This document shows positions 1-64,000 of a stretch of DNA of 64,000 nucleotides, piece by piece; the first letter of the stretch is position 1; every line of letters starts with the position of its first letter. This DNA is from Magallana gigas (Eukaryota). The notes beneath the pieces are model-generated. The model saw nothing but the letters and a program-made list of their open reading frames with translations, searched no databases and was not told where the DNA came from. Both the position numbers and the translations under genes were made by a program. Location: assembly GCF_963853765.1 (NCBI RefSeq), contig NC_088858.1, forward strand, positions 50,778,001 through 50,842,000. Direction: 5' to 3'.

Positions 1-135
1 AAACATAGAAACTGAGAAGCAGAGTGTCATATCTGTACATGAATTCGGAATTCGTTCCGGTTCAACACACTGTCCTCATGTTATTTCACGGAAGTAGTTA
101 TTTGCAATTCTACCTGACAACAACAGCAAAACTGA

Positions 136-230
136 CCAATAAAGCGTTAATTAAAATTTTTAAATCGTATAAAAGGGGACGAGTTTGAAAGCAAAATCCA
201 TCTTCCCTTTGGTAGTCACTTTGGGTAAAG
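136..230 (+). promoter_or_regulatory. Core promoter and non-coding first exon of the Gly-rich gene
   Basis: CCAAT at 136-140 and TATAAAA at 168-174. Donor AAG|GTAAGA at 230/231; matching acceptor ttattcatag| ends at 425, 7 nt before the ATG at 433. Confidence 0.75.
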
Positions 231-432
231 GTAAGAAATAAAATTAAGATTTTTCAGTTTCAGTAATATGAATGTTGGCTCGATAACAAAGCTGAATATT
301 TATTCTTAATATGAATGATATAACAAATTAAAAAAAAAAAACATAATGTAATGTCTGAATATTTTAGTAAAATTAAAAATACCATTATCTAACATTTTCA
401 TTGATTATTTATTTCTTATTCATAGAGTAAAC

Positions 433-1468
433 ATGTTGGGCTTTCTTTCTGTGTCCCTGTTACTTGCTTTAGCCGAAGCAGGTGGAGGTGGTTACTATCC
501 AAAGGGTGGATCCGGAGGAGGCGGAATATCTGTAATACAAACTGGAGGCGGTGGCGGAGGTGGATCTGGACTTTTCTTTGGAGGAGGAGGAGGGGGTGGT
601 GGTGCTAGCGCTGGAGCAGCAGCTGCTGCTGCTGCGGCAGCTGCAGCCGCCGCATCAGCGGGAGCTGTAGGCGGTGTTTTCGATGGAGGTTTCCACGGTG
701 GGTACTATCCATACCATGATATTCACTATGGTGGCTTTGGCGGATTTGGAGGAGCCGGAGCTGCAGCAGGCGCCGCAGCTGGAGGATCTGGATTTGGAGG
801 CGCAGCCGCTGGTGCCGCCGCTGCCGCAGGAGGATTAGGAGGATCTGCTGCTGCTGCCGCCGCTGCCGCAGGAGGATTAGGAGGATCTGCTGCTGCTGCT
901 GCTGCCGCCGCTGCTGCAGGAGGAGCTGGGGCAGGTGCCGCTGCAGGAGCCTCTGCTGGAGGATTTGGAGGCATTCACTATCCAGTGTATCCCATTCCAG
1001 GACCAATATATCCCCCAGGTCCTATCTACCCACCAGGTCCCATCTACCCACCAGGTCCGATCTACCCACCTGGTCCCATCTATCCACCTGGTCCCATCTA
1101 CCCACCCGGACCAATCTATCCTCCAGGTCCAATTTATCCTAAAGGCGGCTTCATTGGTGTTGGAAACATTGGTGGTGGCGCTGCTGCTGGAGCCGCAGCC
1201 GGTGCTTCCGGATTCGGGGGATCAAGTGCTGCTGCTGCCGCTGCCGCCGCCGCAGGATCCGGTGCTGGTGGATTTGGAGGTCAGAATTTCGGAGGCCTGT
1301 TCTTTGGTGGTGGTTCCGGTGGCGGATCCATTGGTATTATCGGAGGTGGATCTGGAGGAGGAAAGGTAAGACACAAGGTTTCATAGAATTAGTAATTTTG
1401 ACTCTAATTACGCTAATTTATTAATGAGTAAACATTATTTCTTTGTTTTGCAGAGAAAGGTATATTAA
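433..1468 (+). CDS. Secreted Gly/Ala-rich shematrin-like shell-matrix-type protein (~315 aa)
   Basis: Signal peptide MLGFLSVSLLLALAEA, poly-Gly/poly-Ala blocks and Tyr/Pro repeats. Coding exons 433-1365 and 1454-1468, joined by a phase-0 intron (AAG|gtaaga at 1366; ttttgcag| at 1453). The true C-terminus is GGGKRKVY*, not the ORF-track KVRHKVS. A basic+Tyr tail resembles the RKKKY-type ends known for pearl-oyster shematrins. AATAAA at 1537-1542. Confidence 0.85.
1000..1143 (+). repeat. Coding tandem repeat, 8 x 18 bp, (GPIYPP)7-GPIYPK
   Basis: Read directly; the units differ almost only at third codon positions. Confidence 0.95.
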
Positions 1469-1877
1469 TCTGTGATGGAAACTTTTAATCAAGACGGACA
1501 GCCCGTGGACTGAACTCTCTATCTGCTTTTTATATGAATAAATTTTCATAACTCTTTATATTGCATTTTCTGTTCATTTGTAATAAGATGTTTTAGCTCG
1601 TAGGATAATGCATACAACTCAGATAGATAAATAAGTAATCTATTATCAAGGCTAGGGAAAAAGACAATGTTTCATTGGTGGGTCAGCCATATAACCATCC
1701 TGCTTGTGTAATAAAATATGATATGATTTTTGGGTTAAAAAAACTATTTGATAACTAACCTCAGAGCACTTGTTGCTTTTTGCGCTAAATATATATCCTG
1801 GGAAAAAATTTGCTGAAAGATTTTTTTAAAAAGACAAACCCCATCAGTAATAAAGAAAAGTAAAGCTGTCAATGTTA

Positions 1878-2153
1878 CAACAAACCGGGTTTTGTTTATG
1901 TGTATACAGTATCCAAAATCCATTTGCCTTCCTCTGAATTGATAAACACTACCTATCCAGAGAAATGGGAATTAAGTTCAACAGCTGGTAATCTTAACCT
2001 CTCTGATACATATAAGATTGATCTGCAAAACAACAAATTTATCTCAAAAATTGTAAGAGGAGTTATCCGTACCATAGGGATACCCTTTGCCAGCCGCCTG
2101 CCATTTTCACCATTTCAATAACCCGATTTTTCCTATGAAAACCCCGTTAAAAA
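1878..2153 (+). mobile_element. Diverged single-unit copy of a Helentron/HINE-like non-autonomous element
   Basis: Shares gattgatctgcaaaa...ggagttatccgtac...ccc..gccagccgcc and the terminal hairpin (taacccgatttttcc-tat-gaaaaccccgtta, 2119-2149) with the copy at 15925-16474. Confidence 0.6.
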
Positions 2154-2799
2154 CAAGCATTTTAGATTAATTTCATTATCTTTAGGCCCGTTATGGCATA
2201 TAAAGAGCTACAGGGAAGTTGAAAAGGTTATCAAAAGGCGCAACAAAGAACATGTACAAAGTTTATTTAATAAAATGAAAGAGGTTAGTGAAAAGTAAGT
2301 TTGAGTTTGCCCTCCTCTAGACGTGGTGTTTCAGAAAAGCGGGTTTTGAGAAGCCAATCTCGTTACAACCAACAAAATTCACGAGAATCAATTGTTATTC
2401 CAGTAAAAATGGGGAAATTTTGTGATTTTAATTAATCAGTTTCCATGCCAAATTTTTGCAATAATTATAGAAAAAATATCATTTCTGTTTTGGGCTTCAT
2501 ATTTCCAATAAAAAAATGGCATGTGACATAGGTCACATATAAAATAAATGAACATCTTAGGTCCCAATCTTTATATGCATGATGTTTATGGATGATTGAC
2601 ATTACTAGTATTTTAGGTGCCAACATCCTTAATTGAGCCGTCAGAATTTTTCGGCGAACAATATGGACTTCATATGGCAAATACTCTTGTTGGTATTAAA
2701 AACAATACTACTGTACCTGTGAGACCAAATAACCTTACCAATACGGAACAGTGAATACACCAAGTTAAACTGTTATAGGTGTAGCATAATATTCAACTT

Positions 2800-4545
2800 C
2801 CTACAGGTAGAGTAAAGAATTCAGATTCTTCTACTTTGTTGATCAGATTTGTTACTGAAATTGATAAGAGAGCATTTAAAGAATTGCCAGAGCATATGAA
2901 AGACTTGTATAGCTATGATGTTGAAAACACTGATTTTGACGACTCGTCCAAAGACAAAAAATATAACCTACTTTGTAAATACAGTAATAAAATTTAAAGA
3001 CGACTTAGTTTTAGGATATCCTAGTGATTGAACATGAACTAGATATTGGTGATAGCAATCAATAAAATTGCCGCCAAGAAGAGTGATCGCGCCTATGCCG
3101 ACACAGAATTACAATTAATAAAAGTGGAAAACCAGGGTATTATTCAGAAGTCTAAATCTCCATGGGCATTTCTTTTAAATCGATTCATGAAGAAAAATGT
3201 AAAAGTGAGACCATGTATTGATTATCGAAAGGTGAATAATGTAACTAAAAATGATGTCTTTCCGTTGCCAAAGAACTTTACAGATTATTTTGAGAGGGAT
3301 GTAGTGGCAGACTTGTCCAATTTATTTAGACGATATTATCGTGTTCGGGTCAACATTTGATGAATATTTGAAAAGAGTCCAAGAAGTTTAAGAAAGCAAA
3401 CATCAAATAAAGGTTAAAGCCCAAATGTGACAACTTTTCTAACAAGAAGTTCCTTTTAGGTCATGTGGTAAACAAAGATGGTTTTTAACTAAACCATGAA
3501 AATATTTTCAAGATTTTGGGATGGCTTATACCGCAAAATGTTACCGAAGTAACAAATATTCAATAGTCAAATTTTAGGAATGGCTTCGTGTAATTGAAAA
3601 TTCGTTGAGGACTTCTCTGCCATTGCTTTAACATTAAATATATTTAACAAAGAAAGATGTCCCTTTCAAATGGACTAAAGATTGCAATATTGTCTTTACA
3701 AAAATCAAAAAATATCTTACCTATATTATGGCTTTTTAGATTACATGTGAAGAAATTTTTCTTGAAACTGATGTCAGTAATTTAGCATTGGAGTTGTCCT
3801 TAGTCAATTACTAAATGGCTAAGAAAGAGTTATTTCATATGGATTAAAGTTAAAACCCAAAAAGTTCCAGTTTTTCCAACAAGAAGTTACCTTCTTAGGT
3901 CATGTGGTAAACAAAGACGATGTTAAATCAAACCCCGACAATATTTCTAAGATTTTGGAATGGCCAATACCGAAAAATGTTACCTAAATACGGCAAATAT
4001 TAGGAATGGCGTCATATTACAGAAAATTTGTCAAGGACTTCTCTGCCATTGCGAGACCCTTGATTCATTTAACAAAGAAAGATGTCACTTTCAAATGGAT
4101 TGAAAATTGCAATATAGCTTTTACGAAAATTAAAGAATGTCTTACGGGACCGGATATTATGGCCTTTCCTATGCCTGATGAAGAATTTATTCTTGATACT
4201 GATGCCAGTAATTACAGCATTGGAGCTGTCCTAAGTCAAATTCAAAATGGCTAAGAGAGTTATTTCATAGGCCGATAGAACCATGAACAAAGCAGAAACA
4301 AATGTTTGCGTCATCGACAAAGAATTATAAGCGTAGACATACTTTGTAGAATATTTGTAGAATATTTTAAACAATATCTAGCAGGTATATGTAGTATGTT
4401 CAGAGTGCGAACAGATCACCAAGCCTTAGTTTGGCTGTTTTAAATTAAAGAACGAAAAGGACGTACCGCCAGATAGATAGAAATATTATGATTTCCCCAT
4501 AGAATACAGACCTGGGCATAAATACGACAATGCTGGAGCTTCAAC
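2800..4545 (+). pseudogene. Decayed Gypsy/Ty3 LTR-retrotransposon pol (RT-RNase H)
   Basis: Motifs KSPWA..RPCIDYRKVNNVTKNDVFPLP; YYRKFVKDFSAIARPLIHLTKKDVTFKW; FILDTDASNYSIGAVLSQ; VRTDHQAL. Many stops and frameshifts; no LTRs recognised. Confidence 0.9.
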
Positions 4546-4770
4546 AATCCTCATAGTTGTGACTGTTCTGTTAAAAGAAAGTTGAAATGAATAACAAGAA
4601 ATGAAGAATTTCCCCCAAAAGAAAGATGGTCCAAATATCACACAAGTGAGAAGAATAACATTCGTACTTTTACCCGGAATGGACACATACAGAGTTAACA
4701 ATTTGGAATTATCTTTGCAAACTATAGAAATGCCAAAAATGCTAAAAATTATCCAGATTTTAGCAAGTTA

Positions 4771-5330
4771 CTGACAAACAAGTTGATAAAGCAGGACTAT
4801 CAACAGTCTCGCTTGAAGTCATCTATTCGTAAATTCTATGGTCGATACAACGACGTCAGCAAATACAATCTTCCACTGGGTCGCATGCTGACTGACGTTT
4901 TTCATACTAATTGTTAGACCATAATTAATCCCCTCATTGTCTACGGACTTTGCCGATCCCCCCCCCCCCCCCCCCCCCGATTACGACAAAGAGCACAGGG
5001 CGGGTGTGACCGGTCAGCAGAGGATGCTCACTCCTCCTAGGCACCTGATCCTACCACCGATGTAATGGAGGTGCGTGTTGGCTCGAGGTTTGTATTTTGA
5101 CCATCACAAACGAACTAAATCATCAACGTTTCGGGTTTTTTCTTTTTATGACATTTTCCCCGATTATGACATGCCCAATTGTGACAAGGAGCACGCGGCG
5201 GATGTGACCGGTCAGCAGAGGATGCTCACTACTCCTAGGCACCTGCTCTACCTCTATCTATTCGGAGGTCTGTGTTGCTCTGCTTTGAATTTGTATTTGG
5301 TTTTTGGAGGTGGATCACGGTTTGTTATAA
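4771..5330 (+). mobile_element. Penelope-like element 3' remnant (RT C-terminus plus duplicated downstream motif)
   Basis: 4771-4917 reads LTNKLIKQDYQQSRLKSSIRKFYGRYNDVSKYNLPLGRMLTDVFHTNC*, resembling the PLE RT thumb. A ~70-bp motif is repeated at 4985-5055 and 5183-5252. Confidence 0.6.
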
Positions 5331-7725
5331 TTGCTATTTTTTCATTTACATGGGAGGTATTCAATGTATAATAAAAGGCTATTGAACAATTTTGAATCAT
5401 TTTATCGCAAATTTAACATGGATGTACACGCTGCGACCAAAAACTGATGCGTTGAGTGATGACACTATTGGGATCGCGAGTTAAAATTTATAAACAAGCA
5501 TTTTTATTAGCTGATAAGTACCCGCCCTCTTTTACCTTTAAGGTTGTATTGATAATTTATGCACCGACTGCCAACTGTGTCGTTTACTCTGTATCAGGAC
5601 TGCACAAACTAAATCACTGTAATAAGACTGATAAATGACACACTTCTACAAGCCTGCATATGTTTTTAAACATGTACATAAAACTTTAAATTTACAGCAC
5701 AAACATGTTCAATGTTGGACTGATCTGTAATTTACTTTATTTTGTAACTCACTCAGTCTTTAGAAACATTAATTTTATTACATGTACCTCACTATTCATC
5801 AGACAATATTTACTACTGATGTTGCTGCTTTACCTGCCGCTGACTTTCTCTCAAACACGCTAGATCTATAATCATCCTCGGATTGTAAAATTCACGTGCA
5901 GATCGAGTCGCTATTTAAAAGTTTTATATTAATAAGCAAACCACATTTCTTCATTTAATGGAGCTGGTGACGATGTTTTAAAGATTTTCAGTACAGATTT
6001 ATTATAAAAGAAGACATATTCCGTAGAACGTCTAATGGATTCCATGGCGTGTTAAACCCAATTTGCCCGTGGATTTACATTTTGCAGCAAGCTTTGGTGA
6101 GGAAAAACAGTCTGTTCAATTCATGCGATTTTCCACAAATGGTACATTATGAACGGTAACGTAAAATATATTTGTTCACTAAACAGTTTCTGACGAATTT
6201 CTTCACAATAAGCTGAATAACGTTTGTTATTCAATGAGCGAAGTCCAATCTGTAGGCCTACATATATGCGTGACATTAAAGTTGGCAAAGAAGAAAGGCC
6301 CTGTGGTCCAGTGCTCAAATAAAGATTTTTCCGAACAAAGAGTTAAAATTAGCTAATAAGGCATGTGCTCTTAAAACGCACTGTGGACCATAGCCAACGT
6401 TAATTTACGATGTCTTTGTGTGATTTTACGTCTACGACGGAGAAGGAAATAACTATACATGTCAAGTGGTACCTCCCACACAAGAATCAGGGTCGAGTAT
6501 CATTCAACATCATTGAAAGGACAGAACCTGTATGAGAGTTAAATATGAAAAGAACGCAGCCTTCATCACATATTGGATGGGTTAGAGTACAAAAAAAGAA
6601 CAGGTACTGGTAGTATATCAGATGCAAAATTTGAAGACATAAGAAGCCAGTTGTTGAGCAGCACCTATAATTACGAGATAGTCCCAGTGGTAGAGGAAAA
6701 GAAAGCAGAGAGTAAATCAGATGAAAAGGAAGAAGACATAACAAGCCAGTTGTTGGGCTGCATCGATGTCCAGTGGTAGACTAGGAGAATGGTGACCAAG
6801 CAGATGGCATTGTCACAAAGAAAGAGAAGATGTTATATGAATAGTTACAGAAGATCAATTAAGTGCTCTGGATGGTGTCGGAGATTTACAGAAATGGAAT
6901 GCTCCTACCAGAGGCGTCTCCCAAATCCCTTTGAGGAAACAAACCCCATCATTGAAACGGAGGAGTGAATCCAGAAGCCCTTTAAACGAGATTAATTCCC
7001 GTTGCCCCCAATACATCTCCCTTTAGGGACATCGTTAGAAAAAACAAGAGAATCAACAACTGGCAGAGAGGAGGTGGAGGAGAGACCTTTCTCAGCTTCA
7101 ACCTGGAAAAAATTCAATGCATCGTTCATCACGACTGACTTAATCGCTCGATTAATCATCGGTGGATAGTAATCGGGTAATCTTGTGTAATTCAATCAAT
7201 TGTCCAAGTTGCGGTACGTATTCACTTCCATTAATTTTTTTAAAGGGTTTTAAAACTTTGCAATACAAGATAATTTTCTTATTTCGTCTGCTTCTCTCTT
7301 TAAGGCGGCCATGATTGTTACATAAGATAGTCATTACGATGTAGGTTTATTTCAAGTCAAATTGCGGGCCATCAACAGCTAAAACTAGGTTATTAAAAAG
7401 TTTAGTCATCATCATTAAAATATAATATTCCATTGTAAAATTTTAATTTACAATAAATTTAAAATATTCAAATACTTGAAGGCCTTAAAGGGCCTACATA
7501 GCTAGTGCTCACCTAGGACTACGGTTGCATATAGTATATACTAGTATCATATAGCATAAATACGTAACGTTAACATACAATAACTTTATTGTTTACTTAC
7601 GGTATAACCTTATATATAGCCATATTATAACGTTTATGATACATTAATTTTCATTGATATTTCTTTATAAACTTTGTATCTACTTTAAAATAGTAAGTTA
7701 GTCAGTTTTGTTCACTTCCTAGAAA

Positions 7726-8644
7726 ATGTTGAGGTCTAAAAGAAAGAGCAAGTCGCCCTACGCCAGACCAAATGCACATCCGGCACTCAGGGCCCTCAAT
7801 CCGGCAACCACAGCCACCCAAACCCGAGCAGGCCCACACAGGCAGCGGTCCAGTTTGTGTCCACTCAACCTCAAAATCAAGAGCATCAGCTACCAGTCGA
7901 TGATCCCACAACCAGTGAGCAGACTGCAGTACCGCTACCTTCCATAGCGCCATCAATGCCTCTGACAACTTCAGGTGAACACCCTTTAATAAGCATTTCT
8001 GATGAGCTTGGGGTTCATGTCCCTCAAACCATCAAAGACAAAATATGGTCAAAACAATACATTGATCTGTCAAAAATCATCAATTCAGAAACAGTTGATA
8101 CATCCGCTCAGGATAATTTTCCATAGTTGAGGGTCAGTTAGTTATTGAACCAAAAACTAAAACAAACAAAATCACATCAATTAACACCTGGCTTGATGCG
8201 TTTTTGATTTTCTCAAGCATATACCTGGCTAGACACCCATCAGACATACAGGGTATCTTGAAATATATCCACACAATACGTTTAGGATATAGCCGTAATA
8301 TAAATGGCAACTGGATCGAATACGACAGGCAGTTCCGTCTCAAAATGTCTAAAAACACATCAATATCATTTGGCTCTATCGATGCGGAGTTATGGTTATT
8401 GTATATGCAGGCTCAAGTTCAACAAGCTCCACAAGAGTCAAAATCTTCACTCAAATGTTTTGATTATAACTTTAAAGGTTCCTGTCCCAAACCCCAGTGT
8501 TCATACCAGCATATATGCATGCATTGCAACAAGTCACACCCACGCATGCATTGTTGGTCCTATCAGTCGGCCCAGACCCAAGTCACCAGACCCCCCCCCC
8601 CCCAATCCAAATCCAGCACACCAAAATTTCGCCCCGCAAAATAA
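7726..8644 (+). pseudogene. Ngaro gag-like ORF1 (frameshifted)
   Basis: Pieces in three frames: ELGVHVPQTIKDKIWSKQYIDL; TWLDAFLIFSSIYL...WIEYDRQFR...DAELW; zinc finger CFDYNFKGSCPKPQCSYQHICMHCNKSHPRMHC. An acceptor-like ttcacttcctag| (7722) lies 3 nt before the ATG. Confidence 0.8.
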
Positions 8645-8699
8645 CATCAATTTTCGTCCCTTACGCCCAAGGCATTATCAGCCACAAAGACCAAGATTT

Positions 8700-10299
8700 C
8701 ATGCACCTAGGTTTAACTCCAATTAAGATCTCCGTTTTAGAGCAGTATCTCGCTACATATCCAGATATTCAGAATGCTCAATTTTTATTAAATGGTTTCA
8801 AATCCGGCTTTTACTTGAATTACATAGGCCCAAGAGTCTACTTACAATCCAAAAATATGAAGTCCGCGAGTGAACATGCTGATCAACTTTTGGCTATCAT
8901 TGAGAAAGAAATTACGTTAGGAAGGATGTCAGGCCCCTTTTCCCAACCCCCTTTTCCCAACATTAGATGTAACCCTGTTGGGGTCCTGCCCAAGAAAGAT
9001 GGAGGCTACAGGTTAATTTCAAATTTGTCAGCGCCCATTGGCAATAGCGTCAACGAGCATATTGATCCAATTCTGTGCTCAGTGTCTTACGCTTCTTTCG
9101 ATCAGGCCATTTCTATGATCCAAGAGAATGGTAAAGGGGCATTGCTTTGTAAAATGGATTTGTCTAGCGCATTCAGACTTTTACCTATTCACCCTTCAGA
9201 TTTTTCACTGTTATGAATATGTTTTCAAGAAAAATACTATTTTGATATATGCATGCCCTTTGGTTGTTCCATAGCTTGTTCATCTTTTGAAAAATTCTCA
9301 TCATTTTTGCATTGGCTCGTAGCACAAAAGTCTCAAAATTATAATATCATCCATTATCTTGATGATTTTTTGTTTGTTGGCGAGCAAAATACATCACAAT
9401 GTTCAACGCTTGCTGAAACGTTCAAGTTAACTTGCAATGAGTTGGGCGTCCCAATAAACAACAAGAAAACTGAGGACCCATGTACTCGTCTATCTTTCTT
9501 AGGACTAGGTATTGATACCATAGATAAGGTCATTTTTATTCCTGACAATAAGGTTGCAGAACTTAGGTCCAAGCTTTCATCAATTACTTCTTCTAATAAA
9601 GTCACCCTGAAAGAAATGGAATCACTTTGTGGTTCGCTTAACTTTTTCGCCAAAGCCATCCCTGGTAGCAGGGCCTTTAACCGCAGGTTTTATAACACAA
9701 CAATTGGTATTAGGAAACATTACCACCTGATCAAGGTCACACAAGCAGTTAAAGAGGATGCTACTATCTGGCTCACATTTCTTGACCAATACAATGGGCG
9801 TTCCCCATTCCCAGAACTACACTGGTCTGATAATGAAACCCTAAACCTCTTTACCGATAGTTGTGGTTCCTACGGTGGAGGTGCGATTTTCCAGAATCAC
9901 TGGGTTGTCATATCCTGGCCAGAGTCTTGGGGTCCAGATATAAGAAGAGATATTACATTTTTGGAATTAGTGCTTATTCTTGTGGCCATCTGGATTTGGG
10001 CAGATCAATTTACAGCTAAGAAATTGCTAATAAACACTGACAACATAGCTCTGGTCGATATATTGAATGCCAAGTCTAGTAAGTCTCAACGTGTCATGTC
10101 TCTTGTAAGACCATTGGTATTATTATGTATGAAAAATAACATTCAGATTAAAACTAGGCATATTCCAGGTTACCAAAATTCCATTGCAGATTCAATTTCT
10201 CGATTTCAGTGGGAAAGATTCAGATCCCTGGCTCCGCAGGCAGACAAGACTCCAGCCTGTTTACCTCCGGAATTGTTGTCCCTCTTAGACCCCATGTAG
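8700..10299 (+). pseudogene. Ngaro reverse transcriptase-RNase H (one in-frame TGA at 9214-9216)
   Basis: NPVGVLPKKDGGYRLI, KMDLSSAFRLLP, MPFGCS, HYLDDF; RNase H LFTDS...ITFLEL...NTDN...HIPGYQNSIADSISR. The two ORF-track pieces are in the same frame, separated by a single stop. Confidence 0.92.
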
Positions 10300-11164
10300 A
10301 ATGTTTACTTGAAGCAGCAATATCCAAAAATACTGCGTCAACGTATCAAAAAGGCATAAATTCCTTTGAAACTTTTTGTACCAAACACAATTTTATCTTT
10401 TGTTGGCCTCCACCACTGGACCACATAATCAACTACATCGCATACCTGCATGCAAATAAAGTGTCATATTCAACAACAAGATGTTATTTGAGTGGTATTA
10501 GTTACAAGCTTCAGTTAGAGGGTCAAATTGACAACACTAAAACTTTCATAGTTAAAAAAATGTTAGAAGGTTTCCATCGGTTAAATCCAGCGAAGATGTA
10601 CGGTCCCCAATTTCCCTATCTTGTCTCAATAAATTAGTTTCTATACTACCTACGGTGTGCACAAGCTTGTATGAAGCTGTTATGTTTTCAGCAGCCTTTC
10701 ATTTGGCATTTTTTGCATTATTGCGCATTAGTGAATTTACTTTTACTAGTAATGACGCACCAGCCTTATTATTTCACGACGTGACCATTAATGAAACACA
10801 CATTGGTCTGTATATTAAAGGTTCAAAAACAGACCAATACAATAGGGGTACTAAGCTACAGATTGAAATAAATTCTCAAACCCAGTCTTTATTCAAACAT
10901 ATGCGTGAATTTTTGGCAGTTGGACCACAAATACAAGGCCTATTTTTCTGCCATTTTAACCACAAACCTCTTACTAAATATCAATTCACATCCGTACTAC
11001 ATAAGTCTGTCAAATTTATTGGCCTTGACACAACAACTTTCAAATCCCACTCATTTAGAATAGGTGGAGCTACACATTTGTACTTACAAGGGCATTCGGA
11101 GGAGGACATTAAGTCAAAAGGCAGATGGAAATCTAACGCGTTTTGTTCATATATCAGATTGTAA
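10209..11164 (+). pseudogene. Tyrosine recombinase of the Ngaro element (one frameshift near 10590-10655)
   Basis: Catalytic motifs LRISE, KGSKTD, HSFRIGGAT, GRW, SYIRL; overlaps the end of the RNase H frame. Confidence 0.92.
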
Positions 11165-11223
11165 AGCATAATCTTATGTCTGTTCAGAACATCCTCGTAT
11201 TATAATTCAATACTAAGTTTTCA

Positions 11224-11829
11224 GGTCCCAACACCACGGTCTGGATCATTGGTTCGTCAATTATCAAACATGCATCCCATCACGCTGTCCAACAATTTGG
11301 AAACCCACACCTAGACCTTCAGAAACATAATATCACAGTATTTTGGCATGGAAAGAGTGGTATGGTCTGGGAGGATGTAGAGCCCACAATTACAAATATC
11401 ATTGAACAAAGAGGCCAACCAGATTGGGTAATGTTACATTGCGGGGGCAATAGTATTCGGACAATGCCGTTGCTAAGACTTCAAAAATTCATGAAATTAA
11501 CCGTTGTTAACCTACAAACAATTCTGCCGAATACAAGATTCATATGGTCCCAGATACTCCCACGAAATTACTACAGACATATGTTATCAAATATTGCCGG
11601 CGAGACCGCTCGAAAAAGAATTAACAAATCATTAGCCCAATTTATAGTCAAGCGTAAGGGCGCCTGCTTAAAGTACCCTGATCTACAACAGTGTTCACCA
11701 AAATATTACCGTGATGGTGTACATTTGTCTGATACTGCTCAGAATACATTTTTGAAAACCATACGTGCTGGCCTTCTAAACATACTACATAATAATGTTA
11801 AAGTTTATGCTAAATCCCACGCCGAGTAA
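11224..11829 (+). CDS. SGNH/GDSL-like hydrolase ORF carried by the Ngaro element
   Basis: The open frame extends upstream of the ORF-track ATG (11362). Blocks VWIIGSS, GKSG, HCGGNS and DGVHLS supply the S-G-N-H residues. No in-frame ATG before the catalytic Ser (stop at 11203-11205); acceptor-like ttttcag|G at 11224/11225. Confidence 0.8.
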   Translation, partial: GPNTTVWIIGSSIIKHASHHAVQQFGNPHLDLQKHNITVFWHGKSGMVWEDVEPTITNIIEQRGQPDWVMLHCGGNSIRTMPLLRLQKFMKLTVVNLQTILPNTRFIWSQILPRNYYRHMLSNIAGETARKRINKSLAQFIVKRKGACLKYPDLQQCSPKYYRDGVHLSDTAQNTFLKTIRAGLLNILHNNVKVYAKSHAE

Positions 11830-12169
11830 TTCCGCAGTCTTATTGTCATGGCATTGTGCAAAATTTTGACCGCTTGTGGCGGATGTCTTCATGTATCATA
11901 TCATAGATTTTTCATACATGAAGACATATGGCCGAATTTTGCTTAAGCCTGCCCCGGATTCTGTTTACTTCCAGGTCCGTGGCCAATAATCGGGCTTATT
12001 TTAATTGACACTTTGTATGATTCAGACATTGATTGACAGTGAGTCATTGAATACACTGAGTAATTGAATAATTCTATTGATACATTGGGTTGATTGTCAT
12101 AATTGAATACATTGAGTAATCAATTAAATTGATACATTGATTGTCATATTGAGACATTCACTAAAGTAA

Positions 12170-12300
12170 AACATTGATTATACTTTATTGATTTGCATAT
12201 TGATTGATTGATTGATTGATTGAAATATTGTTTGAATTATTGATTGATTGATTTCATTGATTGATTCATCTTGATTGATTGATTGTTTGGTTCATTGAAG
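12170..12300. repeat. Imperfect (GATT)n microsatellite in the Ngaro 3' region
   Basis: Runs of tgattgattgattg interspersed with degenerate ttgaatacattgag units from ~12020. Confidence 0.8.
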
Positions 12301-15300
12301 ATCTAACATCATAACTACCCAAAAGTCGATGTTGGTCATTTAACTTACTCTATTGCTATATTTGCAATATTTTGCATACGATTGAATAGTTTATGATGTA
12401 CTGATATATCAAAATAAAGCCATGACAGAGACTGCCAATACGGTGTTGTTAATCTATTTTATTGAAATAATCCGACTTAACTCGATGTGAGTTAAGTCAT
12501 GTTATGGAAATGAATAGATTAACCATTTCACTAATTTATACATCGAAAGAAAGATAACTCCTCAATAAAATGACAAGTTTTATTACGTCACAAACGTTGA
12601 ACGCTGTAAACTGCAACGTCACGAGCGAAAAATCAAAGTTCACGCTTGTGGCTGGTACTGTGGCTTTTCCATTAATATTAACTTAGGATAAGATAGCAAT
12701 TTTAAGGGATAATTCACATTTGCAGACAAGGCAAGAAGTTAAAAAAGTGTAAATATAAGCATTAAATCATGATTTTTTGAAGTATTCAGTCTCATTACTG
12801 CAGCGATGTGTGCATACGAATTTTCATAACGCGCTAATGAGACTGTATACTTAAAAAAATCATGATTTAATGGTATAGTTCATGTAGTTTTCCTTTGTAA
12901 ATCTGACAACATAAAATTTAATCCTGATTTCGCTTCACTGTGATTTCATGTTTAGAGTATTACCGGGTATTCATAATATTAGAGCTTTTTGTAGGGCAGA
13001 ACAAAAAAGTGACAAAGGTATATAAAGGGTCCTGGGTTATCATCTTCTTTTAGAATTCCAAGATAATATAAACTATATAGTTTTATATGTACATGTAAGA
13101 GATTTTTGTAGACCAAGATAATTGTAAGGAGATCAAAATAAGGTCTGACATCAAATAATTACTCTGAATGTCTTGTAAATTTAAGAAATGATCCATTTTC
13201 ATCAAGCAAATCATTGATGTATATATACTATAATTGTACAATTTTCTTATTATACCATTCAGTAAAGAGAAGTGAATTTTTACAGTTTATGCATCATAAT
13301 CTGTTTTTAATATACCATGACAGATGATGTTCAGATATTCAAAAAATCTATACATTTGTGAATAAATTTCCATGAAAATAGTTAATTATCAGTTTCCTCA
13401 ATCTATTATTATTGACAATAAATCAACTTGGCATGAAGCCTGTTTGACTAGGACTATAATAAAATCAAACATATTTTTTTTTCTAAGCATACATGGCCCC
13501 TGAGTCAGGGATTCTGGTATTAAGACAGGGCTCTAATAATTATATAGGATAGGGTGGTGTAGTTTTGTCCAATTATTTTTTGGTACTTAAGATTTGTTCA
13601 TTTATGTCACTGTATATTATGCTACAATTTTTAAAAAAATTTTAGAATTTAGAAAGTTAAAATAATTAGATTAAGCACTCCCAGATTATTAAAAATGATT
13701 TCATTAGCACTGTAGTCATAATATATAAAATAAATATATACAAGTGTTCTCTAATTCAAAATTTGTTTTTTTTTCTCTTTCATCTGTGTAAAATAGATTT
13801 CTCTTAATTGCATGTAGGTCTATGATTTCTTAATTTTTTCTACACCCCCTCCCATATTTATTAAGGAAATAATAGAGGGACAATTCACAAGTTGTTATTA
13901 GCCACTTTGTTTAAAATAAATAGGCCAACATGTAACACTATAATTAACATCCATTGTTGTTACTGAATCTATACACAGTACAGACTCGGTAACAACAATC
14001 AAAACAGTGTAGCATAAAAGTAAACTATATTTAATTTAGAACATTAACTTATCTTGCACAATTTGGCAGACAGTCACACAGGTGATATCCCCCTGTACTT
14101 TGTTTGCAGGTGTATAAAATGCTTTATTTGGTGATTCATACAGTATAAGAACGTAGCAATTAATGCAGAAAGAAGATGGTTTCTGTATTTATGCTTGCCT
14201 CCTTCATAGCTTGCATGAATCACCAAAGAAATAATTTTGCACATTTCATTATAAATGTCAATATCTGAATAGAATAAAGTACCTCAATATCTGGAATACT
14301 GGGTGGATCTGCCATCAATCTTCTCCTGTCATCTTGCATTGGCTGTTGAATTCAAGTGAATTGTGAACATCAAGCAGATAGAGAGAAAAGTATTAATGTA
14401 AGCATTGACATGTAACAATAGAAACATCCATTGATGTAAGCAAATTTATACACAGTGTAGCATGAAGGTTAAAACTGATTTAAGTTAGTACATAAACATA
14501 TCTTGCACAATTTGATTGAAAGGATAGATAGACTGTAAAAAGCTTAGTGTTATTTTACATGGTAATCATACATTGAACTTAACATGTTGATTGTGTTTAA
14601 TATTTAATGTAATATTTCTATACTAGTATCCAAATTATGTGCTTGTAAGGAGGGATTAGAATTTATACATATACTGTTTTTACAGTACATGTATTTTGAA
14701 ATATAATTCCAAGTGAAATAAACCTGATAGTTGTATTCTGTTTCATTTCTTCTCTGATTACTATTGGGGGAACAAGAGCAAGGAAGTTCAGCATTATTCT
14801 GTAAAATATAATAATACCAACTGAGAATGTATGAAAAAATTATCATTATTGTAAACATGCAATGATGTTCCCGTATATTCATTGTGCCTTTGCAAATTAT
14901 TGTAATTGTGTTTGTGTCAATAAAATATTTGTATAATTGATTGGCAAACAAGTTGTCAGTGAAGACTTTATATGTAACAGTTATCGGTGACTTACTGGCA
15001 AGGAAAGATAATCATGGTCTTTATATAGAGTTGACCTTATTGGGATACCACCAACTGTTGTTGGGATTACCAGAAGAACCTATTAATGAAATGAATCACA
15101 TAATTAGTTACAACATGAAAAAATATTTCCAATTATTTCTTCCAATTCTTATCAAAACCACTATTGTTTTATATCAATACAGTACATTTCAAGTCACTAG
15201 GGGGTTTGGAGGGTTTATAAAATGAAGTAATTGTAGTACTTGATGCTACACATATTTATCGACAGTTTGTTCAGTATTTTGTATATGCCTGATTGTACAA

Positions 15301-15764
15301 TGGGCATTGGTCATGAATGAATTAAAATCTATATACATAAAAATAAATATTCTCATCCACATTGCCTATAAAGAAAGTTAAGTTTAGATTGAAGTAACCC
15401 CCCCCCCCCTCCCCCATTTGGCAGATTATGATTTGATGAAAAAATATTAATTTGTATTACAAAAGCAGTATGATGTAATATAAATATTATATCTTGTGTG
15501 GGCAATTCACTTCTCATGAAACGAATCGAGTTCAAATCATAAACAGACACAGATATAACATTTGTAAACACAGCTTATATCAGTGTGCAGAGAGAATTGT
15601 ATGTATACGGATTGTGTATGTTTCTTGCGTATTATGTATGGTTTTGTGGCTAATTATATAAGAAAATTATAAATCATAACATGTTAAACTTCCCCTTGTA
15701 AATTACAGTTGTAAACACGTGCTGCAACGCTTACATTTAGAAGAACATAGAGTGATGCATTTGA

Positions 15765-15860
15765 AAGCGCCGCCATCTTCAACTTCTCAGTTTTTTAGCG
15801 CATGCGCAAAATCTGTTCCATGTTTACAATTTTTGCGAATGCGCAACGTCACTTCCGGTT
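15765..15860. promoter_or_regulatory. Cluster of housekeeping-type promoter motifs (YY1-, NRF1-, ETS-like)
   Basis: CCGCCATCTT 15770-15779, GCGCATGCGC 15798-15807 and ACTTCCGG 15851-15858 in a CpG-rich island within AT-rich DNA; no gene confidently linked. Confidence 0.35.
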
Positions 15861-15924
15861 TTGATCTCACCCATCCCCTAACCGCATTCTGGAATTGTAT
15901 CTATAATCCATGTCAACCCGTATC

Positions 15925-16474
15925 CAGTGAAATGGAGTACCCTATATGCAACATTTTGCCAAAAAATGACTAAGTTCAAAAGCTAGTATTTTTTGATAAA
16001 TTATCAGAAATCAAAATCCTTGCAATATGCACACCTCTAATATATGTACATGTACAACTGATCTGCAAAAGAACATTTTCCTATCTTGAAAACTGTAGGA
16101 GGAGTTATCCGTACAATGAGGGTACCCTATATGCAATATGTTGCCAAAAAATGACTAAGTTCAAAAGCTGGTATTCTTTTGATTAATTATCAGAAATCAA
16201 AATCCTAGCAATATGCACATCTCTAATATATGTACAATTGATCTGTAAAAGAACATTTTCCTATCTTGAGAACTGTAGGAGGAGTTATCCGTACAATGAG
16301 GGTACCCTATATGCAACATTTTGCCAAAAAATGACTGTACAATTGATCTGCAAAAAAACAACTTCCTATCTTGAAAACTGTAGGAGTTATCCGTACAATG
16401 AGGGTACCCTTTTGGCAGCCGCCCGCCCGCCATTTTAATAACCGGATTTTTCCGTTGGAAAACCCGGTTAAAAA
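15925..16474 (+). mobile_element. Helentron/HINE-like non-autonomous element carrying ~180-bp tandem units
   Basis: Unit anchor gtaccc at 15937, 16122, 16302 and 16404 (spacings 185, 180, 102), then (CCGC)n and the terminal hairpin taaccggatttttcc-gtt-ggaaaacccggtta (16439-16470) followed by an A-run. Confidence 0.7.
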
Positions 16475-17205
16475 GATGTTGGCCATATTGGCCTCACCCT
16501 AAGGTCTGAACCCCTGAATTTAACACTAACAAAAAACATTCAAAAATACAAAATCTGACTTCAAATGGATCAAATTCGAATCAAAAAAATTTCAATCTCA
16601 AGAAAGATTTATTTACTTCTATGTTATTTAATCCTCCAGGGGAGCTTCTTTCTCCAAAGTATTGACTCTATGACGATTGTATTGGGCAAGGAATGAGTCA
16701 ATATTCCTATCAACACTTTCGTGTTACAAGAGGCCCCGGTCAAAGGTCACCCGGACATAGCGATATAAACAAATTGACTTCCGAAAAGCAAATCGACAAA
16801 ATAAAAGCAAGATTTCTATGATAGTACAAGAAAATATGTGTTTAAAAACTTTTCAGACTTGAAAAATCTCGTAAGATCTGTTCTTTCCTAGCATAAACAA
16901 ATAAAAATCCATTCATAAATTTTGTGTTTGATTGGTTTCAACAATGCTTGGTTTCGATAATGATCATGATGATTGTCATTCACGGTCATATTCATTGGAA
17001 TTGTGTGATAACTACACACTAAAATTTAAGTAAAATAAATTAAATGAACATTGTTATATACATTTAAATAAAAACATCATGCATTTCATATTTTTTGTAG
17101 AACATATCCAGTTTATGGGTAATATGTTGTTGATTTTACGTTGCTTTATTATAAACGTTCCTCTGCATGGTTTCACGTTCTGAAGTTTTACAAAATCAAC
17201 AAAAA

Positions 17206-18707
17206 ATGTCAACCAGATGCTGTGCTTTTAGCTTTTGTACAAATAATGCAACCAAAATTACAAAATGGAAAAAACAGATGTGTGAAATTCATCAAATTCA
17301 GCATTGGTTGGGTTCCTGTATTTGCGACCCGCCATTCAAACTTTTCCCGTTTCCAACTGAACTAAAAGATAAATATGGACGGCAAAAGTGGACCAGTATA
17401 ATTAACAGAAAAAATGGCTCAAGGTTGTGTTCTGACCATTTTATTGATGGGAGGCCAACTCCAACAAACCCATACCCCACGCTGAAACTAGGGTACACAC
17501 CCCATAAGCCCATTGTATCTAAACCGACCCCAAAGGAAAAAACTCTGCAGCCCACTAAAGAAAAGAGAAGAAGATTTGAACAACAGCCTTCCCCAATCCC
17601 AACATGTGACAAGGAAGAGAGTAACAATTTTATAAATGTGCAACCAAGTTGCTCATGTGATAATGAGGGAAAAATCGCCCTTTTAGAGGCTAAAATTAAA
17701 GACCTTGAAATAAAACTTGATGCAAAACCAAAGGAAAAACCAGCTCCCCTCAATAGATTTTCATTAAGCAAAGTTTTAAAATCAGATGCAAAAGTTAAAT
17801 TTTACACTGGTTTTTCCAATTTGGCATCTTTCAATACTGTCTATCAAACTATACACCCCCATATTCATAAACTGCGCTACCGGAAGGGTCCAAAAAGGGT
17901 TTGTAATCCTTTAAAACAAAAGAACAAGTTCTCAAGCCATTACAGAACACTAGGTCCTAAAGAAGAAATGGTAATGTGTCTAATGAAATTAAGATTAGGC
18001 TATCTCAATGAAGATATTGCAGACAGGTTTGGTGTGTCAGCCACACATGTATCCAGTGTATTATCAACTTGGATAAAACTCCTAAGCTTAATGCTTAGCA
18101 CACTAGTATTCAACCCACCCAGAGAGGTAGTAATGTCAAATTTGCCCCCTTCTTTCCAAATTAATACCTATCGAAATGTACGACATATAATTGACTGTAC
18201 AGAGATTTTTATTGAAACACCCAAACAATTTACAGGTAGCCGCCCAAACCTGGAATGATTACAAGCACCATAATACTGCGAAAATCTTAATCAATATCAC
18301 TTCAGCTAGAATGATCAACTTTGTATCTGAGGCTTGGACTGGTCGTGCCAGTGATAAGTGTATAACACTTAATTCTGGCTTTCTAAAAATAATAGAGCCC
18401 TGTGATAAGGTTATGGCTGATAGGGGGTTCCCTATAAGAGAAGAGCTCACCCTGTTAAGGGCAGATCTTTTGATTCCTCCAGGTAGGCGGGGGGGGGGGG
18501 GGGGGTCCTCAAATGTCTGCTTCTGACGTGTCGAAAACTAAAGGTATTGCAAATAGGCGTATGTACGTAGAGCAAGCAATACGCCGTAAGAAACAGTGTC
18601 ATATCATCAAGAATGAAATGCCAATTATCCTATTACATCACTTAGATGATACAACTAAAATAATTGCTGGCATTTGCAATTTATACCCACCACTACCTAG
18701 ATATTAA
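17206..18707 (+). pseudogene. THAP-domain DDE transposase (two frameshifts)
   Basis: THAP CCAFSFC...LFPFP...KW...RLCSDHF; coiled coil; KFYTGF; LMKLRLGYLNEDIADRFGVS (HTH); catalytic IIDCTE, MADRGF, YVEQAIRR. Frameshifts near 18220 and in the poly-G at 18488-18505. Confidence 0.9.
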
Positions 18708-18972
18708 GTGGGTACATGTATTTTCAAATGACTTTGTAAAATTTAGTAATGTACTTGTTAGGTACATATGATTGTTATGTACCTGATATTGATATATGTT
18801 GAGGACTATTAATCTACACATGTTCATATTTACCTTTAATAAAAAATGTATTTCAAAATCATTTTCATGGAAAGTTTAATTATAAATCTATATTCCACTA
18901 CACAAACAGTATTCAACTTGTATAACATCATAAGAAATTTGCAAATCCAGTGTATCTGTTGACATATGCAGT

Positions 18973-21430
18973 TTAAACATTACATGATTTACAAGTTTTA
19001 CTAAACCAAGAAGAAGTAGTGTTCAAAACTGACTTTGACGTGCCTACACATTTAAAGTGATACCAATTATCACACATATCACAACAAATGCTGCGCTGTG
19101 AAAATGATTTTACATTTTTTTGTTCTTGAATCTGGCTTTTACAAATCAAACAGAAATAAACACCTCCACTACTTTCAACCTCCATTGGTTTTGGTTCACA
19201 TTCATTGAACATTTTAACTTGGCATGAAATAACAGGTATATTTAGTTTTTCACAAACTTTTGGTGCATTGATTGTTTTAAAGAAATCAATCAAGTTAACT
19301 TGAACATCTGCAAAGTATTTTTCCTCAAATTTGATTCTTTTCAGAAAATTACCATTACAGGAATACACAAAAAAATCACACCACCTGCGCTTTGTAATGG
19401 TCATCTGCCCTTGAACTTGACAAAAATAGCGGTGATTTTTCTTAATGTCTATTTCACCATCAGTAGATAAAAGATAATCTGGTATATTACATAAACAAAA
19501 TGAAGGGCATGAATCACATTTAAGTTTCATTATTGATTTTACCTCCAAAAGCCCTTCACCACAACAGTCACATGACATCAACATATCAGGACTAGCAGCT
19601 AAATAAGAAAACTCATGATGTAAAAAGATTCCACATTCCCTAAATTTTGCATTGACATGATTATCTTTATAAATTTTACAGTAGATAGTCTTTGCAAGTG
19701 GCTCAGATTCTCTTCCAAACTTCAATGCTTTGATGTTAGAATTAGCAGTTGATTCACCCATTATCACCGACACAATCGAACTCATATCTACTTCAGGATT
19801 TTTCTTCAGTGAATTCATGCGAGTATGAACGGCATAAAAATTAGAAGCAGTAATCCTGCCTTTTCTCAGATCGTGCCATAAAGAGTTACTACTTTGTCCT
19901 ACAGTCTATTCCTCAATGAGGTTGACTTCATTTTTGTCAGAAATTGATGGTCAATAAAGTCCTCAACTGTCTGATGACCTGAGGCGATGTTGTTGAGGCA
20001 GTACCGGTAGGCTTCCACTTCACATGCTTGTTGTCCAAGTTCTTGAGAAATTTCAAGAGGCAATACTTCAGGTATATCTGTACCTGTTAATAACAAAAAA
20101 GAAGCACAACATTTTTGACAACTTTCTCATGTGTATATACATGTAATAATTTACTTTTAAAAAGGAAAAGTCAAACAACAATCACTACTATACAAACACA
20201 CATAAAGTTAAGGACTGGTTGAAATTTGCTATAATACCTTTCAACAGACAAGCATTTAGAACTGCTTTTCTCAGCTCATCAATAAATGTATTCCTGTCAA
20301 GGTTCAATGACTCAAGCGGTTTAAACTGGTTTTTCAGATTGGAAACTAACGGTCTTGTTTTTTCTGCAGAATAAAATAGAGTGAAAAAATCCACAACAGT
20401 ATAAATTAAAAAAGAAAATTATTAAATTTTAAACATAAAATAAAACAATATTTATAAAAATACCATGCCCATGGCGCGACATTCGAATGGTCAAATCTTT
20501 AATCTTTGTTGGCACCACCTTAGTTGCTGCTGGGACCACTGGCATGGTAATGATGTGCACGATGTAAGACCTAGTTTATTTGCTGACTCCACTCGAAACA
20601 AAAGGACTGCTACGTGATTGCAAGTCTGACCCATTCTGAAATTTGAAACTATATATTTTTTAAATCTTGACAAAAATAGACAAATATAATGGAGAATTTT
20701 AAATTAATAATGATAATTCCCAGCAAATAAAAACCATTTAATATGTGTAACAAGTATAACCAAGCTTTAAATATATATATACAATCATAATACAGAAATT
20801 TATTTAAAATATTAGACTAACAGTAAAATTAAGTTACCAAGCAGTACAGGAACAAAATGCAGACTTAACACATCCAGATTCCTTTGAAATAGCCACCCAC
20901 ATCGTGTGATTCTCGTCCGTGACCCTCTGACTTGGGGTACACTTCGCTCTAAAGAAGCATACTGGAGATGTGGAAGAAACAGAATGAAAAAATATTTCTT
21001 TAATAGAATTACATGTAGCTGAACAATATTCAAAAGCCTTGCCAATTTTGTAATCGTCCATGTACGTTTTCACGGTGTTGCTTGTGCCTTTGTCTATAAA
21101 GAAATTTACAATGTCAGATAATAATAACGGTGGCCACTGAGACATCCAACTCATTTCATCCTGCCATCCTGCCCCTATTTTGAACGGATCGGGTAACACA
21201 GACCCATCAACATGCAACAAATCGTTATATTCTTTCTGAGGCTGACAAACATATTCACAGTCTGAAACTTTCATAGGCAACTTCATGGAATTCACAGCGA
21301 AACACAAAGCAGCTAACTCGGCCTTAGTCCCATCGGTAGACAGTCCTCTTTTGCTTAAAAAATCCTTCAGTGCTTCCAATTTCCAAGAATTAAACGTTTC
21401 TAAAGAAAATGTGTTATAACCGGGATCCAT
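18973..21430 (-). pseudogene. SAP-SWIM-YqaJ exonuclease-PHD finger gene of the transposon (4 exons, disrupted)
   Basis: Exons 21430-20838, 20636-20464, 20363-20238 and 20083-18973 with GT-AG introns. SAP-like LKDFLSKRGLSTDGTKAEL; SWIM CSCTA.MGQTCNHVA; YqaJ GRITASNF, LAASPD, LLEVK, YFCQVQGQM; PHD CLIC...CCDMCDNWYHFKC. The exon1/2 junction forms TGA; frameshifts in exons 2 and 4. Confidence 0.85.
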
Positions 21431-23567
21431 TGTTAGACAAAGTTTAAAAAGAATCGGGTAATATTTTTGTAAATCGTCACAAGTTGCGTAAAAACAAATA
21501 AACCTCCTCAGCAGCTGCTCAACGCGCCATATTTTATTGCTGACTGACCCCGTGACCTCGCAAGGCCGCTAACATCATATAAAAAAGTGTTAATAGGAGT
21601 ATTAAATCCATAGGAAACATTTTATTATGTTGAAACTTCAATGCAGGAGTCTAAACAGATCCAGACTATATTGTAGAGAACATTACTACTGATATCGTCT
21701 TTTTACTCGTCTTTAAAGTCTTTTTAACACCATCAACAGCCACGTAAGGTAAAGTGGTGCAGTTCGTTAGATGTAAAAAAAAATATGGCGACTCTCGATC
21801 TCGGTGTAAATTTAACAAACCAGTACTTGATTTTTCGAGGTCGGTAACTTGTTCAAGAGAAAGTGTGAGGCAAGTACTGAGGCGGTATCAGTACCAAATT
21901 TCATGATGAATTTTATGATACTAATTGTTTTCAAAAAAGTTGCTTATAAACAATGTTAATGAGTCCAAAATTAGCGTACTTTTTCTGCGCAATAAGTTCA
22001 CTTTTTGTTTAATGGGTGACACTGTAGCTCCCAGCTCGTCCATTTTCAGACCGGGAGCTACACACTTCAGTTAAATTTTTACACATTTTTCTATATGTAG
22101 CAATATTGGGCCTGACCTAGGAGCCATCACTTTTATCACAAATAAAATTGCAACATATGTTTAACATATGTTCGCCATAAAACGAGCACCATATGTTAAA
22201 CATTTGTTTATAAAGATATGTTCAATATATGTTTAACATATGTTTTCTATAATCTTATGATTAACATAAAATTATGTTTATGAACCTATCTTTATCATAT
22301 GTTCAACATATGTTAATATCATTTTCTGTTCTTACTTATTTTGGGATATTTCATAATTTTGGGTGATTGCGTATTGGTGTTAATTAGTCTCATAATACTT
22401 CTCATTTAAACACTGATTTTTTGAGAAAGAGAAGAAAACGCCGAAATCGATGACAATTCATAAATTATAAATCTATTTATTTGTGTATATTTGAAAATGG
22501 CATAAATATTCTGATTGATCTCAACTAGTCCATGCACAAACTTCATTTCTCGGACTGGGTTGCTTCTAAAAAAAAGATACATTTGTATGTGTTTAAATTT
22601 GAGTTTCATATCAAGACATATAATTGATGGCATCAAAATGTAGTTGTAAATTGAAATATCAGACAAATGTATGAATGCAGTTAAAATTAAAGGTATATTA
22701 TACTTATAATCACCCCGAGCACTCAAAAAACTGCTCCTTCTCTTGCCGTCATTTTCCTCCATTTTCTGGCGCCTCTCATTTCCCTGGCTCACATGAGCAT
22801 CCTAAGAAAGAGCACTGGTCGGCATTTAGGCGGAGTCTATGGTGAATATTTTCTGGCGATACATGAAGGTTCTCTGAAATTCAAATTAGTTTATGATGAA
22901 AGTTCATTTAAGTAAATTTAATTTGAAGAGACCTAAAATATACCTTTATTTCCCGAATGTACAAAATGAGTTTTACACACATGCACAAATACATGTATAA
23001 TTTTATTTGATTGAATTTGGAAAGGGAAAGTTAAAATTACACCTTTTGCATTAATTAATAGAAGAATTTTCTCAAACATAGAAAATTTAGAACTTGCCAT
23101 TTTCATAGAAAAAAAAGATTTGTGTTTTGCTTTTGCTTTAAAATAATTAAAATAAAAAAAGGACGTTGCTAGCTGTTGACTATTCTTGGCATCTTATTTT
23201 TTTGTAGTTATTTTTTTTTCTAAGGGGGGGGGGGGTTAAAACATCATTAATCATTTCATGAAAATGGCAAGCTCTTTATATTTGTTTTCCCTTGGACTGA
23301 AATGTCACACTTTCATTTGTTTAGACATAGCACGTGATTGCCTCATATATCTCTATATTTGTTCGGTGAGAAATAATATGAGGCAATATGGCCGTCATTG
23401 GCCGACGCTTCCCTTACTCATTTTGACATTTCATAGTATTTAATACATAAACTGCATGCTGTAAGTTCTTAAATTATTTGGAGTAGTTGCCCTTTGAAAT
23501 TCTTTAAAATTAGAGTAGTTGCCCTTAGAATATTGACGTCACATTGTTTTGTCTGGAGTAGAACAAA

Positions 23568-23780
23568 ATGGCAGCGTCGAAATTTGCTCAAATCTCTGCT
23601 GAGGAAAGGGAGAAAACTTTTAAAATTGAATAACAACAAAACATTGTAAGTGAACATAGGTGAAGCAAAGATTTTTAAAGAGTATTTGAAAGGTGAGATT
23701 GAAAATTTTGAAGAGTTTAAGGTAGCTCCATACTCGTAAAATTCTCTGAGGAAAGTTGAAAAACCGAACTGATTTCGACT
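23568..23780 (+). pseudogene. Possible Crypton tyrosine-recombinase N-terminal remnant
   Basis: MAASKFAQISAEEREK...NNKT...AKIFKEYLKGEIENFEEF with stops and a frameshift; resembles Crypton N-termini from memory only. Confidence 0.45.
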
Positions 23781-24348
23781 TAATAGATTTAAATGTCATC
23801 AATTGTTAAAAAAAATATACATGTCATCACACTTTTTGAGATGCCAGATAAACACAAACTAAAGCATATTTTAGCATTAGAAAAATGTACTTTTTTTCTG
23901 TTAAAAGTAAAATCTTGTAGGCAGAAATTTGTTTTTCTTGTTTAATTTTAATGCCAACTTTATCAGAAAACTAAAATTACAAAAATATTGTAAAATTAAT
24001 CGTTGGAATAAGAAAAACTATAGCATTTAGACATACAACTGAGAGAAAAGTCAGAAAAAGAGTTTTTTCCCCTTTGCATAGATAAAATATTTTAAAAATT
24101 TGGAAATTTAGTATAATTTAATTCTAATTACATCCATGTGATTATATTCCTATAAAATAAATAAAACTATCTTGCACAATTTTTAAAGAATTCAAAGTTT
24201 TACAAAAAAGTGTGACGTCACAGAACACTGGATCTACTTTAAATGAGTTAAATTGGACGAGGTGTAAGGCATCTTGTACATGGCTTTGCGTAGATCATCG
24301 CTATTTGTGAATAAATATGTCGCTTGATAGTCCTCGGGAAAACAAAAC

Positions 24349-24375
24349 ACTTATTAGGTTGGTTACTGACTCACT

Positions 24376-24408
<33 letters not shown>

Positions 24409-24488
24409 CGGCTCGGCTTCGCCTCGCCATCTATGAGATTGGTCAACCCAATATATTTCCGTAGTGAGTCAGTAACTAACCTAATAAG
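24349..24488. repeat. 140-bp near-perfect palindrome (64-bp arms, 3 transitions) around ggctcggcttcgcctcgcc
   Basis: Arms compared base by base; a structure typical of non-autonomous Crypton-like or hairpin elements. Confidence 0.9.
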
Positions 24489-26884
24489 TAATAGTGTTTG
24501 GTTGTTTCTTATAAGTTACTAATCACAATTGAATAACAAATAAGAACTCTGACATACAATGAGTAGGGCATTGTGCCTCCTTTCTTGGGAACAGACATTT
24601 TCCCCTGCCCTGCAGAAAGGCTTAAAGATGGCTCTGCAAAATTCGTTAATACTTTTTCAGAAAGACATTGAATACAAGTGTTTGTTTCTGTATTTTTATA
24701 AATATATGTTTTAATATATTTACTGGAGAACAGATGTACATGTATATCCTGTTTTTAAAAACATATTTGACCAGTTTGGTGAAACAGAAATCAGATTTCT
24801 GTATATGCATGTCTCCATCCAAAAGCATGACATTTAATTCATCATTACATGAATTTTTACTCTGTATGCATTTTCATTTTTTAGGCTGCACTTATTTTTT
24901 ATTGATTTACATGTAAAAAAGTAACTTGATGCATAACGTGATTTTTCTGAACAGGATGCAATTCTCTGGCGCAGGTGAAACATACTCGTAACATCGCAAG
25001 TTTATGGCGTAGTTGAAATATACTCGTAAACTTTGCCTGCTGCAAAATCGAAGCTTGCTTCTGCAGTAAATATGTTTAATACATGCATGACAAGTTTCGG
25101 GTTTTAAAGAATGGCACATAGTTAGGTTCTTTATTTCTGTTAAAAGCTTAAATTGTAATCTGTTGTACTGCTTAACAATGTAATGTAAACTTTATTATTG
25201 ATAATTGAAATACATGTTCTGAATTTCATTTCGAGTTCCTTTTCATGAAAAAAAACTAAATAAATGTAACATACTGTATTGTAGTACTCATTTTTAAAAA
25301 AAAAACATCATTATCACAAATAAATAGACTTGTGACTCTTGCCTGTTTTGTAGTTATTTGTATATGGAACCTCAACCTCATATTCTAGCAAACTGGTCTT
25401 GTGTGAAATAAAGAATTTCATTAGATCGATTAGCATGTGTCAAGACTCGGTATAAGGTTCATGAAACCTAATTCATTCATCTTTTGATGATGATGCAAGT
25501 GATGGATTCTGAGATACGTTTTTACAAATTTGGTCAATTTCTTATTTCAAACCGTGCATTATCATAGTAAAGAGAGTAAAATAGGCTGTAACCTATTACA
25601 TTAATATATGAACACAGACACTAACAACTGTTTTGACATCAATGTCTAACTGGAAAAAAACACATTGCATATTAAAGTGTCATATTTAAAAAACGTATGT
25701 TTAAAATATGTTTGATACAACAATGTTAAAAATATGTTTAACATATGTTCCTACAAACATATGTTTTGAGTGTGCCGTAAGATTAACATATTTTTTAAAC
25801 GTATGTTCAGCATATTTTTCAAACATAGGTTTAACATACTGTGAAAAATTCATATGTTTAACGTATGTTTAACATATGTTCAACATATGTTACTCGAAAA
25901 ATATGTTGAACATAAGTTGCAATTTTCCCTGTATACAGTTTAGGTAGAAAGCTTCGTGGACACCATAACCATGCATTCTTTTTATCTTCCACTACTTTTT
26001 CTAAGATGCTATACAATTTTCTCTACATGGCCATATTAGCCCTACCCTAAGGGAGGAGTTCCTGATAAAAAGGCCATTAATTTTGTCTTAGGGATTCATG
26101 ACATCATAATCATGCATTTAGTTTTACCTAAATTTCTAATGCTTTAAGCAAGTGTCTGTATACAATCAAACTTTATTTTAGGCCTAATTTAAAAAAATAA
26201 TAATAAAGGTACCCTACGATATAAAAAACACAGCATCATTACCTCGTTTGTTTTCCTTTCGCACTAATACCAGTAACATCTCCTCAGTACCACCATTAAA
26301 TAAAAACCTAATAAGTATGTGGAATGTTCTTCTTCTGGTCCAGTCCTGCTACATTCTGATGCTGAGGAACCGTCTCACTTTCAGGTTTATCTCGTTTCAT
26401 ACATACAGGCAGTTTATGCTTTCATAAATGTGTCATGCAGTTGCGCATGCTGTGCAGTGTTTATCAGAGATGCGAGTTACTCTATTGTAGCGGTCACGTT
26501 GACGTGTCGTTTCATGACATTTTGGCCTCCATGATAGGTCTTTAATACCCGGCTGCATTGAATTTTCTGACAAGCCTTGAGACTGATTTTGTGTTGTCTT
26601 TAAAAAAATCTAACAGACTGTGTTGAATATTATGAATTTAGAATAGCTGATTTATTGTTTATAACATCATTTTAAAGGTTTTAAGTAAATAGAGCAAATA
26701 TTGTGAAAAAAAAAACCAAAACGTTCGTGAACTACGCACTGCTTCGACGATGCCAACTGATTTTGAAGGTTCTTGGGCAGACATGCACCGCAATTTATGA
26801 AAGTACACGAGTTACCCTAGTGTCGTTACAAGACGTTTTTGCTTTCACGGTAGGTCTTTAATGTAGTATAGAAGAAGCTGAACA

Positions 26885-26945
26885 TGTCGACGGACGAAAA
26901 CAGATCGCAATGGGTCACTTGAGTGACCAAGGTGACCTAAAAACA
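26885..26945 (+). mobile_element. 3' end of a Helitron/HINE-like repeat
   Basis: gacggacg...gggtcacttgagtgaccaaggtgacctaaaaa: GACG repeats, short hairpin and A-run. An analogous end lies on the - strand near 59030-59090. Confidence 0.4.
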
Positions 26946-29900
26946 AAGAAATAAACACATTAAATTGTTAATATTATACTACAATATTAATTACATTTCA
27001 AATATAATTGCTTCCATACAAAGACAACTTGTATGTGACTTTTAATCCGCTATATTAATAAACATTCAAATCATACTGTTCTTCCGCCGAAGAGATCAAA
27101 AGATCTGTAAAGTTAATATCTAAGTTAAGGGGTTTTGGCATAATTGCAATTCATTTTGGACTAAACCAATTGACTTTTGAGATATTTGTGAAGTAATATT
27201 AAATCATATGAATAAGTTTCTTTTATTTACTATATAAACTACCACTCATTAAAGTTATCTTAAGTATCCTATTTTTATGTAAAGTAAGTCAGGAGTAAGA
27301 TTTTTTTTATTTTTATTTAGAAATGATAAAATAATGTACATTTACTCTGTCGTTTTGATTGTTACAATAATTGAACAACATATTAAACATCAACTTGTTA
27401 TTTATTCAACACCAGGACAGGTATTTTTCTTACTTGGAGGTCACGGGAATGCAGTTTTTTTCGATCATTTTATTTTGTGCCGGTCCCACTACTGAATTCG
27501 AATTTAACGATGCTGACAAGGCCACGCGTATATCAGTAATATTTTAGACGAAAACGGCTCACAGAGGTTGCGGAATAAAGTTCTTCTTGATATAATGTTC
27601 TACACCGGCCGGAGAGGAAATATTATTAAGGGACATGAAGAGAATGGTCATTGTATTAAGAATAGATAGCCAAGGAAGGAGATATTTTCTCAACATTGCA
27701 CATTATGAAACAAAAAACCACAAAGGGAGTGATGTAAGTACATTGTATTCAATAATTTATTATAATTTATTATAGTGACGTGTATATTGTATAAATATTA
27801 CAGAATCCTTTTTACGAAAAAGTCAATACACCCGACACATGAGTAACTTTAGACTGTTACAATGTAAATAGAATTTACATGTTTTAGGAACAAGATATAT
27901 AGCTTTGTTAAGTGTTTCTGTCTTAGTTTGAATAATTCATTAATAAAATAAGCGATTTCGCGAATAACTATAATCCATCTTCAGCAAGAATACTCGAGTA
28001 TGATTTAATGAATAAAGAAGCAATGTCAATTGAGTTACTTATATTTTTATAGTTTTATTTATGACATTATCTAAAAGTATTATGCATATAAAAATATAGT
28101 CAAGAAATGAGAATAAGTTGGCCTTTGATTTTTTATTTATTTCCAATATATGAAGACGGAGGCCTCCATGCCGTAGAGCCTCTGATTCTGTTGCTGTGTG
28201 GAATGACAGTGTTCCAGTCAGTCATCACACACTCGGTTACTCCATAAAAACAATATCTAATAATCAGGATTGTCAACTATGTATGTCAACCATTGCAACT
28301 GTGCATCAAAAAAGCAGAAATATTCAAGGTATTGACGAGTTATTGATCAGCACAGTAAGAGCCAGAAAATTTAGATGCATCAATGAAATCTTGTTTATCA
28401 CAAAGTCAGTTTCAAAACGGGGAATTTGAATCTTTAATTAAAAATCACTTCTTATCGGAGTTCCTTGAAGATAAAAATGATTTAAATGTAATGGTCAATT
28501 CCAAAGGAAAGGTCAGTATTATTTTCAAATCACTTGTTGTTGCCGGGATTTTTATATAAAAATGGTACATTATGTATCAGCCTTATCTACTAGTATTTTG
28601 TTTATATATTCTGCTGCTATATTCTGTTAAAATAAAATGTTACAGTTATAAATATGAGTCCAAATATTGTCGGTATAACAAAACAATTGATGACACTATA
28701 TGAGGTCACCATTGGTGAATTGAAGACTCTCGACCTGACCCACTCGGTGACTGGACCTTACATCAGTTGCTGGCCTCGGTCAGGTCAGGTCACCTCGATA
28801 GTCAGGTCTCCATGTTGTTCTCATTAAGAGTGATTTATTGTATAATATCCTATGGTCAAGTTAAATGAGTGAAATGAAGCTATACATGTACTAATTGTTA
28901 AAGAAAGAAAAAAAGCTTGTTGACCCCCTTTTATTTTTTTTAGATTTCTGAGTGCAAGAGATATTAATCATAATATTAAAGAGAAAAATAAGAAACTTGA
29001 CTATCAATATACAAAAATATATAATGATATTTCAAACCTTCTAAATATTTTGATATTTTTTGTTACAAATATCTTTTTATATATATATAATGATAAATGT
29101 AATGACAAATTTAATGTGTCTTTCAATATAATCAATAGAGTTAAATTAATTAACAATAGAACTCACTCGACACGGAAAATGCGCAAAATAGATAAATAGA
29201 ATAGGAAAAAATTAAGGGATGCTGGAGTTTTTATGTAGTCTAAGTTTTATGAATGTTTGTTTCCAGATGTTAAAGTTACTCTGCAATAAATGTTTTTGAT
29301 TCTATTAATATTTGAGATCTAACTCTCTACAGCCGTGTGAACAATCCTCTGTACTTTTTGCTAGATCTCTTTATCGTTTTATTTGTAAGAATAAACTACA
29401 GATCACGAAACACATAAAGTTAATTGCATTTGTCGTTTATAATGGCTGAGGTGAGCACACGAACTCGTTCGATCAGAAATCAAAGAATAAAGGGTGAAGC
29501 ATCGAACAAACCGTTTTACAAAAGCTAACCTTTTTATATCTCTATCACATACACCTTTTCATTGAAGTTTTGTTAATTCTTTCTTTGTTTATGATACTCC
29601 CTCATTGGTTTACAAGTTACACAAATTAAAAGTTAAGATCCGATATTTGTTTGTTTAACTTCCGCGTGATTCAGAAGACATGTTTCTTTTATCTCTAAGA
29701 AAAACATATGTTGGCGGGTATGCTTAAAATAATTGTTAAGACACCCAATGCTCTCCTGATAGTTCACGTTTTTATTATCAAACGAATTGATTATAGTATC
29801 TTAACGAACGAGATTGCAACTTTTGATGGTTTCGCTGTTGAAATCAATAAGAGTATTTTTGTTAAAACTTTACTTAAAAATTCGTAACTGAAAAATGAAT

Positions 29901-31641
29901 GATGTATTTTTTATTTAAAGAATTATTTTAATTTCAACAGATGTAATACTTTAAATCGGGCGATGCTTTCGGGAAATATGAATTTTCTTTGGGGAATAAA
30001 TCTTCAAATTTCTCTCATCATCATGCAATAAATGGATGGTTAAAAAATCTTTTGGAGAAAAGAGGCGGTGCAAGAACATGGTTTCGACAATACACTAATT
30101 ATCTTTTTTTAAACTCTGTTTATATAACTCGACCAGCCTGACAGTGTGTCCTATGAATGTACATGTATGAATAATATTTTTTTTAGAATATTGTTTAACG
30201 TCAATAGCGAACTGTTTGATTTTGATTGGATAGAGTGTAGCATTATATATTTATAATTATGTACATATGTTTCAACAGCTTATAATTCATTTGAATTTAG
30301 CCAATAAACAATACAATGCATGCACAGGTTTATGTATAGTTTCATTATCAATGGACCGATTATTATTTCTCTCATAAATGTTTATAATGGATTGGTTTAT
30401 TTGAAAATAATGATTAAAGTCTTTGCCTGAAAAATAAAAGCCGTAGTTTTGAAAATTTTAATGTGAAATAATGTAAAATATGAATGTGAAATAAATTAAA
30501 TGAATATACAAAACAATAAATATTTGTATAACAACCCTTTTTCTGTAATCTTTCAACAATGTTAGTTATAGAACAGAGGTTTTTGCAAATTTTTCATTAT
30601 TATTTTTTTACGTGAGCCATGAAAGTGATCAGAATATGCGCTTTTTATAGTTTATATTTAAAAATAGATGCAAACTAAGAACATCTTAAATATTCAAGAA
30701 AGAAGATTAAAATGAATCATTTATAACAGGAAATGGGACAAGTTGTGGTGAGTTCACAAGTTTTGACCCATTTGTGTTGATTAGAGTCAGCCATTGTTTT
30801 GAGTCTAGAAAATTTAGATTAGATAAGTAATAAACGTTAGAAATCATTTATCAAAAAAATGGATATATCAATTTTTCAAATAAATATAGAACATCAAAGT
30901 ATGTATCTTAAAATGCAAGAAAACTGTGGCTGAATAAATGAACAATTTTTCGATAAAAATTTAATACATTTTACGTGTTTTGTGTGCGGAATTGTTATTG
31001 AAGGGAAAATTATGATTTAAATCAAAAACCTCAAAACCACATAAAAGTAACTGATGAGAAAGGATTTGTCAATAAATGTTCTTTTTACTTAAGGTATAAA
31101 CATATAAAAAAAAGCGTTATCTAATTCCTCATTTCTTACAGCGAAAAGAACATGCAAAACACATGAATTTTCCTAAAGTTTTAATATTTTAATTTACGAA
31201 TCAGTTTCCTACGAAGCATTGTATTAAGCTGTCAAGAATATTGACAATTTAATGAAAGGTCTAATGTGTCTGCCTGTTATTTAGTAATATATGTTCTGTT
31301 GAAGTTTTAATGAAAAAAAAAACGAAAATCCATAAATATCAAAAATTTACATAATGTGCAAAAACAAGAGGACTGAAATATAGTCATAACGTCTTTAACA
31401 AATCTATTTTGATATGTATTGCATTATGTAACAGATTTTCTGGACGAAATAACCACCATGGCTAAGAAAAATCTCATTCGTAGAAATTAACCTGACCGAA
31501 AACAAATGGGTTACTAAGATATCCTGTTCTAGTCAATTAAAATAGTTCGTTTGAAAGAGATACATGTCTAATTAAAACTCTATTAGGGACTAAAATAAAA
31601 AGAAGATGTGAATTGAATATTTGAAACACAATTAATCTACC

Positions 31642-31691
31642 TATAAAATAGTAATTAGCGGTGATCGTTTACCTGTGTGTGACAGCAGCAG
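31642..31691 (+). promoter_or_regulatory. TATA box and short non-coding first exon of the secreted Y/N/Q-rich gene
   Basis: TATAAAA 31642-31648; donor CAG|GTAAGG at 31691/31692; acceptor ccttag| at 31882, 7 nt before ATG 31890. Confidence 0.7.
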
Positions 31692-31889
31692 GTAAGGAGA
31701 CGGACGTCCATTAAACGTAAGTGTTTAGAGTCAAAGCCTAAAGAATTGCATTCACTAGTCGCAGTAATATTTATTCTCAAAAAATTATACATTACAACGT
31801 TTTGAAATAAATAATGAAAGCAGAAAATGTTATAATATAAAATGCATGTATCTTTAAAGTCTGTTTGTTTTATAAACCTTAGGTTGAAC

Positions 31890-33061
31890 ATGAAGGACCT
31901 ACATCTGTTTGTTTTTGGAACAATTTTACAAGTAAGTCATATTTTATGGTGGAATGCTTTACCAAAATTTTATTCATATGGATTGTTATCCATTATTTCG
32001 GAAGCATGATACCATTTTTTCGCTTAAGTAAATGAATGTCAATGGCTTCTAGACGCTTTATTTATTTATTTTTTATTTTATTTTTTTGGGGGGGGGGGGG
32101 GGGGTACAACTTTTTATGAAAATTTCAAAAATAATCTTCTGTTTATATTATTCAAACGTATGAATAACGTATGAATAAAACTATAGAACAATCGGTGTTT
32201 AATTGTGCGTTTTTGTTTGGTTTGAACTTTTACCTAACAGAATATAATTTATATTTATATATATAAATTATCTGTGTAATAAAAGGACGTATACAAGTAT
32301 TTATAAATAACGACATCGGTTCTACTTCTTCGTATGTCAGTAAATAGAAATAACCACATCGATTCTACTTCTAAATGTTGTTTTTTTTAAAGATTATTCC
32401 AGCTAACAGTTCCCCATGGATCAACAGAAATGGGCTTAATTCAAACCAAGGTAACTGTACTGAAAATAATTACATAACTCACAACTCTTCAATATAAACC
32501 GAATCTTGTCAATGTAGTTTTCTCTAATTGTTGATCTTCTACACAGGTATGCCAAATATGTACACAGGACATGGATTGTTCGCTCCTAACAGTAACGTTT
32601 ATCCTGGGAGTTACAACAGTCCGAGCAGTACTGGATACCAGCAGCAAGCAAAGGCTTACGGCAGCAATACGAACCAAAACAAGCCCTATCAAACCCCCGG
32701 CATTTCACATCCAAACTCCTATCAGAAGCAACAATCTGGGCATTATCAGAATGCGGCGAACTTGAATTATCAATCGAATACTCAAAATGGATACACTTTG
32801 CCGGTACAGAACTCAAACGGAAATTACGGAAACGTTTACTCACAGAATAAACCGCCGATTAAAAGATTCGGAAAGCCCCAAAAGAAGAAATTCTATTGGC
32901 CATTCTTCCCGTACAGCGCTAGTGATTACGGTAATCCTCTCTATAAAAAGGGCAATGAGCACAAGAAGGATACTTATGACAAAGGGTACTCCGATGTACC
33001 ATATGAGGGTCCAATGTACAACAGTGCAAAGAAAGTTCAATCGTATAGTAGGCATTTGTGA
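31890..33061 (+). CDS. Uncharacterised secreted low-complexity Tyr/Asn/Gln/Ser/Lys-rich protein (~204 aa)
   Basis: Coding exons 31890-31931 (MKDLHLFVFGTILQ, phase 0), 32393-32450 (IIPANSSPWINRNGLNSNQG, phase 1) and 32547-33061. All introns are GT-AG and frame-consistent. Reconstructed signal peptide; AATAAA 33087-33092. Confidence 0.8.
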
Positions 33062-35436
33062 GGTGTCATATTGATACAAACTCATAAATAAATTGTATGC
33101 AATGGTTTAGGAATCATAAATTGGTTCTTTTAATTCGTTACGGAGATCGTAGGGGAACTTTTAGCCTATAATACATTTTCACTTCAAAATCGCCTGGGGA
33201 ATACGGTACCTTCTTTTTTTCTCTCTGTTTTTAATAACAATAAAAAAAAAATAACAATTATAAAGACGGACACATACTTTTCCTTTTATGAAAGTTTTAA
33301 CCTGCATATTGTCTCATAGAACCTGTAATATATTTGACTCTTTAATCAATTTTTAAAATCAAATTTTTCGATCATCATATACATGTACTAATAGTCTTGA
33401 AATTCTTCGTCATTTATCAACCTCGCTTAAACTTCTTGTGATTTTTTATTGAACGCATGATAAAATAAAGAATATGTACACATGTTCATTGTTTAATGAA
33501 CTTGTTAGATATATCTTTTTTCTTTCGTTTTTGTGATTTGCTTCGGCTGATCACAGCTGTGTCCATATGAGGCATCCGACAAATTTCGCTATCTTCGCAA
33601 GCATTACGCTTTGCACTACTTTCTTAACTAATCTTTAATTAATAGTTTTATAACTAAGGAACGATATTTTGATGTATTTTACTTAAGATTTTGCCATTTA
33701 TACAATTTCACAATGATGTAAATCATGTTTTGTTTTTTTATATACGTAAGAATTTCGTTTGGAAGTACACTTGTACTAAACGTTAAGTTAATTCGTTCCT
33801 TTCAATTTCGGAAAGCAACAAACATGCAATTTATCCTATTAATTAAACGCATGTCGTATTTAAGGCCAACGTTACATAAAACATTTCATATTGACAACTA
33901 AAATTACATTCCGATCATTTCTTCAAAAGGAATACTTCCTCCATCTTATATTTAGGCGATCCCTTAACCGGATATAAAAGAACGGTAACTTATGTTTGTA
34001 TTTTCAAAGTTATTGTCTTATATTTTTTCTCTATAATACACGACTCTCTTAAAGATTTTATTCATAAATTCTTTAATAAAAAAATGAACAAAAGATGTTT
34101 TTTTTATTTTTCTTAAATAATTTTTATTAAAAAATGTCTGGACATGATTTATTAGATATCAATACCATTCATTTATTTACTTTTAAGAGGGTTACTTGCA
34201 ACCAAAACAGGTTTTTTACTTTCTTATAAATAATCTAAAATTCGTATAAAATAAATACAGGCATGTATTCTTCTTTGAACAATGGAATCATGTTTCAGAA
34301 ACGATACTTTAACAATCTGTAACACACGGTAATATAATATTTGGGTGTTGCATTCCACCTTCATCAATCCAATTCAATCATTTCCGGACCTTTCATGTGT
34401 GCCTGATATTGTCCGGAACAATGAGTCCGGTTCCGGTACCCCTTCTCTCTATGTGTAGGTAGAATAATGAGTTTGAAAGACGGATAACTTACTGTTATAT
34501 TAATAATATATAAAAAACGAAATAGCAATGTACATACCAAACCACTTTATAATTGATAATTTATTCATTTAAAAAACATTCTTATCTTCAAATTCGGAAA
34601 CCTTTAAAAACCGTTGAGGAGTTTGTGGGACCTCAATGATTCTAACGGTAATTTTTTAAGTCATGTATGTTTACAAACAAATCCTTCTACATGTAACACA
34701 CATCGGTTTTATAAATTGTCAGGTTCATGTAAAATTTAACTCAAAATTCCCTCAGTATGAGCCACAAAATGACAGGCTTTTAACAAAATGCAGAACTCTC
34801 TGCAAATCTGTCGATATTGCAACGTATCGCATTGCGTTTACATTCGTATTTGAGGTTTTTTTGTCTAATTTACGCAGAAATATCATTAATATTTGCAGTT
34901 CTAAAATTGATTTTCATGTTGCTTTTAAGAGATGCCTCACATTATCTTGAAAGGAGTTTGGATGTAGCAATCAATATTAATGTAAAAAAGATAAAGAAAG
35001 AAGAAATTGTAAGATGCTTGCCGGAAATGATTGGGGTAAATAAATTATTGATAGGCAACATGCACGGATCTAGAGGAAGACCCCTCTTGAAAGTTTAAGT
35101 TTATTAAATTCGCATATTAATATTTACAATTATTTTACTCTCTCTCTCTCTCTTTCTCTCTCTCATGCCGGATTTTTTTTTATTTATGATGTACATTTTG
35201 TATACCCCGAGGTTTGTAGACTATAAACACACTCTCTGTTTATGACAAACGCCCATCAACGTTTACATTTGAAAGTGGTAATGCAGACAGATTCACCTCA
35301 GAGTCTGTAAATTAATAAATACAGTATTCAGAATGATATATAATTTTCTCTTTCTCCTCATATTAAACTTAACAAACCATGGTGTATATATTTCTATTTT
35401 GTTGCGTTAAGTTTGTTTTAATCCTGGTAAATAATG

Positions 35437-35440
<4 letters not shown>

Positions 35441-35520
<80 letters not shown>
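35441..35520. repeat. (CT)40 microsatellite
   Basis: Perfect dinucleotide run; a shorter CT run lies at ~35138-35165. Confidence 0.98.
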
Positions 35521-35523
<3 letters not shown>

Positions 35524-37137
35524 GATGGAGTATCAATGCATCAGAACAGGAGATAACATGGTATAGCACAATCAATAAAGACACAGTCAAAGACCTTACA
35601 CAATAGCCAGCACAATAAATGTTTACTTGATGGAATCCCTGCAAGACTACGGCCAAGAATACAAGAATACAGAAATAGTGTTAGTTCAAGTCTGTTTGGG
35701 GGAATTACAAGAGTATCTGGCTCATACAAACCCCAAACCGTCATGGATTCCTAATGATCTTCAGTATTTAGATTAACCCTTGTTATGCAATAGGAGTTTA
35801 ATGAGTGAATATGTATCCAGGAAAAACTTTTGGCTTACTTGCATTCCTGATTTTGCAGGTAAGTTGCAGTGTGTGTGTGCCAACATGTAAACAATAATCC
35901 TATTTTAAGAAATATAGGCATCTAATTGGGATCTTTGAAGGATGCCCAACAGAAATCACATTGCCTGTCTGTCCGTCAGGTTTAGGAATAATTTATTAAT
36001 ATGAGGAATACTTTTTAACTTTTTAGGATTGTTCATAGAATTTTTACAACCACAGAGTATTTCATTTCAAATTTTAGGGACAAACTATTGTAGGTGTAAA
36101 CTGTCTTCCTGGAAAATTCCGATTAAAACAAGCTTAAAACTTACAAGCCTGACTATGTTAAAAATGTACCATAGGTAGGCTGCGCAAGTTAATTGTTTCA
36201 TTTATGTGTAACACACTGATCCGTAATTCGGTATTGGACGCTCTTTTTCCAAGATTTAGTCAGCTTTGGACTGGATAGTTTCATTTTCTAAAAGACAAAT
36301 TGCTTACATTTTTTCATGGATATTTATCAACATGTCAAGGATGCTCTCAGTCGCTGAAGGCTCAACCTGCCTTCTCGATTTATGTATTTTTTGGCAATGT
36401 CCTAAAACTTAATATACTTAATTATCATAATTTATAAACAAATATGACATTCTTTTCTTTAAATGCATCTATGTCTAAAAGAATAACTATTCACAAAAGT
36501 TGTGAAGCATAATTTATCATATTTTACTGCATCTCTTTCTATTTAATTCAGAATTGTGTTGGATCAGTTGAAAATATCTTTACATGTTAAAGCCTTCAAC
36601 GTTTTGAATACTTGATGTATCTACCGTACCGTACCGTAACGTACTGAACCAATATTACTCAATTAATTTACTATGTACCTCCTAAAAGTTTTATATGGAT
36701 GTACTTGACCACCCTAAAGATATATTTGTGAAGATGGTCGACTGGTAACTTTGTCCATATTTCATATCCATTAACGATGATAGGCATGTATACACAATAT
36801 TCATTTAAATGCATTTTATTATCAACATTACCAACTGTCAAATATTGTTGCCCGCGTTTTTAATTTAAAATTTAAATATCAATTACTAGCCCAAGAGTAA
36901 ATAAAATTATTCTTTCAAAAGTCAATTATCAAAATATTTTTAAAAAAAATTAACTTTCAAATACTTTGCGTGCATTTCGTATCAAATTAAAACATCAAAA
37001 ATTACATCAATTACTTTCACACGAGTATTTAATTAAGTCATATCTTTAAAGTCAATTTTCTTCCTGCCGACTTATGATAAAGACGTCTTTATTTAAACTT
37101 CAAATTAAGTGTGCAACAAATATTACTTCGAAATGAT

Positions 37138-38676
37138 TTAAACGCAGATTCCTTGCTTGTTGCACTTTTGCGATTTATCACAGCACGTGTATGAAGCTTT
37201 GTGTTTGTATGCACAGCAGTCCTCCCCCGGGGGACACGGTCGCGAGGAACAAGTCATCGGTTTCGGCGGTGGAATACGTGGGTCATAGTTACAGAAAACC
37301 CCTGAACATTTGGTGCCAGGTAAAATACTAGCAACAAACAGATCTAAAACTGACGTCTGCTGCATCGGCGCACCATAGTCAAACGGACCGTTCCAGTTCG
37401 ACGAAAACACGGGTCCCGTCACCTTAAAAGACGGAGGACCATCTTTAAACACAATGTAACATTTTGAAATTGGAACCTCGTTGCACATATTTTGTTTAAG
37501 ATTTGCCTGAATTTGGAATTCCATCCAATTCTGGTATTTCTTACGTAAGGTTGCGTTATTCACAGTATCCATGAAATATCGCAGGTTTCTGACGAATATT
37601 CCTTTGAACATCTTCGCATCGTCATCGCAGTCTGGGTCGCAGTTCTTCTCCGTAAAGACCCCAGTCGTATTGCTGTTGTAGTCAATGACGGCAGAGGCTA
37701 AGTTCTCAGCGAGACCGAGATAGGACTCGTTCTTCGTTAATCTATACATTTCAGAGAGCGCACCTATCAACACTCCAGTCTCATATGTAAAACCAACAGT
37801 ATTTGAGGGCTTGCATGTGTCTAGATCTATTCCATCACTCATTAGATAGGTAGAACTGTTTATGAAGTTGTTTGCAAAAAGGAAATTTTCTATCATTTCG
37901 GATTTGTTTCGGTACTCAGTGTTGTTTGTCAAACGGTAAAGTTTTGCAGCTACATGGAACATTTGCACGTTGGTGATTGCCACTTTGGCATTGACATTGT
38001 TATCAAACCACATCCCGCCTTCACATTTATTAGATGAATCCCAACCCGTCTTCCAGCACCAGTCGAAGATGTCTTGGGCTGTCTGTAGAAACTCTTGGAA
38101 GCCGAACAGCTCGTATATCCTCGCGTAGCTAAGACCGTACCATCCCATGTCATCAAAGGAAGGGTAGGGACCGTAGGCCTCCATCAGCGAGTATAGATCT
38201 CTGTGTGACCCTTTCACTACACTCATATATCTCTGGTGCTTTGCAAATTCTATGAAGTTTGCCATGGTCTCAAGAACAGCTCCATTTTGCCAAAACCCAT
38301 CATATCCATTCCATACCTGAAGAGCATGTTTAATATCACTAACTTATACGAACTCCATTTATACACTTCTTTGAGCATAATCTACTTAATTGGAAAAAAT
38401 TACAATAACCATTTACTTGTATTTAATTGAAAATTATAAGAATAAGTACGATTATATTTCCATCTTGCTTACGTATACCTGATAACTGTATAGTCCGGCT
38501 AGCGGAGAGGGGAACCAGTTACACTGGTGGGCAAACTGGGCGATACAGGCCAGGTAGGCTCCGTGGTCGCCCCCAAACATCGCCACGGAACACGTGGTGT
38601 TCTCGTCGCCGACCACGGGACCGATGAAGCAAATAACGACAACGGCGAGGAAAACGACGGGATTCAGCGACGCCAT
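37138..38676 (-). CDS. Secreted glycoside hydrolase family 76 (alpha-1,6-mannanase-like) with C-terminal Cys-rich module (~458-460 aa)
   Basis: Exon 38676-38479 (or -38473; both donors phase 0) holds the signal peptide; exon 38316-37138 follows acceptor ttcag|. GH76-type motifs GFWQNG, SFDDMGW (catalytic DD), GGMWF, AITN, TYETGVLIGAL, MFKGIFVRNL. Probable 5' UTR intron 38686-38777. Confidence 0.85.
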
Positions 38677-41400
38677 TGTACACAGCTGTTACAATTATAA
38701 TTGAATAATACCCTATGTATATCAATTCAGGTGTCAGGTTATCATATTGTTACTGATAATTGAAATGATATCTTTACCTCGTCCCCGATATAATTCAGTG
38801 TGCAGGTATTTGTCTAAAGAGTGAAGGTCGTACACAGGTCAAATTGAAGAATATGGTCCATGTATATCTGTACCAAACATTGCACATGTAGCTCATTACT
38901 AGTGATTTGCAGTATAAATACATTTGTTGCAAATCTGAATAATCGATTGTTTCTTCAAGCATTAGGAATACTTTATATCATTGTGTGATTTATGTAGAAA
39001 GGAAAACATTTTCTTTAAAAAACACAAATGAAATCATGTTATTCGGTTATTAGTGTTTTTTTTCATAATTTGAATGTTTCAATTCATGAGATAATTATTT
39101 CATATTCAGTTAACAAATACAGGTCAACGATAAATATACGAGAATCATAATCAGTTAATATTTACGATTGCCTGCGGTGTACAATGTTGTTCAGAAAACA
39201 TTGGTAGCAGTTTAAATACATGTAAGAAAACGCCTTTTTTCTCTAAAAACCTACATAACATGAGTATGACGAAAATCCTGTAGCTCATGAGCAAATGAAC
39301 AGTGTTGCAGAAATGCATTTTAGTGGGATTTTTTTTAATTTAGATTAAACCGAATCTGGTACTGTCTATTAGCAGACTTTCGGATCAATAACAGTTTGTA
39401 TGAAATAAAACACGTGTCGTATACACTTTTCTGGAAATATTTTTGCATTGCCGTTAGGGTCATGATTTTTTTATCTACAGTTTAGAGTTTTGCATGCGAT
39501 ATTGATACCCGACTCGTTTGCTAAAATGAATTGATAAGCAGGCTTTGGTCGACCGTTATTTAACATTCAAACGAGTAAAGATTGAAGATGTTGATGATTT
39601 TCGCCCAATCTTTTTATCGACATAGCACCTTCCATTAAAATACATGGAACTCATCATCTGATTTTTGGAAAATTACTAGTTTTACACAAAAATGCCCAGC
39701 ATCTCAAAATTTCTTCAAATTAATGAGTTTATAGAGTCAAACCAGCAACCATAACTTAATCATTATCAAGATACGATGAAACAGTGTATGCCTAGAAATG
39801 AAATATTCTAACAATATACAATCTTTCATGCAAGAGTAATTATAGAAACCTTACAACCTTACAACTAGTTCCACTACTTATATAGTAAGTATATTCTTTA
39901 GGGACAGGAATGATAAGTAAAACCCGCGCGCGTGTGCACTAAAGTGACCCCATAGGGATCGAGCGTCTCGCCCTGACAAACACCGGCTGGGACGACCAGC
40001 TTAATAACAAAATGCAAATACGACGAACAATGTGATGAAGGTAACAGGAATCAATAGAATCAAGATATTATTTTCTACGATAAAGAATCGACGAAAACTG
40101 TGGTATCTCTCAATAAAGGATTTTTTTATAAGAAGTAAATTACCCTGATTAGATATCACATTTCCGTAAAACAGGACAGATTAGTTGCTTCAACAAATTA
40201 CTGTCAAAATTAAGCATACACATGTATTGCATAATACATGATTGTAGATCTGATCTTGATACTTGTGATGATATGATGCCATAATCAACGATTTATCATC
40301 TAACCGAAGGTAAAAAGTTTGTTTTTAAATACTTTGTATTTCTTTTATGTCAGTTAAAATCAAAGTCGATTGCTTGATACGTTTGTTCTTGCAATTTGTA
40401 ATAGAAAATTCTTAATTAATAATTAATAATTAATAAATTAAGAATTAATAAACGGTTGGGGGGGGGGGTAACACTTTACAAAAAAAATAAAAATAGGAAG
40501 TAGTCCCTGAGAGCTACAAATAAAAGAACACTGTATACTTTAAAAGTTTTTTAAGCCAAATTCTTTAGATTTTTACACGATTAATCGCCATAAGTTAGAT
40601 GAAGTCCCAATATGGTGGTTTTGGTATAGTTGAGTTACCTTTTAGCCGCTGTACTTGTAATTAATCTCCTCTGGAGCCCCTGTCACCAGTCACGGGGGTC
40701 AGTTTACATAATCAGGCTTAGAGACCTTCTAAGATGAAGAGACTTTATCTTGACAAAGGGTTAACATAGAGTCTAGATGTCGAAACTAAAGTAAATATTG
40801 CCGCACCTCCAAAAAGGTTTTTGGCCATTATCAGTATAACCTTAATCGACCCTGCCCTGGTGATGAGGCTCAGGCACTCTGTTAGTGCCACCGGTGGCTT
40901 GATCCAGGACTTAAATCGCAAAATAAATATTTCTATAGCACACTATAAAGTCGTTAACGATTAAGTCATTCAATTTCAAGGCGATTGTAGTAGCGCAGAT
41001 CTATGGAAGTTGTTTTTAAAATGTAGTGTGTATTCCATCTAATCTCTATACGATTAACATAATTATTTCTTGGTTTTGCTGAATTCTCTTATACCCTATA
41101 ATCAGCAGTGAGAAGGAATTAAAGAATCTCATTCAGGTCTAAATTGGAGTAAACAAACGTGAAGATAGCTAATAATTCTTCTTAAATCCCTAATGATACC
41201 ACCGGATTCAAGGTGAGATATAGGAACTGGTTGTTCTTTGGTGAGTTATGCAAGACCTTCACAGCTATCCCGAGAACGAAACACAATTAAATCACATAAT
41301 TACACCAGGCACGGAGAGACGGACGCAGGGTAATAGCGGATTCCTCCCCAACAGGGAGAATCTTGTACTCTCGGTGTACGGAATAACTTTCGCTTTGTAA

Positions 41401-41495
41401 TGTCCTTCCACAAATTCATTTAAAAATTAAATTTGTTGTTATGACTATTAGTCATAACAACAAATTTAATTTTTAAATGAATTTGTGGAAGGACA
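41401..41495. repeat. Perfect 95-bp palindrome (47-bp arms, 1-nt centre)
   Basis: 41401-41447 is the exact reverse complement of 41449-41495. Confidence 0.97.
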
Positions 41496-42114
41496 GATAG
41501 ATTTAACGGAAAAGATTCATTAGAAATTGTATCATTATCTTTATATTTTTAACTTTTCACTACATGAACGAATATGCAATATTTAAAGAATTAGATAACT
41601 TGTTTACTGAATTTTAACAGTTCATTGTCAATTTCTCTTTTATTCATTCAAATGTCAAATGTTCAAACACATGACAGCAATTCCTCTGGACATTGGGTTG
41701 TTTATTTGGTAAATAGTTTTTTTTACAAAATGTAAGAAGGTGTAAATTGAGTAATCCCTAGCATGTTCACTTAATGGACCATCCATTGTATTGTGTGTAA
41801 ATAGTTTACTTATCAGTCTTTGATATCCGGCCTAGTCCGAAATAGGCTTAATCAATTACGTAATCAAGTTTCATTTTTATTGTACTTTTTTTCTTTTTGC
41901 AAATGACCCACGGCTATGTACAGCTGCGCTGAGTTATGTCAATTAAACGGATAAACTGTACGGGTCACGTGATTTATCACTAATAGGTTTTTTCTTAAAA
42001 TGGTAAATTTTCACACTTTTGATATTTCCGATCATCTAATACTGAATTTTGATTGGTCAATGACCTGCAATCCAAGCGCGTGGGGACGTCGCTGGAAATT
42101 TGGCCTAACTCGGT

Positions 42115-43038
42115 CACTTCCATGCGACGCTCCATTCAATAAACTTGTATTCATATTTTATCATCATTTTTCTTATTTGGATTGCAGGTATGTTGCTCTC
42201 TATTTTATTTTCTATTGTTTCAAAGTTCATAAAAGTTTGATTTTAAGAAATTAATAATTTGCTTAAACGTTTATTTTTTAATTTTGGTATTTAAATAAGT
42301 TATGATTTTAAAGGAATAAGTTTCTAAATTTGAGCTTGGTCGTTTATGAAATCATTCATTATTAACCTATCGGCTAGGAGGCAGAATAATTGCTTTTACA
42401 TCCGTCTAAATTTTGCCGTTAACACATGTATTTTTTTTTAGTAAATAGTTTTATTTTTGATAGCCGTAGAATAGACAAGTAAATGAAATACTTTTGTTTG
42501 TTGCATTGATGCGTGGTAAATTAGAATTTGAATTTAGCGCCATTTCTAAGTTAAAGAGACTCTTTAGTAAAAGGAGGTAATTTAAAGTTAGTTCGGGAAA
42601 CAAAATACGGGAATCATGTTTAGATCAAATTGTAAGTTCTCAGTAAATATTGACAGTTAAATTAGATAAAATTATACCATAAAGGCTTTCAAATCATTCA
42701 TCGTTTAAGATCTTTGTAATCGCTTTTGGTTCTAATTCACATACGCGTTGTCAAGTTTTAGTTCGAATTTCCTCGACGTTAAGTCTTTGTTTATATTCTT
42801 TATATTGTTTACATTGGATTTTATTATTTTTCATATTGTTAATTAATAATACAGAGGTTATATTTTTATTACATCTTGTTTATACCTCTGTTACGGTCAC
42901 CAGAGTTTTAAAATATTATACGTAAATGAACTTAAACTTTTGTAACTGGTGACTGTTGTTTATAGCACTTCCATGCGACGCTCCATTCAATAAACTTGTA
43001 TTCATATTTTATCATCATTTTTCTTATTTGGATTGCAG
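42115..43038 (+). repeat. Exact 73-bp direct repeat (42115-42187 and 42966-43038)
   Basis: Identical copies. Copy 1 is followed by donor gtatgt; copy 2 is preceded by acceptor-like ttgtttatag and followed by ccacgac. Confidence 0.97.
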
Positions 43039-43661
43039 CCACGACAGATTGTGTTCAACATATAACAACGTCAGTAGAGCTGACACCAATAAGAAATTAC
43101 GTCAGCGAGTTAAATTTAGTTCATCACAGCAAGCGAGTGTTCAAATTAAAGTTAAATTTCCCCAAATTTATAGTGAATTCAGATCACGTTATTAAGGACA
43201 AAAAGCAAGACGTGACAGTAACCCTATCAGAATTCAGCTAGATTATCGTTAAACGATGTCATTCTGCCAGTTTCAAAGGCTGCTGGGCTGAGCAAAGAGC
43301 ATTTTGTGACTCGTAGAGTGAAGTTATAATTGTGTTTACACACACTCGAGCCGGCAATTATTGTATGGACAGAGTCTCCAGCGCTACATTTTTTCCGTGC
43401 TGGTTTCTTTGTGCCGTGTTTCAACCGATCTCCCTTTTTCAGTTATTAATGTTTATTTTTAACTTTCACTTATCGCCGCAACGGACACTTCTTCGTCCCT
43501 GTCTTCCGGAGGGGGGTTTTGTACCTGTGTTTTTGTGTTTGTCTGGAGAGTGGAACTTTAAACTTTTAAACACCTGCGAAGTGCGCGGCGGGTCCGATTG
43601 TTAATTGGGGAGCTTGATGTTCAATGAGGACGGTGGGTGAGAGCGATATGGTGTTACAATA

Positions 43662-46600
43662 ATGTGGATGGTACTATGTCTCACGTTACTGGTAAGTATT
43701 AGTAAGCTTTACAGTCATCTTATTAAAGGTCAGGGGACCTGTTCGTCCGATTTAAATAAAGTACGTAATACGTATATTTTATTGAAATGATTGCAATCTT
43801 TGGGTTAATGAATGGTTCAAAAAGTAGGTAATTTTAGCGCTTAAATTATTTTTATTGTGGGGTTTGTTTTTCTTCATTCAACTCAGAAGTGCATGTTGTA
43901 TGTGTATTTCTTATAATCTAATACATATAAACCAAGACGTTTTCGCCATACAAATTATTTTGGAATGGCATTTTTATTGTTGTTTTATTTTATCATCAGT
44001 TATGCAAAGAGGACGAGTAATTGTTTGATTAAAGGGCGAAAAAAATCCTACTCTATTACCTCCGAAAATGTAGACCTTGAAATACAGGAAGCAAAAGGAC
44101 GGTTTTTGAAGCAGGTGCCCTGGTACTGGAATTAGGATCGGTGCATCAATGATCCAACCCTCACTTCAATCTAGATCAAATATTTCACCAATCGACCCCA
44201 TTTCATCCACTGAAAATCAAGTTCCTTTTTTTCTTCCTCACTCTATTTACCCGATCGTGTATTGAATCGAGAAGGAAATCTTGGGAATAGTTTAGTTTAG
44301 GTTAAGAAATATTTTATTCATGTGAACAGGAACATGGAACGTGCATTGAGCTGGCGAAAAGGGTCTATCGCGTTTTCTGTCGGAAGCTGTCTTGTACGAA
44401 TGTGCTCACCCACCCCCCCCCCCTTTCCCGGACTGACTAGGCTCTCGGTGCTGATCCGTTATACGATCTCCAGGGTCAGCCCTTTCCCCGTTATAAGACA
44501 TGATGAGGTTTCCAGACCCTGTCTTCCTGTGCCTTCACTGTGTATGTGTCTCGTTGCTAATGTTCTTTATCATGTTTGATGATAAACATGCAGTAAAAAC
44601 TCAAAATACTTGTCCGACATAAAATTGAATTTTGAGCGATAATTAATTGGGCATTTTTTATTATTGTCCTTAATCAACTCTTTCACGCGTGATAACACAT
44701 TTTTTTAAAGAAATAAATTGTATTATTGTGGACTTATTGGGATATATTTTAATATATTTTTGATTTATCTGCATTGGGCGTATGAAAGAAACAATCTCTT
44801 CAACTTTATAACCAGATTATTAATGTACTTTAATACATTTATGTCAAGACCGTTTTCAATAGTCAATTTCCTAAATCACTGAAAAATACTTATCACATAG
44901 AATATTGAACATGTTATTTGAGAAAGAGAGATGTGTTGTTTGTGTAGTACATTGAGATCATTACCGCGCAATACTGCGCCGAACTATCATTAAGTACATA
45001 TAAGTAACGTGAATTCTCTGCTGTGTATATCAGATTTTATTTTGTTTTAAAAATCAATCAAATGCACATTTTCTCCCACTGAATGATATGATTATATCAT
45101 GAAATACAATTGAAGATGCCATTTGCGCAACAAAGAAGAAAAATGAAAAAATCCTGTAAAAAGTTAACAAGACGAATAAGTTACATCTGAAAACGAGCAC
45201 GTGCTGTCACGGTTATTCGAAAGATAGAAATGTAGACCACATTTATTTGAATATCTGAATCATTAGTAATTAAATTGGCGGACATTTAATTTGTTCAGTC
45301 TCCATGTCGAGTTACTTGATTAATAAACCTGTGCCATTTGTTGAAAACATTTAAAGAAGCACTTCATCAACATCAAATTATACAAACCACCATCGGAAAG
45401 CTCTAATCTAATTAAATTAAGCGCCAAAGTAACCTCCCTTCCCTGTTACAGTGTAAACTGGCACTATAGCGGTTTCTTAATCGGTCAATCCGATCGGATT
45501 AAAACGTGTGAAAATACCAGCATATCTGTGGTACTTGAAGTGTTTTGAAGGATGTTACTGAGAACTACTTGAAGATCCTTGAATATCCCTGATATTTTGT
45601 TTATGATACATAACAGTGTACAAATAAAATTCAGATGCTATTTGAGATCCTTGATGTAAATGTCCCCATTATTCAAAAAACAAAAATCAAATTAAATTTT
45701 CTATATACATGTATTGCATAATTTTTTTAAAAAAATCTAAAATTAATGATGTTTCGTTTTGCATTTTTCTTCTGACTTCTTAAGTCCGTAGTTAGTTTCA
45801 AGATTAAATAAAAACACCACGCAATATTTAAACTTTAATTAAACATATATCATTTATTATTTAATAAAAGCTAGTTATTCTCCATGCAAGTAGTAGTTTG
45901 GGTATTTAACAACTAGTACTAGTATCAATTTAAGACGTTTTAGAGAAAATTTCAAACCACAGAGGCCCAAGACGTCTCTTTGATGCACTCTATCAATCGG
46001 GTCACTAAAACATAGATTATTAACCAAGCCATTAAAAATCGAGACTTTAATCTGTTAGATAAGCGTGCAGAGATCGGCGTAGTTCCTGTTATATAAACAC
46101 ATGCGTTACAAGCACAGAGCATGCTGCACTTGATACGTTTTAATGCTCGTTATCCCAGACATCGAACACTCCTTCAAATGACAACAAAGACGGAAAACTG
46201 CTCACGTTATATATCAATAGCTCTTTTATCATTTTTACCTCTTTCGTTATCAAAATGTTATAGATCTGTTATGTATCTGGTTCAGTTCCTCAAAATATGA
46301 TGGAGGATTGCATAAAAGAAATTGAGAAATCAATGATAATGCTATATCTGTATTTTGGCAATAAATTTGTACAAGTTTAGACATTTTGACATGTTTATTA
46401 GTGTAATAATGAATGGGGATGTTTATTTTTATGGGTGGTATTATGCTCTTAAAAAGATATTTAGATTTATTACCACTGAAGTTTTGTAGGTCAATTGGTT
46501 TAAGTTGTGGAAGATCAATAAAATATTAATATAACTACGGTCATGTTTTACAGGTTTGCCCATTTGAAACCACGGCCAATTGGTCCGGATGGAGTGAATG

Positions 46601-49600
46601 GAGTATGTGCAGTAAGTCATGTGACGGTGGATTATCCAATCAAAAGCGGCGATGTTACGGCAATATTAACTGCGCAGGACCGGGCGTTAGATATCGACAT
46701 TGCAATACAAGAGTTAGTATCAAATTCAAGACCCAAATCCTAAATATCATGTCATAAATAATCAAACTATCAAGTACTATTAATTCAGATACAATTTCTT
46801 ATTTGCAGCCATGTAGCGGTTATCTCTTGAACGATAACGCCCGAATCTGCAATGTCCATAACAGCGTAGGCAGCACTAGTGCTGTTCGGGAGTGGAGTCC
46901 GATATCAGAGCAAACATACCCGTGTTTCGTGCTTTGTCATGATCTGTCTGGAAACACTCCGAATGAAATCAGAACAGACAAAGAAGATGGCACCAAGTGT
47001 GGTTCTGCTGAAAATTTCTACTGTATACAGGGGGAATGCAAGGTTTGGTATACAAAATAATTAAGACAGTTAATACAATTTATTTTTTATTATTATAAAT
47101 TTAAAAAATAAAAATTCTACAACGCGTGAAACAAAAGAGGTTTTTTTATTCAAAATGCATTCATTAACATTTTTGACAGCGACTTGGCTGTGACGGAGAG
47201 GTGTGGTCTAACAAGGTGATTGACGGGTGTGGAGTCTGTGGCGGGGATGGCTCAAAGTGCTCGACCAATGCAACGAGGCCCCAGTTCTACTGGCAGCTGG
47301 ACTGGTCGCCATGCTCAGTCACTTGTGGCGTTAGTTTATTTTATATAATTCAGTGGGTGCATTCATTCAATATGACGCATGATCATTATAATATGTAAAC
47401 CTCCTTATATTGAACGGGTGGGAAGGGGGTCATAATTTGACTTTCTGTGCGAATCGAGTAATATATTTTGATATAAAAGTGCATAAAGAATAAATACATG
47501 TACGGAATTGAACTTAATTCCTGTACCTAATAAAGCTGAAATCACATCTACGCAAAATATATCCGTAGGGAATAAGATTTTATTTCTTTACATGTACCCA
47601 ATATCTGGCTTTGAAATTGTAGAAATCATTGCCAATTTTGACATTGGTTGGCTTTGCAGATATGATTTATTATCAATAAGTCAAGGGCATTTTCATATTT
47701 TTTTGAAAAGTAAAACTTGAATAAATAGTCGAGTGTTCTTTTTTAATAGACATTGTCAGAAAATGCCTTTAACTTCAATTATTTCTACACTCTGTGCATT
47801 GTTTGTATAGACAGGTCACCAGGAATCCATCATACACTGCATGAATAACCGAACCAAGAGGAGAACAATGGACTATTTCTGTGACCGCGAGATCAGACCC
47901 AGCGACCTGACCCGGGAGTGCTCCCCCTCCGACTGCCCTCCCCGGTGAGATCTCCCGCCATCAGAGCACCACTCAAATACTACAATGAAGCGTTTTGTGT
48001 ATTTAGTGTTAGAGAGCTAACAATTACAAATGGTTGTGTTTGCTATGTTTAATTACACAAGTAAAAGATTAATGTATGTTCTTTTTGAAGGTGAAATCCA
48101 TCTAATAAATTAATGTATACATTCAGAACCAAGCGAACTTTACTTGAGAACGGTTGTCGGGTACTATAGGTGCCAGTCAGCAAACTTTACGTGTGGTAAA
48201 TACGGATATTCATTTAACACATGTAAGGCAGTTAAGAAAAGTTAACAAAGCTTTAAATGTTCACGTATATCAGGTGGGAAATTTCCTCCTACGGACGATG
48301 TTCCGTGGAATGTGGCGGTGGAATACAGCGCCGGAACATCCGGTGTGTGGTAGGGACCGGAAGAGCGAACCTTATAACAGTGGGATCCTACCAATGTCCT
48401 GATCCTATCCCAATCACCGAAAAGGCTTGTAATCTGAACTTTTGTCCTGCCAGTTGGCAGACTGGTAAATGGAGCCAGGTTTGAACCCATTTGTCACACG
48501 ATCTTATAATATGATAACGTACAATAAATACCTTTTACATAAACAAATTCATTATATAAGAATATATTTGTTTATTCTTATTAACTTTTTAATACTCTGT
48601 GTACTATTTCAGTGTTCAGTAAGCTGTGGAATAGGCACCCAAACCCGCAGTCTGACTTGCGTTAAATTTCCAACTCACGGAATAGAAATCAACGTATCGC
48701 ATTCGGAGTGTTTTGGAGCACGACCCGAGACCACCCGTGCCTGCTCATTGGAAGCTTGTTTTAAGGAGTTTTTTTCCGTGCCTTCCATTGTTGTTGATAA
48801 TTCTACTTTTTTGCAAACTCAGCGCATGAAAAAGGTGTATCTTAATGTCGGCGGCAAAGCCATTTTATTGCCAAAGCAACCGGTGAAAATAAGATGTGTA
48901 GTTAAGAATATGGATAGCAGACTGATATTCTGGACTAAGGACGACCGTCTTATTTCTGTGTCGCCGTACAAGAGAGTCCATGTTACTCCAAAAGGAGTCC
49001 TTAAAATTAAACGAACAGATCCTAATATTGACAAAGGCACGTTTACTTGTATGGCCGGCATTGAAAAAGCCAGCACTTACATAACTTTTCAAACCAAGAA
49101 AAAAGCCGTGAAGGTCGCGAAAAGTATGATGAAGCATGTGTTACAAGAAGTTCCCAGTTTAGATAAACCACAATCGGATAAAATTCCGGGATCGCATGAT
49201 CATCTGCGGCCACTAGGGGGCAACAGTTCCACACTGGCGGAGTATATGGTCAGTGATTGGTCAGCGTGTTCTAGGAGCTGTGGCGCTGGCGTACAGACAC
49301 GGGAAGTGACGTGCGGAGTATTCTCTGACAAGTTCCTCAAAGTTGTTTCTGTAAAACAGTGTGAACGTCAAACGAAACCGGTCAACTTAAAAAAATGTTT
49401 ACTACAGGAATTTTGTCCTCAGTGGGATGTAGACAAATGGGGAGAGGTAAATTTATTTCTGAATTTGAATACTACACATTGCTCAGATGTGAAATATGTC
49501 TTAATGTTTTTATTTTTACTGTTTCGGTCAAATACATTTGTCTTATTTCAGTGTAGCGTAAAAACATGCAAAAAGGTCGGTAAAGCAGTTCAACGCCGCG

Positions 49601-50731
49601 CAGTGTACTGCACAAACGGAAACGGAACTGTCATTCGCCGATCTAAATGTCAAAATGTGCCCGTACCCACGGGGTCCCGGGAGTGTGATAATGCGGACTG
49701 TAAAGTAGAATGGATTACCTCCAAGTGGACCAAGGTTAGTGGGGACGATAAGTACTCAAATCTAAGTCAACTTATGTCAGAAAACAAGATATAGTTAATA
49801 CATTAGTAACGATTTTAGATTTTAAAAAATTAAATATTTTTTTTCAGTGCAAACCCCATTGTACACCTCGAGGAAAGAAGTTTAGATCATTATCCTGTGT
49901 GTGGAAAAGAACACAAAAGTTCGCTTACTCTCAGTGTTCGTCACTTCCACGTCCACAAGCATGGAAACAATGCAAATCTAATTGTAAAAAAGGTGAATTA
50001 TCTTTTAAATTCATTACAGGTTAATTTAATAATATAATTTGTTGTAATTTTTACCCATGAGCTCTCGAGTTATCAGATGCCGACTTTTAATACATGTACA
50101 TGTTGTTTAATACGGTCTATCGAAAAAAAAACAAATCATATTTTGATTTAACCTTAATATTATTCACAATAAAATTATTATCAATGGTAATTCTTACAAT
50201 TTTATGCACTCACCGTCTACATTTTAAAAATCAGTTCCATTGTATTTGATAAAATTAATAAAGTCTGCAACTCCAAATTTATTTCGGCCAAAAGTAGTAA
50301 AATTTAATTTTATGCATATAGTATACATATATCTGGGCAAGATTTTTTATTGTAACTATAATTTAGAAAAAAGGAATAATTTAATAGTTGAATAATGTAG
50401 GTTATTTTTATCTTTGAATGGCTTTGATGGAGAGCGCTCAATACACAAACGGAAAACTATTTTTTTTAAATTCTGTTACCAAGTTTTAGTGATCTGACAC
50501 ATGGAAAATGGCCTCAAAATGCAAAGTTCTTCTTTCATTTGGCTTATAATCACCATTAGGTAATTAGGATGATTTAAATAAAGACATATAATGATCCTCA
50601 TATGTGAATTTTCTCTTGCAGAGTGTCACGACCATTCCAGGTATTGTTCACTGGTAGGACGGTTAAAGATGTGTCGATACGAGACGTTCCGAGAGAAGTG
50701 CTGCCAAACATGCAAACGTGTGACAGAATGA
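43662..50731 (+). CDS. ADAMTS-like (punctin/MADD-4/ADAMTSL1-3-like) extracellular matrix protein, ~727 aa
   Basis: Ten coding exons: 43662-43691, 46554-46712, 46809-47042, 47180-47329, 47811-47944, 48274-48478, 48613-49446, 49552-49734, 49848-49992, 50622-50731 (2184 nt, frame-consistent). Signal peptide MWMVLCLTLLVCPFETTA; TSP1 WSGWSEWSMCSKSCDGG; Cys-rich DGTKCG and LGCDG...CGVCGGDGSKC; further TSP1 repeats; one Ig domain; PLAC (CHDHSRYC...CCQTC). No metalloprotease domain. AATAAA 51032-51037. Confidence 0.9.
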
Positions 50732-53689
50732 GTCGTTCCTACCCAGTGTATTTTAGCTGTATTGTTATCATGTTCGGTAGATAAAAAACAAGAGATGGGA
50801 AAATCATAGCATATGCCGCTCCTTCAGAATGATGCAAGGTTATTCCCGACCAAGGTCAGATGGACGTCTTAACTGTGTACAGGTTTTACAAGATTCTTCT
50901 GAACATATACGATATATAACGAATATAATTATACATTTACAACTAAGCAGAATGTGAGCTGTTTCAAATCGTTTTATTTTGTACTGATTTCTTTTTTACA
51001 CAGAATTTAATTTTGGAAGTCATTTAAATGTAATAAAAATTGGAAACACTGAATTGTGTCTGCGATTATTCGCTCTATATTAAATATGATCTTTTCTACA
51101 TATACACTAGTGTGGGCAGTGTTCTTGTCTTTTGATATTTTAACAACAAAGGTTTCAAAATTCGTGGTAACATTGCGACTTGATTGTCATTTATAAATTA
51201 AAGTATCCGAAATGAAGGCTTGGCAAAAACTAATACCATTACAACTTTTAGATTTTTACCATCTCCTTAAGGCACTAAATGATTCAAACAATGAAGATGG
51301 ATATGAAAAATAACTGAAACCAATTAATCGTTTAACATGAAGCGTCAGTGAATCAACAGGTAAACAAATCTGAGCTGTTTAGTAATGAACCTTAGAAGCC
51401 TTACCTTTCATTCTATAAGTCTGCTGTTCGTCATGGCGCCGTGCTCTTACACAAGCTTTCGTCGTGCTGAAACTGACGCTTGTGCCGTGCGAAGGTCTTT
51501 GGTAGCACCCAGCGTTATGAAAGGTGAAATCATCATAAGGCCAGATTACCAAAGAAAAAGCACAGCCAAATATGTCTTAAGTCCCGGCAATGACAGAAAC
51601 AGGGGCTTAGTTTGCCAGAAGGATAGACTGCCTTTCGATCTATGCTACTTGTTTTTTCTGTTCTATATAAATACATTTGACAAAGAGCGTTTTTAAACCA
51701 AAAGAGCCCGTATGCCTCGTACGCGCCCTTTCCCTTATGCCGAGCTACATTTACAGTATTGTGTGTCCTTTGTGACTGATGAAATGTTATATAAATTCAG
51801 ACACATCAAACTCGCTCACATTCCAAGCCCAGGGAGTCAGATGTCTGATCACCCGTATAGACTCTCACTGTCAGAGATTTCAAATGTGGAAATTCTTTAC
51901 CTCCCTCGTCGAACGCTTTGATAGAACCATTATTTTGAAGCTTAAAAATATGAAATTCGTCCTGTTCATTGTTGCAACCTTATCACATATAATTGATATT
52001 CGTCTAATCCATTGCATTGTCCTTTGTGACATTCACATGACATTCCAGTTAACCATTAACCAAACTGAATCAGTTGGATTTGGTAACCGTTTTAATAATC
52101 TAAAAATTATACTAGAACATACCGAAAATCTACTTACGCATCCTTACAAAATTTCGTATTTTGATATATATTGTTTTATTGCGCGATTTTTATAGGACAC
52201 TTTGTAAAAAACGATACATCGTTGCAGTGACAAAGGTAGGTAGATATAAAACATCATATAATACGATAACTTTTAAATGTATTTGCCTTCTTCCGACGAC
52301 TACCTAAAAGGCAAAGCAAGACGTATGTTGCCAACAAAATCCATGCACAAATATTGATGTGAATATTTTTGTTAAATATTTCCTTTACGCGCAACTTTGA
52401 AAAAAATCATTTTCTCTGCCTACCGACTCGAAGTTTAAAGATTTTGTCATAGGATTTTCAAAAGATACATGTAGCTTATAATTACAATTAATATTACCAT
52501 GTTCATGAAAAGATATCTGACGTTTATGTATATATGTCTACAGTGCCCTCGCTTTGTTAAAATTTTTAATTGCTCAAATTATTATGCAACCACAGATAAT
52601 TTGCCTGCGTTTGAACAACGAATCGAATCACCAACATTACACAGTGGCCAAAATAATCTTTATCAGTTAAAAAAAAATGCACTGGTGTGTCGAGCCACCT
52701 TATTAAGCAAAACATGCATTTTATTTTTTCATCCATATAGAGACGTGAAATTGGGAAATGTAGGCAGGGTTTTGATAAGAAGATCGAGATTTAACAGATA
52801 TAAGGTCCTATAGTATGTTGGTGATATATAGTATTCTATCCAATGCAAAATAATGGGATACAAGTCAAAAAAACCAATGGACGGCTGCGCTTGATTTTTT
52901 TTTTAAATGTGAACATCTATTGACCACATCTCTATTTTGAATAACAAACACCTAGAGATTTCTCTTTTTTCCAATGGCTATGTATTAAAAGAATCCGGCG
53001 CTCTTTAAACAAATGATTTTAATCAGAGCTCCATTAAACTCAATTTTCTATTCAAACAAAAAAACCTCTTTTTAATATTTTGTGTACACATTGTTGCTTA
53101 AATTTGCTTCTTTAAACACCGCATAAAACTTTCCAGTTTTGATTGTAATTGAAATTCATATGACATCTTTTCAATCTTTCAATATGTACCGACTCTCTTC
53201 AAAAGAAAAATTACGAATTGCGGATATAAAACATTCATCATTTACATAAGAAATTTTTAAAATATTAATTTCTAGTATACACCTACATGCACCTCATAAT
53301 GATACATCATATATAACCACAAAAATATGAGGGTTGCAATTAGAATTAAACCACGCACTATAAACACTGTGTCGGATATTTAATCCAGTGCCAAGTTTAC
53401 ATTTTTGCACCCGTCTAATCGAAAATATTCCATATGACGGACAATTTCTTAAAGAATTTAAAATGATTTTAACAGGAACTTGGACTTTGGGTAGTTTTGT
53501 CAAACAGCAAAGTGACGTATGTCTGTTGACCACTAGCCATGGCTTTTTGAAATCAACAAGATTGTTCTGGCTTTTGAGCAAAGACTACACAATCTGTGTA
53601 TATTTCATTTGAAACCAGCGTCATTTTTAACTTGTTTTGCTACAAGAAAAAGATAGTTACATCTTTAACCTCTAAGGTTAGATACAATT

Positions 53690-54000
53690 CCTACAGGAAA
53701 ACAAGTTTTCATAAAGAAAAACAATTTTCCTGTAGGATATTTGTAATTTCCTACCGGAATAAAAGAACTTCCAAATGAAATTGAAATTTCGATTGGATTT
53801 GAACAAAACTCCCAAAGGATTTTAAAATCCTATACGAAATTTCCCATAGGAAAACTACCTTTCTGTATCAAACTACTGCAGAAAATACTCCTCTCCTATA
53901 GGAAATATTATTCCTGTACGATTTTTGGAAAATCCTATGGGAATTTCAATATTTCTTGTACAAAAATTATTCTCTTGTAGGAAATATTATTTTCTATGGC
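53690..54000. repeat. Degenerate array of a TTTCCTA(T/C)AGGAAA-like palindromic motif
   Basis: About ten variants (ttcctacaggaaa, tttcctgtagga, tcccataggaaa, ctcctataggaaat); probably an old foldback/MITE remnant. Confidence 0.55.
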
Positions 54001-54385
54001 ATATTAATTTTAAACGGTAAATATCTCACCTGTCATCAGACAAATGTATCATATCATTATCAGTGAAATACTAGCCAGGATGTATGTAAGGTATAGACAG
54101 TCTATAAATTTTGTGCAAAATTGAGCATTGTGTTCTGTGTACTGTGTCGGATTTGGGGAGGGGGGTTAGTTTGAAAATAAAATAATTAAATCATAATTTT
54201 TGACTTCCTACATCACCAACTATTTCTTTCATTCCTTAAGTCATGATTTTTAAAAAAAATAAGTTAATATATCATTTCGATCAATTGAACTAAAACCACA
54301 TGAACCAGATGCTAAACGAGTTGTTTAACGTACGATTTATTTCTATTTTGAACACGTGACCCACTGAGAACAGACATAAACAAAA

Positions 54386-57110
54386 ATGGCGACTAATTTT
54401 CTGAACAACGAAGGAAAAGTTTGTCCGGCGAAAGTTTTACAAGGAATCCCTGTCATCAGCAACAAGATAATGGAATATCTTCCTATGACGTCACTTCACG
54501 CCTGTGCTCGGTATGAACTCTTCTGTAAATTGTACGGAAACAAAATGAAAATGTATTGAGACAAGAATCTACTTTCAATTTCAGCTAACAAATTCATAAT
54601 CATTACCCAACAAGCTGATTACTTATGTTGTTATTGTAGGGTTTGTCGCATCTGGAACGATATTGTCAAAAGCATCAAACAGAAGAGGAGGGATTTAAAA
54701 TGGATTTGTATTCAAGGAACGGGAATGGAAGACCAGCAAGTTCAGACCATTTCATCAGAACTAATGCTTCTGTTCGAGGTAAGGAATTGACGATAGTATC
54801 ACTATTAGACGCAAACATTGGAAGTTTGATTTTGCATTTCCATGAGCTCTATCTCTTATCACTATTGCATTTGATGTAATTTACCCACAAAGATCTGATT
54901 TACATGTATAGCACTTGCTATGAGGACAATATATAGCAAGTCTTCCTCTACAGCAATTCATTATTGCATGGATTTTCCAAGTCAAAGCCTCGGGATATAA
55001 TAGCTTTTTTAGGGTATAATAAACTTGTTATCGTCCATTATTATAGTCAGTAAACTAGTATTTAAACTAAAAAAATTGTTGACACTGAAAAAAATTGTTG
55101 ATGATACAGCCTTTGCTGATGGTATACAAGTTCACACTGAATAATTACCATTACTATTCACCATTGGCAAACAGCATGGATAATAACTAAAACCATGTGT
55201 GACTCATTAGATACATGTAAATACCATTTCAAACAACCAAACATTGACTGCCCTCTATTTACCATGTAATATTTAGTTAACCATGAATAGTTTAAAACTT
55301 GTGTAAAAGAGGGTGGGTATCTACATGTATTTTACCCTGTATGCTATAGCTTTTCTCCAGTTTCTCAAAATATGTTTTTCATACTTCTCTTTTCAGAACC
55401 TGACATGTGAGCCTGCCTATTTGTTTGTGTTTTGTACCTCTGCCCTGTTTGAGCAACATCTTTATGCTCCTTCCAAAAACCAGACACGAAGACCTCGCCA
55501 GTGTCAACAGCAGGCTTATGATGTAAACAGTTATATTACGTCCCTCGCACCTCCATCCTGCAGGTGTTATTCAGTGGCAGCAGATGGTATCATTGGTATG
55601 GAAATATTTACACAACTTTATATTAAAAATGATATTAACCTTGGTTTAATTGCTATATAAGCCATATACTGTAAACCAACTTTTATACGCGAGTGAGAAA
55701 ATTTCACAAGGTTCACGAGAACCTTGTAGCCGCAAATATCTCTTGCTGCAAACCAGCCTTTGGTGTATGGTTGTAATCACAACACAGATTTAGAAAAGAC
55801 TTTCTCATGAAAATTGGTCATAGTGAACCAGTTTGTGTACAGTAAATGTGAAATAATTATAATGTTGTCACGAATTAATGTTGGTTTACAGATAACTGTT
55901 GCAGTATAAAGCATTACTGCAGTATTACCCCATTAGAGCCATTGAAGGTATAAAAATCTGTCTGGCATGAAATGAATAACTTTGTACATTGTAATTTGAT
56001 TTATTGTTTATTTTTACAGGAAGCACTGGCAACAAATCAGTAGAAATAGAACACTCCCCACTGGCCGTGACATGTTTAGCAATTCCCAAAATAAATGGAC
56101 TGGAAATTTATGATTTTTTTATTGATCTGAACAAACACATTTCTCCACTGAATCCAGAAATCCCAGAGCAGTTTAATGTAGAGGATGTGACTTCAGTGCC
56201 GTGTGATCAGGAGGTCAAGGCTATTCTGTTTTTCTCTGACCTTCACTTCTGTCCTCAAGAGATCCAGCTTGGCCTCTTGGACTACTACAATGGATGCCCG
56301 GTGGTAGGGGGTTATGTTGATCACATTCTGTCCACTGATTTGGATAATGACTCAGAGTAAGTGTCAGCTGTTTAATGTTTGTGATGAAGTTCAAAAGCAA
56401 ATTTTTGCTATGAAAAGCTGTTGGAGTAATGAATGTCATACTCCATCTTTTTTTTTGCACTAGTTATTTTCCTATAAATTGTCTTCTTTATAAGCTCCAT
56501 TATGGACAGTAATGACATTCACGCAACAAATATTTTTTATCTACTGGTACATGTAGCTCATTAAGGGTTTTTCTGTTTTTTGTATAATAGAAACATAACC
56601 CACATTTCATCTTTTAACATGGATGAAAAAAATCTTTGACTTAGTTGTAAGAGTTACTGTTCTTTGACAGTTTGATCCATATATTGCAGTGTTCCAGACT
56701 CACAGGTTCGCTGCATTGCTTTGTGCGGACCCAATGTACATGTGGCTTCTGTCGTCATCAAAGACGATGTCAGTGACCAAAAGCAAATCGAGAAAGAACT
56801 CTTTAAACTCAAGGACTGCAACCTACCAATGGACACTACTTTTGCTTTTATGTTTGCCTGTCTCGGCAGGGGGAAGTCGTTTCATCGTAACCAGGAAAAT
56901 GTGGAGTCCTCAATATTTAGGAAGGTTTTTCCTCAGACGCCGTTATTTGGTTTCTTTGGCAACGGAGAGATTGGCATGAATTATCTACAACCGTTTGATT
57001 CCGCTGGAAGCTTTTCTAAGACAAAAAAGACAAAGTTCAGCAGGCACCATCCAAAACTCTCTCATGCTTATACTTCTATTTTCTTGTTAGTGTCTGTTAC
57101 CTCTGGCTAA
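54386..57110 (+). CDS. FBXO22: F-box only protein 22 (F-box + FIST domain), ~406 aa
   Basis: Exons 54386-54510, 54640-54778, 55397-55595, 56020-56356, 56690-57110 (1221 nt, GT-AG, frame-consistent). F-box IMEYLPMTSLHACARVCRIW; FIST_C FMFACLGRG...FRKVFPQTPLFGFFGNGEIG. Confidence 0.88.
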
Positions 57111-57594
57111 ATTGTTGTGCATATATTGATATATTAAACATATTTCATGAGTGTGTGCGATTTCAACTAATTTTTGATGGTTTTATTTTCTCTTTTATTA
57201 ACATTATACTATATACAGGGAAATATTTGCCCCTGTTTTATTTTCGCCTGTATACAGTAACCATAGAAACAGTAATATTTTCAACAGCGTACAGTATTAT
57301 CATACACATGATTCCACAAAGAGATAATAATATACATATAGATATAGTAATTTATTTTGCTTTTTTTGATTCCATAAGTTAAGGAGATGATAATACACGT
57401 ATAAATCTAAAAAAAATATATACAATTTGATAACGTTTTGCGTTTCGTTTGCTATTGTACAAGGGATAATTTAAGGAAAATAAAGTATTGAAAGAGTTGT
57501 AGAATAGAATCATACAAGGATTTTCCAAATTTTCTCCGTCGCTCTCCAGCATCTCAAATATTGGACTGTGGACCATGCAAGGCTACATTGATAA

Positions 57595-58275
57595 ATGCCG
57601 CTTATTGTTTTTAGGCAGACTACACCGATCAGACCAAAAATTTTACAAAATCGGATTTATAGGTTTATTTCTGATGTTCATGTAACTGAAAAACTTTTTG
57701 CAACGAAGAACTTGTTACAAACAGCTAAGAAATATAAGCTCTTCGATGTGATTTTTAACGACTGTAATATTATTTTTAACAAAAAAGAATATTCAAAATT
57801 GGTTATCAAATCAATTTGGGCAGAGGAAGAAAAACAATGGCATAGCTCTCTCTGTGTGAACCCTGAACTCTCTTTTTTTAGTAGAATACATACGAATTTG
57901 TGCCCTAATAAGCTTTGGCAGATTGCTAAAGAGGAACCGTTGATCAACTTTTTAGTACAAGTTTCATCAATGAAAACTATATGTAAAACTTGTCCTTTAT
58001 GTTATAAGGAAACAGATAGCTATAATATGCACCTTGTTTTAAGCTGATATAATCTTTTAGAAGACAGAGAAATTATGCTTGAAAACATTTTAGAATTTCT
58101 TGATGTCAACGAATATATATTGTTTGAAAATCAAGATCTAGAATTACAGTTTTTATCCCTTATGGGATGTGTCAATGGTACAAGTTTTGAAAATATATCG
58201 TATACAAAATGGAAACAGATTATGTTAATCGTTGCATTTATGTTGTATATAAAAACAGAGGTTTCTTTGCAATAG
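57595..58275 (+). pseudogene. Decayed non-LTR retrotransposon (LINE) 3' coding remnant
   Basis: Post-RT C-terminal-like sequence (IW.EEE..W, CPLC zinc-knuckle-like) broken into two ORFs; clade not determined. Confidence 0.5.
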
Positions 58276-59164
58276 ATTGCCGTAATCTATAAATGTCTTA
58301 TCAAAATATGTACTTATATAAATATGTTTTGTTTCTGTTCTATTTTCACTTGAGTTTATAATTTGATTATGTAATACTCTCCATTAATTTGGAGGAAATA
58401 AAGAATATCTTATCTTATGTATCTATTTTTCTAATTGAATATATATAGATAGAAAGCCAACGCTAGCATGGTGGGCCACCAGTCATCTACCACAGTTTTC
58501 ATTACCCTCATGCTAGCTAGACAGTGCCCACATCTGGCATGTGGACCTGATGGCAAATTATAAACATATACAAATTTTCTTTAAAGTTTCTTAATTTGTA
58601 AATAAATTGTACGGTTTCTTTGCAATATCTTGATAAGTTTTCAAAGATAATATCACAAAGTTATATAAAGTTTCTCTATCTTATTTCGAATTCGTAAATC
58701 AACGTATACATTTCATTTTGTATTCATAAATTTCATTGCTGTATATGAAATTAGTGTATTCACACCATCTGAGTTTCCTAAAAGCCTATGGCCATGTGTT
58801 TCTAACTAACAACAAAACCAACAATAGAGATTATTTTTTGCCATATGAATGAAGAGTCATTACAATCGTATAACAAGTGCTTCACAGTTTCAATCTCTCC
58901 ACAGTTTTCATAAGACAATTTTTACATTTGAATTCCATTTACTCACACATAAGTTTTTATTCAAAATAAATTCAAAATATTGTGCAGTAATTTATAATTA
59001 AATTCAGCAATTTGCTTATTATGCAATTTTAGCTCACCAACACGAAGTCGGGGGAAGCTTATGCTATACCCCCGGCGTCGGCGTCTGGAACTGGTTAAAG
59101 TTTTGTTGCAGGTCCTCTATCTAAGTTATTACTTGTCCTATCTTCACCAACTTGCATGAATGAT

Positions 59165-60140
59165 GCATCTGGACCTAATGATATAACACGATTCCTATGA
59201 TAAAGTATTGTATGATATGATACACTTTTGTTTTTATGATTCAATAAATTATGTCATATATTATATTGTTAAAAGTTATATGATACGATATGATATCGTA
59301 TCATTTTTATACATTATGATATGATATTGTATCATGATATTGTTATGTATAATATTGTATATTATGATACAATATTGTATAATATGATATTGTATTATAT
59401 ATTAATTTATCACATGCTATTGTCTCATATGATATTGCAATATATATTTATTGTATCATATAATACGATATTGTATAATATAATAAATAATATCGTATCA
59501 TATGATATTGTATAATATGATATTGCTTTTATATAATATATACTGAAATCACATGAAATTGTATTATATGATACTGTTATATATTAATATACTTCAAAAT
59601 AATATCGTATGTTATAGTTTTGTGATGTTTTTTGGATATGATATTGAATCATTTAATTCTATATCGTTACATATATTATTTATTATGATAAAAAAAACAT
59701 TGAACTTTATTTATTTTACAACGATTGATAAGCAAGTTCTACAACTTATATTAATATCCCTCGTTGGCACGGATGTTAGCGCGAAGGGGTCATTGGTGTG
59801 GGAAGAAGCCGGAGTACCCGGAGAGAATCCACGTGTCCAAGCGGGCGACCGCCATACCCTATCACATACCACCACTGTCGATCACGGGGATCGATCTCTT
59901 ATTATTATATTTATTATGATATTGTATTATGTGATCAAATACAATAATGTATGACATGATACAATGTCATATCATATGTTACAATATCATATTGCATCCA
60001 TATTTATTACAATAATTGTATTATATGATATAAATTGTAAGTACCATAGGATGCTATATCGTATTTTATATTATTGTATTGATAAACATTGTATCTTATA
60101 ATACTGTATGGAATTAACATATGATTATCATACAACTTTT
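59165..60140. repeat. AT-rich degenerate pentamer satellite (ATATG/ATACG/ATTGT)
   Basis: Long imperfect run of atatgatattgtat-type units. Confidence 0.8.
59700..59896 (-). mobile_element. 5'-truncated tRNA-derived SINE with V-type core domain
   Basis: The minus strand reads gatcgatcccc (B-box remnant)...ttctctccgggtactccggcttcttcccac (V-domain consensus-like); inserted in the AT satellite. Confidence 0.7.
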
Positions 60141-60299
60141 TAACATATGACATACGGTTTATTTTGTCAAAACACTATCCCTGAATATCATTAACTATGA
60201 TTCATTTAATATGATAAAGGTGGTGTCATAAGGTGATGCCTCATAAGGTGATGCCTCGTCTCGGTGAGCTTTGTAATCTGTGATTACCGAGTATCAAAC

Positions 60300-62750
60300 A
60301 TTTTACTTAAAAGAAATTACTTCTAAAGGCTTTAAAAATTTTATTTCAACAAAAATATTATAGAAAGTTGAAGATTTTAAGTTCGCATAGGAAATGTATG
60401 TATTTCCTTTCAGAAGTACATATTTTTTTCTAAATTGGCAAGGATAGGAATTCATATCTGTAAATCTTTCTTAATTTTTAAGTCTTTTGAAACAGTTAAA
60501 AGCACATATTGCCTCTTTATAGAAGGTCGGAAGTTTGTTAACCTCTTTGTAGTCACTTAAATTTTTTTAGTTAGTTTTTAGTATATACATGTTTTCTTGA
60601 GTCAATTTTTTCCTACATAGTTAATTCAGCAAAACTGCTTTTCTAGTTAATCGTGGAACCCATGATGCCTTGGACGCGTTCAGTTTAGATTCGAGGTCAG
60701 TTATGTTAATTGCTCCTTTATTTTCCTTTCCAATAAGAGTTTTTCTTTTTATACGATCTTTTTTACTCCACAAAAAGTTACAGATAGGTTTATATATTTG
60801 CTGGATGATTTTTATTAGTGGACTTGGAAGAATGGCTGCATTATATTGAAGTTTTGAAATGATCCATGTATTTATCATTTCTTTCTTTCCAAATAGAGTG
60901 TTTACCAATGAACCTAATATTTTGCTTATTTTATCAATTTTTTTCGAAACACTTAATTTTGTCGCGTCCTATTTATAGTCCCAATGTTTTAACCGTTTGT
61001 TTGTTACCTTTATATTTTCTAGGCTTTCGCATTAATTTTTTAGAGGACCTTGAAGTATGCATTTGGGTTTATCAATTTGAAGTTTTAGACCGGCTAATTC
61101 AGAAAATTATATATAAATTCAACTTCATTTTTCACAGATTCAAATCTTAAGGAGGTTGGCACCTAAAATGATAGTAATGTGAATCATCCAAAAACTACTT
61201 GGATATAAAGATGGGAACCTAAAATGTTCATTTAATTTATTTGTGACGCATTTCACATGCCATTTTTTTTTTTGGAAATATAAGGCCTCAAACAGAAATG
61301 ATAATTTTGCTGAAATTTTTGCTAAAATTTAACATGGATTTTGATAATTTGAAGAAATCAAACAAATATTCATAGTTTAAACTATTATTTAACTAGGATT
61401 TTGATACAGTATGAAGTTGAACACGCGTAGTGACTATAAAAGTAAAATCCAAGTCGAAGTTTTAAAAAAGATTGCTTTACTGGTGGCTTCAAAGGCCATT
61501 ACATAATGAACACAACAACAGATGTTACAAATTTTTTGAGTAATCAAATCATAACGCAAACTGAAAAAATATAGTAATGTCATCTTTCCAAAACTTTGCA
61601 TACAAGTAGACATACATTTATTGTCTCATTTAAAAGTAAAACAAGTAGGGGTCACATCTCAAAAATTTGAGATAGAGTATGAAATAAGCTAATTTTAGGC
61701 CAAAATTGGAGTTAATTTTTTCTTAACTTCTATGAAATATAAGCTAAATATGCCAAAATATATCGATAGAAATATCAAAATATCAATATTTTTTTTAGAA
61801 CATTATGAATATATCGTAATACACAAACCATCTATAAGTTTGGTCTGCGCTGAAAATTAGGAAGCTAAAGTAACAGTACTCTAAAACTAGTGTGTTATGA
61901 AAATTGTTTATTTCTTTCTTGAAAACCTTCCGCCTCAACATTTAGACCCTTACTAAACTCTGTAAAAATGTTATTTTTGTAAAACAATTTTATTTAATAA
62001 AGATTATTTGGCATTGTAAAATATGAATATACATGTACTACTAGAATTAATATGTGATGCAGAATTTTCAGATTAAAGGTGACCCAAAATGGCTACCCAA
62101 AACCTAAGGAGCGAACCTCTTTAAAGTGTATTTGTTGAATCATCTGCATGTTGTACCTTTTTTATCTTTGCCAATTTTAAAACCATGTATTTCTTTCGAA
62201 CTTTTTAGACGAATAGCTAGTGTTTCTACCGTCAAAATAAAGAGTTATGAAGATAGTGGGCATCACTGTCTAATACCTCTGGTCATATTATACGTCTTAG
62301 AAATAAATCCATTATTTTTTACTCTGAATTTAGGGTTATTATACAATATTTGTATCCATTTGATAAAGTGTGGTCCAAAATTAAGAGCTTTTAATGTTTC
62401 AAGCATAAAAACCATTCTACAGTGTCGAAAGCTTCCTCAAAGTATAAAAAAAATTGATAGTTGTTTTGTGAATGATAGGGTCTATATATATGTTTCTCTA
62501 AATGAAGCACATTTATATAAATGTTGGCTGAATTTGTATATCTGAATCAATATATCATCAGTGTGTTTTAAACTTAAATGACTGTTCTTCCTTTTTGTAC
62601 CAATCAATCAGAAGAACATAATCAATTTTCAAGTTTGCACATCCAGTTTATTTATGCGCACGGTTATGATATATTTAATATTAGCAGTAATGGTTGTGTA
62701 ATAAAACTAAAAAATTAATACCATTTGTCTACTATTTTTAATCAATGTGT
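60300..62750 (-). pseudogene. Decayed L1/Tx1-clade LINE reverse transcriptase, interrupted at ~61330-62090
   Basis: Minus-strand motifs FDTVEW...NFGPHFIKWIQILYN; RGIRQ.CPLS; SKLQYNA...FLWSKKDRIKRKTLIG...ASWVPRL; many stops. Confidence 0.75.
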
Positions 62751-62831
62751 AGATTGTAGAGATATCTGTGGAAAACAGAGAATCACCAAGACTTAACTTT
62801 TCTTGCTACTACGTGAAAGTACAACTTTGCC

Positions 62832-63822
62832 CGGTGCGTCTTTTTACCCCAATGAACCCCAATGATACTCCAATGAACCCCAATGATACCCCAATGTTAC
62901 CCCAATGATACCCAAAAACACCTAATTATACCCCTATGATACCAAATGATATCCCAATGATACCCTAATGAACTTTGAAATATTAATACCCCAATGAAAC
63001 TAAATGTGTGCATAGTTAAAAGATCTTCTGTGCAAGCGTGTGAATAAACACCGTACATGTATATTATTAATATCAAGTGGGTTTTTTTCCTTTTTGTTTT
63101 TGTTCATTTTTGACCGAAAGTTTTCTTAATTCTTTTTTTAAAAACTATTCTTTAAAATTAAAATAAAAAATCCAAACCATGGCTGAATATTTAGAGGAGC
63201 TGGCAGGGTTTTAAAAAATCCACACTGAAATGGATGATATATTCAATTTGTTCCAATGTCAAATTTCTCTATATTTTTTATTACTGTCCCAAATAAGAAT
63301 TTAAAGCAATTGGGGAGCAAAATTAAAAAGCAGTTGGGGAGAGAGGGGGTTGTCTCATTCAACTTTCCTTTTTCTGCATTCATCATTTATTCGTAAAGAC
63401 GTAGAAGTAAAAACTGAAGTATTTCTCTAATGGAAAAGAATCGATATGTCTCTTTTTCTTAAAGTTATGTTGAACTAGCACAAATGACCAAAGCTCCCAT
63501 CAGGACATGATTACAGGTCACAGACAATCTTTGAGTCAAATTTTAGCTTAAAAAATTCTAATAATTTCCCATCACAAGATATGGCCCAATCGGTGAAAAA
63601 ACGGCGCGTAGTTGAAATTTCATTTGTGTAACATGTTGTTACATAAAATTCATTCAGTGTATCAATTATGAACATACTTAGTATCATTTGGGTATTTCAA
63701 AGTTCATTGGGGTATCATTGGGGTTCATTGGGGTATCATTGGGGTATCATTGGGGTTCATTGGGGTATCATTGGGGTTCATTGGGGTATCATTGGGGTTC
63801 ATTGGGGTAAAAAGACGCACCC
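62832..63822. mobile_element. 991-bp non-autonomous TIR element (Mutator-like) with 10-bp TSD
   Basis: TSD caactttgcc at 62822-62831 and 63823-63832; TIR (c/g)ggtgcgtctttttaccccaatg; ~165-bp inverted arms built of CCCCAATGA(TA/A) units. Confidence 0.88.
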
Positions 63823-64000
63823 CAACTTTGCCTGTTCATCGTAAGATTTTGTTGGTTTAAACCATGAGCTCCAAAATTAAATGTTGGATGAGATGCTGTT
63901 ATTAATGTTCAAATAGCCTAAATTGACGGCTTTAGGATGATAAGGAATAAATTCTTATTTATGTTTTTTACCTTTTACCATAATTATGAGATGATCATCC

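What the first reader, a model, noticed from the sequence alone, without database searches (positions are those of the whole stretch)
37138..38676. Intact GH76 alpha-mannanase-like gene in an animal genome: horizontal-transfer candidate
GH76 is characterised from bacteria (yeast-mannan degradation) and fungi (Dfg5/Dcw1 wall transglycosidases) and is not a standard animal family. This gene is domesticated: signal peptide, GT-AG introns, catalytic Asp-Asp intact. Yet almost the whole catalytic domain lies in one 1179-bp exon, unlike the intron-rich neighbours, and exon 1 is notably GC/CpG-rich. It could give a filter feeder a way to digest or attack fungal or algal mannans, or to cross-link extracellular glycoproteins.
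Basis: partly seen in the sequence, partly recalled or inferred. Interest (0 to 1): 0.72.

Follow-up and report, generated by a model that had tools for sequence, protein, structure and literature searches.

The report
Ancient animal GH76 mannanase gene in oyster
This oyster gene is a real, expressed, secreted GH76 alpha-mannanase-like enzyme, but it is an old animal gene shared from sponges to amphioxus, not a recent import from microbes.

Summary
A two-exon gene lies on the minus strand: exon 1 at 38676-38479, a 162-nt GT-AG intron, and exon 2 at 38316-37138. It encodes a 458-aa protein with a signal peptide, and RNA contigs confirm the splice.

It is a GH76 enzyme. It matches Pfam PF03663 at E 5.6e-42, and all 32 best structural matches are GH76. 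The catalytic Asp-Asp (D121/D122) and two CtGH76 disulfides are conserved.

Recent horizontal transfer is not supported:
- Orthologues form one 100/100-supported clade covering bivalves, a gastropod, an annelid, a brachiopod, amphioxus, tunicates and a sponge. Where the tree is resolved, it follows taxonomy.
- All of them share an animal-only C-terminal module of about 55 aa with 10 cysteines.
- The oyster intron sits at the identical site and phase in Saccostrea, Pinctada, Lingula and Branchiostoma. A second intron is shared by Lingula and the sponge Sycon.
- An ADAMTS-like neighbour is conserved in Saccostrea and Pinctada.
- The large exon therefore reflects intron loss. The GC-rich exon 1 is lineage-specific.

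The deep origin remains open. The nearest outside relative is a stramenopile, and the stem branch is long.

A 2020 survey already lists one GH76 gene per bivalve, expressed in the hepatopancreas. The most likely role is a secreted digestive endo-alpha-1,6-mannanase. No activity has been tested.

The parts
38479..38676 (-). Exon 1 coding part (66 codons). It encodes the signal peptide and the first helix region, and ends ..LAGLYSYQ in phase 0.
   Evidence: Translation; RNA contigs cover 38475-38688; GC 58.6%, CpG o/e 1.18.
38608..38676 (-). Predicted signal peptide, residues 1-23 (MASLNPVVFLAVVVICFIGPVVG|DE).
   Evidence: Hydropathy windows of 2.5-3.6 over residues 4-23, then a polar stretch. 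The cleavage site was inferred by eye, not by a predictor. N-terminal hydrophobic leaders are present in the orthologues.
38317..38478 (-). The only intron: 162 nt, GT..AG, phase 0, 25.9% GC. This is ancient 'intron A'.
   Evidence: The joint is seen in RNA contigs X1 and X3. The same site and phase occur in Saccostrea, Branchiostoma, Lingula and Pinctada.
37138..38316 (-). Exon 2 (1179 nt, 392 codons plus TAA). It holds the GH76 (alpha/alpha)6 catalytic domain and the C-terminal Cys-rich tail.
   Evidence: Translation; Pfam PF03663 E 5.6e-42; AlphaFold model pLDDT 93.4; Foldseek top hits all GH76.
38149..38154 (-). Codons of the catalytic Asp-Asp (D121, D122 of the full protein; D55, D56 of exon 2).
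   Evidence: Aligned to CtGH76 D163/D164. D55 is invariant and D56 is at least 90% conserved in 65 sequences.
37141..37308 (-). Animal-specific C-terminal module of about 56 aa with 10 conserved cysteines (C-x4-C-x13-C-x4-C-x5-CC-x9-CC-x5-C-x5-C).
   Evidence: Conserved from the sponge Sycon to tunicates and amphioxus. Absent from the stramenopile, green-alga, fungal and bacterial relatives. No Pfam match. No significant PDB fold match.
36852..37137 (-). 3' untranslated region, about 240-285 nt. The exact end is not fixed.
   Evidence: RNA contigs end at 36896 (X1) and 36852 (X3).
38677..38688 (-). Minimal 5' untranslated region seen in RNA contigs.
   Evidence: Contig X1 reaches 38688. The true start site is not determined.
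48469..49794 (+). Large exon of the neighbouring ADAMTS-like gene (TSP1 repeats plus Ig). It serves as a conserved synteny marker.
   Evidence: Pfam TSP1_ADAMTS E 1.4e-24 and Ig_3. An ADAMTS-like TSP1/PLAC gene also flanks the GH76 gene in Saccostrea and Pinctada.

Best explanation
This is a vertically inherited member of an old, animal-type GH76 subfamily. The subfamily was already present, with introns, in the common ancestor of sponges and bilaterians. It was later lost in many lineages and kept mainly in marine and freshwater suspension feeders. The oyster gene encodes a secreted, disulfide-stabilised enzyme with N-glycosylation sequons and an (alpha/alpha)6 barrel. By analogy with solved GH76 enzymes, the neighbouring aspartates D121/D122 would act as nucleophile and acid/base in a retaining endo-alpha-1,6-mannanase mechanism. 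It is most likely released in the digestive gland to cut alpha-1,6-mannan backbones of ingested fungi, yeasts and other microbes, or related mannose cores such as GPI glycans. Shown here: gene structure, transcription and splicing, family and fold, conserved catalytic and canyon residues, phylogenetic distribution, shared introns, synteny and purifying selection. Inferred: secretion, substrate and digestive role.
For: Family and fold: PF03663 at 145 bits. The best solved relative is CtGH76 at E 1.5e-29, with the DD motif aligned. The model has pLDDT 93.4 and pTM 0.92. The 32 best Foldseek PDB hits are all GH76. Five of the seven aromatic canyon residues of CtGH76 stay aromatic (F8, W9, F176, Y178 and the F before K238, in exon-2 numbering), and both CtGH76 disulfides are conserved.

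Age: orthologues at 41-77% identity occur in nine bivalve genera, Gigantopelta, Owenia, Lingula, two Branchiostoma species, three tunicates and the sponge Sycon. In the LG+C20 tree the animal-type clade has 100/100 support and the bivalves 100/100. Internal order follows taxonomy: Pinctada with the oysters, the Imparidentia together, and Styela outside Ciona plus Clavelina. Intron A (..SYQ|xWNG, phase 0) is shared by the window, Saccostrea, Pinctada, Lingula and Branchiostoma. Intron B (..ARIxE|, phase 0) is shared by Lingula and Sycon. The 10-Cys tail is conserved across all animal members and absent outside them. The ADAMTS-like neighbour is conserved in Saccostrea and Pinctada.

Constraint: against Saccostrea, pN is 0.14 while pS is 0.86 (saturated). 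Among four coding variants in the RNA contigs, three are synonymous.

Expression: spliced RNA contigs come from several studies, and strand-consistent polyA reads were found. PMC7560691 Table 1 lists one GH76 gene in each of five bivalves, including C. gigas, with high expression in the hepatopancreas.

Substrate availability: fungal alpha-mannan and a GH76 that consumes it are documented in marine blooms (PMC9213526).
Against: No enzymatic activity of any animal GH76 has been measured. Two of the seven canyon aromatics of CtGH76 are not conserved (S43, A110). Identity to characterised enzymes is only 20-24% structurally aligned, so the substrate could differ. CtGH76 itself also binds GPI-core glycans. 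The published oyster expression also includes male gonad, which is not a digestive site. The distribution is patchy. Gigantopelta is not a filter feeder. Relationships between phyla in the tree are unresolved, and the sponge is not basal. Introns A and B lie at sites resembling proto-splice sites (CAG|R, GAG|G), so parallel gain is not strictly excluded.
Confidence: 0.62

Rival explanations
1. Recent horizontal transfer. Under this view the gene entered the bivalve or mollusc lineage from a fungus or bacterium and was then domesticated, and the single large exon and GC-rich exon 1 are relics of that event.
For: GH76 is overwhelmingly fungal and bacterial: 9876 and 5450 of 15,624 sequences in PMC12295086. 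Nearly the whole domain lies in one exon, and exon 1 is GC-rich. The best solved relative is fungal.
Against: Orthologues occur in six animal phyla, in one 100/100 clade on a long stem (0.91 substitutions per site) that is not nested in any fungal or bacterial group. The intron site and phase are identical in oysters, Pinctada, Lingula and amphioxus. The animal-specific Cys tail is shared with a sponge. Microsynteny is conserved across Pteriomorphia. Exon 2 GC (44%) equals that of other host exons (40-43%). Saccostrea exon 1 is only 44.9% GC.
Confidence: 0.03
2. [quoted passage not shown] The Cys-rich tail and introns were then added, followed by vertical descent with many losses. The predicted enzyme function is the same as in the best explanation, and only the deep origin differs.
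For: No named choanoflagellate, filasterean or ichthyosporean orthologue appears among the hits, although EukProt is a source of the database. The nearest sequence outside animals (P0068) lacks the tail. It lies on an intron-poor contig whose UGGT neighbour is most similar to stramenopile UGGTs. The next-nearest relatives are a taxonomic mix: the green alga Cymbomonas, Botrytis, the euglenid Entosiphon and bacterial MAGs. That pattern is typical of a family that moves between lineages.
Against: The tree is unrooted, and no donor clade encloses the animal clade. Most outgroup sequences could not be named. Absence from unicellular holozoans rests only on the named fraction of hits. Vertical descent from an earlier eukaryote, followed by losses, fits equally well.
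Confidence: 0.3
3. The protein is not a digestive hydrolase. Instead it acts on the animal's own or on microbial glycoconjugates. It could be a Dfg5-like transglycosylase that cross-links or releases GPI-anchored or mannosylated extracellular proteins. Alternatively it could be an immune effector or recognition protein against fungi.
For: The GH76 family includes transglycosidases (Dfg5), and CtGH76 binds GPI-core glycans (PMC12295086). Expression is also reported in oyster male gonad. The conserved Cys-rich tail could be a binding module.
Against: The protein lacks the Dfg5 hallmarks, namely a C-terminal GPI signal or a transmembrane helix. Its C-terminus is polar and Cys-rich. Its similarity to CtDfg5 is far weaker (E 3.3e-9) than to the secreted CtGH76 type (E 1.5e-29). 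The main reported expression site is the hepatopancreas in both scallop and oyster. Retention is mainly in particle feeders.
Confidence: 0.22

Closest known systems
CtGH76 of Chaetomium thermophilum (PDB 9R4K; Fungi/Bacteria-mixed GH76 subfamily, PMC12295086)
   Same: It is the best sequence match (E 1.5e-29) and the best structural match (E 1.8e-17, TM 0.71/0.77). Both are secreted enzymes with a signal peptide and no GPI anchor. They share the DD motif, both disulfides (C204-C279 and C339-C345 equivalents), most canyon aromatics, and the C-terminal W-GPF segment.
   Different: Identity is only about 24-30%, below the >35% the authors use to define a subfamily. The oyster protein belongs to a separate clade on a long stem. 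It carries an extra 10-Cys C-terminal module and two extra N-terminal cysteines. Two canyon aromatics are replaced.
Bacterial endo-alpha-1,6-mannanases: BcGH76/Aman6 (4D4A), ShGH76 of Salegentibacter (6SHD), Bacteroides BT3792/BT2949
   Same: They share the fold and the catalytic Asp-Asp. These enzymes are biochemically proven retaining endo-alpha-1,6-mannanases that feed on fungal or yeast mannan, including in the sea (PMC9213526, PMC4978465). That is the role proposed here.
   Different: Identity is 15-21%. The bacterial enzymes work within polysaccharide utilisation loci alongside GH92, GH38 and GH125 partners. The oyster gene is a solitary eukaryotic gene with an intron and a Cys-rich tail.
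Fungal Dfg5/Dcw1 transglycosidases (CtDfg5, PDB 6RY0)
   Same: They belong to the same family, with the same fold and DD motif.
   Different: Dfg5 proteins are membrane-tethered by GPI or a transmembrane helix and act on GPI cores to link proteins to wall glucan. The oyster protein has no such tether and is much less similar (E 3.3e-9).
Bivalve GH76 entries in the molluscan GH survey (Wang et al. 2020, PMC7560691)
   Same: This appears to be the same gene family and probably the same locus type. The survey lists one GH76 gene each in C. farreri, C. gigas, P. fucata, B. platifrons and M. philippinarum, and none in Lottia or Octopus. It annotates them as alpha-1,6-mannanase with high hepatopancreas expression.
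   Different: That paper only counts and names the family in a single table row. In the text passages I searched, that row was its only mention of GH76. It does not address origin, introns, the Cys-rich tail or distribution outside molluscs.

Membership tests
Glycoside hydrolase family 76 (CAZy GH76 / Pfam PF03663) | Significant match to the family profile, above the curated threshold | tested here: met
   PF03663 at E 5.6e-42 and 145 bits against a cut-off of 25.9, covering profile positions 35-317 of 366. Sixteen solved GH76 chains match at E <= 1e-4.
Glycoside hydrolase family 76 (CAZy GH76 / Pfam PF03663) | (alpha/alpha)6 helical barrel closest to GH76 structures and not to another (alpha/alpha)6 family | tested here: met
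   The model has pLDDT 93.4 and 11 long helices; the first barrel helix is encoded by exon 1, which was not modelled. Foldseek ranks 1-32 are all GH76 (E 1.8e-17 to 2e-10). Epimerases and GH88 appear only from E 1e-6 with TM about 0.5.
Glycoside hydrolase family 76 (CAZy GH76 / Pfam PF03663) | Adjacent catalytic aspartates (nucleophile and acid/base) | tested here: met
   FDDMGW, with D121/D122, aligns with D163/D164 of CtGH76. In 65 homologues the first aspartate is invariant and the second is at least 90% conserved.
Glycoside hydrolase family 76 (CAZy GH76 / Pfam PF03663) | Endo-alpha-1,6-mannanase or transglycosidase activity | not testable with these tools
   No animal GH76 has been assayed, as far as the literature searches show.
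Fungi/Bacteria-mixed GH76 subfamily (CtGH76 type) | Pairwise identity mostly >35% to subfamily members; secreted, with no GPI anchor or transmembrane helix; two conserved disulfides | tested here: inconclusive
   The secreted architecture and both disulfides are conserved. Identity to CtGH76 and to the nearest non-animal sequences is only 24-31%. The animal clade also sits on its own long branch. It is best treated as a sister or separate subfamily.
Dfg5/Dcw1 subfamily | C-terminal GPI omega-site or a transmembrane anchor; close similarity to Dfg5 | tested here: not met
   The C-terminus is a polar Cys-rich module ending ..KQGICV. CtDfg5 matches only at E 3.3e-9.
Recent horizontally transferred gene in an animal | Absent from related animal lineages, and nested within a donor clade in a phylogeny | tested here: not met
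   The gene is present in six phyla. The animal clade is monophyletic at 100/100 and is not nested within fungi or bacteria. Introns, the tail and synteny are shared.
Recent horizontally transferred gene in an animal | Base composition foreign to the host | tested here: not met
   Exon 2 is 44.1% GC, against 40.7-42.5% for neighbouring host exons. The exon 1 enrichment (58.6%) is absent in Saccostrea (44.9%).

The most novel reading that the evidence does not exclude
The animal-type GH76 proteins would form an undescribed pan-metazoan enzyme subfamily. It would have arisen or been acquired once before the sponge-bilaterian split, possibly by transfer from a microbial eukaryote. It would have been fitted with an animal-only 10-cysteine module and kept almost only in suspension feeders, as their own enzyme for digesting fungal or yeast alpha-mannan without help from gut bacteria.
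Probability: 0.35. Interest if true: 0.6.

Novelty: new member of a known kind. Interest (0 to 1): 0.4.

Why it matters
Alpha-mannan breakdown is usually credited to bacteria and fungi. An endogenous, conserved animal GH76 expressed in the digestive gland would mean that filter feeders can attack fungal and yeast wall mannan themselves. That bears on marine carbon flow and on yeast-based aquaculture feeds.

The case also shows that a candidate which looks like a transfer (an odd family, one big exon, odd GC) can be a very old resident gene. Shared intron positions and an added lineage-specific module give a quick way to tell the two apart.

The animal-specific Cys-rich tail has no annotation and is an open question in itself.

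Tried and rejected
- Naming the outgroups. Three cluster look-ups named only a few: Elusimicrobiales, a bacterial MAG, Cymbomonas, Botrytis and Entosiphon. A profile search added almost no named non-animal hits. So no donor or sister group could be assigned.
- The search for related loci with the broad alignment failed because no stretch was conserved enough.
- The contexts of P0159 and P0192 were uninformative.
- The DNA of the 32-kb contig carrying P0068 was not available. A 6.8-kb sister contig (L006) was used instead, and its UGGT pointed to stramenopiles.
- The Cys-rich tail has no Pfam family, even at E 10, across 26 orthologues. It has no PDB fold match below E 1, only weak EGF- and granulin-like rows. 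A granulin-like reading, which I recalled from the Cys pattern, is therefore not supported.
- dN/dS could not be computed because synonymous sites are saturated against Saccostrea (pS 0.86). Only pN and pS are reported.
- One raw-read polyA run had no reads (X21) and another had only 7 (X22). They show the strand but not the level or the tissue.
- The HGT compendium paper has no supplement held as text.
- Ciona splice junctions were only partly solved, because the assembly differs from the protein model.
- Assignment to another (alpha/alpha)6 family (GH88, GH127, epimerases) was rejected. Those matches are far weaker.

Full report
**What is there**

On the minus strand an ORF starts at 38676 and runs 66 codons to a GT donor. 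After a 162-nt AT-rich intron (38478-38317), a second exon of 1179 nt (38316-37138) ends in TAA. The product is 458 aa.

Two assembled RNA contigs from different studies (1631 and 1666 nt) cover 36852/36896-38312 joined directly to 38475-38688. They skip exactly 162 nt with CT..AC on the plus strand, which is GT..AG on the gene's strand. Stranded polyA reads lie in the orientation expected for a minus-strand mRNA. The gene therefore has two exons and one intron, a 3' UTR of about 240-285 nt and a short 5' UTR.

It is single-copy in a 564-Mb, 29-contig assembly, at 50.8 Mb of contig 6. The window around it holds typical animal content:
- an ADAMTS-like TSP1/Ig gene;
- a DIRS-like retroelement with reverse transcriptase and tyrosine recombinase;
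- a THAP/HTH_Tnp_4 transposase;
- a Gly/Ala-rich secreted protein.

Contamination is excluded.

**Family**

Exon 2 matches Pfam Glyco_hydro_76 at E 5.6e-42 (145 bits against a cut-off of 25.9). GH88 and other (alpha/alpha)6 families match far more weakly.

Among solved structures the best sequence match is CtGH76 of Chaetomium thermophilum (E 1.5e-29). Bacterial alpha-1,6-mannanases follow at about 1e-16, and CtDfg5 at 3e-9.

An AlphaFold model built with 65 homologues is confident (pLDDT 93.4, pTM 0.92). Its 32 best Foldseek matches in the PDB are all GH76, led by CtGH76 (E 1.8e-17, TM 0.71/0.77).

The FDDMGW motif places D121/D122 on the catalytic D163/D164 of CtGH76. Both CtGH76 disulfides and five of its seven canyon aromatics are conserved.

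The N-terminus has a hydrophobic leader ending VVG|DE, and the protein has seven N-glycosylation sequons. These features indicate a secreted enzyme. There is no C-terminal GPI signal or membrane helix, so it is not of the Dfg5 type.

**Distribution**

A search of 5.8 billion proteins found 74 relatives at E <= 1e-5, all of one type. The named ones are:
- Bivalves: Saccostrea (77% over exon 2), Dreissena, Pinctada, Mytilus, Argopecten, Mercenaria, Mya, Sinanodonta and Mactra.
- Other lophotrochozoans: the gastropod Gigantopelta, the annelid Owenia (two genes) and the brachiopod Lingula.
- Chordates: two Branchiostoma species and the tunicates Ciona, Clavelina and Styela.
- The calcareous sponge Sycon.

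No cnidarian, echinoderm, vertebrate or ecdysozoan name appears.

An exhaustive HMMER scan of 1.8 billion representatives shows a sharp gap. Members of this clade score E <= 1e-67. All other GH76 proteins start at about 1e-32 with roughly 30% identity.

**Tree**

The tree used IQ-TREE with LG+C20 on 62 sequences and 468 columns.
- The animal-type clade has 100/100 support on a stem of 0.91 substitutions per site.
- At its base lie P0068 and two unnamed sequences. The animal crown follows with 97/94 support.
- Bivalves are monophyletic (100/100), and their internal order follows taxonomy: Pinctada with the two oysters; Dreissena plus Mya with Mercenaria plus Mactra.
- Tunicates are monophyletic, with Styela outside Ciona plus Clavelina.
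- Relationships between phyla are unresolved rather than conflicting.
- A second subclade holding Owenia B suggests an old duplicate in some lineages.

Outside the clade, the nearest sequences are a taxonomic mixture: the green alga Cymbomonas, Botrytis, the euglenid Entosiphon, a bacterial MAG and Elusimicrobiales. No donor group encloses the animal clade.

P0068 lies on a gene-dense, intron-poor eukaryotic metagenome contig. Its neighbouring UGGT is most similar to stramenopile UGGTs, including oomycetes, thraustochytrids and chrysophytes. It lacks the Cys-rich tail.

**Introns, tail and synteny**

Intron A splits ..(L/I)AGL(Y/F)SYQ | xWNG(Y/F)DGFWQNG in phase 0. The same site and phase are found in the following:
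- Saccostrea echinata (190 nt);
- Pinctada imbricata (about 1.96 kb);
- Lingula anatina (491 nt, with a GC donor);
- Branchiostoma lanceolatum (406 nt).

Intron B, after ..ARI(A/Y)E in phase 0, is shared by Lingula and the sponge Sycon. Lingula has a third intron. Owenia A and an unnamed lineage (P0055, three tandem copies) have none. Ciona has a different set.

The simplest reading is an ancestral animal gene with at least two introns, followed by differential loss. The oyster's large exon results from losing intron B.

All animal members, including the sponge, end in a module of about 55 residues with ten invariant or near-invariant cysteines and a YDPPxPPPxPLTC..PCP core. The stramenopile, algal, fungal and bacterial relatives lack it. 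It has no Pfam family and no significant structural match.

An ADAMTS-like gene flanks the GH76 gene in the window, in Saccostrea and in Pinctada, where the GH76 gene is tandemly duplicated.

Against Saccostrea, non-synonymous differences are few (pN 0.14) while synonymous sites are saturated (pS 0.86). Three of four coding variants in the RNA contigs are synonymous. Both results indicate purifying selection.

**Composition**

Exon 2 (44.1%) matches other host exons (40.7-42.5%). Saccostrea exon 1 is only 44.9% GC. The enrichment is therefore a local, lineage-specific feature and not a donor signature.

**Function**

The survey of molluscan glycoside hydrolases (PMC7560691, Table 1) lists one GH76 gene in each of five bivalves and none in Lottia or Octopus. 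It annotates them as alpha-1,6-mannanase, highly expressed in the hepatopancreas of scallop and oyster, and in oyster male gonad as well. GH76 in bivalves is thus already catalogued, though not analysed or assayed.

Characterised GH76 enzymes are retaining endo-alpha-1,6-mannanases acting on fungal or yeast mannan, or Dfg5-type transglycosidases. CtGH76 also binds GPI-core glycans. Fungal alpha-mannan and bacterial GH76 consumers of it are documented in marine blooms (PMC9213526).

A secreted digestive endo-alpha-1,6-mannanase is the best-supported mechanism. The secretion, substrate and site of action are inferences.

**Verdict**

The horizontal-transfer interpretation fails as a recent event and remains only as an untestable-here possibility on the animal stem.

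The gene is an ordinary resident member of a little-studied animal GH76 subfamily. What is worth keeping is the subfamily's breadth across animal phyla, its two ancient introns, its animal-only Cys-rich module and its retention mainly in particle feeders.

Noticed in passing
window 37141-37308 (minus); alignment A3: The C-terminal 10-cysteine module of about 55 aa is conserved from sponge to chordates. It has no Pfam family and no significant fold match, so it is an unannotated animal-specific domain attached to a glycosidase.
   Followed up: partly
L006:1006-2262 (P0220) and the 32-kb contigs of P0068: The nearest non-animal relative (39-42% identity, no Cys tail) sits on an intron-poor, gene-dense eukaryotic metagenome contig next to a UGGT gene. 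The best named matches of that UGGT are all stramenopiles, among them Mucochytrium quahogii (which I recall, not checked here, as a clam parasite).
   Followed up: partly
L010:3577-6413 and 10001-13251 (Pinctada imbricata): There is a tandem pair of GH76 genes. The annotated 429-aa model (P0007) starts at an internal Met, and an in-frame upstream stretch (MLKLACLSLLTLPLLC..) looks like the missing signal peptide.
   Followed up: partly
L007:259-7458 (unnamed ENA contig, P0055): Three intronless GH76 copies of the animal type lie in tandem on a 1.08-Mb contig from an unnamed source. This looks like a lineage-specific expansion after intron loss.
   Followed up: no
L008:3307-3797 (Lingula anatina): Ancient intron A uses a GC-AG donor (CAG|GCAAGT) in Lingula.
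   Followed up: yes
window 433-1386 (+): A 317-aa ORF with a signal-like start, long Gly/Ala runs and nine PGPIYP repeats. It resembles a structural or shell-matrix type secreted protein.
   Followed up: no
window 8200-11830 (+): A retroelement with reverse transcriptase (RVT_1) and a tyrosine recombinase (Phage_integrase), i.e. DIRS-like, followed by an ORF that another first-stage note calls an SGNH hydrolase.
   Followed up: partly
window 17167-18526 (+) and 18973-21430 (-): A THAP plus HTH_Tnp_4 transposase-like ORF lies beside minus-strand ORFs carrying YqaJ-like exonuclease plus PHD, and SAP domains. This is probably transposon-derived.
   Followed up: partly
window 35400-35560: A GA/TC dinucleotide microsatellite, read as an (ER)n run in one ORF, lies about 1.5 kb downstream of the GH76 3' end.
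   Followed up: no
window 38598: The RNA contig of run X3 carries T>C (T27A, next to the predicted signal-peptide cleavage site). It is the only non-synonymous variant among the four coding variants seen.
   Followed up: yes
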